From contig CM059431.1 of assembly GCA_030390025.1 (NCBI GenBank), positions 149,546,001-149,610,000 on the forward strand: 64,000 nucleotides of DNA, given 5' to 3'. Position numbers and translations under genes: made by a program. This document shows positions 1 through 64,000 of this stretch, in pieces. Numbering within the stretch: position 1 is the first letter of the stretch; each line of letters starts with the position of its first letter. Under the pieces are notes generated by a model, which worked only from the letters and a program-made list of their open reading frames with translations, ran no database searches and was not told where the DNA came from. This DNA is from Squalus acanthias (taxonomy: Eukaryota).

Positions 1-2720
1 CGCCCTTCGTCCTCTTTGTGGAGCTCAGTAATTCATCAAATGAGAATACAGACATACCTCAGGCCGGGAATGGATCCTGGGGCCTTCCTTCTCTCTGGAT
101 TGGGTTCACTACCTCACCAAATGAGAATAACTGACACAGCACTGGCCGAAAATGGAGCCTGGGCCTATCACGCGCTCTCTGGGACTCAGTACCACACCGG
201 GTGCGATCAGCGGCACACCAAAGGCCAGAGAAAGATCCTGGGCCCATCTTGCTCCGTGTGGGGCACAGTACCACACAGGGTGAGTTCACGAACCACACCA
301 CAGGCCTGGGAATGATCCTGGGCCTATCGTGCGCAGTTTGGGGCTCAGTAGCACACTGGGTGGGATCAGCTAACCCAGCACAGGCCGGGGAATGATCCTG
401 GGCAGATCCTGCTCAGTCTGGGGCCCAGTACCACAGTGGGGGTATCAGCTGAAAAGCTAAAGGCTGCGGAATGATCCTGGGCCCATCTGTCTCTGTGTGG
501 GTCTCAATAGCACACCGGGTAAGTTCAGGAGACACACCACAGGCCTGGAAATGATCCTGGGCACATCCTGCTCTGTGTGGGACTCAGTACCACACCAGGT
601 GCGATCAGCAACACACCAAAGCCAAGGGAATGATCCTGGGCCCATCCTGCTCAGTGTCGGGCTCAGTACCACACCCGGTGAGAGCAGCTAACACACCACA
701 GGAGAGGGAATGATCATGGGCCCATCCTGCTCTGAGTGGGTCTCAGTCCCACACAGGTTGTGATCAGCTAACGCACCACAGGATGCGGAATGATCCTGGG
801 CCTATCCTGCTCTGTGTGGGTCTCAGTCCCACACAGGTTGTGATCAGGTAACACACCACAGGCCGGGGAATGATCCTGGGCCTATCCTGATCTGTGTAAG
901 GCTCAGTACCACACCGGGTGTGATCAAATATAACACCATTGGCCGGGCAATGCTCCTGGACCTACCCTGCTATATTTTTGTCTCAGTACCACACTGAGTG
1001 AGAGCAGCTCACTCAGCACAGGCCGTGGATGGAGCCTGGGATCTTCCTGCTCGGTGTGTGACTCGGTACCACACGCTGGGACATGAGTTAAAACAGGACA
1101 GGCCGGGATGGATCCTACCTCTTTCCCCTGTTCTGCAGGGCTGAGCACTGCACCGATTCGAATCTGTTAACAGAGCCTGGGTCATTCCTGCTCTGTTTGT
1201 GTTGCTCAGTACCTCAGCGGATGAGAACAAGAGAATACCACAGGACAGGAATTGAATCCGGGACCTTCGTTCTCTTTGTGTGGGTCTCAGTTCCTCAACA
1301 AATGAGATCAACAGAATACCATAGGCCAGAAATGTAACTTGGGCCCTTCGTCTTCTGAGTGTGGGGCTCAGTTCCTCAACAAATGAGAATAACTGGCACA
1401 GTACAGGCCGGGATTGTAAGCTGGACCCATCCTGCTCTGTGTGTGGTGCTCAGTATCACACCGTGTCAGATCAGCTAACATACCACAGGACAGGGAATGA
1501 TCATGTGCCCTTCCTGCACTGTGTGGAGCTCAGTACCTCACCAAATGAGAATAACAGACATAACACAGGCCGGGAATGGAGCCTGGGGCCTCCCTTCTCT
1601 CTGGGTGGAGTTCAGTTCCTCACCCAATGAGAAGAACTGACACAGCACAGGCCGGGAAAGGAGACTTGTCCTATCCTGCACTATGAGGGGCTCAGTAACA
1701 CACCGGGTGACATCGGCTAACACCCCACCAGCACTGGAATGATCCCGGGCCCACCCTGCTCTGTGTGGGACTCAGTACAACACTGGGTGGGTCCAGCTAA
1801 CGCATAACAGGTCCGTGGAATGATCCTGGGCCCATCCTGCTCTGTGTGTGTGGCTCAGTACCTCAGCAAATGAGAACAACAGAATACCACATGCCAGGAA
1901 TGGAACCTGGGCACTTCGTCCTCTGTGCATGGGGTTCAGTTGCTCAACAAATGAGAATAACTGGCACAGCAGAGGCCGGAAATGTAACCTGGGCAATCCA
2001 GCTCAGTGTGGTGCTCAGTACCACACCGGATGAGATCAGCTTACACATCAAAGGCTTGGAAATCATTCTCGGCCCATCCTGCTCTGTGTGGGGTTCCGTA
2101 CCAATCTGGTTTATATCAGCTAACACACCACAGGTCGTAGAATGATCCTGGGACAATCCTGCTCTGTGTGGTGCTCAGTACCACACTGGGTGAGATCAGC
2201 TGACACACCACAGGGTCGTGGAATGATCCTGGCCTATCCTGCACTGTGTGCGGGGCGAAGTACCACACTGGGTGAGATCAGCTGACACACCACAGGTCGT
2301 GGAATGATCCTGGGCCTATCCTGCACTGTGTGTGGGGCTCAGTACCACACTGAATGAGAACAACAGAAATAGCACAGGCCGGGAATGGAGACTGGGTCCT
2401 TCCTGCACTGTGTGTGGGTTCAGTTCCTCATCAAATGAGAAAAACTTACATTCCGCAGGCCTGGAATGGAGCCTTGACCCATCCTGCTCTGTGTGTGGTG
2501 CTCAGTATCACCCCAGATGAGATCAGCTAACATACCACAGGAGAGGGAATGAAGCTGGGAACTTGCTGCTCTGTGTGCGGGGCACAGACCATCTCCAATT
2601 GAGAACAATAGACATATCACAGGCCGGGAATGGAGCCTGGGCCCTTCTTTCTCACTGGGTGGGGCTCAGTACCTCACCGAATGAGAACAACTGGAATACC
2701 ACAGGCCGGGTATGGAGCCA
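1..2720. repeat. Diverged ~80-bp tandem satellite, block 1
   Basis: The motif CC(C/T)ATCCTG recurs at 721, 801 and 881, with a variant at 961. Approximate unit: CACAGGCCGGGAATGATCCTGGGCCCATCCTGCTCTGTGTGGGGCTCAGTACCACACCGGGTGTGATCAGCTAACAC. A second variant carries CCTCACCGAATGAGAATAACTGAC. Confidence 0.95.
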
Positions 2721-3539
2721 TTACTGCAGGGAATCGAATCTTCTTTACTGAGCCTGCCTCCCGCAGTTAAACAGGTCAGTTTACCTGTCATAGTCTGATC
2801 TACATTTGTTAGGGTTGTCAGTCAGGAGTTTGATGATTGAAGTGACATTGATTGAATTGTTGGATTGCTTTGAGTGTTCATCCTCAATATCTCCATTTAA
2901 ATATATTAGCCATGAGTGGGAATAGTGTCTCACGCTGCTGTGCCCACCTGACTGGCACTAATAGGATCATGTAATTTGAGCGTCTCCGTGCAGATTTCCT
3001 TTGTTTGCAAATCAGGCATCCAGTCAAGCGAACAGCAGCTACTCCAAGAACAACAGAAATCACCACTTCTCGCAGAAAGTGCGGGCATATTTAATCGTTA
3101 TTAGGACAGAAGTTGATTTCTACCTTACGCCGTCAAACTGTGTGGTCAGTGAGTGTTTCTGGACAGTCCCTAACTGTGTAAATATGTAATCCACGGTATG
3201 CCTGCTTTTCTCCCGTCTGTTTGAGGATTCAGCCCTATTGTTCTGAAATGTTACTTACACAGGTGGCTGATTAGTGATGTCAGTGCCGAGAATGCCGGGC
3301 TTTTAACTTTTACTGTTTATTCCATGTGATTGCTTTACTTAGCCTAGAATATTCTTTGAATCTGTGGCATCAGTAATGTAATCGGGTTAAAGTTTTCATC
3401 AACAATTAATGATCCCTGAATCAGGCCTAGCCTTGGCATCGCTTTCGGTCAATGGCTACCTTTAAGGTTTCTGGGTGAGTTAATTTATTATGAAGCAGTT
3501 TCTGGGTGGTGGGTCAGTTTACATGCGTTGTGTTAGGTC

Positions 3540-6500
3540 CACACAGCAGCTGAGATGCGATAACTCAGCATAGAGACGAGAGGATGCATGGAACTGTCCT
3601 GTTCTTTGTGGCTCAGTAACTCACCAGGCCATGGAATGATCCTGAGACCATCCATGCTCTGTGTGGGACTCAGTACCACACTGGTTGATATGTGCAAACA
3701 CACGACAGCCCTGGGAATGATCCTAGGCCCATATTGCTTCGTGTGGAACTCAGTCACACTGGTTGAGATTTATTTTTCTTTATTCGTTCATGGGATGTGG
3801 GCGTCACTGGCAAGGCCAGCATTTATTGCCCATCCCAAATTGCCATTTCAGCGGGCAGTTAAGAGTGAACTCATTGCTGTGGGTCTGGAGTCACATATAG
3901 GCCAGACCAGGTAAGGTTGGCAGATTTCCTTCCCTGAAGGACATTAGTGAACCAGATGTTTTGTTATTAAAATCTGTTAGTTTTTTGGTCACCTTTATTG
4001 ATATTAAATTTTTATTCCAGATTTACTTAATTCACTGAATTTAAATTCCACAGCTGCCATGGTGGAATTTGAACTCACGTTTCTCGATCATTAGTCTAGG
4101 CCTGCTGAATTACTACTCCAGTAACATGACCACTATGCCACCGTTCCCGATATCTGCTAACACATCACAGGCCTGGGAATGATCCTGGGCCCATCCTGCT
4201 CTGTGTGGGGCTCAGTACCACACCAGGTTAGATCAGCTAACACACCACAGGTCGTGGAATAATCCTGGGCTCATCCTGCACTGTGTACGGGGCTCAGTAG
4301 CACACCGGGTGAAATCTGCTTACACACCAATTCGGTGGATTGATCCTGAGCCCATCCTGCACTGTGTGTGGGGCTGATTCAGTGAGATCAGCTCACTCAG
4401 CACAGGCCGGTATGGATCCTGCCTCTTTGCTGTTCTGTGTGGCTGGGCACTACACCCGTTCTGATCTGTTAAAAGAGTCTGGACAATTCCTGTTCTAAGT
4501 GTGGGGATCAGTACCTCACCGAATGAGAACAACTGAATTACCACATGCCGGGAATGGAGCCACGCCCTTTCCTGCTCTGTGTTCGGTGCTCAGTATCATA
4601 CGGGGTGAGATCAGGGAAAACACCAACCTGACTGGGAATGATCCTGGGCCCTTCCTGCTCTGTGTGTGGGCCTCAGTACATCTCCGAATGAGAAAAAACG
4701 ATAAACCACAGGCCAGGAATGCAGCCAGGGAACTTCCTGTTCTGTGTGTGGTGCTCAGTATCACACCGGGTGAGATGAGGGAAAAAAACAATAGGACAGG
4801 GAATGATCCTGGGCCCTTCCTGCTCAGTGTGTGGGCCTCAGTACCTCTCCGAATGAGAACAACCGATAAACCAGAGGCCAGGAATGGAGCCTGGGCCCTT
4901 TCTGCTCTGTGTGTGGTGCTCAGTATCACACTGGGTGAAATCAGGGAAAACACCAAAGGACAGGGAAAGATCGTGGGACCTTGCTGCACGGTGTGGATTT
5001 CAGTACCTCACCGAATGAGAATAACAGACATACCAAAGGCCAGGAATGGAGCCTGGGCTCATCCTGCTCTGTGTCTGGGGCTCCGTAACTCATCGAATGT
5101 GAATAACAGACACACAATAGGCTGGGAATGGAGCCTTGGTCCTTCCTGCTCTGTTTGTGGTGCTCCGTATCACACCGGTTGAGATCAGGGAAAACACCTC
5201 AGTACAGAGAATGGAGCACAGGCCGTTCCTGCTCTGTTTGTAGGGCTGAGTACCTCACCGAATGGGAATCACTGACATACCAAAGGCCAGGAATGGAGCC
5301 AAGGCCCTTCCTTCTCTATGTGTAGAGCTCAGTACCTCACAGAATGGGAATCACTGACATACCACAGGCCGGAAATGAAGCCTAGGCCGTTCTTCTCTAT
5401 CTGTAGAGCGCAGTACATCAACGAATGAGAATGAATGACACACCACATGCCGGGAATGGAACCTGGGCCCTTCCTGCTCTGTGTGTGGGGCTCAGTACCT
5501 CACTGAATGAGAATAACAGATATACCACATGCCGGAAATGGAGCCTGGGTCCATCCTGCTCTGTATGTAGGGCTCAGTACCTCACCGAACGAGAATAAAT
5601 GACATACCATAGGCCGGTAATTAAGCCGAGGCCCTTCCTGCTTTGTGCGGGGCTCAGTACCTTACCGACTTCGAACGACTGACATACAATAGGCCAAAAA
5701 TTGATTCTGAGCCCATCCTGCTCTGTGTGGGACTCAGTACCACACTGGTGAGATCAGCTAACACACCACAGGCTGCGGATTGTTCATGGGCCCATCCAGC
5801 TCTGGCAAGGGCTCAGTACCACACTGGGTGACATCTGCTAACGCACCACAGGCCTGGGAATGTTGCTAGGTCCATCAGCTCTCTGTGGGACTCATTACCA
5901 CCCCGGTTCAGTCAGCTAACACAGGAAAGGCCCGAATGGACCCTGCTTCTTACCTGCTCTGTGGGGCTGAGCACTGCACCAGTTCAGAACTATTAACATA
6001 GCCTGGGCCATTCCTGCTCTGTATGTGGAGATCAGTACATCACCGAATGAAAACAACTGACATACTAAAAGCCTGGAATGGAGTCTGCGCCCATCCTGCT
6101 CTGTGGGTGTTGCTCAGTATCACAACGAGTGGGTTCAGGGGACAAAACCAGACGCCAGGAAGGATCCTGGGCCCTTGCTGCACTGTGTGGAGCTCAGTAC
6201 CTCACCGAATGAGAATAAATGAGATACCAAAGGCCGGTAATGGAGCCAGGGCCCTTCCCGCTCTGTGCGGGGATCAGTACCTCACCAAAAGTGATCAACT
6301 GATATAACATAGGCCGGGAATGGAGCCTGGGGCCTTCCTGCTCGGTGTGGGGGTCAGTACCTCACCGAAAGTGACCAACTGACATACCATAGGCTGGAAG
6401 TGGAGCCTGGGGCCTTCCTGCACTGCGTGGGGGTCAGTACCTCAACGACTGTGAACAACTGACATACAACAGGCCAGGAATGATCCTGGGCCCTTCCTGC

Positions 6501-8100
6501 TCTGTGTGGGCCTCAGCCATCTCTAAATGAGAACAACTAACATACAATACACCGGGAATAGAGCCTCTGCCCTTCCTGCTTTCTGTATGGTGCTCAGTAT
6601 CACACCAGTTGAGATCAGGGAAAGCACCACAGCACAGGGCATGGAGCCTAGGACCATCCATCTCTACTCGTTGGTTCAGTAACTCAGCGAATGAGAACAG
6701 CGGACTTACTACAGGCCAGGAATGGAGCCTGGGCCCATCCTACTCCGTGTGTGGAGCTCAGTAGCTCATCGAGTGAGAATAACAGATATACCTCAGGCCA
6801 GGAAAGGGGCCTGTGCCCTTCCTGCTCTGCGTGTGGTGCTCAGTATCACATCTGGCGAGATCAGGGAAAACACCACAGGACAGAGAATGGAGCCTAGTCC
6901 CTTCCTGCTCAGTACCTCACCGAATGAGTATAAATGACATAGCACATGCCAGAAATGTAGCTTGTGCCCTTCCTTCTCTGTGTGGGGCTCAGTACCTCAC
7001 CGAATGAGAATAACTGACATACCACATGCCAGAAATGGAAGCCTGGGCCATCCAGCTCTTTGTGGGGCTCAGTGCAACGCTGTTGATATCTGGAAATGCA
7101 TCACAAGCCTGGGAATGCTCCAAGGCCAACCCTATTCTTTGTGGGGCTCAGTACCACACCGGCTGGTTTCAGCTAACGCACCTCAGGCCGTGGAATGATC
7201 CTGGGCCCATCCTGCACTCTGTGTTTGAATCAGTTCCAAAACGGGTGTTATCAGTAAACTCACCAAAGATATGGTAATGATCCTGGGCCAATCCTGCACT
7301 GTGTCTGGGGCTCCATACCACACCGGGCGGGAGCAGCTCACTCAGCACAGGCCGGGGATGAACCTGCGATCTTCCTTCCCTGTGTGTGACTCCGTACCAC
7401 ACGGGGGAGCTCAGCTAACACAGGACAGGCAGGGTTAGATCCTGTGTCTTTCCTGCCCTATTGGGTTGAGTATTGCACCGGTTCAGATCTGTTAACATTA
7501 ACTGGGCCTTTTCCTGCTCTGTGTGTGGGGCTCAGTTCCCCACCAAAGGGTAACAACTAACATTCCACAGGCCTGGGATGGAGCCAGGCCCATTCCTCTT
7601 CTGTTTGTGGCGCTCAGTACCTCACCAAATGAGAACAACAGAATTACCGCAGGACACGCATGGCACCCGGACACTTCGTCCTCTGTGTTTGGGGCTCAAT
7701 TAATCGGCAAATGAAAATAACTGACACATCGCAGGCCTTAAATGGAGCCTGGGGCAATCCTGCTCTATGTGGGGCTCAGTACAACACCGGGTGAGTTCGG
7801 TAAACACACCACAAGCCTGGGAATGATTCTGGGCCTATCCTGCTCAGTGTGGTGCTCAGTAGCACACTGAGTCGGATCAGCTAACCCACCACAGACTTGG
7901 GAATAATCTTGGGCATATCCTGCTCAATGTGTGGCTCAGTTCCACAATGGGGGATATTAGATAACACGCCTCAGTCTGCGGAATGATTCAGGGCCCATTC
8001 TGCTCATTCCCACACCGGGTGAGATCAGCTAACACACCACTGGTCTGGAAATGATCCTGGGCGCATCCCGCTCTGTGTGGTGCTCAGTACCACACTGGGT
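3540..8100. repeat. Same ~80-bp satellite, block 2 (interrupted by a SINE at ~3770-4150)
   Basis: The same two monomer variants continue to ~8100. Confidence 0.93.
3770..4148 (-). mobile_element. tRNA-derived SINE with a LINE-derived 3' tail
   Basis: The minus strand begins GGGAACGGTGGCATAGTGG (A box) and contains GAGTTCAAATTCC (B box). It ends GGGATGGGCAATAAATGCTGGCC...CCCATGAACGAATAAAG, matching the LINE tail at 17490-17557. Confidence 0.85.
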
Positions 8101-8170
8101 TAGTTCGTGATTTCTTAATCACTATACGGTTACTGGGCCACTTTGCATCTGCTGTGTTGGTTGATTCTCA

Positions 8171-8765
8171 CTTGGTCAATATATCGGTGCATGATCAGTT
8201 TACACGTGTTCGGTTAGGAGCTGGTTAATTGGTCAGTATCTTGGTGCGTTGTCAGTTTGCCGGCGCCCGGTTAGGTGATCGAGAAATGGTCAGTTTCTGG
8301 GAACTGTGTCAATTTACATGTGCTGGGGTAGGTGTTGCTCATCGGTCAGTTTCTGTGTGCTGGGTCAGTTTACGTGTATTAGCGTTGATGATTGCTACCT
8401 GGTCAGTTTTTGGGAACTCTGCCATTTACATGGGCAGGCTTAAGTGACGTAAATTTGGTCAGTTATTGGGAACTGGGTCAAATTACATGTGCTGGGTTAG
8501 TTGTTGTTCATTGGTCAATTTATCGGTGCGGGTTCAGCTTACACGTGTTCGGTTAGGACATGGTCAATTGGTCAGTTTCTGGGTGAAGGGTCAGTTTACC
8601 TGTGTTTGTTTAGGTGATGGTCAATTGGTCATATTCTGGGTGTTGGAACAGTTTGCATCTTTTCAGAAAGGTAATGGTAAACTGGTCAGTTTCCGGGAAC
8701 TGAGTTATTTGCATAGGCTGACTTAAGTGCTGGAGATTTGGTCAGTTTTTGGATGATGGTTCATT
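8171..8765. repeat. 57-bp tandem minisatellite
   Basis: TGGTCA(A/G)T recurs at ~8172, 8229, 8286 and onward. Approximate unit: TTGGTCAGTTTCTGGGTG..GGGTCAGTTTACATGTGTT.GGTTAGGTGATGGTCAA. Confidence 0.85.
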
Positions 8766-8794
8766 TCCCCGTTACCAGTCGTTCTTCCTATTTC

Positions 8795-9458
8795 CTTGGT
8801 CTGTCGCCTCTCCGTCTGTCTCCCCCGTCTGTCTCTCTCTGTCAAGCACCGCCTGTCTCCCGCCGCCGCCTGTCTCCATCCGTCTCTTGTGCCCCCAGTC
8901 TGTCTCCCCCGGTCTGTCTCCGTCTCTCTCTGTAACCCCAGTCTCTCTCCTCCCCGTTTAACTTCCCGATCACTCTCTCTGTTACCAACGCACTTTCCAT
9001 CACCTCCTCAACCCCGTCTGCCTCAATTCGTTTCTGTTCTCCAAACGTTTCACTGCCATCTGTCCCCCAACTTCTATATCGCTCTCGGTCTCCCCGGTCT
9101 GTCTTTCTCTTTGTCTTCCCCGCCTGCTCCCCGTGTCTGTCTCCCTCTCTCAATCACCCACATTTGTGCCTCTTTGTCTGTCTACTGCCGCGTCTCTCTC
9201 TCTCTCTGTCTCCCCCTTCTGTCTCGCCCTGTTTCTCTCATTCTCTCTTTCCCCTCTGTCTATCACTTACGCTTATCTGATTTCATGATCCGTTTCACTC
9301 CGTTTGTCTCTCTCTGTCTCATCCCGTCTGTCCTTCTCTCTCCCGAAATCTCCCCATGTCTGACTCCCCTGACTGTCTCCCCCTGTCTGTCTCTCTCTTT
9401 CTGTGCCCCTGTCTGTCACCCGCGTCTTTTTCTCCCTATCTCCCCGTCTGTCTCTCTA

Positions 9459-9496
<38 letters not shown>

Positions 9497-12309
9497 TTCG
9501 CCCCGTCTGTCTCCCTTCCGACTGTCTCTTCTATCGGTCTCCATCTCTCTCTGTCGTACACCATCTGTCTCCTCCAGAGTTTGTCCATTCATCTCTCCCC
9601 CCTCAACACGGTCTGTCTCACCCTCATCTGCTACTCTCTCACTGGCTCCCATCGCATCACTCTCTCTCTCTCCACCCGTGTCCCTCTCTCCCTAGGTGTC
9701 CCCCCATCCATCTCCTAGACCACTCTCTCCCCGTCTCCATCTCCCTCTGTCTTCTTGCCTGTCTCTCCTTGTGTCCCCTTCTGTGTCCCCATCGTTATCT
9801 CTCTCTGCCTCCCCATCTCTCTCTCATTTCTCTCCCTCTCTCTCATTCTGTTTCCCCCATCTGTTTCCCCGTCTGGCTCCCTCTCTGCCTTCCTGTCTGT
9901 CTCACCCTGTCTGTCTCCTTCATCTGTTTAAATGATTATGTCTCCCCTTTTCTCTCCCCTTTCTGTCATTTTCCATGTCTGGCATATTTAAATCCCCAGC
10001 GTCTGTCGCCACAACCAGATCTGTCTCTCTCTCTCTCGCTCGCTCTCTCTCTCTCTATCTCCACCCATCTGGCTACTCCTTCCTGACTACACACGTCTAT
10101 TTGCTCCTGTCTGTCTCCTCCTGCCTGACTTCCCCCGTTTGTTTCTTTCTGTCTCCACCGTGTGTTTTCCCCGTCTGCCTCACTTCTAAATCACCTCCCC
10201 CCCTACTTCCCCGATCTCACTCTCACTCTGTCTCCCCCAACTGTCTCACCCATCTGTCTCCCTCGTCTGTCTATCTCTCTCTACCTTTTTCCACAACGTC
10301 TGTCTCCCATTACTGTATCCCTACATCTCTCTCTCTCTCTTCTCCCAATCTGTGTTTCTCCCTCCCTGACTGCACCTCATCAGTCTCCCCCGTCTGTCTT
10401 CGCCACATTTGTTTCCCCCATCTGTCTCTCTCTTTTCTGCTCTGGTCTGTCTCTAACTCTGTGTCGCTCCCATCTGTCTCCAAATCTGCCACGCCCCATC
10501 TTTCTGCCCCACATCTGTCCCTATCTCTGTCTCTCCCCAACTGTCTCTATCGCTTTCGCACTCGTCTGTTTCCCTGCCAGCTGTCTCTTCTCGTTTTTCC
10601 CTGTCTCCTTCACCTTGTCTTCCCCGTCTGTCACCCTCTCTTATTACCCGCTGTCTGCCTTCCGTCCACTTATCTCTGTCTCTCGCTCTCTCTCTGTGTC
10701 TTTCTCTCTCTCTCTCTCTCTGTCTATCCTTCTCTACCAGGGCTGTCTCCCCCATCTGTCTCTCTGTCCATCTACCTGTCTGTCTCCCGCGTATCCCTCT
10801 CTCTCTCTCTGCCTCCCCATCTGTTTCTCTCTCTCTCTCTCTCTGTCTCTCCGCTCTATCTCTCTCTCTTTCTTTCTCCCGGTCTGCCTCCCCCACCCGT
10901 CTGAACCCATCTCTCTCGCTCTGTTGCCCACCATCTGTCTCTGTGTCTCTCTCTCTATGTCGCATCGCCTTCTGTCTTCCCCCTTTCTTTCCCTCCTGAC
11001 TGTCTCTCTCACTGAATTTCCCCAGTCTGTCCTCTCTCTTTCCCCAATCTCCGTTCCTTGTCTATCTCCATTCCAACTGTCTCTCTTCATCTTTTCCCCG
11101 TCTGTCTTTCCCTCTGTCTCCTAGTTTCTGTCTGCCATGTCAGTCTAACCCATCTGTCTCCTGCATCTATCTCTATCTCTCTCTGCATCAATGCTCGTCT
11201 GTCTCTCTGTTTCTGTCTCTATGTCTATATCCTCAGTCTGTCGCTCCCTGTATATCTCTCCCTGTCACCCATCTATTTCTCTCTCTTTGTTGCCCCGTCT
11301 GTCTCCCCAGTCTGTCGCCCGAGTCTCTCTCTCTCTCTCGCGCTCTCTGTCTTCCCCATCTGCCTCCCCTGTCTTTCTCTCCCTGTCTCCATCTCTATCT
11401 CACCATCTGACACTTTCTGTCTCGCCTGCCTGTCTACCGCCGTCGGTCTCCGCTGTCTGTCTCTCCCATCTATCTTTGTCTCTCTCTTCTGTGATTCTCT
11501 CTGTCTCACCCCGTCGGTCTCACACCCGTCAGTCTGCTAATACTTCTCTCTCTCTATCAACCCCATCGACAGTCTTTCTCTCTCTGTCCACCTGTCAGGC
11601 TCACCCTCTGACCCCTGATCTGTCACCTCTCCATTAGTCTACACCATCTCTCCCTCTCTCTGTCTCCCTCACAATCAGTCTCTTTCTTTGTCACCCAATC
11701 TGCCTCCTGTCCGACTGCCACCCCCCAATCAGTGTCTTTCTCTGCCTCCGCCCGCCTGTCTCCCCATCTGTCTGTCTCTTTTTCTCCCCGTCTTTGTCCA
11801 CCCCTCTGCGCCCCCTCCATCTCTCTATCTCTCTTCCCCCCGTCTGTCTCTCTATCTGTCTCCCCATCTCACTCTCTCTGTCGGCCTCGCTTGTCTACTC
11901 CATCTGTCTCCCCCATCAGTCGCCCCGTTCTCTCTCTCTCTCTGTGCATCCCCAAATCTCTATCTATATCTGTCTCACCCGTCTGTCTCTCTCTGTCTCC
12001 CCATCTGTGATTCTCTCTGTTTCCCCTCGTCTGTCTCACAACCGTGTGTCTCCCACCCAGTCTCTCTCTCTCGATTACACTCACCGTCAGTTTCTCTCTT
12101 GCTGCCCTCCCATCAATTTATGTCTCTGTCGCCCGATCTGTATTCTCTACGGCTGTCTCCCAACCTCTCTCATCCTCTCAGCCCCATATCCGTCTCTCCT
12201 TTAGTCTCTCTCTCTCACTTTCCCCCAATCTGCTTCGTCTCCATCAGTCTCTCCTCATCTGTCTCTCAATCTATCTCCCAACGTCTGTCTCCCCCTCTCT
12301 CTCTCGCTC

Positions 12310-12344
<35 letters not shown>

Positions 12345-12625
12345 ATCTCTCTCTCTCTGTCTCGCTCTATCGCTCTCTCACTGACTCCCGTCGTCTGTCT
12401 CTTAACCCCGTTTATCTCAATTCATATCTCTCGCACCCGGTCTGATGCTCTCCCTGTCTCCAAACATATTTCTCCCTCTACAGGTATGTCTCTCTTTCTC
12501 TGGCACCCCTGTTTCTCACTTTCTGTGTGCTCGTCTGTCTCACTAAAATAAACTGTCTGCCTCCCAACGTGTGTCTCCATTCGTCTCTCCACCCCTACTC
12601 CCACCCCCTGGTCTATCTCACACTC

Positions 12626-12675
<50 letters not shown>

Positions 12676-12805
12676 GTCGCTATCTCCCACCGTATCTCTC
12701 TCTCTCGCTACACCCATGTCTCTCCCCAGTCTGTCTCTCTCTCGGTCCCTGCTCGTCCATCTCACTGGTGACCGTGTTCCCCGTCTGTAACTCTCTCTGT
12801 CTCCC
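8795..12805 (+). repeat. Pyrimidine-rich (CT/CTGT/CCCCATCTGTCT) low-complexity block
   Basis: About 4 kb that is mostly C/T on the + strand, with embedded (CT)n runs. Confidence 0.95.
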
Positions 12806-14595
12806 TGACAGGTGTAGAGGTGACAGATCGGGAGACACAGAAAGAGACAGATGGGCGGCAGACTGAAGAGAGACAGACAGCGTGGAGATAGACGGGGGAG
12901 ACATATATTTGGGTACAGATTGGGAGACAGAGAGAGACACACACATGGGGGCGAGACTGATAGAGAGACGGGGATGACAGACGGAGGGAGACAGATGAGC
13001 GTGACAGAGAGAGAGAGACTTACAGCGATGACATTGTGAGAGAGCGAGAAATACGGCGGGATGGATGGGACGAGACAGAGAGGGAGACAGGTGGGGTGGC
13101 ATATGAGGTGAGATAGAGTGTGACAGACACGGGGGACAAAGCTGGCTTGAGGCAGACGGTCAGAGACAGTTGGGGGAAACAGACGGCTGGTGACAGAGAG
13201 AGAGAGAGAGAGAAACCGGCGGGTGTGGGTGGCACGGGGGTGGTCGACAGATGGTGCATGACAGAGAGAGATATATGCAGCGTGAGATAGAGAGAGACCA
13301 ACAGACCCGGGAGAGGAGAGACAGATCAACGGTGTGAGAGACTGATGGAGACAGACTGGGGGGAGGCAGATGGTGGAAGACACAGAAATAGACAGATGGG
13401 GAGAGAGACAGGGGAAGAAAGAAAGTGAACAGACGGTATTGAGGCAGAGAGAGAGAGAGACATATGGTGGGGTGTAACAGATAAAGGGAGACAGATGGGG
13501 TGAGACAGGTGCGAGATTGGGGAGACAGAAGGGGGAAGCAGCTGGAGACATGTGTGGGAGACAGAGTCGGGAGACAAACAGGATGGATAGAAGGTGAGTT
13601 TCACATATGGGAGAGACAGAGCGAGAGAGACAGACGGGAAGACAGCCAGGTGAGACAGATGAGGGAGAAAGAAGGGGGAGACAGATGGCCGGGGCTTATG
13701 GGGAGACAGATGGGGAGACAGATAGGGGAGAAAGACGGGGGAGAGAGACTTAGGAGATAGGCTCGGGGAGACAGAGTGAGAGAGATATATGGGGGTGACA
13801 GAGTGAGAGACAGAACACGGGGATGAGAGACTGATGGAGATAGATGGGGGTAGACAGACGGGGTGAGACAGAGAGAGGGAGAGAAATGCGGGAGACAGAG
13901 AAACAAAAAGACACGGTGAGTCAGACGGGGAGGCAGTTCGATTGGGATTGGAGAGAGAGAGTGGCAGATGGGGGAGACAGACGGCGGAGATATGAATAGG
14001 GGAAACAAAGGCAGAGAGACAGATGGGTGAGATATCAGCAGAGAACGGCGGGGAGACTGATGTTGGGAGAGAGAGCGTGAGAGAGAGAAATACGGAGCAG
14101 AAAAATAGACAGACAGATGGTGGGGGAACAGACCGTGGAGACAGATGGAGTGAGACAGAGAGGGAGAGAGACGGACGGGGAGGGAGACAGGGAGACTGAA
14201 GTGGGGAGACAGAGAGAGAGAGGGAGACGTGGAGACAAATAGCCCGACTGACAGACAGTGGAGCGACAGACCGGGGAGACAGATAGAGTGAGACAGAGAG
14301 AGAGAGATAAACGTGGGTGACAGAGAGATGGAAAGACATGGGGAGTCAGTGGGGGAGACAATTGAAGGGGAGTAGAGCTAGAGTGAGATGGGTAACAGAC
14401 GGGGAGACAGACGGGGAAGACAGAGAGAGACAGATGTTGAGAAACAGACGGGGGAGTCAGACGTAGGCATAAACAGAGAGAGGCAGATTATGGAGAGGAA
14501 AAGAAAGAAACAGACAGGGGGAACAGCCGGGTTGAAGACAGACGCAGAGTACTGTTGAAGGGGTAAGAGAGAGATAGAGAGTCGGGGGAGGGAGC
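12806..14595 (-). repeat. Purine-rich (GA/GACA/AGACAGATGGGG) low-complexity block, complementary in composition to the preceding block
   Basis: Abrupt strand switch at ~12806; the same motifs appear in reverse complement. Confidence 0.95.
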
Positions 14596-16318
14596 CTAGC
14601 CATTATACCGAGACTATGTACCCTAGTTCCTGAAACTCCAGCCAGGAGAACAACCTCGCAGCAGCTACCCTGTCTATCCCCTTCAGAATCTTGTATGTCT
14701 CAATGAGATCACCCCTCATTCTTCTAAACTCCAGAGAGTTTTGGCCCATTCTGCACAATCTCTCAAAAAGGACAGCCCTCTCATCCCAGGAATCAATCTA
14801 GTGAACCTTCGTTATACTGTCTCCATTGCAAGTATATCCTTCCTCAGATAAGGAGACCAAATCTGTGCACAGTACTCCAGGTTTGGTCACGCCAAGGCCC
14901 TGTACAATTATAGCAAGACATCCTTACTCTTATATTCCAACCCCTTGCGATAAAGGGCAACATACAATTTGCCTTCCTTATTTCTTGCTGTACCTGCATG
15001 CTAGCTTTCTGTGTTTCTCGCACGAGGACACCCAAATCTCTCTGAACACCAAAACATGAAAGTTTCTAACCATTTAAAAATTATTCGGTTTTTCTATTCT
15101 TCCGACCAAAATCAATAACCTCACATTTTCCAACATTATACTCTATCTGCCATCTTACTGCCTATTCTGTTTGCATATCTATATGCCTTTGCAGGCTCTT
15201 TGTGTTCTCCTCACAGCATACTGTCCCACTTACCGTTGGTATCATCAGCAAACTTGGATACATTCCACTCGGTTCCTTCATCTAGCTCATTCATACAGAT
15301 TGTAAATAGCTGAGTCCCCAAAACTGAACCTTGCGGCACCGTAATAGTTACATCCTGCCAAACTGAAACAGATGCGTTTATCCCTACTCTCTGTTTTCTG
15401 TCCGGTAACCAATCCTTTATCCATGCTATTATATTACCCCTAACCCCATGAGTCCTAATCTTGTACAATAACCTTTTATATGGCACCTTATCGAATGCAT
15501 TTTGGAAATCCAAATACATTACATCCACTGGTTCCCCTTTGTCTACCCTGCTATTTACATCCTCCAAAATCTCTAATAAATTTGTCAAACACGATTTCTT
15601 TCAAAAAACCATGTTGACTCTGCCTGATCATCTTATGATTTTCTAAATGACTTGATACCACTTCCGTAACAATGGATTCCAGAATTTTCACGTCGACTGA
15701 TGTCAGGCTAACTGGTCTGTAGTTCCTGTTTCTTTTTGTCCATCCATTCTTGAATAGCAGTGTTACATTTGCGACCTTCCAATCCGCTGGGACCATTCCA
15801 GATTCTAGGGAATTTTGGAAGATCAAATCCAATGCATCGAATATCTCTTCAACCACTTCTTTTAAAGCCCTAGGATGTAGGCCGTCAGGTCCAAGAGATT
15901 TGTCAGCTTTTAGTCCCACTAATTTCTCTATTACTTTTGCTCTACTTATATTAATTACGTTAAGTTCCTCACCCTCATTAGACACTTGGTTCCCCGCCAT
16001 TTTTGGTTTGCTTTTTGTGTTTTCTGCTGTGAAGACAGATACAAAATATATGTTTAACTTTTCTGCCAATTACATATTCCCATAATATTTTCTCCTGTCT
16101 CACCCTCTAAGGGAGCAACGTTTACTTTTGCTACTCTTCACCTTTTTACATACTTGTAAAAACTCTTACAATCTGCTTTGATATTTCTTGCTAGTTTTCT
16201 CTCATATTCTATTTTGTCCCTTTTTTAAATTTTTGTGTCAACCTTTGCTGGTTTCTGAAACTCTCGCAATCCTCAGGCTTACTAGTATTATTTGCAGCAT
16301 AATAAGCTTCTTCTTTCA
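14596..16318 (-). mobile_element. CR1 LINE ORF2 (RT) fragment, decayed
   Basis: ORFs 15551-16069 (KSLGPDGLHPRALKE, NYRPVSLTS) and 15211-15588 (YLDFQNAFDKVP, VPQGSVLG, KFADDT), broken by frameshifts. Confidence 0.95.
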
Positions 16319-18393
16319 ATCCAAGGGTTTAATGAGGGTGAGGAAATTAACGTAAATAATATAAGTAGACAAAAAGTACTCGAGAAACTAATGGGATTAA
16401 AAGCCAACAAATCCGATGGACCTGAAGGCTTACATCCTAGGGTTCTAAATGAGGGGCTGAAGAGATAGTGGATGCTTTGATTTTGATCTTCCAAAATTCC
16501 CTAGATTGTGTAATGGTCCCAGCGGATTGGAAGATCGCAAAGGTAACAGCACTATTCAAGAAAGGAGGCAGAACTATAGGCCAGACATCAGTCGTTGGTA
16601 AAATGATGGAATCCATTGTTAAGGAAGTGGTATCAGGGCAGTTAGAACATCAAACATGATTACGCACAGTCAACATGGTTTTTTGAAAGGGAACCAGTGG
16701 ATGTACTATATTTGGATTTCCAAAAGGCATTCATACGTTGCCACATAAAATTTTATAATGCAAGATAGGGCTCACGGGGTTGAGGGTAATATAATAGCAT
16801 GGATAGAGGATTGGTTAACGGACAGAAAAGAGAGAGTAGGGATAAACGAATCTTTTTCAAGTTCGAAAGCTGTAATTAGTGGGGTGCCACAAGGATCAGT
16901 GTTGCGGCCTCAGTTATTTACAATCTATATTAATGACCCAGATGAAGAGACCGAGTGCAATGTATCTAAGCTTGCTGATAATACAAAGCTAGGTGGGACA
17001 GTAAGCTATGAGGCGAGCACAAAGAGTCTGCAAAGGGATATAACTAGACAAAGTGAGTGGGCCTGGATGAGTGCAGCTCCAACAACACTCAAGAAGCTCG
17101 ACACCATCCAGGACAAAGCAGCCCGCTTGATTGGCACCCCATCCACCACCTTAAACATTTACTCCCTCCACCACCTGGGTACCGTGGCTGCAGTGTGTAC
17201 CATCTACGAAATGCACTGCAGCTACTCGCCAAGGCTTCTTCGGCAGCACGTCCCAAACCCGCGGCCTCTTCCACCTAGAAGGACAAGGGCAGCAGGCGCA
17301 TGGGAACACCATCACCTCCAAGTTCCCCTCCAAGTCACATACCATCCTGACTTAGAGGTATATCGCCGATCCTTCATCGTCGCTGGATCAAAATGCTGGA
17401 ACTCCCTACCTAACAGCACTGTGTGAGTACCATCACCAAAAGGACTGCAGCGGTTCAAGAAGGCTGTTCACCACCACCTTCACAAGGGCAACTAGGGATG
17501 GCCAATAAATGCTGGCATTGCCAGCGATGCCCTGATCCCATAAACGAATTAAAAAAACGTTGGCAGATGGAGTATAATGCAGGGAAATGTGATGTTATTC
17601 ACTTTGGAAGGAAGAATAGAAAATCAAAATGTTTTTTAAATGGTTGGAAACTTTCAAATGTTGGTGTTCAGAGAGATTTGCGTGTCCTTGTGCAAGAAAC
17701 ACAGAAAGCTAGCATGCAGGTACAGCTAGCAATAAGGATGTCAAATGACATGTTGGCATTTATTGCAAGGGTGTTGGAAGAGTAAGGATGTTTTGCTGCA
17801 ATTGTACAGTGCCTTAGCGAGAACACACCTGGAGTACTGTGAAAAGGTTTGGTCTCCTTATCTAAGGAACGATATGCTTGCATTGGAGGTGGTCCAACGA
17901 AGGTTCCCAAGATTGATTCCTGGGAAAAAGAGGGTTGTCCGATGATGAGATATTGTGTAGAATGGGCCTATACTCTCTGGAGTTTAGAAGAATGAGAGGT
18001 GATCTCATTGAAACATACAAGATTCTGAAGGGGATTGAGAGGAATGATGGTGATAGGGTGTTTCCCCTGGCTGAAGTGTCAAGAACTAGGGGGCAGAGAC
18101 ACAGGATAAGGGATAGGCCATTTAAGACTGAGATGAGGAAGAATTTCTTCACTCAGATGGTTGTGAATCTTTGGAATTATCTGCACCAGAGGGCTGTGAA
18201 AGCTGAGGCTTTGAGTATATTCAAGGCTGAGTTAGATGGATGTTTGGACTCTATCTGAATGAAGGGATATGGAGATCGGGCGGAAAGTGGATCTGAGTTC
18301 AATGATCAGCCATGATCTTCTTGAATTTCGAAGCAGGCTCGAGGGGTCGTATGGCCTACTCCTGCTCTTATTTCTTATTTTCTTATGTTTTAT
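16319..18393 (+). mobile_element. CR1 LINE 3' half, decayed, containing a nested LINE fragment
   Basis: VPQGSVL, KLADNTKLGG and LYSLEFRRMRGDLIETYKIL motifs. The 3' UTR reads GCAGGCTCGAGGGG...TGGCCTACTCCTGCTC followed by a (TTATGTT)-type tail. Confidence 0.95.
17061..17557 (+). mobile_element. 3' end of a second LINE family (L2/CR1 group) nested in CR1
   Basis: Encodes SAAPTTLKKLDTIQDKAARLIG...VAAVCTIYEMHC and ends in an A-rich tail. It splits the CR1 sequence between SEWA and RWQMEYN. Confidence 0.85.
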
Positions 18394-20495
18394 CAGACAG
18401 ACGACGTGGAGGTGGTTGGAGAGGAGACAGAGAGAGAGGCAGACGGGGAAACAGATGGGAGGAGACAGAGAGAGAGCGAGGGTCAGACCGGCGGGGTGTG
18501 GGGGAGACAGACGGCGGGTGAAAGAGTGAAAAACGATGATAATTAAGGAGAGACGGGGAGGAGAAAGACTGGTGAGACAGAGAGATAGAATGTTCGGTGG
18601 GAGATAGACAGAGAGGAATAGAGCAAGTCGTGGGTGGGGGTTTGGGAGACAGAAAGAGAACAGACGGGGTTGAGACAGAGAGGGAGAGAGAGACCGGCGG
18701 GATGTGGGGGAGACAGACGGGGGATTGCTGAGACAAAGATGTAGACAGATGGGTTGAGAGAGATGCGGGAGAGACAGAGAGCAGTAAGACAGACTGGGTA
18801 GACAGACAGTGGAGACAGCGAGAGTGACATATCTGGGAGACAGTGCGAGTAGCAGACTCGGGAGAGAAGAATTCGCAAGACAGATAGATAGATAGAGAGA
18901 GACACAGAGAGAGAAATACGGTAGAGAGAAAGAGACAGATAAGGAGAGTTAGAGGAGGAAAAAGCCGGAGTGGAGAGAGAGAGGGAAGAGAGAGAGAGAG
19001 ATGGGAAGCAGACGGCGAGACAGAAGGAGGAGACAGGCAACGTGACAGATGGTGCCGAGACAGACGGATTGAGACAGAGAGAGAGAGAGAGAGATGTACA
19101 GGTGTTGAGACAGACGGGGGAGTCAGAGAGAGAGAGATGGACGGTGGAGACAGACGGGTGGATGCAGGGAGAGACAGACGTGGGGATACACAAGAGAGAG
19201 AGACGGTGGAGAGAAACAGAGAGAGACAGACAATGGAAACAGACAGATGCGGAGTGCAGGTGAGGGGGACAGAGAGAGAGACAGATGGGGGTGAGAGCTG
19301 GGGATGAGAAAGACTCGGGAGGACAGAGAGAGACCGACAGCTGGGAGATAGAGAGAGAGTGACAGACCGGCAGGGGATTGACACACTGATGAGGAGAGAG
19401 ACAGATGGTGGGTGACACTGAGAGAGTCAAATGGGTGAGACAGACATTGTTGAGAGATGGGAGGAAGCAGACGGGAGGAGGCAGACGGGGAGGCAGACGG
19501 GGAGGCAGATGAGGGAGAAAAAGAGAGAGAGGCCGAAGGGGTGGAGACAGAGAGAGAGAGAGTCAGATAGTGGGATACGGACTGCAGGGAGACTGATAGG
19601 GAGGAGACAGAGAGAGAGGCAGACAGGGGAACACAGGCAGGAGGAAGCAGACATGGGGAATCAGACTGGTGGAGACAGACAGGTGAGAGAGAGCGAGGGA
19701 GATATATGGGCGAAACAGAGCCTGTGACAGACCCTAGGTTCAAGGATGGGAGAGAGAGACAATTGGAGAGAGATGGAGGAGAGAGATTGAGAGACAGACA
19801 GATGGGGGATGGCATAGAGAGAGAGAGAGAGAGTGAGAGAGAGAGAGACACGGGAGACAGGGAAAGAAAGAGATCTGGGGAGTCAGAGGGGGAGACAGGT
19901 GGAGGGGAGGCAGAGAGAGAGAGAGATGAGAAACAGACGACAACACAGATGGAATGAGACACAGAGAGCTGGACGGGGGAGACAGACGGGTAAAGACAGA
20001 CGGGAGAGACAGACGGGTGGAGACAGAAGGGGTTAGACGTGGGCATAAAATGGTAGAGAAAGACTGTCGTGAGAAACAGAGAGAGAAACAGAGTGGGTGG
20101 AGAAAGATGTGGCGTGCAGTTGAGGGAAGAGAGAGAGAGAGACAGACGTGGGAGAGAGATGCAGAGGAGACAGACTGGGAGAGACAGAGACAGAGACGGC
20201 CAGGTGGGAGTTCAAGAGAGAGTGACAGACCGGTAGCGGAGAGACACACTGACGTGGAGAGAGATGGATGGAGAGAGAAAGGTGGTAGACAGATGGGAGG
20301 AAGTAGACTTAAGAAGGCAGACAGGTGGGACTGAAGGGATGGAGACAGATTGTCAGAGAGGGAGAGAGATGGGGAGGCAGATGGGGAGAAAAAGAGAGAG
20401 GCTTATGAGTTGGAGACAGAGACAGAGACAGAGACAGAGAGATGGTGGGAGACAGATGGCAAGTAGATGTGTAGGGAGGAGACAGAGAGAGAGGC
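18394..20495. repeat. GA/GACA-rich low-complexity block
   Basis: Same composition as 12806-14595; the two CR1 copies interrupt what appears to be one block. Confidence 0.93.
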
Positions 20496-21700
20496 AGGCT
20501 ACAGGACGATATAGATCGGTTGGTCAGATGGGCAGAACAGTGGCAAATGGAATTTAACCCTGAAAAGTGTGAGGTGATGCATTTTTGGAGGACTAACAAG
20601 GCAAGGGAATAAATAATGAATAGTAGGACCCTCGGAAGGACAGAGGATCAGACGGACCTTGGTGTGCAGGTACATAGATCCCTGAAGGCAGCAGGACAGA
20701 TAGATAAGGTGGTTAAAATGGCATATGGGATTCTTGCATTCATTAGCCGAGGCATAGAATATAAGAGCAGGGAGGTTATGATAGACTGTACAAAACGCGA
20801 GTTAAGCCACAGCTGGAATACTGTGTGCAGTTCAGGTCGCCACACTATAGGAACGATGTGATTGGATTGGAGAGGGTGCAGAGGAGTTAACCAGGATGTT
20901 ACCAGGGCTGGAGCGCTTCAGCTATGAAGAGAGACTGGACAGGCTGGGGTTGTTTTCCTTGAAGCAGCGAAGGCTGTGGGGGGACCTGATTGAGGTGTAC
21001 ACAGTTATGAAAGGCGTAGATAGGATAGATAGAAAGGAACGTTTCCCCTTAGTAGATTGGTCAATAACCAGGGGGCATAGTTTCAAGGTAAGAGGCAGGA
21101 GGTTTCGAGGGAATTTGAGGAAAAACTTTTTCACCCAGAGGGTGGTTGGAATCTGGAACTCACTGCCTGAAAGGGTGGTAGAGGCAGGAACCCTCACAAT
21201 TTTCAAGAAGCATTTAGAGGAGCACTTGAAACGCCATAGCATACAAGTCTACGGACCAAGTGCTGGAAAATGGGATTAGAATAGATAGGGCTTGATAGAC
21301 GGCGCGGACACGATGGGCCGAAGGGCCTCTTTCTGCGCTGTATAAATCTATGACTGACATCTCTCCTAAAGCGTGCTGCCAAGAATTTGTACACAATACT
21401 CCAGACGGACCATGAATATAAGATAGTCACCAATAAATCCTTTAAGGAATTCAGGAGAAAGCTCTTTACCCAGAGAGTGGTGAGAATGTGGAACTCGCTA
21501 ACACAGAGATTGGTTGAGGTGAATGGTATTGATCCATTTAAGGGGAAGCATTACAAACACATGGAGCGGAAAGGATTAGAAGGTTATGCTGATAGTGTAA
21601 GATGAAGAGTGCTGGGTGGAAGTCCGTGTGGCGCATAAACACGGGCATAAAGCAGTTGGACTGACTGGCCTGTTTCTGTGCTTTACATTTTATGTCATGT
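20496..21700 (+). mobile_element. CR1 3' fragments (main copy 20496-21356 plus short pieces)
   Basis: ORF 20896-21279 reads [22 protein letters not shown]...KNFFTQRVVGIWNSLP, followed by a CR1-type 3' UTR. Confidence 0.92.
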
Positions 21701-21949
21701 AATGGCTGTTGTTATGAAAGCGCAAATCACGATGGAGACTGACCGTGACGCCTCCCACGGTTCAATAACAACACTCAGCAGTGCTCCCTGAATGAACTGC
21801 TCGAGGAACCCCTACCCCAGCGACAGACAGACCCGTACAGGGTGAACAGTGGACGTTTTGTAATAACTGGATAGACCAATACAAACACTTTCTCAGAATA
21901 ATACTCAGGAATGTGAGGCGTGGGGAATGACAGCCATCTTAGTTTAAAC

Positions 21950-22550
21950 TGCTCCCTCGGAAGGTACAGCACGGGGTTAGCTACAGAGTAAATCTCACTT
22001 TGCACATCCCCATCAAACACTCCCAGGCAGGTACAGCATGAGTTAGATACAGAGTAAAGCTCTCGTTACCCTGTCCCTTCAATCACTCCCAGGGCAGTTA
22101 CAGAACGGATTAGATACAGAGTAAATATCCCTTTTCACTGTCCCATCAGACGCACCCAGGGCAGGTACAGCACAGGGTAGAAACACAGTAACTCTCCCTC
22201 TGAACTTGCCCATCAAGCACTCCCAGGGAAGGTACAGCACGGCGTTAGATACAGAGTAATTCTCCCTCTACACTGTCCCATGAAACAATCTCAGGGCAGG
22301 TACTACACGGGGTTAGATACGGAGTAACTCTCTCTCTGCACTGGTCCATCAAACACTCATAGGGCAGGTACAGCATGGATAGATACAGAGTAAATCTCAC
22401 TCTACACTCTCCCATCAAACACTCCCAGGACAGGTACAGCACGGGGTTAGATAAAGAGTAAAGCTCCCTCTGCACTGCCCCCTCAAACTCGCCCATGGCA
22501 GATACAGCATGGGTGAGATGTAGATTAAAGCTCCCTCTGCACTGCCCCAT
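21950..22550 (+). repeat. 68-bp tandem satellite (left arm of the inverted duplication)
   Basis: Approximate unit TCCCAGGGCAGGTACAGCACGGGGTTAGATACAGAGTAAAGCTCCCTCTACACTGTCCCATCAAACAC, ~9 copies. Confidence 0.93.
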
Positions 22551-22815
22551 TCTGTGTGTGTATGCATGTTTGGGGGTCAACACCACAGCGGGTGTGAGAT
22601 CAGCTCACTCAGCACAGACCGCAGATGGAGCCAAGACCTTCCTGCTCTGTGTGTGAGGGGTTCAGTCCGACACCGGGTGTGATCAGCATAACTCAGTACT
22701 GAGAAGGATGGAGCCTGGGTCTCGCCTGCTCTGTGTGTATGTGGGGCTCCGTACCACACCGGGTGTGAGATCAGGCCAACTCAACAGAGGCCGGGATGGA
22801 GCCTGGGCCTTTCCC
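22551..22815. repeat. Short run of the 80-bp satellite family
   Basis: Contains GAGATCAGCTCACTCAGCACAG...GATGGAGCCTGGG units, as at 1000-1040. Confidence 0.85.
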
Positions 22816-23213
22816 AATGATCATTGCCAACCCAAACTCTCAGTGATGCGCCTCCCTGGGATGCTCAGCTCCAGTCTCTCGGTCAGATCAGTGTTGAGCT
22901 ATCAATTCCTGCTTCTGTCGTCTCAGTGTATTTAAACTAATCCACTTTATTCCTGGATTAACTCTACTGTCCTTCCAACAAGTGGGTTTTGTTTAGCTGG
23001 CAACAGCTCAGTTCTGTGCTATTTTTGGAGATAAAAAATGTGGGATCACACCGAGTAATAAATCACATTCTGTCAATTGATCATTAACAGCGCAAAGGGC
23101 CCACTGCACACAGATTTTTACAGAACCAAGAGGGAAACACATCTCCCTCTGTCTGTAATCTGCTTCTCACTCCGTGTTTGTCCACTATCATCGATCTCTC
23201 CTCGATCTCTTTT

Positions 23214-23505
23214 ACACCGTTGCAGTAAAGGATGCTCCAGAGCATGGTACATCGGCGAGACCATGCAGACACTGAGACAACGTATGAATGGACACCGCGC
23301 AACAATCGCCAGGCAGGAGGGTTGCCTCCCAGTCAGGGAACACTTCAGCAGCCAGGGGCATTCAGCCTCGGATCTGCGGGTAAGCGTTCTCCAAGGCGGC
23401 CTTCGAGATACACGACAGCGCAAAATCATAGAGCAGAAACTGATAGCCAAGTTCCGCACTCATGAGGATGGCCTCAATCGCGATATCGGGTTCATGTCAC
23501 GATAG
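23214..23505 (+). mobile_element. Penelope-like element, GIY-YIG endonuclease C-terminal fragment
   Basis: Translation: RCSKGCSRAWYIGETMQTLRQRMNGH...PVREHF...H...EQKLIAKFRTHEDGLNRD. Confidence 0.88.
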
Positions 23506-23714
23506 AGAACGTGACTTGACATCATGGCCGGTCTTCCCAGGTGTTTTTTTTTTTAAAAGACTAACACAAGAACACAAATTGACAGGATATGCAGCCAGCA
23601 GGTGGTTTGACACGTTGGACCCCCTGGGACACATCTCATTGTCTTGGCTGTGCTCTTTGTTGTAGGGAAAAATGTGAATAGATTTTGTCTGTGTTTAAAT
23701 TGTGAATTCTGGGA

Positions 23715-24290
23715 GATTTCTATCTCCCTATCTATATTTAATAATATCACCTCTCTCTATCTTCGTCTATCTCTACTAAATATTTCTGTCACTCTGTCCG
23801 TCTTGCTCCCTTTTTGTTGTGCTCACTCTCTCTCAGTCTCTGCCTCTCTCTCACTCACTCACTCTGTCTCTGTCACTCACTCTGTCTCTCTCACTCACTC
23901 GCTTTCTCTCTCACTCACTCGCTGTCTCTCACTCACTGTCTGTCTCTCTCACTCACTCTCTGTCCCTCTCACTCACTCTGTCTCGCTCTCTGTCTCTGCT
24001 ACTCTATTTCACAGCACGTAATCTCTGTTTATCTCTCTGTCTCTGTCTCTCTGCCTCAGCCTCTCCTTCTCTGCCTCTCTCTCTCTCACTCCTCTCTGAC
24101 TCTCCCTCTGTCTTTATCTGTCTCTGTCTCTTTATGTATCGCTTTCTCTGTCTCTCACTGGCTGTTTCTCTCTTTGTCTCTCTCGCTCTCCATTATATGT
24201 CCAGCTTTCCCTGTCTGTCTATCTCTCTCACTGTCCCACCTCTATGACTCTCTAACTCTCACTTCATCCTTTTTCTCTTCCTTCTTTAAC
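23715..24290 (+). repeat. CT/CACT-rich low-complexity block
   Basis: (CTCA/CTCT/CTGT)n composition. Confidence 0.9.
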
Positions 24291-24699
24291 ATAAGTACAT
24301 AATAGCATAAGAAATAGAAACAGGAGTGTTTCAGTGTAACAGCAACCTGCTGTCCTCTCTCAGGCTGAGAGCATACCTGCGCCCATCACTGCAAATGCGC
24401 CATTATCCTTGCCATTTCCGCTGCACATCAGCCAGCCAGCCCAGAATGCAGCCGCCCATACCGAGCAAGCGAAGTCTACAGCCGGGCCCTCTAGGTCCAC
24501 AGCTGATCGAGGTGGCCCTACATGGCCATCTGAAGTCTCCCGCCTTCCACCAGCCGTGCTGCAGCCACTGGTGTAGAACTGCGCAGGAGAATCAGTGTAG
24601 GAAAAGGCACACGAACGTCATGCATTAAGGGATTGCGCATGGGTGATTCGTTCATAGTATTTATGCAAATATGTGCGATATATTTATAGATAATTTGTC

Positions 24700-25660
24700 T
24701 TTGGAATCTTTTGTGGTTTCTATCATTTCACCCTTGCGCCCAGGAGGACACTGTGATCCGCCATGAGAAAGGGATTGTATGATGGGGATATGGTGAAATA
24801 CGGGGATCTGGGGTTTCATTCATGCGAATCGGAGGCTGATGAGCAGGTCATGGACGGCCCATCCAAAAGACCTATTGTCTCACTGCCTCCTCCCTCCATT
24901 CTGCTCCACTTCCTTCTCCTCGTCGTCCTCCTCCTCCTCCTCTCCCTCTACCTCCTCCTGAGGTGGTTCTGCAATCCCTGCTGGCAAGGGCTGGACGTGG
25001 TGGCTGGAAGAGTGCTGGCTCACCAGTCTGGCGCAGGAAGAAAGCAAATGGCTGCTGACAGGGAAGCAGGAATTGACAGAGAGGATTTGCGGTGTGTGGT
25101 CGCACTTTGCGGTTATGGAAGATCTCAGGATTGTTATGCGGTGCCTGCAAAGCCTTGGGGAAGCCCTCTATCCTGGCAAAACAACATACAACTCGTCCTG
25201 TTTCTCTCTGGTGATCAGGAAGACAATGTATTCCCTTCTCCTGGTGTAGAGATCCTCAGTGACCTCCCGGATGCAGCGATAGACGGCGAACTGTGCATTG
25301 TTAGCTTCGTCACCCGCTGTAGCCTGGAAGGATCCGCTGGCGAAGAGATTGAGTTCCACGGTGACATTGACTGCCACTGGGAGAGCCGCGGATGCCATGG
25401 TCTGAGGCTGGAGGTCTGGCTGCAGGAGGGGGACAGAGTTCTGTGACCACTTCCTTGGTGAAACGAAGCCCCCTAATGCACTGCCCCTCGCCTAAGTGAA
25501 GATAGGAGAACTGATGTTGGAAGACCATAGGTGGTTAAGGCATCCTGTTGAGAGCCTTTTGGCCCTCCTCCTCCTCCCTCTGCGCACATGGTCCCGTCTT
25601 TCTCGCTCCCTCCGCTGTAAATGCTGGGTGCGAGGTCGACTGTCAGTACAGTCCCCATGA
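24700..25660 (-). mobile_element. PIF/Harbinger transposase remnant (HARBI1-like), frameshifted and internally deleted
   Basis: Fragments read LRFTKEVVTELC, ALPVAVNVTVELNLFASGSFQATAGD...VYRCIREVTEDLY and APHNNPEIFHNRK, followed by an acidic E/D-rich tail. Most of the DDE core after NRK is missing. Confidence 0.85.
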
Positions 25661-26029
25661 CTTATCGCAAGTGTAGATTGAAGCGCCTCAAAAATAATGA
25701 GGACAATTTGGAATTGCCAGAATATTCCCTGATACTAAATAACCTTGAAATAACTAAAGCAAGCTCTTGCAGTGGCACGAATTAGCACACAGCCACTCAA
25801 ACTGCAAAACCCTGTCAGGGGCGAGTTGTTGGTGATGATCCCTTGAAATAGCACCGCTGGAGCCGGCTTCCATGACTATGCAGAGGAGTTCAATTCGCTT
25901 GGCATGCTGGGAGATGCAGCTCCATTCTCGGCACAACATCGCCCGGAGCGACGCAATAAATCGGGAATAAAAAGTTAGTATCAGTAAGGGGATCATGAAC
26001 CTATCGGATTAGTATAAAAACCCATCTGA

Positions 26030-26495
26030 TTACTGTCCAGTGAACACTGGTTTAGATAGAGGTGAAACAAGCCATGGTTCCGCCTCCTGATCACTGTCCA
26101 GTGAGTCCTGGTTTATAGAGAATGGAAATTAGCCAGGGTTCTTGCTCCTTATCACTGTTCAGTGTGCCCTAGTTTATAGAGAGCGGAAATCAACCAGAGT
26201 TCCTGAAACTGATCACTGTCCACTGGGCCTTGGTTTATTTAAAGTGGAAATCAGCCTGTTTTCCTGCTCCTGATCACTTTCCAGTGACGCCTGAGTTTGC
26301 AAGGGTGGGATTGAGCAAGGGTTCCTGCTCCTGATCATTGGCCAATCATCCCTGGGTTAGAGAGATGGGGAAATTAGCCAGGGTTCCTGCTCCTGAGCAT
26401 TGTCCAGTGACCCCTGGGTCCGAGAGAGGGGGAATTCAGCCAGGGTTCCTGCTCCTTATCACTGTTCATTGAACCCTGGGTCCGAGAGAGAGAGA
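26030..26495. repeat. 61-62 bp tandem minisatellite (~8 copies)
   Basis: CAGCCAGGGTTCCTGCTCCTGATCACTGTCCAGTGACCCCTGG recurs; its TGATCACTGT core falls at ~26086, 26147 and 26208. Confidence 0.92.
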
Positions 26496-27918
26496 AATGT
26501 AACCCCACTAGTTCAGGAAGGAGGGAGAGAGAAAACATCGAACTACTGAGCAGTTCGCCTGACAGTTAGTTGGAAAATGCTAGAATCTATTATTAAGGAC
26601 GTGGTAACTGGGCACTTAGAAAATAATAATAGGATTGGGCAGAGTCAATACGGATTTATGAAAGGGAAATCGTTTTTGCCAAATCTGTTCGACTTTTCTG
26701 AGGTTGTAACTAGCAGAATAGATAAGGGGGAACCAGTGAATGTGGTGCATTTGGATTTTCTGAAGGCATTCGCTAAGGTGCCACACAACAGGATCTTAAA
26801 CAAAATTAGGTCACATGGGATTGGGGGAAATATTGAGGATTGATTAACTGAGAGAAAACAGAGAGTAGGAATAAACGGGTCATTTTCGGGTTGTCAGGCT
26901 GTAACTAGAGGGGTATCGCGAGAAGCAGTGCTTGGGCTTCAGCTATTCCCAATCTACATCAATGATTTGAATGAGGGACCAAATGTAAGCTATCCAAGTT
27001 TGCTGATGATATAAGTAAGTTGGGAATGTAAGCTGTGAGGAGGACGCAAGGAGGCTTCAAGGGGATATAGACAAGCTAAGTGAGTGGGCAAGTACACGGC
27101 AAAATGTGGAGAAATGTGAAGTTATCCATTTTGGTAGGAAATATAGAAAAGCAGATTATTTGTTAAATGGTGCTAGATTGGGGAATATTGCTGTTCAGAG
27201 GGATCTGGGTGTCCTCGTACACGAATCATTGAAAGATAACATGCAGGTACAGAAAGCAATTAGGAAAGCAAATGGTATGTTGATCTTTATTAATAGAGGA
27301 TTTGAGTATAGGAGTAAAGACGTCTTACTGCAAGTATATAGGGCACTGGAGAGACCAAACCTGGAGTATTGTGTACAGTTATGGTCTAACCTAAGGAAGA
27401 ATAGACTTGCCATAGAGGGAGTACAACGAAGGTTCACCAGATTGGTTCCTGGGATGGGGGGATTATCCAATGAGGACAGATTAAATAGACTCGGCCTATA
27501 TTCTCTAGAATTTAGAAGAATGAGAGGTGATCTCATTGAAACATACAAAATTCGTACAGGTTTTGACAGGTTAGATGCAGGGAAGATGTTTCCCCTGTCT
27601 GGGGAGACTAGAACCAAGGTCACAGATTCAGAATACGGGGTCAGCAATCTAGGACTCAGATGAGACATTTCTTCAATCAGAGGGTCGTGAATCTTTGGAA
27701 TTCTCTACTCCAGAGGACTGTGGAGGCGCAGTCGTTGAGGATATTCAAGAAAGAGATCGATAGATTTTTGAATATATGGGGAATCAAGGGATATGGGTAC
27801 AGTGCAGGAAAGTGGAGATGAGGTAGAAGATCAGACATGATCTTATTGAATGGCGGAGCAGGCTCGAAGGGCCAAATGACCAACTCCTGCTCCTATTTCT
27901 TATGTTCTTATGATCTTA
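26496..27918 (+). mobile_element. CR1 LINE RT/3' fragment, decayed
   Basis: ORFs 26577-26843 and 27106-27663 carry CR1 motifs; the copy ends in a (TTATGTTC)-type tail. Confidence 0.95.
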
Positions 27919-28289
27919 CGGGCGAGTTAAGAGTACATTGCTGATGGTGCAAGTGCAAGAAATGCACAGTGAAGGAAAGGATGGAAAATCCAGATGTTTC
28001 TACTGAGAGCTGCCAATGAGAAAACTGCTGCCCAGGGAGGAGACGCTTGGGCAAACCATGCTAGCAGTGAGTCTCAGGCTGTTCCTCCACCGCAAACCCA
28101 GCTCCCAATAGCGGATTTTATAAACTCCAACACATTTCGCCTGATTTGAACGGTGGAGGGTTTCAAGGGGATTCTGATTTTTGCAGTGAGGAGAGAGGAC
28201 TGTTTATAAAATGCCACATTCCCAAACAATGTTTAAATAAATAAATGCATGATTTTTTTAAACAGTCCGGCAGCGAGTTGTTGTTACGC

Positions 28290-28554
28290 TGAGTGAGACA
28301 CAGAGTGAGAGAGAACGGCAGAGAAAGAGAGACAGAGGAAGAAAAACAGAGTGAGAGATGGAGAGAAAGACGAGGAGAGAGAGAGCCAGAGAAAGTGAGA
28401 CAGATAGAGCTAGAGAGACAGAAGGTGGAAAGAGAGAAAGACCGAGAGAGCGAGAGAGAGAGAGAGAGACAGGAGAGAGTCTGAGATACAGACACAGAGA
28501 CTGAAAGAGTGACAGAGAGGGACGTGATAGAGGGATTCAGAGAGAGCGAGACAG

Positions 28555-28604
<50 letters not shown>

Positions 28605-28914
28605 AGACAGATAGATTTCAGAAGAGAGAGAGGGAGAGAATGAGAGAGAGGAGGAGATAGAGAGAGACAGAGAAGAGGCTGAGATTCAGAGGCAGAAAGA
28701 GAGACAGAGAGGGAGAGAGAGAGACCGGGATAGATTGATAGAGACAGAGGGAGGCAGAGACAGCGGGAAGCATAGAGACAGAGAGGGAAAGGTGGAGAGA
28801 CAGTGAGAGCGGAGAGAGAGAGACAGGCGAGAGTCTGAGATACAGACACAGAGACTGAAAGAGAGACAGAGAGGGCCGGTAGATAGATCCAGAGAGAGTG
28901 AGACAGGATATATG

Positions 28915-28946
<32 letters not shown>

Positions 28947-30005
28947 AAAAAGAGGAGACAGATAAACATAGGAAGAGAGAGAGGGAGAGAATGAGAGAGA
29001 AGAGGAGATAGAGAGAAGAGGAGAAAGAGAGAGACAGAGAAGAGGCTGAGATTCAGAGGCAGAAAGAGAGACCGGGATAGATTGGTAGAGGCAGAGGGAG
29101 GCAGAGACAGCGGGAAGCATAGAGACAGAGAGGGAAAGGGAAATGGGAGATCGGTAGAAACAGATCTGAGAGAGACAGAGGCAGTGAGAGAGAGAGAGAG
29201 AGCGAATGAGAAAAAGGGGGAGAGAGAGACAAACACACAGTGTGATCAAATGAAAGAGGGTGACTGAGATCCAGAGAGTGGGAGAGTGCTAGGGATACAC
29301 AGAGAGAGACGGGGAATGGCACAGAGAGAGCCAGAGAATGGGGAGAGAGACAGAGAGAAGGAGATACACCTACATTGAACGATAGAGAAGGAGACAGTGA
29401 GACAATGAGAGAAAGATAGAGAGCAACAAAGAGAGATAGGCAGGGACAGACAGAGTGACTGAGAGACATTCAGAGAGGGAGAGGCAGATAGAAAGAGGGA
29501 GACGGAGGGGGGGGGGTGAGAAAGAAGGACCTAGAGGGTGCGAGACAGAGAGAGGGGCAGAGAGAGAGAGAGAGAGAGATGCAGATAGATGGATGCGAGA
29601 CAGGAAGGTGCTGAGAGTGAGAGAGAGAGAGAGATGCAGATAGGGGGATGCAGGGACAGAGAGAGAGGGCAATAAAAAGACAAGGAGAAACAAAGAAAAA
29701 GAGAAAGAGACAGAGAGGGACAGAGAGAGTGTGGCAGAGTAAAAGCCAGACAGAGAGTGGGAACGGAGGTTAAAAGAGAGACAAGATGAAACCAACAGAG
29801 TGGGAGAGACAGAGGGGGATTCAGAGCGAGAGACAGGGACAGATACAAAGAGATGGACAGAGAGAGAGTGGAGAGGGCGAGAGACAGAGAGCGAGAAAGA
29901 AAGGGAGTGATAGACAGACAGAGCAAGAGAAGCAAATAGTGAGATAGACAGAGAGAGGGAGAGAGAAAAAGAGCGCGAGAAAATGGGAGATGGAGATGTA
30001 AACAG
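28290..30005. repeat. GA-rich low-complexity block with an internal ~360-bp direct duplication
   Basis: GAGAGTCTGAGATACAGACACAGAGACTGAAAGAG...(AT)n(AG)n...GAAGAGGCTGAGATTCAGAGGCAGAAAGAGAG occurs at ~28475-28700 and again at ~28829-29070. Confidence 0.9.
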
Positions 30006-31290
30006 AGAATAGAATCATAGAATGGTTACAATACAGAAGGAGGCCATTCCGGGTCTTTGGAAGAGCACTTCAGCTAGTCCCGCTCCCCCGCCCTTTCCCC
30101 TGAGCCCTGCAATGTTTTCCTTCAGGAACTTATCCAATTCCATTTTGAAAGCCACGATTGAATCTGCCTCCACCACACTTTCAGGCAGCGCATTCCAGAT
30201 CATAACCAGTTGCTGCGTAAACAAGGATATCCGCATGTCGCCTCTGGACCTTCTGCCAATCACCTTAAATCTGTGTCCTCTGATTCTCCACCCTTCCACC
30301 AATGGGACCAGTTTCTTTCTATCTCGCGTTCTCAACCTGCCCTGCCACCTTCCGCGATTGATACACATAAGCCCCCAGGTCTCTCTGTTCCTGCACCCCT
30401 TTAGGATTGTAACCTTTAGTTTATATTGCCTCTCCCCGTTCTTCCTAGACAATGTATCAATTCGCACTTTTCTGCGTTAACCTTTATCTGCGACGTGTCT
30501 GCTCATTCCACCAGCCTGTCTCTGTCCTCTTGAAGTCTATCCCAAGCTCCTCTCTGATCACTATACCTCCAAGTTTTGTGTCATCCACAAATTTTGAAAT
30601 AATGCCCTGTACACCCAAGGCATATCATTAATATATATCAAGAAAAACAGTGGTCCTAGTACCGACCCCTGGGTTACACCACTCTATAGCTTCCTCCAGT
30701 CCGAAAAGCAACCGTTCACCACTACACTCTGTTGCCGGTCACTTAGCCAATTTCGTATCCATGCTGCCACTGCCCATTATATTCCATGGGATTCAATTTT
30801 GCTGGCAAGCCTATTATGTGGCACTTTATCAAATGCCTTTTGGAAGTCCATGTACACCACATCAACCGCATTACCCTTATCAACCCTCTCTGTTACCTTA
30901 TCAGAAAATGTTAACAAGTTTGTTAATCTTGATTTGTCTTTTACATATCAGTGCTGGGTTCCGTTAATTAATCCACACTTGTCCAAGTAACTGTGAATCT
31001 TGTCACTGATGATCGTTTCTAAAAGCTTCCCTACCATCGAGCTCATGCTCACTTGTCCTTACACCCTTTTTTGAACAAGTGTGTAATATTTGCTATTTTC
31101 CAGTCGCCTGGCACCACCCCATACCAAAGGATGATTGGAAGATTCTAGCCAAAGTACCTCCACAATTTCCACTTTACTTCCTTCAGCGTCCTAGGATGCA
31201 TCCCGTCCGGTCCTGGTGAATTATCTATTTTAAGCACAGCCTGCCTTTCTAGCACCTGCTCTTTATCAATTTTTATCCCATCCAATAGCG
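30006..31290 (-). mobile_element. CR1 LINE fragment, decayed
   Basis: The minus strand carries LFTQQLVMIWNALPESVVEA. The + strand shows the typical antisense GGCACTTTATCAAATGCCTTTTGGAAGTCC. Confidence 0.9.
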
Positions 31291-32149
31291 CGACAGAAAG
31301 GGAGAAAGACGGACAGAGTGACAGAACTAGAGGGGAGAGTTAGATGGAGATAGAGAGAGGAGGGATATTAGATGTAGATAGGGAGAGAGAAGAGGGGGTG
31401 ACAGACATAGAGGAGAGAAAGAGGGAGATAGAGCGATGCGATATTATTACATATAGATAGGGAGAGAGAGAGAGTGACAGAGATAGAGGGAAGATCGATG
31501 ATCGCAGACAAACACGGAGTGAGAAGCAGATTCCAGACAGAGGGATATGTGTTTACCTCTTGGTTCTGTAAAATCCTGTGTGCTGTGGGCCCTTTGAGCT
31601 GTTGGTGATCCTTTGACGAATGTGCTTTATTACTGGGTGTGATCCCAGATTTTTTATCGCCAAAAATGGCACAGAACTGAGTTGTTGCCAACAAACCAAA
31701 ATCTACTTGTTGGAAGGATAGTAGATTTATGCCAGGAAGAAAGTGGATTAATTTAAATACACTTGGATGGCGGAAGCAGGAATTGATATCTCGCCACTGA
31801 TCTGACTGCGAGACTGGAACAGAGCATCCCAGGGAGGGGCATCACTGAGAGTATGGGGAGGGAATGATCATTGGGAACGCCCCAGCCTCCATCCCGGCCT
31901 GTGTTGTGTTAGCCTGATCTCAACCCCGGTGTGGGACTGAGCCGCACACACACGCACAGAGCAGGAAAGGCCCAGGCTCCATCTCCGGCCTGTGTTGAGT
32001 GAATGATCTCACACCCGCTGTGGTACTGAGTCCTCCAATACACACACACAGATCAGTAATGGTCCAGGCTCCAACCACGGTCTGTGCTGAGTTCGCTTGA
32101 TCTCACACGCCTTGTGGTACTGAGCCCCACACACGCCGACACACACAGA

Positions 32150-32610
32150 ATGGATGCTTTTAGAGGCAGCTTTACTCTACATTTCACTGATGCTGTAACT
32201 GCCCTGGGCGAAATCGAGGGCGCAGTGTGTAGGAATTTTACGCGGTATCTAACCCCGTGCTGTACCTGCCCTGGTAGTGTTTGATGGGACATTGTAGAGT
32301 GAGTTTTACTCTATATCTAACCCCGTGCTGTACCTGCCCTGCGAGTGTTTGATAGGACATTGTAGAGTGAGTTTTACTCTGTCTCTAACCATGTGCTGTA
32401 CCTGCCCTAGGAGTGTTTGATGGGGCAGTGCTGAGTGAGTTTTACTCTGTATCTAAACCATGCTGTACCTGCCCTGGAAGTGTTTGATGGGACAGTGTAG
32501 ATAGAGTTTCACTCTGTATCTAACCCGTGCTGAAATTGACTGGGACTGTTTGATGGGACAGTATAGAGGGAGCTTTACTCTGTCTCTAACCCAAGGCTGT
32601 ACCTGCTGTG
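32150..32610 (-). repeat. 68-bp satellite (right arm of the inverted duplication)
   Basis: Reverse complement of 21950-22550. TTGAT(G/A)GGAC occurs at 32281 and 32349. Confidence 0.93.
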
Positions 32611-33049
32611 GTTGCAGTTTAAACTAAGATGATTTTCATTCCCCACGCCTCACATTCCTGAGCATTATTCTGAGACAGTGTTTGTGTTGGTCAGTCCTGT
32701 TATTACAAAACTCCTTTTTTCCACCCTGTAAGGTTCTGTTTCTCGCTGGGGTCCTGGTTCCTCGGGCTGTTCATTCACGGTTCACTGCTGAGTGTTGCTA
32801 TTGAACAGTGGGAGGCGTCGTGGTCAGTCTCCATCGTGATTTCCGCTTCCATAAAAACGGCCGTCTCCGCCCGCGCCTGTGCTCATCTTCTGCTGGCCCT
32901 TTTATCCAAGTCCTGGTTACCTCTAGACACGATATCCTGTGAACAAGTAGACATAAATAATGTAATAATATAAAATCAATGATTTGTAATTCTCTGATGG
33001 AAACCAGGCAAGGCCTGTGATCAGAGGTGGGCTTCATGCTCCTCTCAAC

Positions 33050-34360
33050 AAATTACATATAATTTACAGCACAGAAGGAGGTCATTAGCCCAACTGCTTC
33101 ATCAAAGTGTTTATGCTCCACACGAACCTCCTCCCACCCCTCTTCATCATACACAATCAGAATTACCTTCTATTCCGTTCTTCTTCATGTGTTTATCACG
33201 CTTCCCCTTAAATGGTTTAATGCCATTCAACTCAAGCAATCTCTGTGGTAGCGAGTTCTACATTCTCACCACTCTCTGGGTAAAGATATTTCTCCTGAAT
33301 TCCATATTGGATTTATTGCTGACTATCTTATATTTATGGCCCGTGGTTTTGGTCTCATACTTATTTCATGATTTCAGTTTAAAAAAAATATACTTTGAAT
33401 TTTTCAACACACCTTGTCTCAACAGCACATTGTGTTTGCTTTTCCGCTGTCGACTTTATCAGAGTGCACGTTACGATTAGAATCTGTCTCAAAAACTGCA
33501 GGACTCCGATTCTACACATGAGACAATGACTCAGTGGCTTCTGTTATCAAAGAATCACAGAATCATACAGCACAGAAAGAGGCCATTCAGTCCATCGAGC
33601 ACTGTGCCGGCTCTTTGAAACAGCTATTCAATTAGTGCCACTCCCCTGTTCTTTTCCCATAGTCCTGCAAGTCCCTCACTTCCAGTATTGATCCCGTTCC
33701 CTTTTGAAAGTTATTATTGAATCTGCTTCTATCACCTTTTCAGGCAGTGCATTCCAGATCATAACAACTCGCTGCGAAGATCAAATTCTCCTCATCATCG
33801 CTCTGGTTCTTTTGCCAATTATCTTATATCTGTGTCTTTTGTTTACCGACCCTTCTGTCAGTAGAAATATTTTCTCCTCATTTACTCTATGAAACCCATC
33901 ATAATTTTGAACACCGCCAATATATCTCCCTTTTATCTTGCATGCTCCCTGGAGAAAAATTCGATCTTCTCGCGTCTCTTTACATAAATTAATTCCCTCA
34001 TCCTTGAAACCATTCTATTAAATCTCTTCTGTGCCCACTCCAAGACCTTGACATCCTTCCTAAAGCTGCCAAGAATTGGACACAATACTCAAGCCGGGGC
34101 CTAACCAGCGATTTATGAAGGTTTCCGCATAACTCCCTTGCTCTTGTTCTCTGCCGCTATTTATAAAGCGAAGGATCCCATGTGTTATTTTAACAATCTT
34201 GTCAACTTGTCCTGCCATCTTCAAAGGCTTGTGTACGTAAACTCTCAGGTGTCTCTTTTCCAGCACCCCCTTTAAAATTGTACAATTTAGTTTATATTGC
34301 CTCTCCACATTTTCCTCCCTGATATATACTTCACACATCTCTGCATTAAATTTCAGCTGT
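33050..34360 (-). mobile_element. Two decayed CR1 3' fragments (~33050-33355 and ~33550-34360)
   Basis: Antisense CR1 3' ends such as CATACAGCACAGAAAGAGGCCATTCAG, plus ORF 34060-34338. Confidence 0.85.
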
Positions 34361-34361
34361 C

Positions 34362-35665
34362 TTTTTTAATTTTTTATTGATCATGCGATGTAACCATGGC
34401 TGGCATAGCCAGCAATTATTGCCCATCCCTAATTGCCCTTTAGAATGTGGCGTTGAGCCGCCTTCTTGAATAGCTGCAGACCATGAGGCGAAGATTCTCC
34501 AACAGAGCTGTTACGGAGAGAGTTGTAATTTTGACCCAGCGACGATGAAGGAACGGCGATATCTTTCCAAGTCAGGAAGGTCTGTGACTTGGAGGGGAAC
34601 TTGGAGGTGGTGGCGTTCCCATGCGCCAGCTGCCCTTGCCCTTCTAGTTGGAAGAGGTAGCGGGTTTGGGAGGCGATGGAGAAGAAGCCTTGGCGAGTTG
34701 CTGCAGTGCATCTTGTAGATGGTGCACACTGCAGCCACGGTACGCCGGCGGTGGATGGTCTGAATGTTTAAGGTGGTTGATGGTGTGACAATCAAGCGGG
34801 TTGTTCTGTCCTGGATGATGTTGAGCATCTTGAGTGCTGTTGGAGCTGCAATGATCCAGAAAACTGCAGAGTATTCCATCACACTCCTGATTTGTGCTTT
34901 GTAGATGGTGGAAAGGCTTTGGAGTGTCAGGAGGTGAAACAATCGCCGCAGAATACCCAGGCTCTGACCTGTCCGGTAGCTGCAATTTTAATGTGGCTGG
35001 TCTCGCTCCAGTTAAGTTTCTGGTGAATGGTGTCCCTCAGGATATTGATGGTGGGGGATTTGGCGATGGTAATGCCATTGAAATTCACGGGCAGGTGGCT
35101 CTTGTTAGAGATCGTCATTGCCTGGCGCTTGCCACTTATCAGCCCAAGCCTGAATCTCATCCAGGTCTTGCTGCATGCGGGCACGGACTGCTTCATTATC
35201 TGAGGAATTGCGAATGGAATTAAGCACTGCAATTGTAAGCGAACATCCCCAGTTCTGACCTCATGATGAAGCGAAGGTCATTGATGAAACAGCTGAAGAT
35301 GGTTATGCCTAGGACACTGCTCTGTGCAACGCCTGCAGTGATGTCCTGGGGCTGTGCTTATTGACTTCCAGCAACCACAGCCATCTTACTTTGTGTTAGG
35401 TATGACTCCAGTTAATGGAGAGTTTCCCCCTCATTCCCAATGACTTCCATTTGACTAGGGCTCCTTGATGCCACACTTGGTCAAATGTTGCCTTGATGTC
35501 GAGGGCAGTCACTCTCACCTCACTCTGGAATTTAGCTCTTTGTCCAGGTTTCGAAAAAGGCTGTATTGAAGTCCTGGTTGAACACAAACAGAGCGAGGGT
35601 GATTAGGTTATTGGTGAGTAAGTACCACTTAATAGCACTGTCGCCGACACCTTTCATCATTTTGG
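34362..35665 (-). mobile_element. L2/CR1-group LINE (same family as 17061-17557)
   Basis: Translation: TIYKAQIRSVMEYS...AAPTALKMLNIIQDRTTRLI...RRRTVAAVCTIYKMHC and ALDIKATFDQVWHQGALVK. Confidence 0.88.
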
Positions 35666-35784
35666 TCATTTCACCAGACTGTCGATGTCCTCCTGAAGCC
35701 TACTGCTATCCCATTCAGTGTTTACTACATTTCCCAAATTCGTGTCATCTGCAAAAGTTCAATTTTTGCCATTTATATATATTA

Positions 35785-35825
<41 letters not shown>

Positions 35826-37110
35826 TATATCATTAATAGAGTCATAGATTTATACAGCAGATAAATATGCCCTTTGGCCCATCGTGTCCCCGCCGGCCAT
35901 CAAGCCCTGTCTATTCTAATCCCATTTCCAGCACTTGGTCCATAGCCTTGTATGCTGTGGCGTTTCAAGTGCTCATCTAAATGCTTCTTGAATGTTGTGA
36001 GGGTCCCTGCCTCTACCACCCTTTCAGGCAGTGAGTTCCAGATAACAACAACCCTCTGGGTGAAAAAGTTTTTCCTCCAATCCCCTCTAAATCTCCTGCC
36101 CCTTACCTTGAAGCTATGCCCCCTGGTTATTGACCCCTCTACTAAGGGGAAAAGTTCCTTTCAGCTATCCTATCTATGCCCCTCATAATTTTGTACACCT
36201 CAATCAGGTCCCCCCTCAGCCTTCTCTGCTCCAAGGAAAACAGCCCCAGCCTGTCCAGTCTCTCTTCATAGCTGAAGCGCTCCAGCCCAGGTAACATCCT
36301 GGTGCATCTCCTCTGCACCCTCTCTAAAGCAATCACATCCCTCCTATAGTTTTGTGACCGGAACTGCGCACAATATTCCAGCTGTGGCCTAACTAAAGTA
36401 TTGTACAGCTCCATCATAACCTCCCTGCTCTTATATTCTATGCCTCGTCTAATGAAGGCAAGTAACCCATATGCCTTTTCATCACCTTATCTACCTGTCC
36501 TATCTAATCTTGGTCAAAAAGTTCAGTGGTCCGAATAGCGACTCCTGGAGGTCACCCGTGTAAACTTCCCACCACTCTGAACAACAAACATTTTCCTCTA
36601 CTCTCTGTTTTCTGTCCCTAAGCCAATATCAAATCCATTCTGCCACTGACCCTTTTTGTCCTAACAGGTTCATTCAATGAACTTTATCAAATGCATTTTA
36701 AAGTCCATATAAACAGCGTCAACCACACTACACTCATCAACCATCTCCATTACTTCATCAAAGAAATCAATCAAGATTGTCAGTCACACTTTGCCGTTAA
36801 CATGTCCGTGATCGTTGTCAATTATTAATCCATGTTTCTTTCCAAGTGACAGTTAATTTTCTCCGGGAATATGGCCTCGAGAAGCTTCCGCACCACCGAC
36901 GTTAGCCTGACTGGTCTACAGTTACAGGGTTTATCCCTCTCTCCTTTTTTAAACTGTGTGTAACACCTGCAACCCTACAATCCTCCGGCACCTCTCCCAT
37001 ATCCAAGGTGGATTGAAAGATTCTGGACAGATCCTGCGCTATTTCCATCATTCCTTCCCTCATAAACCCTGATACAGCCCACCCCGACCGCGGAAATATT
37101 CTACTCTACT
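35666..37110 (-). mobile_element. Nested CR1 fragments (younger copy ~35838-36500 within an older one) with (AT)n at ~35790-35822
   Basis: ORF 36142-36417 reads LYNTLVRPQLEYCAQF...LERVQRR...[24 protein letters not shown]. Confidence 0.88.
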
Positions 37111-37144
37111 GTGCTACAAAACGGTGCTGGAACGAAAAGGGTTA

Positions 37145-37290
37145 ACTGAAGCTGTTTGTTCAGTGACTGCAATTAATGTCAGTCTCAACGGGTTATCTGA
37201 AGCTATTTGTTCAGTGACTGCAATTAATGTCATTCTCCATGGACCCCATTTGCATCAGTGCAGGGTTTCCTTCTTCTATTAATAAGGGAC
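37145..37290 (+). promoter_or_regulatory. Putative GPCR promoter: 35-bp direct repeat pair plus TATA-like box
   Basis: CTGAAGCT(G/A)TTTGTTCAGTGACTGCAATTAATGTC occurs at 37147 and 37197. TATTAATAAG lies at ~37277, ~140 bp upstream of the ATG. Confidence 0.4.
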
Positions 37291-37414
37291 TCCTTTCAAG
37301 GTGTTATACCATAGTGTCAGTGAGAGCATCACCTCCGGTACTAACAGGAATCAGCACGTTGTTCCACAGAGAGGGATTCGGAATCTGAGAACAGTAGATT
37401 CGAATGTTACAACA

Positions 37415-37595
37415 ATGGATCAGAATATGAGAACAGGAGATTGGAATGTTACAACAATGGGCAGGAGTTTCTCCTCGGTTGTTGAATATTTTTCTGTACA
37501 TTATGATGAACTATCATTAGAACGACAGATCCAGCACGCACTTTTGATTATTCAATTCTTTTACTACCCCCTCCTTGCTGCTGTTGGCGTTCCTG
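37415..37595 (+). CDS. Exon 1 of an orphan class A GPCR (GPR139/GPR142-like): N-terminus and first half of TM1
   Basis: ACAATGG Kozak ATG at 37415 (alternative at 37457). Encodes MDQNMRTGDWNVTTMG...IQFFYYPLLAAVGVP and ends at the donor CCTG|GTAAGT in phase 1, compatible with exon 2. Confidence 0.8.
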
Positions 37596-37964
37596 GTAAG
37601 TTTCTGTATCCAGCTATTAATTCTATAAACTTTGTTTAACTGCATTACTGTTCTTGCCTTTTACTCTCCCCTCCTTGATGCGATTGCTGTTCCTGGTAAG
37701 TCTCTGTAACAACCTATTAACTGTGAAAAACTTTGCATGCTGTATTACTATTCCCGTAAGTTACGCTCTCATTTTTGCTGCTGTTGGTGTTACTTTTAAA
37801 TCTCTACATAAAGCAATTAGATCTGTAAAACCAGGTCTCACTGTATTACTGTGTTTATCATTTCAATCTTGGGAAGACCAAAGCCATTGTCTTCTGTCCT
37901 CGACAGAAAATCAATTTGTATGCAACATTTCAGTCTCCCTCCCTGGCCAATGTCTGCAGATGAA

Positions 37965-38350
37965 CCAGACTGTTCACAGCAACGGCATTTTCTTTGACCC
38001 TGAGCTGAGTTCCGAACTCATATCCTCTGATCCATCAGTCCAGCCTAATGGCACCTCCATAAAATCGATCGTCTCCACCCCGACTCAGCCCTTCCGCTGC
38101 ATAAACCCTCACCCGTGCCTTTGTTAAATCCTGACTCGATAACTACAATACTCTCCCGGCTGGCCACACATTTAAAAGCCTTCATAAACTAAAGGCACAT
38201 CCACAGCTCTGCTGCCCTTATCCTAACACGCATCATGTCCCGTTCACCCATCACCCTTTTGCTCGCTGAGAACCATTTGCTCCTGATCGGGAAATGCCTC
38301 GATCTGAATATTCTCATGCTTCAGATCAAATCCGACCATGGCCTCAGCAA
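37965..38350 (+). mobile_element. Old L2 LINE fragment
   Basis: AAACCCTCACCCGTGCCTTTGTTA...ACTCGATAACTACAATACTCTCCCGGCTGGCC resembles the decayed L2 motif LIHAFVTSRLDYSNALLAG. Confidence 0.6.
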
Positions 38351-38534
38351 TCCAATTAGTCCCATTCCCGATTCCTTTTTCCATAGCCCTGCAAATTGTT
38401 ACACTTCAAGTATTTATCCAATTCCCCTTTTAATTAAATTTCTTCCCTGCTGTACGTCTCCCAGGCTTTCTGTCTCTATTTTTATTTCTCTCTGTCTCTC
38501 TCTCTTCCTCTTCTCTCTCTCTGTTTCTTGCTCA

Positions 38535-39110
38535 GAGAATCATCGAATGGCACAGCACAGAAGGAGGATATTCGGCCGATCGTGTCCGTGCCATCTCTTT
38601 TAAAGAGCAGTATTATTAGTCCTACTCTTTAGCCAGAGCACTGTCAAAATTATCCCTTCAACTAATTATCGCATTCCCTTTCGAAAGTTACTATTGAATC
38701 TAGTTCCACCACGTTCTCAGACAGTGCATTCCAGATCACAGCAACTCACTGCATGAAGAAAATTCTCCTCATCTCTCCTCTGGTTCTTTTGCCTATTACC
38801 TTAAAACTGTGTCAGCTGGTTACCCAACATTCTGCCACTGGAAAATAATTCGTCTTATGCACCCTATCAAATCCCATGAAAATTTTGATCATCTATATTA
38901 AATCTCCCCTCATGAAAAAGGACAAAGTTAGATCAGGTGTAAAAGCTTTCAATTGGGGAAAGGCCAATTTTACTAAGCTGAGATTCGATTTAGCAAAAGT
39001 GAACTGGAAAAAGCTACTTGAATGTAAATCAGTGGCAGAGCAATGGGAGTTATTCAAGGAGAAGATAGTGAGGGTTCAGAGCAAATATGTTCCCACAAAG
39101 AAAAAAATAA
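38535..39110. mobile_element. CR1 fragments (3' end on - strand ~38535-38900; ORF2 piece on + strand ~38900-39110)
   Basis: Translation FNWGKANFTKLRFDLAKVNW...QWELFKEKIVRVQSKYVP, preceded by an antisense CR1 3' end. Confidence 0.8.
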
Positions 39111-39112
39111 AG

Positions 39113-39571
39113 GAAATACTTGCATTTGTATAGCGCCTTTCACAAACACCGGATGTCTCAAAACGCTCCACAGCCAATGAACTACTTTCGAACTGGAATC
39201 ACTGTTGTAATGTGGGAAACGCGGCAGCCAATTTGCGCACATCAAGGTCCCAAAAACAGCAATGTGATAATGATCAGATAATCTGTTTTGTTATGTTGAT
39301 TGAGGAGAAATATTGGCCAGGACACCGGTGACAATTCCCCAGCTCTTCTTCGAAATAGTGCCATGGGCATTTTTACGTCCACCTGAGAGAGCAGACAGGG
39401 CCTCAGTTTAACGTCTCATCCGAAAGACGGCGCCTCCGACAGTGCAGCACTCCCTCAGCACTGCACTGGAGTGTCATCCTCGATGTATGTGCTCAGGTCC
39501 CCGCAGTGCGACTTGCACCCAACATTTTCTGACTGAGAGGTGAGTGTGCTACGAATTGAGCCACAGCTGAC
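39113..39571 (-). mobile_element. DeuSINE-type tRNA SINE (SacSINE1-like)
   Basis: The minus strand has a tRNA-like head TGTCAGCTGTGGCTCAATTCG, a Deu-domain-like GCCGTCTTTCGGATGAGACGTTAAACTGAGG and an L2-type tail GAAAGGCGCTATACAAATGCAAG. Family name assigned from recall. Confidence 0.8.
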
Positions 39572-40120
39572 AAAAAAGATGGGTTCTCAAATGTAGAGCC
39601 CACTGGTAGTCAGGGAGCGTACAGTCCATTTGGCACAACCAGTCTCTGTCGCTGGTTATGCTCCACTCGAGCCTCCTCCCGTCTTTCCTCATCTAATTCT
39701 ATCAGCATAATCTTCTATTCCCTTCTCCCTCATATGCTTATCTAACCGCCCCTTAAATGCATCTACACAATTCGCTTCAACCACTCCCTATGGTAGCGAG
39801 TTCCACATTCTCACCACACTCTGGATGAAGTCGTTTATTCTTAATTCATTATTTGATTTCTTGGTGCCTATCTTATATTGATGTCCTCTACTTTTTCTCT
39901 TCCCCAGAAGTGGAAACACTTTCTCTGAATCTACTCTATCAAAACCTTTCATGATTTAAAGACCTCTATTAGGTCACACCTCAGCCTTCGCTTTCAAGAG
40001 AAAAGAGACCCAGCCTTTTCATCCTTTCCTGATAGGTGCACCCTCGCATTTGTGGTATCATCTTTGTAAATATTCTCTTCAACCTCTCCAGTGCCTCTAT
40101 ATCCGTTTTTTTTTTATAAT

Positions 40121-40853
40121 GGGCCGAAAATTGATCCCGGGACGCACTGCGTACTCTCGCGTATTCCCACTCCAATTGCCGGTTTTCTGCATGCCCTGCG
40201 CATGCGCTGAAAACCGGCAATTGCTCTTCTGAAAAGGGGGCGGGTCCTCGGTGCATCGCGTGCGCGCTACAGGCTGCGCGCACGCTGTGCACTTCATGCT
40301 TTGGACACGCAGGTAAGCACGGAAGATTTTGGAAATGTAAAAAGGAGGAGTAAGACCCACTTTTAAGAAGGTAAGTAGTGAATTAAGTATTTTTTTGAAT
40401 TTTTTTTAACAGGAATATCTTTTTTAGAGACTTTAAAGACAGGTAAGTTTATTTTTATAACTTTTTAAAAGATTTTAAACTTTTTCAAAAATTTAATTTT
40501 TTATTCAAAATGGTTAATTTAATTAACTATACTTATTTTATTAATGTGATGGTTTTTTTTTAAATTTAATTGAGGTTTAGCTGTTATTTTGGGGGGGTGT
40601 AAGATTCATAGATTTCAAAGCCGTGCTGTGAAACTTATGAATGGAAGATCGTGTGCTGCCATTGGCTCTAAATGAGTCACGTGATCCCACAACTCGCACG
40701 AATTCACTACGCCGCTGGGATACGCAAGCACTGCCCAGCTGATGTCTGGAACATCAAGTTCGTGCGAGCTGGATCTGAAAAAGCACAAGCGATGTGAGAG
40801 TACGCGGGGAAGCCTTACCCCCGCGGGAACAGAGCGAGATCAATTTCTGGGCC
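40121..40853. mobile_element. Non-autonomous Harbinger-type MITE, copy 1
   Basis: TIRs GGGCCGAAAATTGATC / GATCAATTTCTGGGCC (13/16 match) with a 3-bp AAT duplication on both sides. The CR1 sequence rejoins across the element. Confidence 0.85.
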
Positions 40854-41749
40854 AATATGACGATCAGAATTGCATAGAGTACTTCAAGTGTCGTCTAACC
40901 AAGTTCACACCAAGGTTCAATACAAGTTTAGCATAACTTCACTACTTTTCCATTCTATCCCTCTGGAAATAAACCCTTGTCCTTGGTTTGCGTTTTGTCT
41001 TGCCTTGTTAACGTGTGTCGATAATTGTCAGTGATTTGTGTATTTGTACTCCCAGATCTTTTTGCTCCTCTACCCCATTTTAGATTCTTATTTTCCAAGT
41101 AATATGTGACCTCCCTATTTGTCTTACCAAAAATGTAATACCTCACATTTATCTGTGTTGAATTTCATCTGCTAATTATATGCCCATTCTGCAAGTTTAC
41201 TAATGTCTCCTCGTAATTTGTTGCAGTCCTCCTCAGCATTAGCCATCCCTTCCAATTTGGTGTCGTCCACAAATTTAGAAATTGTGTTTTTAATTCCAAA
41301 GTCTAAATCGTTAATATCAATTGTGAACCACAGTGGTCCCAGCACTGATCATTGTAGAACACCACTACCCAACTTCTGCCACTCTGAATAGCTACCCTTT
41401 ATTCTACGCTCTGCTTTCTGTCTTGAAGCCAGCTAGCTATCCATTCTGCTACTTGTCCCCTGACTCCGCATTCCTTGACGTTATTTCTTAGTCTATCTCG
41501 TACCTTATCGAAGGCCTTTTGAAAATCTAGATAGATTACATCGAATGCATCAGCTTCGTCTACACTTACTGTTACGTCTTGATTCACTTAGGTTGGTCAG
41601 GCATGACTTTCCCTTTTGAAATCCATACCCTATTTGTCATTTCTAAATGTTCTTATATTTTCTCGATTATTTTTCTTACCACCGTTGTTAATCTGACAGG
41701 CCTATAGTTACCTGCACATGTTCTATCTCCCTTATTAGATATAGATATT

Positions 41750-42501
41750 GGCCCAGAAATTCGTCCGAATACGAGAGAGTACGCAATGTGTACTCACCCA
41801 TATTCAGTCCCGAAGTGCCGGTTTGCTGCATGCACTGCGCATGCGCGGGAAACCGGCACTTCCGATATTGCGAAGGCGGCGGTTCCTAAGTGAACCGCGT
41901 GTGCACTACAGGCTGTGCGCACGCAGCATGCTCAGTTTTTTTTTCAGGTTTGAACGCGAAGGTAAGTTTTGAAGATTTTACACATGAAAAAGACCCCCTT
42001 TTAACAAGCTAAGTAGTTAATTAAGTATTATTTTAATTTTTTTCAACAGGTTTATGTTTTTTAGAGACTGTAAAGAAAGGTAAGTTTATTTTTATAACTT
42101 TTAAAAAGAATTTAAATGTTTTCAAATATTTAAATTTTTGTTTAAAGTGGTTAATTTATTTAACTATAGTTATTTTATTAATGTGATGGTTTTTGAAAAA
42201 AAATAATTGAGGTTTAGCTGTTCTTTTGAGGGCAATTTGTATTCATAGCTTTGACAGCTCTTTCTGTCAAAACTATGAGTGAAAGATGGTGTGCTGCAAT
42301 TGGCTCTAACTGGCTCACGTGATCCAGAGGTCGCATCGAACTCACTGCGTCTCTGGGACACGCACACACTGCGCGCCGGCACCAGGGAGAGGCCCAGGAA
42401 CTGAAGTTCGTGTGGGCCAAAACCATAAAGGCAGGCGCGGAGTGTGATATCGCGGGGGATCCTTAACCCCGCGGCCACCATCGAAGTTTATTTTCTGGGC
42501 C
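41750..42501. mobile_element. Non-autonomous Harbinger-type MITE, copy 2
   Basis: TIRs GGCCCAGAAA / TTTCTGGGCC with a 3-bp ATT duplication. The internal sequence is colinear with copy 1. Confidence 0.87.
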
Positions 42502-43809
42502 ATTATGTTAGATATCCGCCCGACCTCTGGCACTACTCCTTTTACTATCGAATTATTAATTATGTTTAGTAATGCCTCTACTATCTCTTCCCTAGATTCT
42601 CTTAAAATGCGTGGATGTGATCCGTCCGCATCAGGGTTTTATCCTATTTCAGTTTGATTAATGTATTTAGTATATCTCTTCATTTTATTTTAAATGCAGT
42701 TAACTCATTACTAATCTCATCATCCGATGTCTTCTCCACCTCTTCTATCTCCCTGGTAAATACTGAAGCAAAGGAATTATTCAATATCTCTGCCAACTCT
42801 ATATTGCTGCCGGTGGTAGATTCCTCTCCATCTCTTAGTGGCACTATTCCCATTCTGAACTTCTTTTTTGTATTGATATGGCTGCAAAATATTTTAATAT
42901 TTTGTTTTATATTCCTTGATAATTTAATTTCATAGTTACTGTATGCCTTCCTAATTGTTTTTTTGACATCTCTTCATATCCCACAATATTCTCCCTTATC
43001 ATACTCTCCCCTGCTGTCCATGTAGTTAATATATGCCGATTTGCTTATGTTCAATTTCTCCCTTACGGCTTTATTCATCCACGGTGTCTCAATAGTGTTT
43101 TGCTTGCTCTTGTTTATCAACAGAATATATTTTCCTGGACTCTCTTGAACACTTGTAAATGTTTTCCATCGTTGTTCTACTTCATTATTTGCCAATGTTG
43201 TCCATTTTCTATCTCAGCCCCTCAGAATCAGCTGTTCTCCAATCTAATACCCTAGTCTTCATCATACCTATGTCAATCTCAATTATTATCTTCAAGTGTC
43301 TTTTATTATGGTCACTATTGCCGAGATGCTCCCTTACTTTTACTTGTATTATCTGATCTGGTTCATTCCCCCTTACTTGATCCAGTAGTGAATCCTCCCT
43401 TGTTGAGCATTTTACATATTGAGTTAGAAAGGAGTCTTGTACACATTGTCGGAACACTATTCTCTTATCCCCTTTACCTGCCTAATTTTTCCAATTATTA
43501 ACTGGGGATTTGAAATCCCCCATGATTATCATTCTAAGTGTCTTTTTTTCTGATTTCCCTAATTTGTCTGCATATTTCTTCCTCCATTTCTCTTCCACTA
43601 TTAGGTGGTCTGTTGACTAACCCTATTGGTGTGATTGATCCTTTATTATCATTCATTTCTATCCACATGAATTCTATTTCTGTCTTGCTGATACCTGCGT
43701 CACTTTTTTCTACTGCCATTATGTTACGCCTAATATGTACAGCTACTCCGCCTCTCCTTTTTGCCTCTGTCTATCTTTTCTAAATGTTTCATATCCTGCA
43801 ATGTTTAAT

Positions 43810-45472
43810 TAGGGCCAATTGGAGAGCAAAAGGTTAACCTGTGTGTGGAGGCGGAAGACATGGCTATGGTCTTATGAATACTTTGTGTCTGTCTTCACAG
43901 AAAAGAGGGTCAATGCTGACATTGTAGTTAAAGAGGAAGAATGTGAAATATTAGATATGATTAGCATAGAGACAGAGAATGTATTAAGAGGTCTTGCATC
44001 TTTGAATGTCGATAAATCGCCTGGCCCGGATGAAATGTATCCCAGGCTGTTAAGAGAAGCAAGAGAAGGTTGTGTCTGAGTAATTTGATTGAATTTTATG
44101 ATGAGGTAACCAGGAGGGTCGATGAGGTTAGTGCATTTGATGTAGTCCACATAGATATCAGCAAGACCTTTGACAAGGTCACACATGACAGTTTGGTCAA
44201 AACAGTAAAAGTGCATGGGATCCAAGGAAAGTGGTAAGTTGGATTCAAAATTGGCTCAGTGTCAGAAAGCAAAGGATTATGGTCGACGGGTGTTTTTGTG
44301 ACTGGAAGACTGTTTCCAGCTGGGTTCTGCAGCGCTCAGTACCAGGTCCCTTGCTTTTTGTTGTATACATCAATGATTTAGACCGCAATTTTGAGGGCAT
44401 GATTAAAATGTTTGCAGACGATACAAAAATTGGCTGTGTGATTGATAGTGAGGAAGAAAGCTGTAAACTGCAGGAATATATCAATTGACTGGTCAGGAGG
44501 GCAGAAAAGGGGCAGATGGAATTCAATCTGGAGAAGTGCGGAAGGCTAACAAGGCAAGCGAATACACAATAAATGGTAGGATACTGAGAAATGTAGAGGA
44601 ACAGAGGGACCTTGAAGTGCATGTCCATGGATCCCAGAGGATAGCAATACAGGTAGTTAAAGTGGGTAAGAAGGTATACAGGATACTCTCCTTTATTAGT
44701 CGAGGCATAGAATATAACAAAAGAGAGGAGATGCTAGAACTGTATAAAACACTAGTTAGGCCACAGCTAGAATACTGCGTACAGTTCTGGTTACATTACA
44801 GGAAGATATATTTCTTAAATCTAAAGGGATCAAGGTCTATGGGAAGAAGGCAGGGACAGGGTACTGAACTTGGATGTACAGCCATGATCTCATTGAATGG
44901 CGGAGCAGGCTCGTGGGGCTGAATGGCCTGGTCCTGCTCCTATCTTCTATGTTTCTATGTAAGATGTGATTGCACTAGAGAGGAAACAGAGAAGATTTAC
45001 TAGGAGGTTGCCAGGACTGGACAATTTTAGATCTGAGGATAGATTGGACAGGCTGGGATTGCTTTCTTTGGAACAGATGATGCTGAAGGAAGATTTAATT
45101 GAGGTGCTTAAAATTATGAGCGGCCTAGACAGTTTGGATAGGAAGCAGCTATTTCCCTCTGCAGAGTGGTCAATAACCAGCGGGCATAGATTTAACCTAA
45201 TTGGTAAAAGGATTCGAGGAGAGTTGAGAATTCGTTTTACCCTGTGGGTGATGGGAGTCTGGAACTCACTGCCCCAAAAGGGTGGTAGAGGCAGAGAACC
45301 TCACCACATTAAAAAGTACTTGGATGTGCACCTGAAGTTGCACAACTTGTAAGGTTACGGACCAAGAGCTGGAAAGTGGATTTAGGCTGGATAGCCCTTT
45401 TGCGACCGGGACAGGCACGATGGGCGGAATTGCCTCCTTCTGTGCCATACAGTTTTATGATTCTATAATTCT
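43810..45472 (+). mobile_element. CR1 LINE fragment, decayed, with a small nested CR1 3' end (~44805-44962)
   Basis: KSPGPDEMYPRLLRE, KMFADDTKIG and LVRPQLEYCVQFW motifs. Confidence 0.9.
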
Positions 45473-45717
45473 ATGTTTCTGAACCTGCTCAGCTCTAAAA
45501 AGAACTCTGCATGCTTGATGTGCATCTGTCGCAACTTGTCCAGCACCTTCCAAAAATTGCATAAGTACACTCCAGGTCTGTCTGTTCGTGCACCCACTTT
45601 AGTTTATAATGCCACTTCTCGTGCTTCCTACCAAAATATATCACTTCACACTTCTCTGTGTTCAATTGTTTCTGCCATGTAACTGCCCATTTCACCATGG
45701 ACCATGGACAAAGGCCG

Positions 45718-46682
45718 GTACAGTGTAATCTTGGCTGCCCTGGGAATGAAAGTCCTGGACTTAGGTGGGAGCAGTATTATCTAGGCGGCCCTGGGAATGA
45801 AATTCCTCGACTGAGGCGGGAGCATTCTCATCTAGATGTTAACTTATGAAGAAAGGTTGAACAGGTTGGGCCTATACCCATAGTAGTTTAGAAGAATGAG
45901 AGGGGATCTTATTGAAACATCTAAGATTCTGAGGGGGCTTGACAGGGTAGATGCAGAGAGGATTTTTCCCCTCGTGGTAGAATCTAGAACTAGGGGGCAT
46001 AATGTCAGTATAAGGGGGCACCATTTTAAATCGGAAATGAGGAGGAATTTCTTCTCTCAGAGGTTCGTGAATCTTTTGAATTCTCTTCACCAGAGAGCCG
46101 TGGAGGCTGGGTTATTGAATATATTTAAGGTGGAAATATACAGAATTTTGAGCGATAAGGGAGTCAACAGTTATGGGGAGCGGACAGGGAAGTGGATTTG
46201 AGGCCAAGATCAGATCAGCCATGATCATAGTTAATGGCGGAGCAGGCTCGAGGGGACAAATGACCTATGCCTGCTCCGATGTCTCATGATCTTATGTTCG
46301 AAACAGTGTAATGTAGGCGCCCTGAGAGTGAAATTCCTGGTCTGAGGCGGGAGCATTCTCATCTAGGCGGCCCAGGGGATTGATTTCCCAGACTGAGGCA
46401 GGAGCAGTTTAATCTAGGCCGCCCTGGGAATTAAGTTCCCGGACTGAGGCAGGAACAGTGTAATCTTGGCCGGCCTGGGAATTAAATTCCTAGACTGCGT
46501 CGCCAGCAGTGAAATCTAGGCGTCCCTCGGAATCAAATTCGAGGACTGAGTCAGCAGCAGTGTAATCTATGCAGCCCTGGGAATAAAATTCCTGGTATAA
46601 TACGGGAGCAGTGTAATCTTGCTGGCCCAGGAAATTAAATTATTGGACTGAGGCGGGCGCAGGTTAATCTTGGCGCCCCTTG
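45718..46682. repeat. 51-bp minisatellite split by a CR1 3' fragment (~45835-46300, + strand)
   Basis: Approximate unit CAGTGTAATCTAGGCGGCCCTGGGAATGAAATTCCTGGACTGAGGCGGGAG at 45721 and 45772, resuming at ~46303. ORF 45896-46201 is CR1. Confidence 0.88.
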
Positions 46683-46859
46683 GAAAAGCCCTCCTCTGCT
46701 CTAAGTAAGGAGCTCCTTCACTGTGTGACCTCACACAATCAGCGCGATGCCTCCAGCACAAAGACCACCAGCCTCTCACAGAAGGGATGTCGTGGGTTCG
46801 AGGATCTCGATGGAAAGTATTCTTGAACAGTGACAGTTAAAAATAATACTTTGGAATAA

Positions 46860-49800
46860 CAACATAAAATGTTGAAAACAATCAGCAGATTCGGCAGCAT
46901 TGTGGCGATAGGAAGAGAGTTACCGTTTGAGGTCTGTGACCCTTCCTCAGAACTGGAAAAAGCTTGATATGTAAAAGATTTTAAGCAAGTGCAGGATCAG
47001 GGAAAGGTGGTGAGGGAAAGAAAGAACAAAAGTGATGGTCTGTGATAATGTGGAAAGGAAGAGTGGTTAGATGTTGCAAATGGGGATGGTAGAAACATCA
47101 ACAGCTGCCGCCTGAAAAAAACAGCGGCCAGATTATGGTCTGAAATTGCGGAACGAAATGTTTAGTCCAGAGGCTGTAAAGTGCCCAATCGATAGATGAG
47201 GTGCTGTTGCTCGAGCTTAAATTGATCTTCATTGGAACACTGTATGAAGCCGAGGACAGAGAGGTCAGAGTGGGAGGGGGAGCAGAGAATTAAAGTGACA
47301 GGAGACCGGAAGCTCGAAGTCACGCGTACCAACTGAACGGCAGTGTTCAGCAACCGATCACCCAATCTGCATTTGTTTTCCCCAGTTTAGACTAAACAGC
47401 AACGTGACAGCGAATACTGTATACTGAATTGCAAGAAGTACAAGTAAATCGCTGTTTGGACTGGAGGTAGATAAACAATGGCAAGCATTTAAAGATAGAA
47501 TGACAAAATTGCAAAAATTGTTTATACCAATCTGGCATAAAAGGAAATCTAAAAAGGTGACTCAACCGTGGATAACAGGGGAAATTAGAGACAGCATAAA
47601 ATCCAAAGATAGGGCGTATAAAATAGCCAAAAAAAGCGCCAGAGCGGAAGATTGGGAACAGTTTAAGATAGAGCAAAGGAGGACAAAGGGCTTAATCAAG
47701 AGGGGCAAAATAGCTTACGAAAGCAAGCTGGCGGAAAATATAAAAACTAACTCCAAAAGCTTTTATAAGTATATCAAGAGGAAAAGACTGGTGAAAACCA
47801 AAGTTGGCCCATTGCAGTCAGATACGGGGGAATATATAACGGGAAATAAGGAAATGGCAGACCAACTAAATGCATACTTTGGGTCAGTCTTTACGAAGGA
47901 AGACACAAAAAACCTCCCTGGGATATCAGGAAAAATAGGGACATTTGCAAAGGAGGAACTGACGCAAGTCAATATCTCTAAGGATATGGTGTTAAGGAAG
48001 CTAAAGGGATTGAAGGCGGACAAATCCCCAGGGCCTGATAACATGCATCCTAGGGTGCTGAAGGAGGTGGCCCTAGAGATAGCGGATGCACTAAGTATGA
48101 TTTTTCAGAATTCATTAGACTCGGGAACAGTGCCCATGGATTGGAGGGTAGCTAACGTTACCCCACTATTCAAAAAGGGGGGTAGGGAAAAAGCAGGTAA
48201 TTACAGACCTGTAAGCCTTACATCAGTTGTGGGCAAAATGCTGGAGTCCATCATTAAGGATGAAATAGCGGAGCACTTAGCAAATGGGGACAGGATAGGA
48301 CAGAGTCAACATGGATTTACAAAGGGTAAATCGTGCTTGACTAATCTATTGGAATTTTTTGAGGGAGTAACTGGTAAAATAGATGGGGGAGAGCCAGTAG
48401 ATGTGGTGTACCTGGACTTCCAAAAGGCCTTCGACAGGGTCCCATTTAAAAGATTAGCATGGAAAATTGAAGCTCATGGGATAAAGGGGAAAGTATTGAC
48501 GTGGATAGAGAACTGGCTGTCAGATAGAAAACAGAGAGTTGGAATAAACGGCTCATTTTCTGAATGGCAGGCAGTAACAAGTGGGGTACCACAGGGATCT
48601 GTCCTGGGTCCCCAGCTGTTCACAATTTACATTAATGACCTGGATCAGGGAGTCGGATGCAGCATTTCCAAATTTGCAGACGACACTAAACTAGGAGGGG
48701 GGGTGGGCTCAGAGGAGGAGACCAGGAAGCTCCAGAGCGATTTGGACAGACTGGGTGATTGGGCGGATAAATGGCAGATGCACTATAATGTGGACAAGTG
48801 CGAAGTTATCCACCTTGGGTGCAGGAACGGGAGGGCAAATTATTATTTAAATGGCAATAAATTGGGAGAGGGGGAAGTACAGAGAGACCTGGGTGTTCTT
48901 GTACACCAGTCACTGAAGGCGAGCATGCAGGTGCAACAGGCGATCAAGAAGGCAAACGGTATGCTGGCCTTCATAGCAAAAGGGTTGGAATACAGGAACA
49001 GGGATACCTTGCTGCAGCTGTACAGGGCACTGGTGAGACCACACCTCGAGTACTGTGTACAGTTTTGGTCGCCTCATCTGAGGAAAGATGTTCTTGCCAT
49101 GGAGGGGGTGCAGCGGCGATTCACCAGGCTGATACCAGGAATGGCGGGATTGACCTATGAGGAGAGACTATATAGTTTAGGGATGTACACACTGGAGTTT
49201 AGAAGATTGAGAGGGGACCTCATAGAAGTGTATAAAATTCTGACAGGTCTAGACAGACTAGATGCAGAAGGAATGTTTCCCTTGGCGGGTGAGAACAGAA
49301 CTAGAGGACATAATTTAAGGATAAGGGCTAAACCATTTAGGACAGAAATGAGGGGGAATTTCTTCACTCAGAGGGTGGTGAACCTGTGGAACTCATTGCC
49401 ACAGAGGGCAGTGTACGCCAGCTCATTAAATATATTTAAGAGGGAATTAGATATATTTCTACAGGCAAAAGGGGTTAAGGGTTACGGAGAGAAGGCGGGG
49501 ACGGGATACTGAATTGGAGGATCAGCCATGATCTCATTAAATGGCGGAGCAGGCTCGAAGGGCCGGATGGCCTACTCCTGCTCCTATCTTCTATGTATCT
49601 ATGTATCTATGTATCTGGGAGGAGTACTTGTGGCTCTGGACAGTGGGAAGGGAGGAGGTAAAAGGGCAGGCGTCGCATCCTCTGCGCTTGCACGGGAAGG
49701 TGCCAAGGGGAGGGGAGAGTCTGTTGGGGGTGATTGAGGAGTAGACTAGGGTGATGTGGAGGGTTCGGTTCCTTCGGAATGCTGAAAGGAGAGGGGAGGA
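46860..49800 (-). mobile_element. Penelope-like element 3' part (GIY-YIG and terminal repeat), split by the young CR1
   Basis: Translation GTFPCKRRGCDACPFTSSLPTVQ (49620-49715), then KQRFTCTSCNSVYSIRC and SDLSVLGFIQCSNEDQFKLEQQHLIYRLGTLQP. A degenerate hammerhead motif lies at ~46915-46955. Confidence 0.85.
47460..49615 (+). mobile_element. Young 5'-truncated CR1 with an uninterrupted 670-aa ORF2 (RT, 47500-49512)
   Basis: All RT motifs are intact (KSPGPD, NYRPVSLTS, QHGF, LDFQKAFD, GVPQGSVLGP, FADD), followed by a 3' UTR and a (CTATGTAT)3 tail. No endonuclease domain. Confidence 0.97.
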
Positions 49801-50060
49801 TATACAAAACATTTTCTATCCCCTTCTCGCTGCTGTTAGTGTTCCTATTAAGCAATATGTCCAGTTATTAATTCTGCAATATTATTCTTCCTATTTACCG
49901 TGGCATACTCAGTTATTAATGGTATTATGAGTTTCAAGTAGTTGCATCTTTGTTAATGCAAGAGTTCTTGTTTAAAATGTCTGGCACATCCTCGCTGCTG
50001 CTGGTGTTCCTGGTAAGTCTCTGTATCCAGCTATTAATTCTATAAATCATGTTTTACTGT
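49800..50060 (+). pseudogene. Two degenerate copies of the GPCR exon-1 3' end
   Basis: IQNIFYPLLAAVSVP has a dead donor (CCT ATTAAG). HILAAAGVP is followed by G|GTAAGTCTCTGTATCCAGCTATTAATTCTATAAA, almost identical to 37595-37629, but has an in-frame TAA at 49973. Confidence 0.75.
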
Positions 50061-50175
50061 ATTTCTCTCCTTTTCATTCCCCATCCCATCTGGACTGCTG
50101 CCGGCTGTTGATTATAAATGACAAATGCGAGAAGTCGCACAAAACCAGGTGATAGTCCAACAGTTTTATTTGAAA

Positions 50176-50212
50176 TCACAAGCTTTCGGAGCGCTGCTCC
50201 TTCGTCAGGTGA
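50176..50212 (-). ncRNA. Minimal type I hammerhead ribozyme motif
   Basis: Minus strand reads UCAC-CUGACGA-A-GGAGC-AGC-GCUCC-GAAA-GCUU-GUGA. Confidence 0.8.
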
Positions 50213-50566
50213 AGTGAAGGGATGTATATAGGCGCAGCATATATAGTCAGAGAACACTGCCAGGTGATTACAGTTAATCTTTCTAACTCACCTTTATCAC
50301 ACCTCGGCAGAGAGATAATCACGGCAAAAGTTTTTTGTTTTCCATACAGACAACAGCATCTGCCACATTTGACCCCTTGTGACCCCCACCTCATTGTCTT
50401 TGATGCAATGTTTTCCTGACTCACCTGCTTGGACACCATCCATTCCTTTGATTGCCGTGATTATCTCTCTGCCGAGGTGTGATAAAGGGCAGTGAGAAAG
50501 ATGAACTGTAATCATCTGGCTGTGTTCTCTGACTATACATGTTGTGCCTATATAGATCTCTTCACT

Positions 50567-50603
50567 TCACCTGACGAAGGAGCAGCACTCCGAAAGCTTG
50601 TGA
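50567..50603 (+). ncRNA. Minimal type I hammerhead ribozyme motif
   Basis: Plus strand reads UCAC-CUGACGA-A-GGAG-CAGCA-CUCC-GAAA-GCUU-GUGA. Confidence 0.8.
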
Positions 50604-50859
50604 TTTCAAATAAATCTGTTGGACTATAACCTGGTGTTGTGCGACTTCTCGCATTTGTCCACCCCAGTCCAACACCGGCATCTCCACATCATGGATTCTA
50701 AAGGAGTTACATTTTTCTCAAGCTTCATTTTTTCTATATTTATCTCAAGAAAATATATTGTACGACACTCTTTGCTTAAAGAATTCCGTTCTGCTATCTA
50801 CACTGAACATTTGTAACAGATCAGAAGAATGTTGTCTTGGTTGAGGAGAATTTTCACCT

Positions 50860-50992
50860 AATGGCGAAAGATCATCGACCTGAAACGTTAACTCTGTTTC
50901 TTTCTCCACAGATGCTGCCTGACCTGCTGAGTATTGAAAACATTTTAAGTTCTCATTTCAGATTTCCAGCATCCGCAGTAATTTGTTTTTGT
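50860..50992 (+). mobile_element. Short Penelope terminal-repeat fragment with a degenerate hammerhead motif
   Basis: Reads ATGGCGAAAGATCATCGACCTGAAACGTTAACTCTGTTTC...CACAGATGCTGCCTGACCTGCTGAG and is homologous to the reverse complement of 46860-46955. Confidence 0.65.
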
Positions 50993-52307
50993 TTAAACCG
51001 AATGGTCGGTATGGTTACTGACACAGAGTCACAGGAACAAACCCTGGCAGATCAGAAACTGATCTTTAAATGTCTGAAATATCCGCTAATCATTCAGTTC
51101 CACTCAGTGTCTTCTTTCCCACCATCTCCAGCTCCGCATCAGTGGCTCTGCTTCTGATGGTTAGAAAAGGATTACTAGGATAACTGTCATTCTCAGAAAA
51201 CGTTCAGTCAGCCATATTTCAATGCGTTTATTTCCAATCTTTGTTTTCAATTTACAATTGGATCCCATGCCAGTCTGTCACAGTTCAGTGGATCTCTCAG
51301 TGAGACCCAGAGTGATTCTCTATTGCCTCCTACTGTACTGCAAGATAAACAATCCCAGCTGTTTGTAACTGAAGTACTGAGTATAGAAAATCCTTTCATA
51401 TCTTCTCGACTAATATTCTCTGCACAAGTTGCAAACCAACAGGTGAAAAAGTACAAGGATAAATCTATTCCATTTGTGTTCAGATACTTTACGCATGCCT
51501 TCGACGGCTCGTTGCCTGTGGGATGATTCGCCTGATTATGATGTAAATAAATACATTTAGTGGGCTATTACCTGCTCAATGATAACTATTTATTTTATTT
51601 CAGAATCCAGTCTTTGCAATGTTACTTGCAAAATCTTCCTTTCAATGAGCCACAATTTGAGTAATTCAACAAAACTGCAGAAAACTCAATCTTCAAATCA
51701 ATTCTTACAGCCCAGTTATCTTTATAACTGCAGTGCACTTGTATTTATTATCTTACACTTGCATATTACAACCGTACATTTTAAATACAGTTGCCAGTAT
51801 TTATTGCACGCCAAGGTTGCAGTTTCTGTATTTTGCTGTTGCATTCATTTTAAGTTCTAAATATAATGGATATTGTAACCAGGAGCAGGAATCTAAGCGG
51901 GATTTCCCCCCTCACTAACACAGGGGCACTAAGCGAATTGCACCGCTCCAAATGCTGACTCATCCCGGGACACGAAGGCTTCCTGAGAGGTTTTGGTCAT
52001 TTGTGTGCCTGGTACCTCGGGTGGTGCTTTTGTCTGCAGGGCTAAAGGTAGATTTACCATTTAATCTCTCATTGATCAAACATCTGTTACTTTCATGTGT
52101 ATTTATCCCCGTTTCATTTCTTAATTCCACAATATATTTCCGATTATTCTTACAATAAACATTGTATTCAGCTTCACGGGTAATAGAATTAGATTATATC
52201 ATTGAATGTCACTAATGATTTGCTGATTTCTCCCCGAATTCCTTCAATCTGCTGCTCTTGATCCCAGCCTGATGTATAATTTCCCTGTTTATTTCCCTTG
52301 CTCACAG

Positions 52308-53209
52308 TGAATTTAGTGACGATTGTGATCCTGTCTCGTGGAAAGTGCGGTCTCTCCAAATGTGTCACTCGCTACCTGGTGGCCATGGCAGCGGCGGATC
52401 TACTGGTCGTTATCCTCGACCTGATATTGAGGCACATTCCGATTGTTTATAAGGAACAGTTTCTTTTCTTGTGGTCCATCCGCGTGTGTAATATCCACGC
52501 CGTCCTTCTTTATGCAGCCACAGACTGTTCTGTCTGGTTCACCGTCACTTTCACATTTGATCGATTTGTGGCCATTTGTCACCAGAAGCTGAAAACTAAA
52601 TATTGCACCGTGAACTCGGCGGCTGTGGTTCTGGGAACAGTGACTGTGCTGAGCGGTTTAAAGAACATCTTCTGGTATTTTCTGTTGACAGATTTGTATT
52701 CGCTTTGGAACATACCCTGGTTTTGTGAGATAACAATGGATGTAGTGTATTCACCGGTCTGGGGAATAATCGAGCTCCTTCATTATTGTCTCACCCCCGG
52801 GGTCCCATTTGTTTTGATTCTGCTGCTCAATGCTGTCACCGTCAGACACATTTTAGTGGCCAGCAGAGCCCGCAGGAGACTCCGGGGTCCTAGCAGTGGG
52901 GAGAGTCCCAGAGACCCAGAGATGGAGAGCCGCAGGAAATCCATAATTTTACTGCTTGTTATCTCCGGCAATTTCATCCTGTTATGGGCAGTGTTTATGT
53001 TGTTTTATATATGGACCCAGATATGGTCTTTTGGCTATGATTCTGTAGCTCCACCTCTTTATCTCATGGAATTGGGATTGATGCTGCAGATGCTGAGTTG
53101 CTGCACAAACACTGGGATTTATGCCATGACCCAGACTAAGTTCAGAGAGCAGTTGAAGAATGTGTTGAAATATCACTTCACTCTTATTGTAAAATTCATT
53201 AAAGGATGA
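52308..53209 (+). CDS. Exon 2 of the orphan class A GPCR (GPR139/GPR142-like), TM1 second half to stop
   Basis: Polypyrimidine tract and CTCACAG| acceptor; the spliced G+TG gives Val. Motifs: NLVTIVIL, LVAMAAADL, TM3 Cys, FTFDRFVAICH, PWFC, ISGNFILLW, SCCTNTGIY, KFREQL. The frame is open to TGA at 53209. Confidence 0.93.
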
Positions 53210-53307
53210 TTTGATGCAGAAACTTTTTCGCCTGAGAGCTCCCTGGGCCAGGTACTGCGCGGAGGTGCTCTCCCCCGGGCCGCCCTCCCGCCGGTGGGGT
53301 AATTTAC

Positions 53308-54455
53308 TTCTTAGGCAGTCCCTCGGAACGGAGGATGACTTGCTTCCACGTTAAACATGAGTTTGCAGCTGACTGATGAGTCCAATGCGGGACCTACAGT
53401 CTCTGTCACAGGTGGGGCAGACGGTGGTTGAATGGGCGGGTGGGTGGGGTGCTTGGGTTGACGTGCATTCCTTGCGCTGCCTGCGCTTGGCTTCCGCTTG
53501 CTCCCGGCAAAGAGATTTGAGGTGTTTGGCGCCTTCCCAGATGTTTCTCCACCACTTTGTGCGGTCTTGGGCCAGGGATTACCAGGTGTCGGTGGGGATG
53601 TTACACTTTTTCAAGGTGGCTTTGAGGGTGTCCTTGAAGCTTTTCCTCTGCCCACCTGGGGCTCTCTTACCGTGCCGGAGCTCCGAGTAGAGCGCTTGTT
53701 TTGGGAGTCTCGTATCGGGCATGCTGACAATGTGACCTGTCCATTGGAGCTGATCGAGCGTGGTCAAAGCTTCGATGCTGGGGATGTTGGCCTGAGCAAG
53801 AACACTGACGTTGATGCGCCTATCCTGCCAATGATTTGCAGGATCTTGCGGAGGCAGCGTTGGTGGTACTGCTCCAGTGCTTTAAGGTGCCTGCCATACA
53901 TGGTCCATGTCTCTGACGCATACAGCAGGGCGGGTATCACTACTGTTCTGTTGTCCATGAGCTTAGTGCCGGGTTTGAGGTCCTGGTCTTCAAACACTCT
54001 CTTCCTCAGGCGACCGAAGGCTGCACTGGCACACTGAAGGCGGTGTTGGACTTCGTCGTCGACGTCTGCCCTTGTTGACAGTAGGCTTCCGAGGTATGGA
54101 AAGTGATCCACGTTGTCCAAGGCCATGTCGTGGATTTTGATAATCGGGGAGCAGTACTGTTTGGCGGGGCAGGTTGGCAGAGGATCTTTGTCTTACGGAT
54201 GCTTAGAGTAAGGCCCATGCTCTCGTACACTTCGGTGTAGGTGTTGATGCTGGTTTGGTGTTCTACCTCCGAGTGAGCGCAGACGCAAGCGTCGTCTGCA
54301 TATTGTAATTCGACGACAGAGGATGGGACGATCTTGGATCTGGACTGGAGGCAGCGGAGGTTGAACAGTTTCCCGTTTGTTCTGTAAATTAGCTCCACTC
54401 CAGTGGGGAGCTTACTGAGCATGAGGTGGAGCAATGCAGCAAGGAAGATCGAGAG
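53308..54455 (-). mobile_element. RTE-clade LINE 3' fragment, frameshifted
   Basis: Translation ELQYADDACVCAHSE, FPYLGSLLS...ASAAFGRLRKRVF...LLYASETW and WTGHIVSMPDTRLPKQALYSEL. Confidence 0.92.
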
Positions 54456-54527
54456 CTCACTGGGCCTGACATTAGGGGAGCCGCCCTCCCCCGGGGCGCC
54501 CGCCCGCCGGCGGGGTAATTTACATAA

Positions 54528-54815
54528 CAAAGATGGCGGCCGCGGCGCCCAGCACAAAGATGGCTGTCTCGGCGCCTCGCACACACATGGCGGCTCCGGC
54601 GCCCGTCACAAAGATGGCGGCTCCGTTGCACCGCACAAAGGTCGCGGCTCCTTTACCACGCACAAAACTGGCGGCCTCTGGCTCCGCACAAAGTTGGCGG
54701 CACTGTTGTCCCGCACCAAGAGGGCGGAAACCCCGTTACGCACGAAGATGGCGGCTCCGGTGCCCTGCAGCAAGATGGCGGCTCTGACACCCCGCGCAAA
54801 AATGGCGGCTCTGGT
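54528..54815. repeat. 27-bp GC-rich tandem repeat (11 units) built on AAGATGGCGGC
   Basis: Period of ~27 bp starting at 54528 (CAAAGATGGCGGC...GCAC). Confidence 0.9.
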
Positions 54816-54851
54816 TACAACATTATAAACATTTATAAATCATTATGATCA

Positions 54852-55265
54852 TTTTTCCATTCATTCTTGGAATGTGGACGTCGCTGGCAAGGCCTGCATT
54901 TATTGCCCGTCCCTCATTGCCCTGGGTAAAGTGATGGTAAGCTATCTTATACAACTAAGTGGCTTGCCAGGCCATTTCAGTGGGCCGTTAATATTCAACC
55001 ACATTGCTCTGTGTCTGGAGTCACATTTCTTCCAGAATGGATAACAACGGCAAATTTCCGTCCTTGAAGGACATGAGTGAACTAGATGTGGTTTTACGAC
55101 AATCCGGTAGTTTAATGGTCACCATTACTGATACTAGCTTTTTATTCCCGTTTTGTTAAATTAATTCAATTAAAATTCCCCAGCTGGTGGGATTTGAACT
55201 ACAAGATCATTCAGTCCAGGTATCTGGTTTACTGGTCCAGCAACATAGCCACTATACTACCGTAG
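54852..55265 (-). mobile_element. tRNA SINE, same family as 3770-4148; followed by a LINE 3' tail on + (~55270-55452)
   Basis: Shares GCATTTATTGCCC, GTCTGGAGTCACAT, TGAAGGACAT(T/G)AGTGAAC and ATTTGAACT with the earlier copy. Confidence 0.8.
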
Positions 55266-57005
55266 CCTTCGAATATATCGCCGTTCCTTCATCGTCACTG
55301 TCTCAAAAGCCTGAAATTCCTCTGTAATAGTACTGTGGGAGTAGCTTCACCACACGGACTGCAGATGAATGGCCACCATTTTCGCATGGTTAACTAGGGA
55401 TGGGCAAGTAATAACGGCCTTGACAGCGTCACCCATATCCTGAGAACAAATAAATATATATAATAAAATGGCAACATAATCACTGATTTTGAAATTTACT
55501 GATTGAAACCAGGCGAGGTCTGTGATCAGAGCGGGGTGTCATGCACCGCTAAACAAATTGTCAACACAACTTGGGTCACCAATTCTATGGTTTTATGATT
55601 GATACTACTCACACTATCCCAATGTCCCTGTATTTTCAAAAGGTGCTTGATAAAATACCACATATCACCGAAATTTAAGCCCGTGGGATTAAAGTGGCAG
55701 TGGCAACAGTGAGTGGTGCGAGGTATATCAGTATAACATTGAGTGGTGTGGGGATTAACAGTCCAGAGTGTGGCATGTATCACAGTGTTAGAGTGAGTGT
55801 TGTGAGGTATATCAGTATTACAGTGAGTGGTGTGGGGAGTAACAGTCCAGAGTGAGGCATGTATCAGAGTGATACAGTGAGGGATATAGGGTATATCAGT
55901 ATTACAGTGAGTGATGTGGGGAGTAACAGTCCAGAGTGAGGCATGTATCAGAGTGCTACAGTGAGGGATGCGGGGTTTATCAGTATTACAGTGAATGGTG
56001 TGGGGAGTAAGAGTCCAGAGTGAGCCTTATATCAGAGTGCTACAGTGAGGAATGCGGGGTATATCAGTATTACAGTGAGTGGTGTGAAGTATATCATTAT
56101 TGCAGTGAGTCGTGGGGGGAGTAACAGTCCAGAGTGTGGCATGTATCAGAGTGTTACCGTGAGGGATGTGGGTATATCAGTATTACAGTGAGTGGTGTGG
56201 GGAGTAAGAGTCCAGTTTGTCGCATGTATCAGAGTGTTAAAGTGAGGGATGTGGTTTATATCAGTATTACAGTGAGTGGTGCGGAGAGTAACAGTAGAGT
56301 GTGGCATGCATCAGAGTGTTACAGTGAGGGATGTGGGGTATATCAGAGTGTGTTACAGTGATTGGTGCGAGGTATATCAGTATTACAGTGACTGGTGTGG
56401 AAAGTAACAGTCCAGAGTGAGGCATGTATCAGTGTGTTACATTGAGGGATGTTGGGTATATAAGAGTGTGTTACAGTGAGTGGTGCGAGGTATATCAGTA
56501 TTACAGTGACTGGTGTGGGGAGTAACAGTCCAGAGTGAGGCATGTATCAGTGTGTTACATTGAGGGATGTTGGGTATATCAGAGTGGGTTACAGTGAGTG
56601 GTGCGAGGTATATCTGTATTACAGTGACTGGTATGGTGTGCAAACGTCCAGAATGTGGCATGTATCAGAGTGCTACAGTGAGGAGTGAGGGGTATATCAG
56701 TGTGTTACAGTGAGGGGTGTGGGGTATATCAGAGTGTTACAGTGAGAGGTGTGGGGTGTATCAGAGTGTGTTACAGTGAGGGCCTTGGGTAAATCAGTGT
56801 TACAGTGATGGTTGTGGGGGATATCAAAGTGTTACAATGAGGGGCTTGGTATTTCAGAGTGTTACCATGAGGGGTGTGGAGTATATCAGAGTATGTTACA
56901 GTGAGGGGGTGGAGTACATCAGGGTGAGTTACAGTGAGTGGTGCGAGGTATATCAGAATTACAGTGAGTGGTGTGGAGAGTAACATCGCAGAGTGTGCCA
57001 TATAT

Positions 57006-59152
57006 CATAGTCATAGAGTCACAGAGTCATAGAGTTATACAGCACAGAATGAGGCCCTTTGGCCCATCGTGTCCGCGCCGGCCATCAAGCCCTGTCTATT
57101 CTAATCCCATTTTCCAGCACTTGGTCCCTAGCCTTGTATGCTATGGTGTTTCAAGTGCTCATCTTAATGCTTCTTGAATGTTGTGAGGGTTCCTGTCTCT
57201 ACCACCTATCAGGCAGTGAGTTCCAGATTCCAACCATCCACTGGATACTTTTTTTTTCCTCAAATCCCCTCTAAACCTCCTGCCGCTTAACTTAAACTTA
57301 TGCCCCCTGGTTATTGACCCCTCTACTAAGGGGAAAAGTTCATTTCTATCTACCGTATCTCTGCCCCTCTTAATTTAGTACACCTCAATCAGGTCCCCCC
57401 TCAGCCTTCTCTCCTCTAAGGAAAACAACCCCAGCCTGTCCAGTCTCTCTTCATAGCTGAAGCGCTCCAGCCCAGGTAACATGCTGTTGAATCTCCTCTG
57501 CAACCTCTACAGTGCAATCACATCCGTCCTATAGTGTGGTGACCAGAACTGCACACAGTATTCCAGCTGTGATCTAACTAACGTTTTGTACAGCTCCATC
57601 ATAACCTCCGTGCTGTTACATTCTATGCCTCGGCTAATGAAGGCCAGATGCCTTTTTAAACATTATCTACCTGTCCTGCTGCCTTCAGGGATCTATGTAC
57701 ATGCACACAAAGGTCTCTCTGATCCTCTGTCCTTCCTAGTGTCCTACAATTGATTGTATATTTCCTTGCCTTGTTTGTCCTCTCAAAATTCATCAGCACA
57801 TACTTTTCAGGGTTAAATTCCATTTGACACTGTTGTGCCCACCTAACAATCTCGTCTATATCGTCCTGTAGTCTGTGGCTTCCCTCCTCGTTATTTTCCA
57901 CACCACCAATTTTCGTGCCATCTGCGATCTTACTGATCATCCCTCCTCCATTCATATCTATATCATTAAGGTACACTACAAAAACCAAAGGACCCAGCAC
58001 TGATCCCTGCGGTACACCACTGGACACAGGCTTCCAGTCAAAAAAACAACCTTCGACCATCACCATCCGCCTCCTGCCACTGAGCCAATTTTGAATCCAA
58101 TGTGCCAAATTGCCCTGGATCGCATGGGCACTTACCTTCTTGACCAGTCTCCCTTGTGGGATTTTGTCAAAAACCTTACTTAAATCCATGTAGACTACAT
58201 CAACTGCACTACCCTCATCCACACACCTAGTCACAACCTCGAAATATTCAATCAAATTGGTCAGACATGATCTCCCCCTGACAAAGCCATGATGACTATC
58301 CTTGATTATCCCCTGCCTCTCCAAGTGGAGAATAATTGTGTCCCTCCGAATTTTTTTCCAGTAATTTCCCTAACACTGATTTTAGTCTCACTGTCCTCTA
58401 ATTACCTGCTTTGTCCCTACTACCCTTCTTGAAAAATGGTACTACGTTAGCTGGTCTCCAGTTCTCTGGCAACTCCCCTGTGGCCAGAGAGGTTCTGAAA
58501 ATTTGTGTCAGAGCCCCTGCAATCTCCTCCCTTGCCTCACACAGCAGCCTGGGATCCAGCCCGTCAGGGCCTGGGGTTTTATCCACTTTTAAGACGCTAA
58601 AACCGCTACTTCCTCCTCCCTCTCAATACTAATTTGTTCAACGATATCAAAATCCCCCTGCATGATTCCTATGCCTACATCGTCCTTCTCCATAGTGAAC
58701 ACAGATGCAAAATATTCATTAAAAACCTGACCTACATCTTCCAGCTCTACACAGAGCTTGCCACTTTGGTCCCCAATGTGCCCGATCTTTCACTGGTTAT
58801 CATCTTGACCTTAAAATACTTATAAAATACCTTGGGATTTTTCTTTATTTTGCCTGCCTGTGTTTTTTCATGCCCCCTCTTCGCTCTCCTAATTTCTTTT
58901 TTAGGGACCCACCTGCACTTTCTATACTCCTCTAGGGCTTCCACTGTTTTAGTCCTTTGTAACTGCCAGAAGCCTCCCTTTTTCTCCTCATCCATTCTTG
59001 TTTATCCCTTGACATCCAGGGATCCCTGGGCATGTTGGTCCCACCCTTGAACTTTACGGGAACATGCTGGCGTTGTACTCTCTCTATTTCCTTTCTGAAT
59101 GGCTCCCATTGCTCTGATGTGGATTTTCCTACAATTAGCTTATCCCAGTACA
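57006..59152 (-). mobile_element. CR1 LINE, decayed, inserted in the 32-bp satellite
   Basis: ORF 57656-58324 (HGFVRGRSCLTNL, GVPQGSVLGP, KIADGT) and upstream fragments. Confidence 0.95.
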
Positions 59153-59879
59153 TTAGAGTTACAGTGAGGGATGTGGGGTTAATCAGACTGAAACAGTGAT
59201 GTGGCTTGGGTATATCAGTGTGTTACAGTGAGAGGTGTGGAGTATATCATAGTGTTACAGTGAGGGGTTTAGGGTATATCTGAGTGTTACCGTGAGGGCT
59301 GTGGGATATATCAGAGTGTATTACAGTGAGGAATGTTGTTATATCAGACTGTTACAGTGAGGGGTGTGGGGTATATCAGACTGTTACATTGAGGGATGTG
59401 TGGTAAATCAGACTTTTTCAATGAGGGGTGTGGGATATATCAGAGTGTTACAGTGAGGGGTGTTGGGTAAACCAGAGTGTTACAGTGTTGGTTGTGGGGT
59501 ATATCAGAGTGTTACAGTGAGCGGTGTGGGGGATATCAGACTTTTCCCGTGAGGAGTGTGCGGTATATCAGAGTGTTAAAGTGAGGAGCGTGGGTATTTC
59601 AGAGTGTTTCAGTGTGGGGTAAGGAGTATATCAAAGTGTGTTACAGTGAGTGGGGTGGAGTATATCAAAGTGTTTTACAGTGAGTGGTGCGAGGTATATC
59701 AGTATTAAAGTGAGTGGTGTGGGGAGTAACAGCCCAGAGTGTGATATATATCAGAGTGTTACAGTGAGTGGTGTGGGGTATACCAGAATAGTATAGTGAG
59801 TGGTGTAGAGTATATCAAAGGTTTACAGTGAAGAGTGTGCGGAATACGGGTGTGTTACAGTGAGGGGTATGGTATATAT

Positions 59880-60478
59880 AAGACATAAGACATAACACGT
59901 AGGACAAGGAGTAGGTCATTTGGCCCCTCGTGCCTGCTCCGCCTTTCAATAAGATCATGGCTGATCTGATCTATGCCTCAACACCACATCTCTGCCCGCT
60001 CCCCATAACCCATGACTCCCTTATCTTTCAAAAATCTGTCTAAATCCACCTTAAGTATATCCATTGACCCAGCCTCCACAGCTCTCTGGGGAAGAGAATT
60101 CCAAATATTCACGAGCCTCTGAGAGAAGAAATTGCCCCTCATTTCCGATTTAAAAGGGTACCCCCTTATTCTGAATCTATGCCCCTAGTTCTGGATTCCC
60201 TGCCGAGGGGAAACATCATCTCTGCATCTACCTTGTCAAGCCACTTCAGAATCTTACAAGTTTCAATAATATCCTCTTTTATTCTTCTTAATGCCAATGA
60301 GAATAGGCAAAATCTGCTCAAACTTTCTTCATAAGATAATCCCTTCATCTCCAGATTAATCCTCATGAACCTTCTCTGAACTGTCTCCAATGGAAGTATT
60401 TCCAAACTTAAATAGGGAGACCAAAACTGTACGCAGTACACCAGATGTGGTCTCACCAACGGCCTGTACAGTTGTAAG
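59880..60478 (-). mobile_element. CR1 3' fragment inserted in the 32-bp satellite
   Basis: ORF 60166-60459 reads VRPHLVYCVQFWSPYL; the antisense tail is (AAGACAT)n. Confidence 0.92.
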
Positions 60479-63400
60479 AGTGCTTCGGGGTTGCGGTGTA
60501 TATCAATGTGAAAAGTGAGTTGCGCAGTCTATATAAGAGTGTTACAGTGAGTGGTGTGTGGTATATCAGAGTGTTACAGTGAGGGATGTGGGGATTATCA
60601 GCGTGTTACAGTGAGGGTGTGGGGTATAGCTGAATGTCACAGTGAGTGGTGTGGGGCATATCATAGTTTTACAGTGAGGGTTGGGGGTTATATAATAGTG
60701 TTACAGTGAGGGGTGTGGGGTATTTCAGAGTATTATAGTGAGCGGTGTGGGCTATATCATAGTGCTACAGTGAGGGGTGGGGTTATATAATAGTGTTACA
60801 GTGAGGGGTGTGGCATATATCAGACTGTTAAAACGAGGGTTGTGGTCTACAACAGAGATTCATGGAGATGTGGCGTACATCAGGGCGTTGCACTGAGAGT
60901 TTTGGTTTATATCCGAATGTTACATTTAGTGACAGTGTCGGGTATATCAGTGTGTTATTGTGAAGAGTGTGTGGAATAGTAGTGTGTTACTCTGAGGTTT
61001 GTGGGGTATATCAGTGTGTTATTAAGAAGAGTGTATGGAATAGCAGTGTGTTACTCTGAGGGTTGTGTTGTATATCAGTGTTTTACAGTGAAGATTGTGT
61101 GGAATAGCAGTGTGTTACTCTGAGGGTTGTGGTGTATATCAGTGTGCTACTGTGAAGAGTTTGTGGAATAGCACTCTGTTAGTCTGAGGGTTGTAGGGTA
61201 TATCAGTGTGTTGCAGTGAGTGGTGCGGCGTAAATCAGAGTGATACAGTGAGGGTAGTGGGGGAAATCAGATTGTAACAGTGTTGGGTGTGTACTGTATC
61301 AGAGTGTAGCAGCGAGGGGTGTGGAATACATAATAGTGCTTTCGGTGTGGCTTGTATCAGAGTGTTACAGTGAGGGTGTGGGATATATCAGAGTGTTACA
61401 GTGAGGGTGTGAGGTAAAGCAGAGTGATACGTGAGGGGTGTGTGGTATATCAGAGTGTTACATTGAGGGGTGTGGGGTAAAGCAGAGTGTTACAGTGAGG
61501 GGTGTGGACTATATCATCGTGTTACAGTGAGGGCTGGGAGATATATAATAGTTTTACATTGAGGAGTGTGGTGCATATCAGAGTGTTACAGTGAGGGGTG
61601 AGGGCCATATCATAGTGTGACAATGAGGGGTGGGGGGTATATTAAACTTTTACAGTGAGAGGTGTGGGTTATAACAGAGTACTACAGTGAGGGGTGTGAG
61701 GTATCTCAGAGTGTGTTACAGTGAGTTGTGCGAGGTATATCAGTATTACAGTGAGTGATGTCGGAAGTAACAGCCCAGAGTGTGACATAAAACAAATTGT
61801 TACATTGAGTGGTGTGGTGTATAACGGAGTAATACATTGACTGGTGTAGGGTATATCAGAGTGTTACAGTGAGGGGTGTGGGGTATTTCAGAGTGTTACA
61901 TTGAGTGGTGTGGTGTCTAACGGAGTATAACAGTGAGGGTTGTGGGGTATATCTGATTGTTAATGTGAGGGCTGTGGGTTATATCAGAGAGTGTTACAGT
62001 GAGGGGTGTATGGTATATCAGAGTGTTACAGTGAGTGGTGTCGGGTATATAAGAGTGTTACATTGAGGGGTGTGGTGAATATCAGAGTGTTAGAGTGAAG
62101 GGTGTGGGGTATATCAGAGTGTTACAGTGAGGGGTGTGGGGTATATTAGAGTGTTATAGTGAGGGGTGTGGGATATATCAGTGTGTTACAGTGAGTGGTG
62201 TGTTCTATATCAGAGTGTTACAGTGAGTTTTGTGGTCTTTATCAGAGTGTAACAGTGAGTTGAGCGGTCTATATCAGAGTGTTACAGTGACGGGTGTGGA
62301 GCAAATCAGAGAATGTTACAGTGAGTGGTGTGGGGTATATCAGTGTTACAGTGAGTGGTGTGGTGTATATCAGCGTGTTACAGGGAGTGGTGAGGTGTAT
62401 ATCAGCGTGTTACAGTGAGGGGTGTGGTGCATATCAGAATGTTACTGTGAGTGGTTGGGGTATATCAGAATGTTACAGTGAGGGGTGTGGGGTATATCAG
62501 AGTGTTAGAGTGAGGGGGTGTGTTCTATATCAGAGTGTTGCAGTGAGTGGCGTGGTGTATATCAGAGTGTTACAGTGAGTGGTGTGGTGTATATCAGAGT
62601 GTTACAGTTAGTGTTGTGGTGTATATCAGAGTGTTGCAGTGAGGGGTGTAGGCTATATCATAGGGTTACATTGAGTGTTGGGGTATATATAAGTGTTACA
62701 GTGAGGGTGTGGTGTATATCAGTGTGTTACAGTGAGTGATGTTGGGTATATTAGTGTGATAAAGTGAGGGGTGTGGGGTCTATCATTATGTAACAGTGAG
62801 GGGTGTGCGGTATAAGAGATTGTTACAGTGAGGGGTGTGAGTATATCAGAGTGTTATAATTAGCGGTGTGGGGGATATCAAACTGTTACCATGAGGAGTA
62901 AGTGGTACATCAGAGAGTGTTCCTGTGAGAGGAGTGGGATATATCAGAGTGCTGCTGGGATGTGGGGTATATCAGTGTGTTACAGTGAGGGCTGTGGTGT
63001 CTATCAGAGGTTGTTACAGTGAGCGGTGCGAGGTATATCAGTATTACAGTGAGTGGTGAGGGGAGTAACAGCCCAGAGTGTGGCATATATCAGAGTTTTA
63101 CTGTGAGTGGTGTGGGGTATATCAGTGTGTCACAGTTAGGGTTCAGGATATGTCAGAGTGATTTAGTAAGTGTTGTGTGGTATATCAGTTATAACAGTTG
63201 GGGTGTGGGGTATATCAGAGTGTTAAATTGAGGGGTGTAGGGTATATCAGACTGTTACAGCGTGTGATGAGGTCTATATAAGAGTTTTACGGGGTGTGGG
63301 ATTAATCAGGGGATTGCACTGAAAGGTTTGGTGCATATCAAAGTGTTACATTTAGCGGTGTGTGGTACATCAGCGTTTTATAGTGAAGAGTGTGTGGAAT

Positions 63401-64000
63401 AGCAGTGTGTTATAGTGAGAGGTGCGGGGTATATCAGAGTGTAACAGTGAGGGGAGTGGGGTAAATCAGAGTATTACATTGAGGTGTGTGGGGTAAATCA
63501 GAATGTTACTAGTGAGGTGTGTGGGAAATATCAGTGTTTTACAATGAGTGGTGTGCGGTATATCACTGTGTTATAGTGAGGGTTCTGCGGGACATCAGAG
63601 TGTTACAGTATTGGGTGAGTCGTGTATCAGAGTGTTGCTGTGAGAGGTGTGGGATATGTAAGAGTGCTTCGGGAGTGTGGTGTATATCACAGTGTTACAG
63701 TTATGGATGTGTGGCATATCAGATTGTTACAGTGAGAGGTGTAGCGTATATCAGTGTGTTACAGTGAGGTGTGTGGTTTATATCAGCGTCTGACATTGTG
63801 GAGTATTTCATAGTGTTACAGTGAGCGGTGTGGGGGATATCAGAGTGTTACCATGAGGGGTGTTGGGTATATCAGAGAGCGTTACATTGAGTGGTGTGGG
63901 ATATATCAGACGGTTACTGGGTTGTGGGGTACATCAGATTGTTACAGTGAGCGGTGTGGTGTATATCAGAGTGTTACAGTGAAGACTGTGGGGAATAGCA

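Follow-up and report, generated by a model that had tools for sequence, protein, structure and literature searches.

The 64-kb stretch of Squalus acanthias DNA analyzed here (hereinafter the window; all positions are counted from its first nucleotide) contains, within an intron, a palindrome both strands of which bear a hammerhead ribozyme motif. This arrangement raises the question whether the structure belongs to a mobile family of its own, serves the gene in which it resides, or is the product of one retrotransposition event. The evidence points to the last of these: the palindrome is very probably one dead-end insertion of an abundant Penelope-like retrotransposon (PLE), in which two 5'-truncated 3' ends lie head to head and which has undergone neutral decay since.

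The two inverted arms (50120-50327 and 50452-50659) are 208 nt long each and 93% complementary, with 15 mismatches and no gaps (BLAST E-value 8e-86), and enclose a spacer of 124 nt (50328-50451, + strand), in agreement with the arms of about 208 bp and the spacer of about 124 bp reported in the initial annotation of this locus. The extent given there, 50120-50692, captures a real palindrome but has to be amended: the last base of the element, which is 574 bp long, is 50693, and the flanking target-site duplication (TSD) was overlooked. This TSD is 9 bp long and AT-rich; its left copy (50110-50118, + strand, GATTATAAA) is followed by an extra T at 50119 that precedes the arm, and its right copy (50694-50702, + strand, GATTCTAAA) matches the left one at 8 of the 9 positions, a match equaled over the same offsets by 128 of 20,000 random right flanks (a chance probability of about 0.6%). 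The left arm is an inverted (- strand), 5'-truncated pLTR copy without a tail; the right arm is a sense (+ strand) pLTR copy that continues into a tail of 34 nt (50660-50693, + strand), present at this end of the element only. The spacer consists of further 5' family sequence that is found in the longer (right) copy only. With both 3' ends facing outward, the palindrome shows a head-to-head arrangement of inverted, 5'-truncated pLTRs. Because one TSD brackets the whole unit, the two arms, the spacer and the tail were most likely inserted as a single event. The window contains no other copies of the arm, spacer or tail, and the inner junction of the palindrome shows no clear microhomology. In a search for an empty-site paralogue at 37500-39500, homology of the left flank extends to 50109 and the right flank has no partner.

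That the palindrome is an artefact of assembly or of library fold-back is extremely unlikely. No contig across the inner junction is listed in the four sequencing runs described below and no piece spans the stretch, but the 15 differences between the arms are unlike a fold-back chimera, the TSD is found on both sides, and the right junction between element and TSD is crossed by a 112-nt contig of run X2 with one difference.

Several features of the arms are in keeping with a PLE terminal repeat. A TATA-like motif (TATACAT in the right arm and TATATAT in the left arm) located 21 nt ahead of an initiator-like TCACT (50534-50566, + strand) is likely the pLTR promoter, and an AATAAA hexamer (50609-50614, + strand) lies directly 3' of the ribozyme motif in both arms. 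A stem-loop closed by the tail is predicted at 50617-50674 (+ strand; -22.3 kcal/mol for 50604-50693) and is a weak candidate for the counterpart of the stem-loop at which reverse transcription is initiated in the PAc element discussed below; the fold of 50560-50700 has a z-score of -1.57, with 15 of 200 shuffles equally stable. The ATG that closes the tail may mark the point at which the missing ORF began. Six-frame translation of the spacer yielded no coding frame, its one long frame being without a Pfam match. At the start of the spacer, a splice-acceptor-like pyrimidine tract ending in CAG (50332-50349, + strand) runs in the sense of the host gene; it could be the end of the element's own intron or a cryptic acceptor.

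To place the locus within its repeat family, contigs from 4 (X1, X2, X7 and X12) of 24 listed runs, which cover 9 organism codes and 9 studies, were aligned at 85% likeness to 50328-50800, a reference that holds the right arm only; three of these runs are of organism A (two from different studies and one, X12, guessed to be RNA) and one is of organism C. Between 2356 and 15,900 contigs were aligned per run. The median summed depth over the spacer, which, the runs consisting of contigs, is not equivalent to copy number, was 2.6-2.9e5 in X1, X2 and X7 and 3.3e3 in X12, compared to 0-364 beyond the element from 50712. In all four runs, the border between spacer and arm is bridged by contigs that bear family variants. 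Thus, the spacer is part of the repeat rather than captured or unique DNA. Family depth is, overall, greatest close to the 3' end and drops abruptly after 50695, where loose ends accumulate behind 50692, 50693 and 50694 (63, 69 and 41 contigs in X1; 59, 67 and 52 in X2; 13, 11 and 9 in X12; 48 at 50692 in X7). A further set of loose ends lies behind 50650 (71 contigs in X1 and 83 in X2), with no such end among the rows listed for X7 and X12. The flanks beyond the loose ends are AT-rich and mutually unrelated (agreement of 0.37-0.47), and the letters after the ends at 50650 agree at just 0.41-0.42, for which reason a single LINE family inserting into the tail was discarded as the source of these ends. 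The true second 3' end of the family is probably located a few bases past 50650, near 50659, because the alignments stop just before 50651, a position at which the locus differs from nearly all copies; the outer end of the left arm corresponds to 50659. The two family 3' ends, at 50692-50694 and near 50650-50659, together with 5'-truncation, fit the 'tail' signature of Penelope-like elements. Among the loose ends, those before 50588 (X1, X2 and X12) mark a sister family that shares the 3' part and has a different 5' half of the hammerhead; the substitutions in that half seem to preserve both stems, I and II, via G-U pairs, with a consensus agreement of only 0.58-0.65.

The initial annotation interpreted the locus as an ORF-less Penelope derivative mobilised in trans. 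The Penelope component of this proposal, a Penelope-type minimal hammerhead within a terminal repeat, stands; a distinct arm-spacer-arm family is unsupported because the spacer is continuous with the arm in the family, and the depth and the two 3' ends fit truncated PLEs. We therefore regard it as quite improbable that arm, spacer, arm and tail make up a non-autonomous palindromic family of fixed structure, copied as a unit in trans by a Penelope protein. Such a family would account for the single TSD around the whole unit, and precedents for its components exist: PLE proteins are able to mobilise pLTR-flanked DNA in trans (accessible text of PMC3846280), and non-autonomous PLE derivatives have been described (PMC8557442; bioRxiv 10.64898/2026.07.22.740005, each as far as its available text goes). 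The depth steps up 1.6- to 5.6-fold across the border between spacer and arm, as would also be produced by a fixed palindrome, but the arm itself shows dips of similar size, and the rise does not discriminate; local divergence dominates the depth profile. A joint between 50328 and 50452 is absent from the 6 + 10 joints listed for the four runs, whereas joints at single-locus depth (10-135) elsewhere in the aligned stretch are listed, including two strand switches. A junction present in many copies ought to show up more readily than these, but the test is weak, since the one at this locus went undetected as well. Furthermore, the RNA of such a unit is predicted to form a hairpin of -390 kcal/mol that would hide the 3' stem-loop. 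Finally, the non-LTR retrozymes, in the available text of the bioRxiv report (10.64898/2026.07.22.740005), resemble our element in being ORF-less and derived from PLE pLTRs with a type I hammerhead, and are present in the one chondrichthyan sampled there, but are head-to-tail tandems with two same-strand hammerheads, whereas the arrangement here is inverted, with one hammerhead per strand. The element does not have the head-to-tail units with same-strand hammerheads that define a non-LTR retrozyme.

An attached RT/GIY-YIG ORF was not found near the element among the 64 of 154 window frames scanned against Pfam, a selection that left aside low-complexity frames and obvious LINE fragments; the only families found were 7tm_1 and RVT_1. 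The assignment to Penelope-like elements is probable and is based on the other features listed here. Pattern scans for copies gave 0 and 0 matches in viral contigs and 0 and 0 in metagenome contigs. The same scans of prokaryote genomes gave 1 and 0 matches, and the single match, located on a Leucobacter chromosome, was attributed to chance.

The differences between the arms carry information on their common origin. At 8 of the 15 differing positions, the letter that prevails in the family is found in the left arm; the remaining 7 variants are absent from the family variant rows listed and are apparently private to the left arm. This distribution, 8 changes against 7, suggests symmetric decay of the two arms (Jukes-Cantor distance of 0.076). 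Both arms have G at 50651, where A accounts for 98.5-99.9% of family depth, and A at 50554, where G accounts for 69-99.7%. Because letters that are rare in the family are common to both arms, the arms are likely to stem from one source element. It is, then, very improbable that two separate insertions, or a later local inversion-duplication, set an inverted copy beside an older one. The 7% difference between the arms would be in keeping with such a history, but a single TSD brackets the pair, with no TSD visible in between, the family-rare G50651 is common to both arms, and the changes are evenly spread.

In the right arm, the hammerhead motif occupies 50567-50603 (+ strand) and is of the minimal type I, with the core CUGACGA at 50571-50577 and U17 predicted at 50599; in the left arm, it occupies 50176-50212 (- strand) and is likewise of the minimal type I, with the core starting at 50208 and a predicted cut after U 50180, both cut positions being taken from hammerhead numbering. 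The core, CUGACGA...GAAAGCUU, thus begins at 50571 on the + strand and at 50208 on the - strand, the two starts being separated by 363 bp. In each arm, the motifs follow in the order UCAC-CUGACGA-A-GGAG-loop-CUCC-GAAA-GCU-U-GUGA, and both stem I (UCAC/GUGA) and stem II (GGAG/CUCC) are present in the MFE fold of each isolated 61-mer, so that the claim of a complete minimal core with stems I and II in each arm holds on both strands. The folds of the 61-mers are no more stable than those of shuffled sequences (z-scores of 0.02 and -1.16). A relaxed core pattern has two matches in the 64 kb, both in the arms, compared to 0.05 expected, and two matches were reached in none of 100 shuffles; these two matches represent one duplicated motif rather than independent occurrences. 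An extra A (50578) sits between A9 and G10.1, and the G10.1-C11.1 pair, the palindromic 15.2-16.2 and the core elements CUGANGA, GAAA and NUH are all present in the arm motifs. Comparison with hammerhead models, proposed along with the initial annotation, gave no match: Rfam 15 yielded none at the gathering level in the whole window and none at E<=10 in 50050-50760, though its models may be unsuited to forms that lack helix III. The hammerhead call is based on the motif, the fold and the published features of minimal hammerheads, not on a curated covariance model. The view that AAGCUU replaces stem III is correct in part, as only AGCU can pair, the first A being core A14 and the last U being nucleotide 17; between monomers, the duplex of the AAGCUU palindrome is predicted at -6.5 kcal/mol in a 6-bp register. 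Position 17 is a U, the slowest-cleaving of the H17 nucleotides, and the cut triplet is CUU. By the NUH rule as given in the accessible text of PMC3884650, this triplet is permitted.

Whether these ribozymes are expected to act depends on the transcript in which they are embedded. The MFE of the full element is predicted at -393 kcal/mol (z-score of -29), and that of the opposite strand at -390 kcal/mol. In the model of the full element, the pairing probability of hammerhead stems I and II is 0.00, compared to 0.8-0.95 for the motif alone, and forcing these stems is estimated to cost 65 kcal/mol; the earlier suggestion that the ribozyme is sequestered in a long hairpin is, accordingly, what the folding predicts. 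It is formally true that transcription from either direction yields one ribozyme, but the antisense arm is transcribed ahead of the ribozyme in both read-through directions. Under the model, only a transcript from the internal TATA/Inr (50534-50566) would free the ribozyme, as a monomer. According to the accessible text of PMC4209133, single minimal hammerheads show no cleavage and dimers show low cleavage; cleavage by the PAc hammerhead required the PAc protein (PMC11167929, available text). Given the predicted masking by the hairpin and the inactivity of minimal hammerheads as monomers or their dependence on protein, cleavage of the receptor pre-mRNA appears unlikely. By analogy, editing of the intronic hairpin is plausible. 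The contigs of run X12, guessed to be RNA, show 4 A>G places, the same number as the three other runs, and are uninformative on this point. A more elaborate scheme is decidedly improbable: that arm, spacer, arm and tail form a non-autonomous Penelope derivative that masks itself and is copied whole, that its intronic copies provide shark genes with long double-stranded hairpins, and that the hammerhead is freed only once ADAR editing or the internal pLTR promoter takes away the antisense arm, to act as a ribozyme switch on the receptor gene.

The intronic position in a GPCR gene that had been proposed is borne out by a two-exon model. Exon 1 (coding part, 37415-37595, + strand), identified by its frame, and exon 2 (52308-53209, + strand), identified by its frame and by Pfam, join at GT/AG into an open frame of 360 aa, the product of which matches Pfam 7tm_1 (rhodopsin-family receptor) with an E-value of 4e-20 and has GPR139 as its best relative among solved structures (E-value 2e-9). 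The element lies inside the single 14.7-kb intron (37596-52307) of this + strand, GPR139-like receptor gene. Four stretches of the window (49802-49852, 49988-50012, 37659-37720 and 37777-37862) are copies of the end of exon 1, either left over from a tandem duplication, perhaps, or serving as alternative first exons; the copy that ends at 50012 has a GTAAGT donor in phase and an upstream frame with stops. The same intron also contains an open frame of 694 aa (47428-49512, + strand) with a match to RVT_1 (E-value 2e-30), which we take to be a young 5'-truncated CR1-type LINE. A second repeat is present in two copies, 50858-50960 (+ strand) and 46852-46960 (- strand), which are 76% alike over 95 nt and contain a hammerhead-like motif that is broken, with a pyrimidine tract after it and, in the copy at 50858-50960, CAG-ATG; this is likely the terminal repeat of another Penelope-like family. 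Long, strongly strand-skewed low-complexity tracts, with GC skew up to about 0.6, are found at 8000-12500, 18000-21000, 28000-30000 and 60000-64000.

Location within an intact gene, about 100 bp past a spare exon-1-like donor, invites the view that selection has maintained the insertion as a regulatory hairpin or a masked ribozyme of the GPR139-like gene, and this view could draw on the fact that none of the 31 core and stem positions differs between the arms. This conservation, however, is not significant. The claim that the arms differ at scattered sites with both cores intact is accurate, the 15 differences including none in the 13 core nucleotides, but this count (0 of 15) is not significant (P of 0.37), and neither is that for the 37-nt motif (1 of 15; P of 0.21) or that for the 31 core and stem nucleotides (0 of 15; P of 0.08, a slight lean toward constraint). 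One of the refuting conditions named in the initial annotation, cores no better conserved than flanks, thus applies at this locus, where substitutions have not avoided the ribozymes to a significant degree. In the family, the core G12 (50592) is altered in 0.3-8% of the depth, which copies in decay would be expected to show. Divergence of the two arms has not been accompanied by compensating changes, and the cut triplet, allowed as it is, is of the slowest kind. In the whale shark genome, about 30% of PLEs are intronic (available text of 10.1101/443036), so that an intronic location is unremarkable. Taken together, selection for a function in the receptor gene is highly unlikely; under the truncated PLE insertion as the best explanation, the ribozymes in the intron are passengers.

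The form of the palindrome is not new: the head-to-head pLTR with a tail and TSD was described in 2013, and paired opposite-strand minimal hammerheads in 2014. For the PLEs of Adineta vaga, an inverted 5' pLTR, a 31-nt tail and a TSD of 8-10 bp are described in the accessible text of PMC3846280. Like Pen2a_Av from that study, the locus combines an inverted 5'-truncated pLTR with a sense pLTR and has a tail at one end (34 nt here and 31 nt in Pen2a_Av); the 9-bp TSD compares with the 8-10 bp of the EN+ PLE head-to-head units, and a TATA motif lies about 20 nt ahead of the Inr-like TCACT as it does in A. vaga pLTRs. Unlike the Pen2a_Av-type units as far as they are described there, the palindrome here is without any ORF, has only one sense pLTR, and holds 124 nt of unpaired element sequence between the arms, with no clear palindrome at the inner junction. 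More generally, an inverted truncated copy with a 30-40-bp tail is given as the typical PLE insertion in the available part of PMC8557442.

The hammerheads themselves have close counterparts in Schistosoma mansoni, where, in the accessible text of PMC4209133, paired minimal hammerheads on opposite strands, 100-700 bp apart, are attributed to truncated PLEs, a range that includes the 363 bp found here. The shared features are the intact core, the extra nucleotide between 9 and 10.1, G10.1-C11.1, the short helix I, the palindromic 15.2-16.2 and the lack of a helix III in the monomer. Helix II is 4-5 bp here compared to 7-8 bp in the S. mansoni families, and U17 is a further difference. Similarity extends to PAc, the Poseidon-type element of Anolis carolinensis (Frangieh et al. 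2024; PMC11167929, in its available text), with its hammerhead in the pLTR, two 3' ends that bracket the tail, an AT-rich target and a 3'-end stem-loop, the latter being only predicted here. The PAc ORF starts in hammerhead stem II; here, in contrast, the matching codon is ACG, the frame stops after 9 codons, and an ATG is found at the end of the tail. Among the main texts covered by our literature search, which included few subscription papers, we found no paper on shark PLE ribozymes or on a shark family of this repeat, and none on a palindromic non-autonomous PLE or on a link to ADAR; this repeat family may figure among the alignments that supplement PMC4209133 or in the species table of bioRxiv 10.64898/2026.07.22.740005.

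These comparisons suggest how the truncated head-to-head insertion could have arisen. According to the available text of PMC11167929, the PAc protein cleaves AT-rich DNA on both strands and extends each of them, reverse transcription starts at two sites that bracket the tail, the tail being the interval between them, and the hammerhead is assisted by the protein. By extension from this biochemistry, the protein of an autonomous copy would have cut both strands of the AT-rich site with a 9-nt stagger, and reverse transcription would have begun at the two 3' start points of the family, 34 nt apart, which would leave one end of the element with a tail and the other without it. Synthesis presumably broke off early in each case, leaving copies of 366 and 208 nt; it is this inequality that leaves the 124-nt spacer. 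In keeping with the letters shared by the arms, both copies would have been made from one source element. For the origin of the two strands, we give a little better than an even chance to two primed cDNAs, one per cut strand, and a little less than an even chance to fold-back self-priming of a single cDNA, as proposed in the accessible text of PMC3846280; fold-back fits the shared rare letters equally well.

Read in this manner, the palindrome is a further example of a very abundant retroelement inserted in truncated, inverted form, and its significance is small. It is, nevertheless, a clean specimen, with a TSD, both 3' termini and shared rare letters, of how PLEs make head-to-head copies, and thousands of such loci could separate synthesis from two primers from fold-back synthesis. 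Furthermore, should hairpins of this kind prove frequent in the introns of sharks, they might be a source of long dsRNA, by analogy with inverted Alus.
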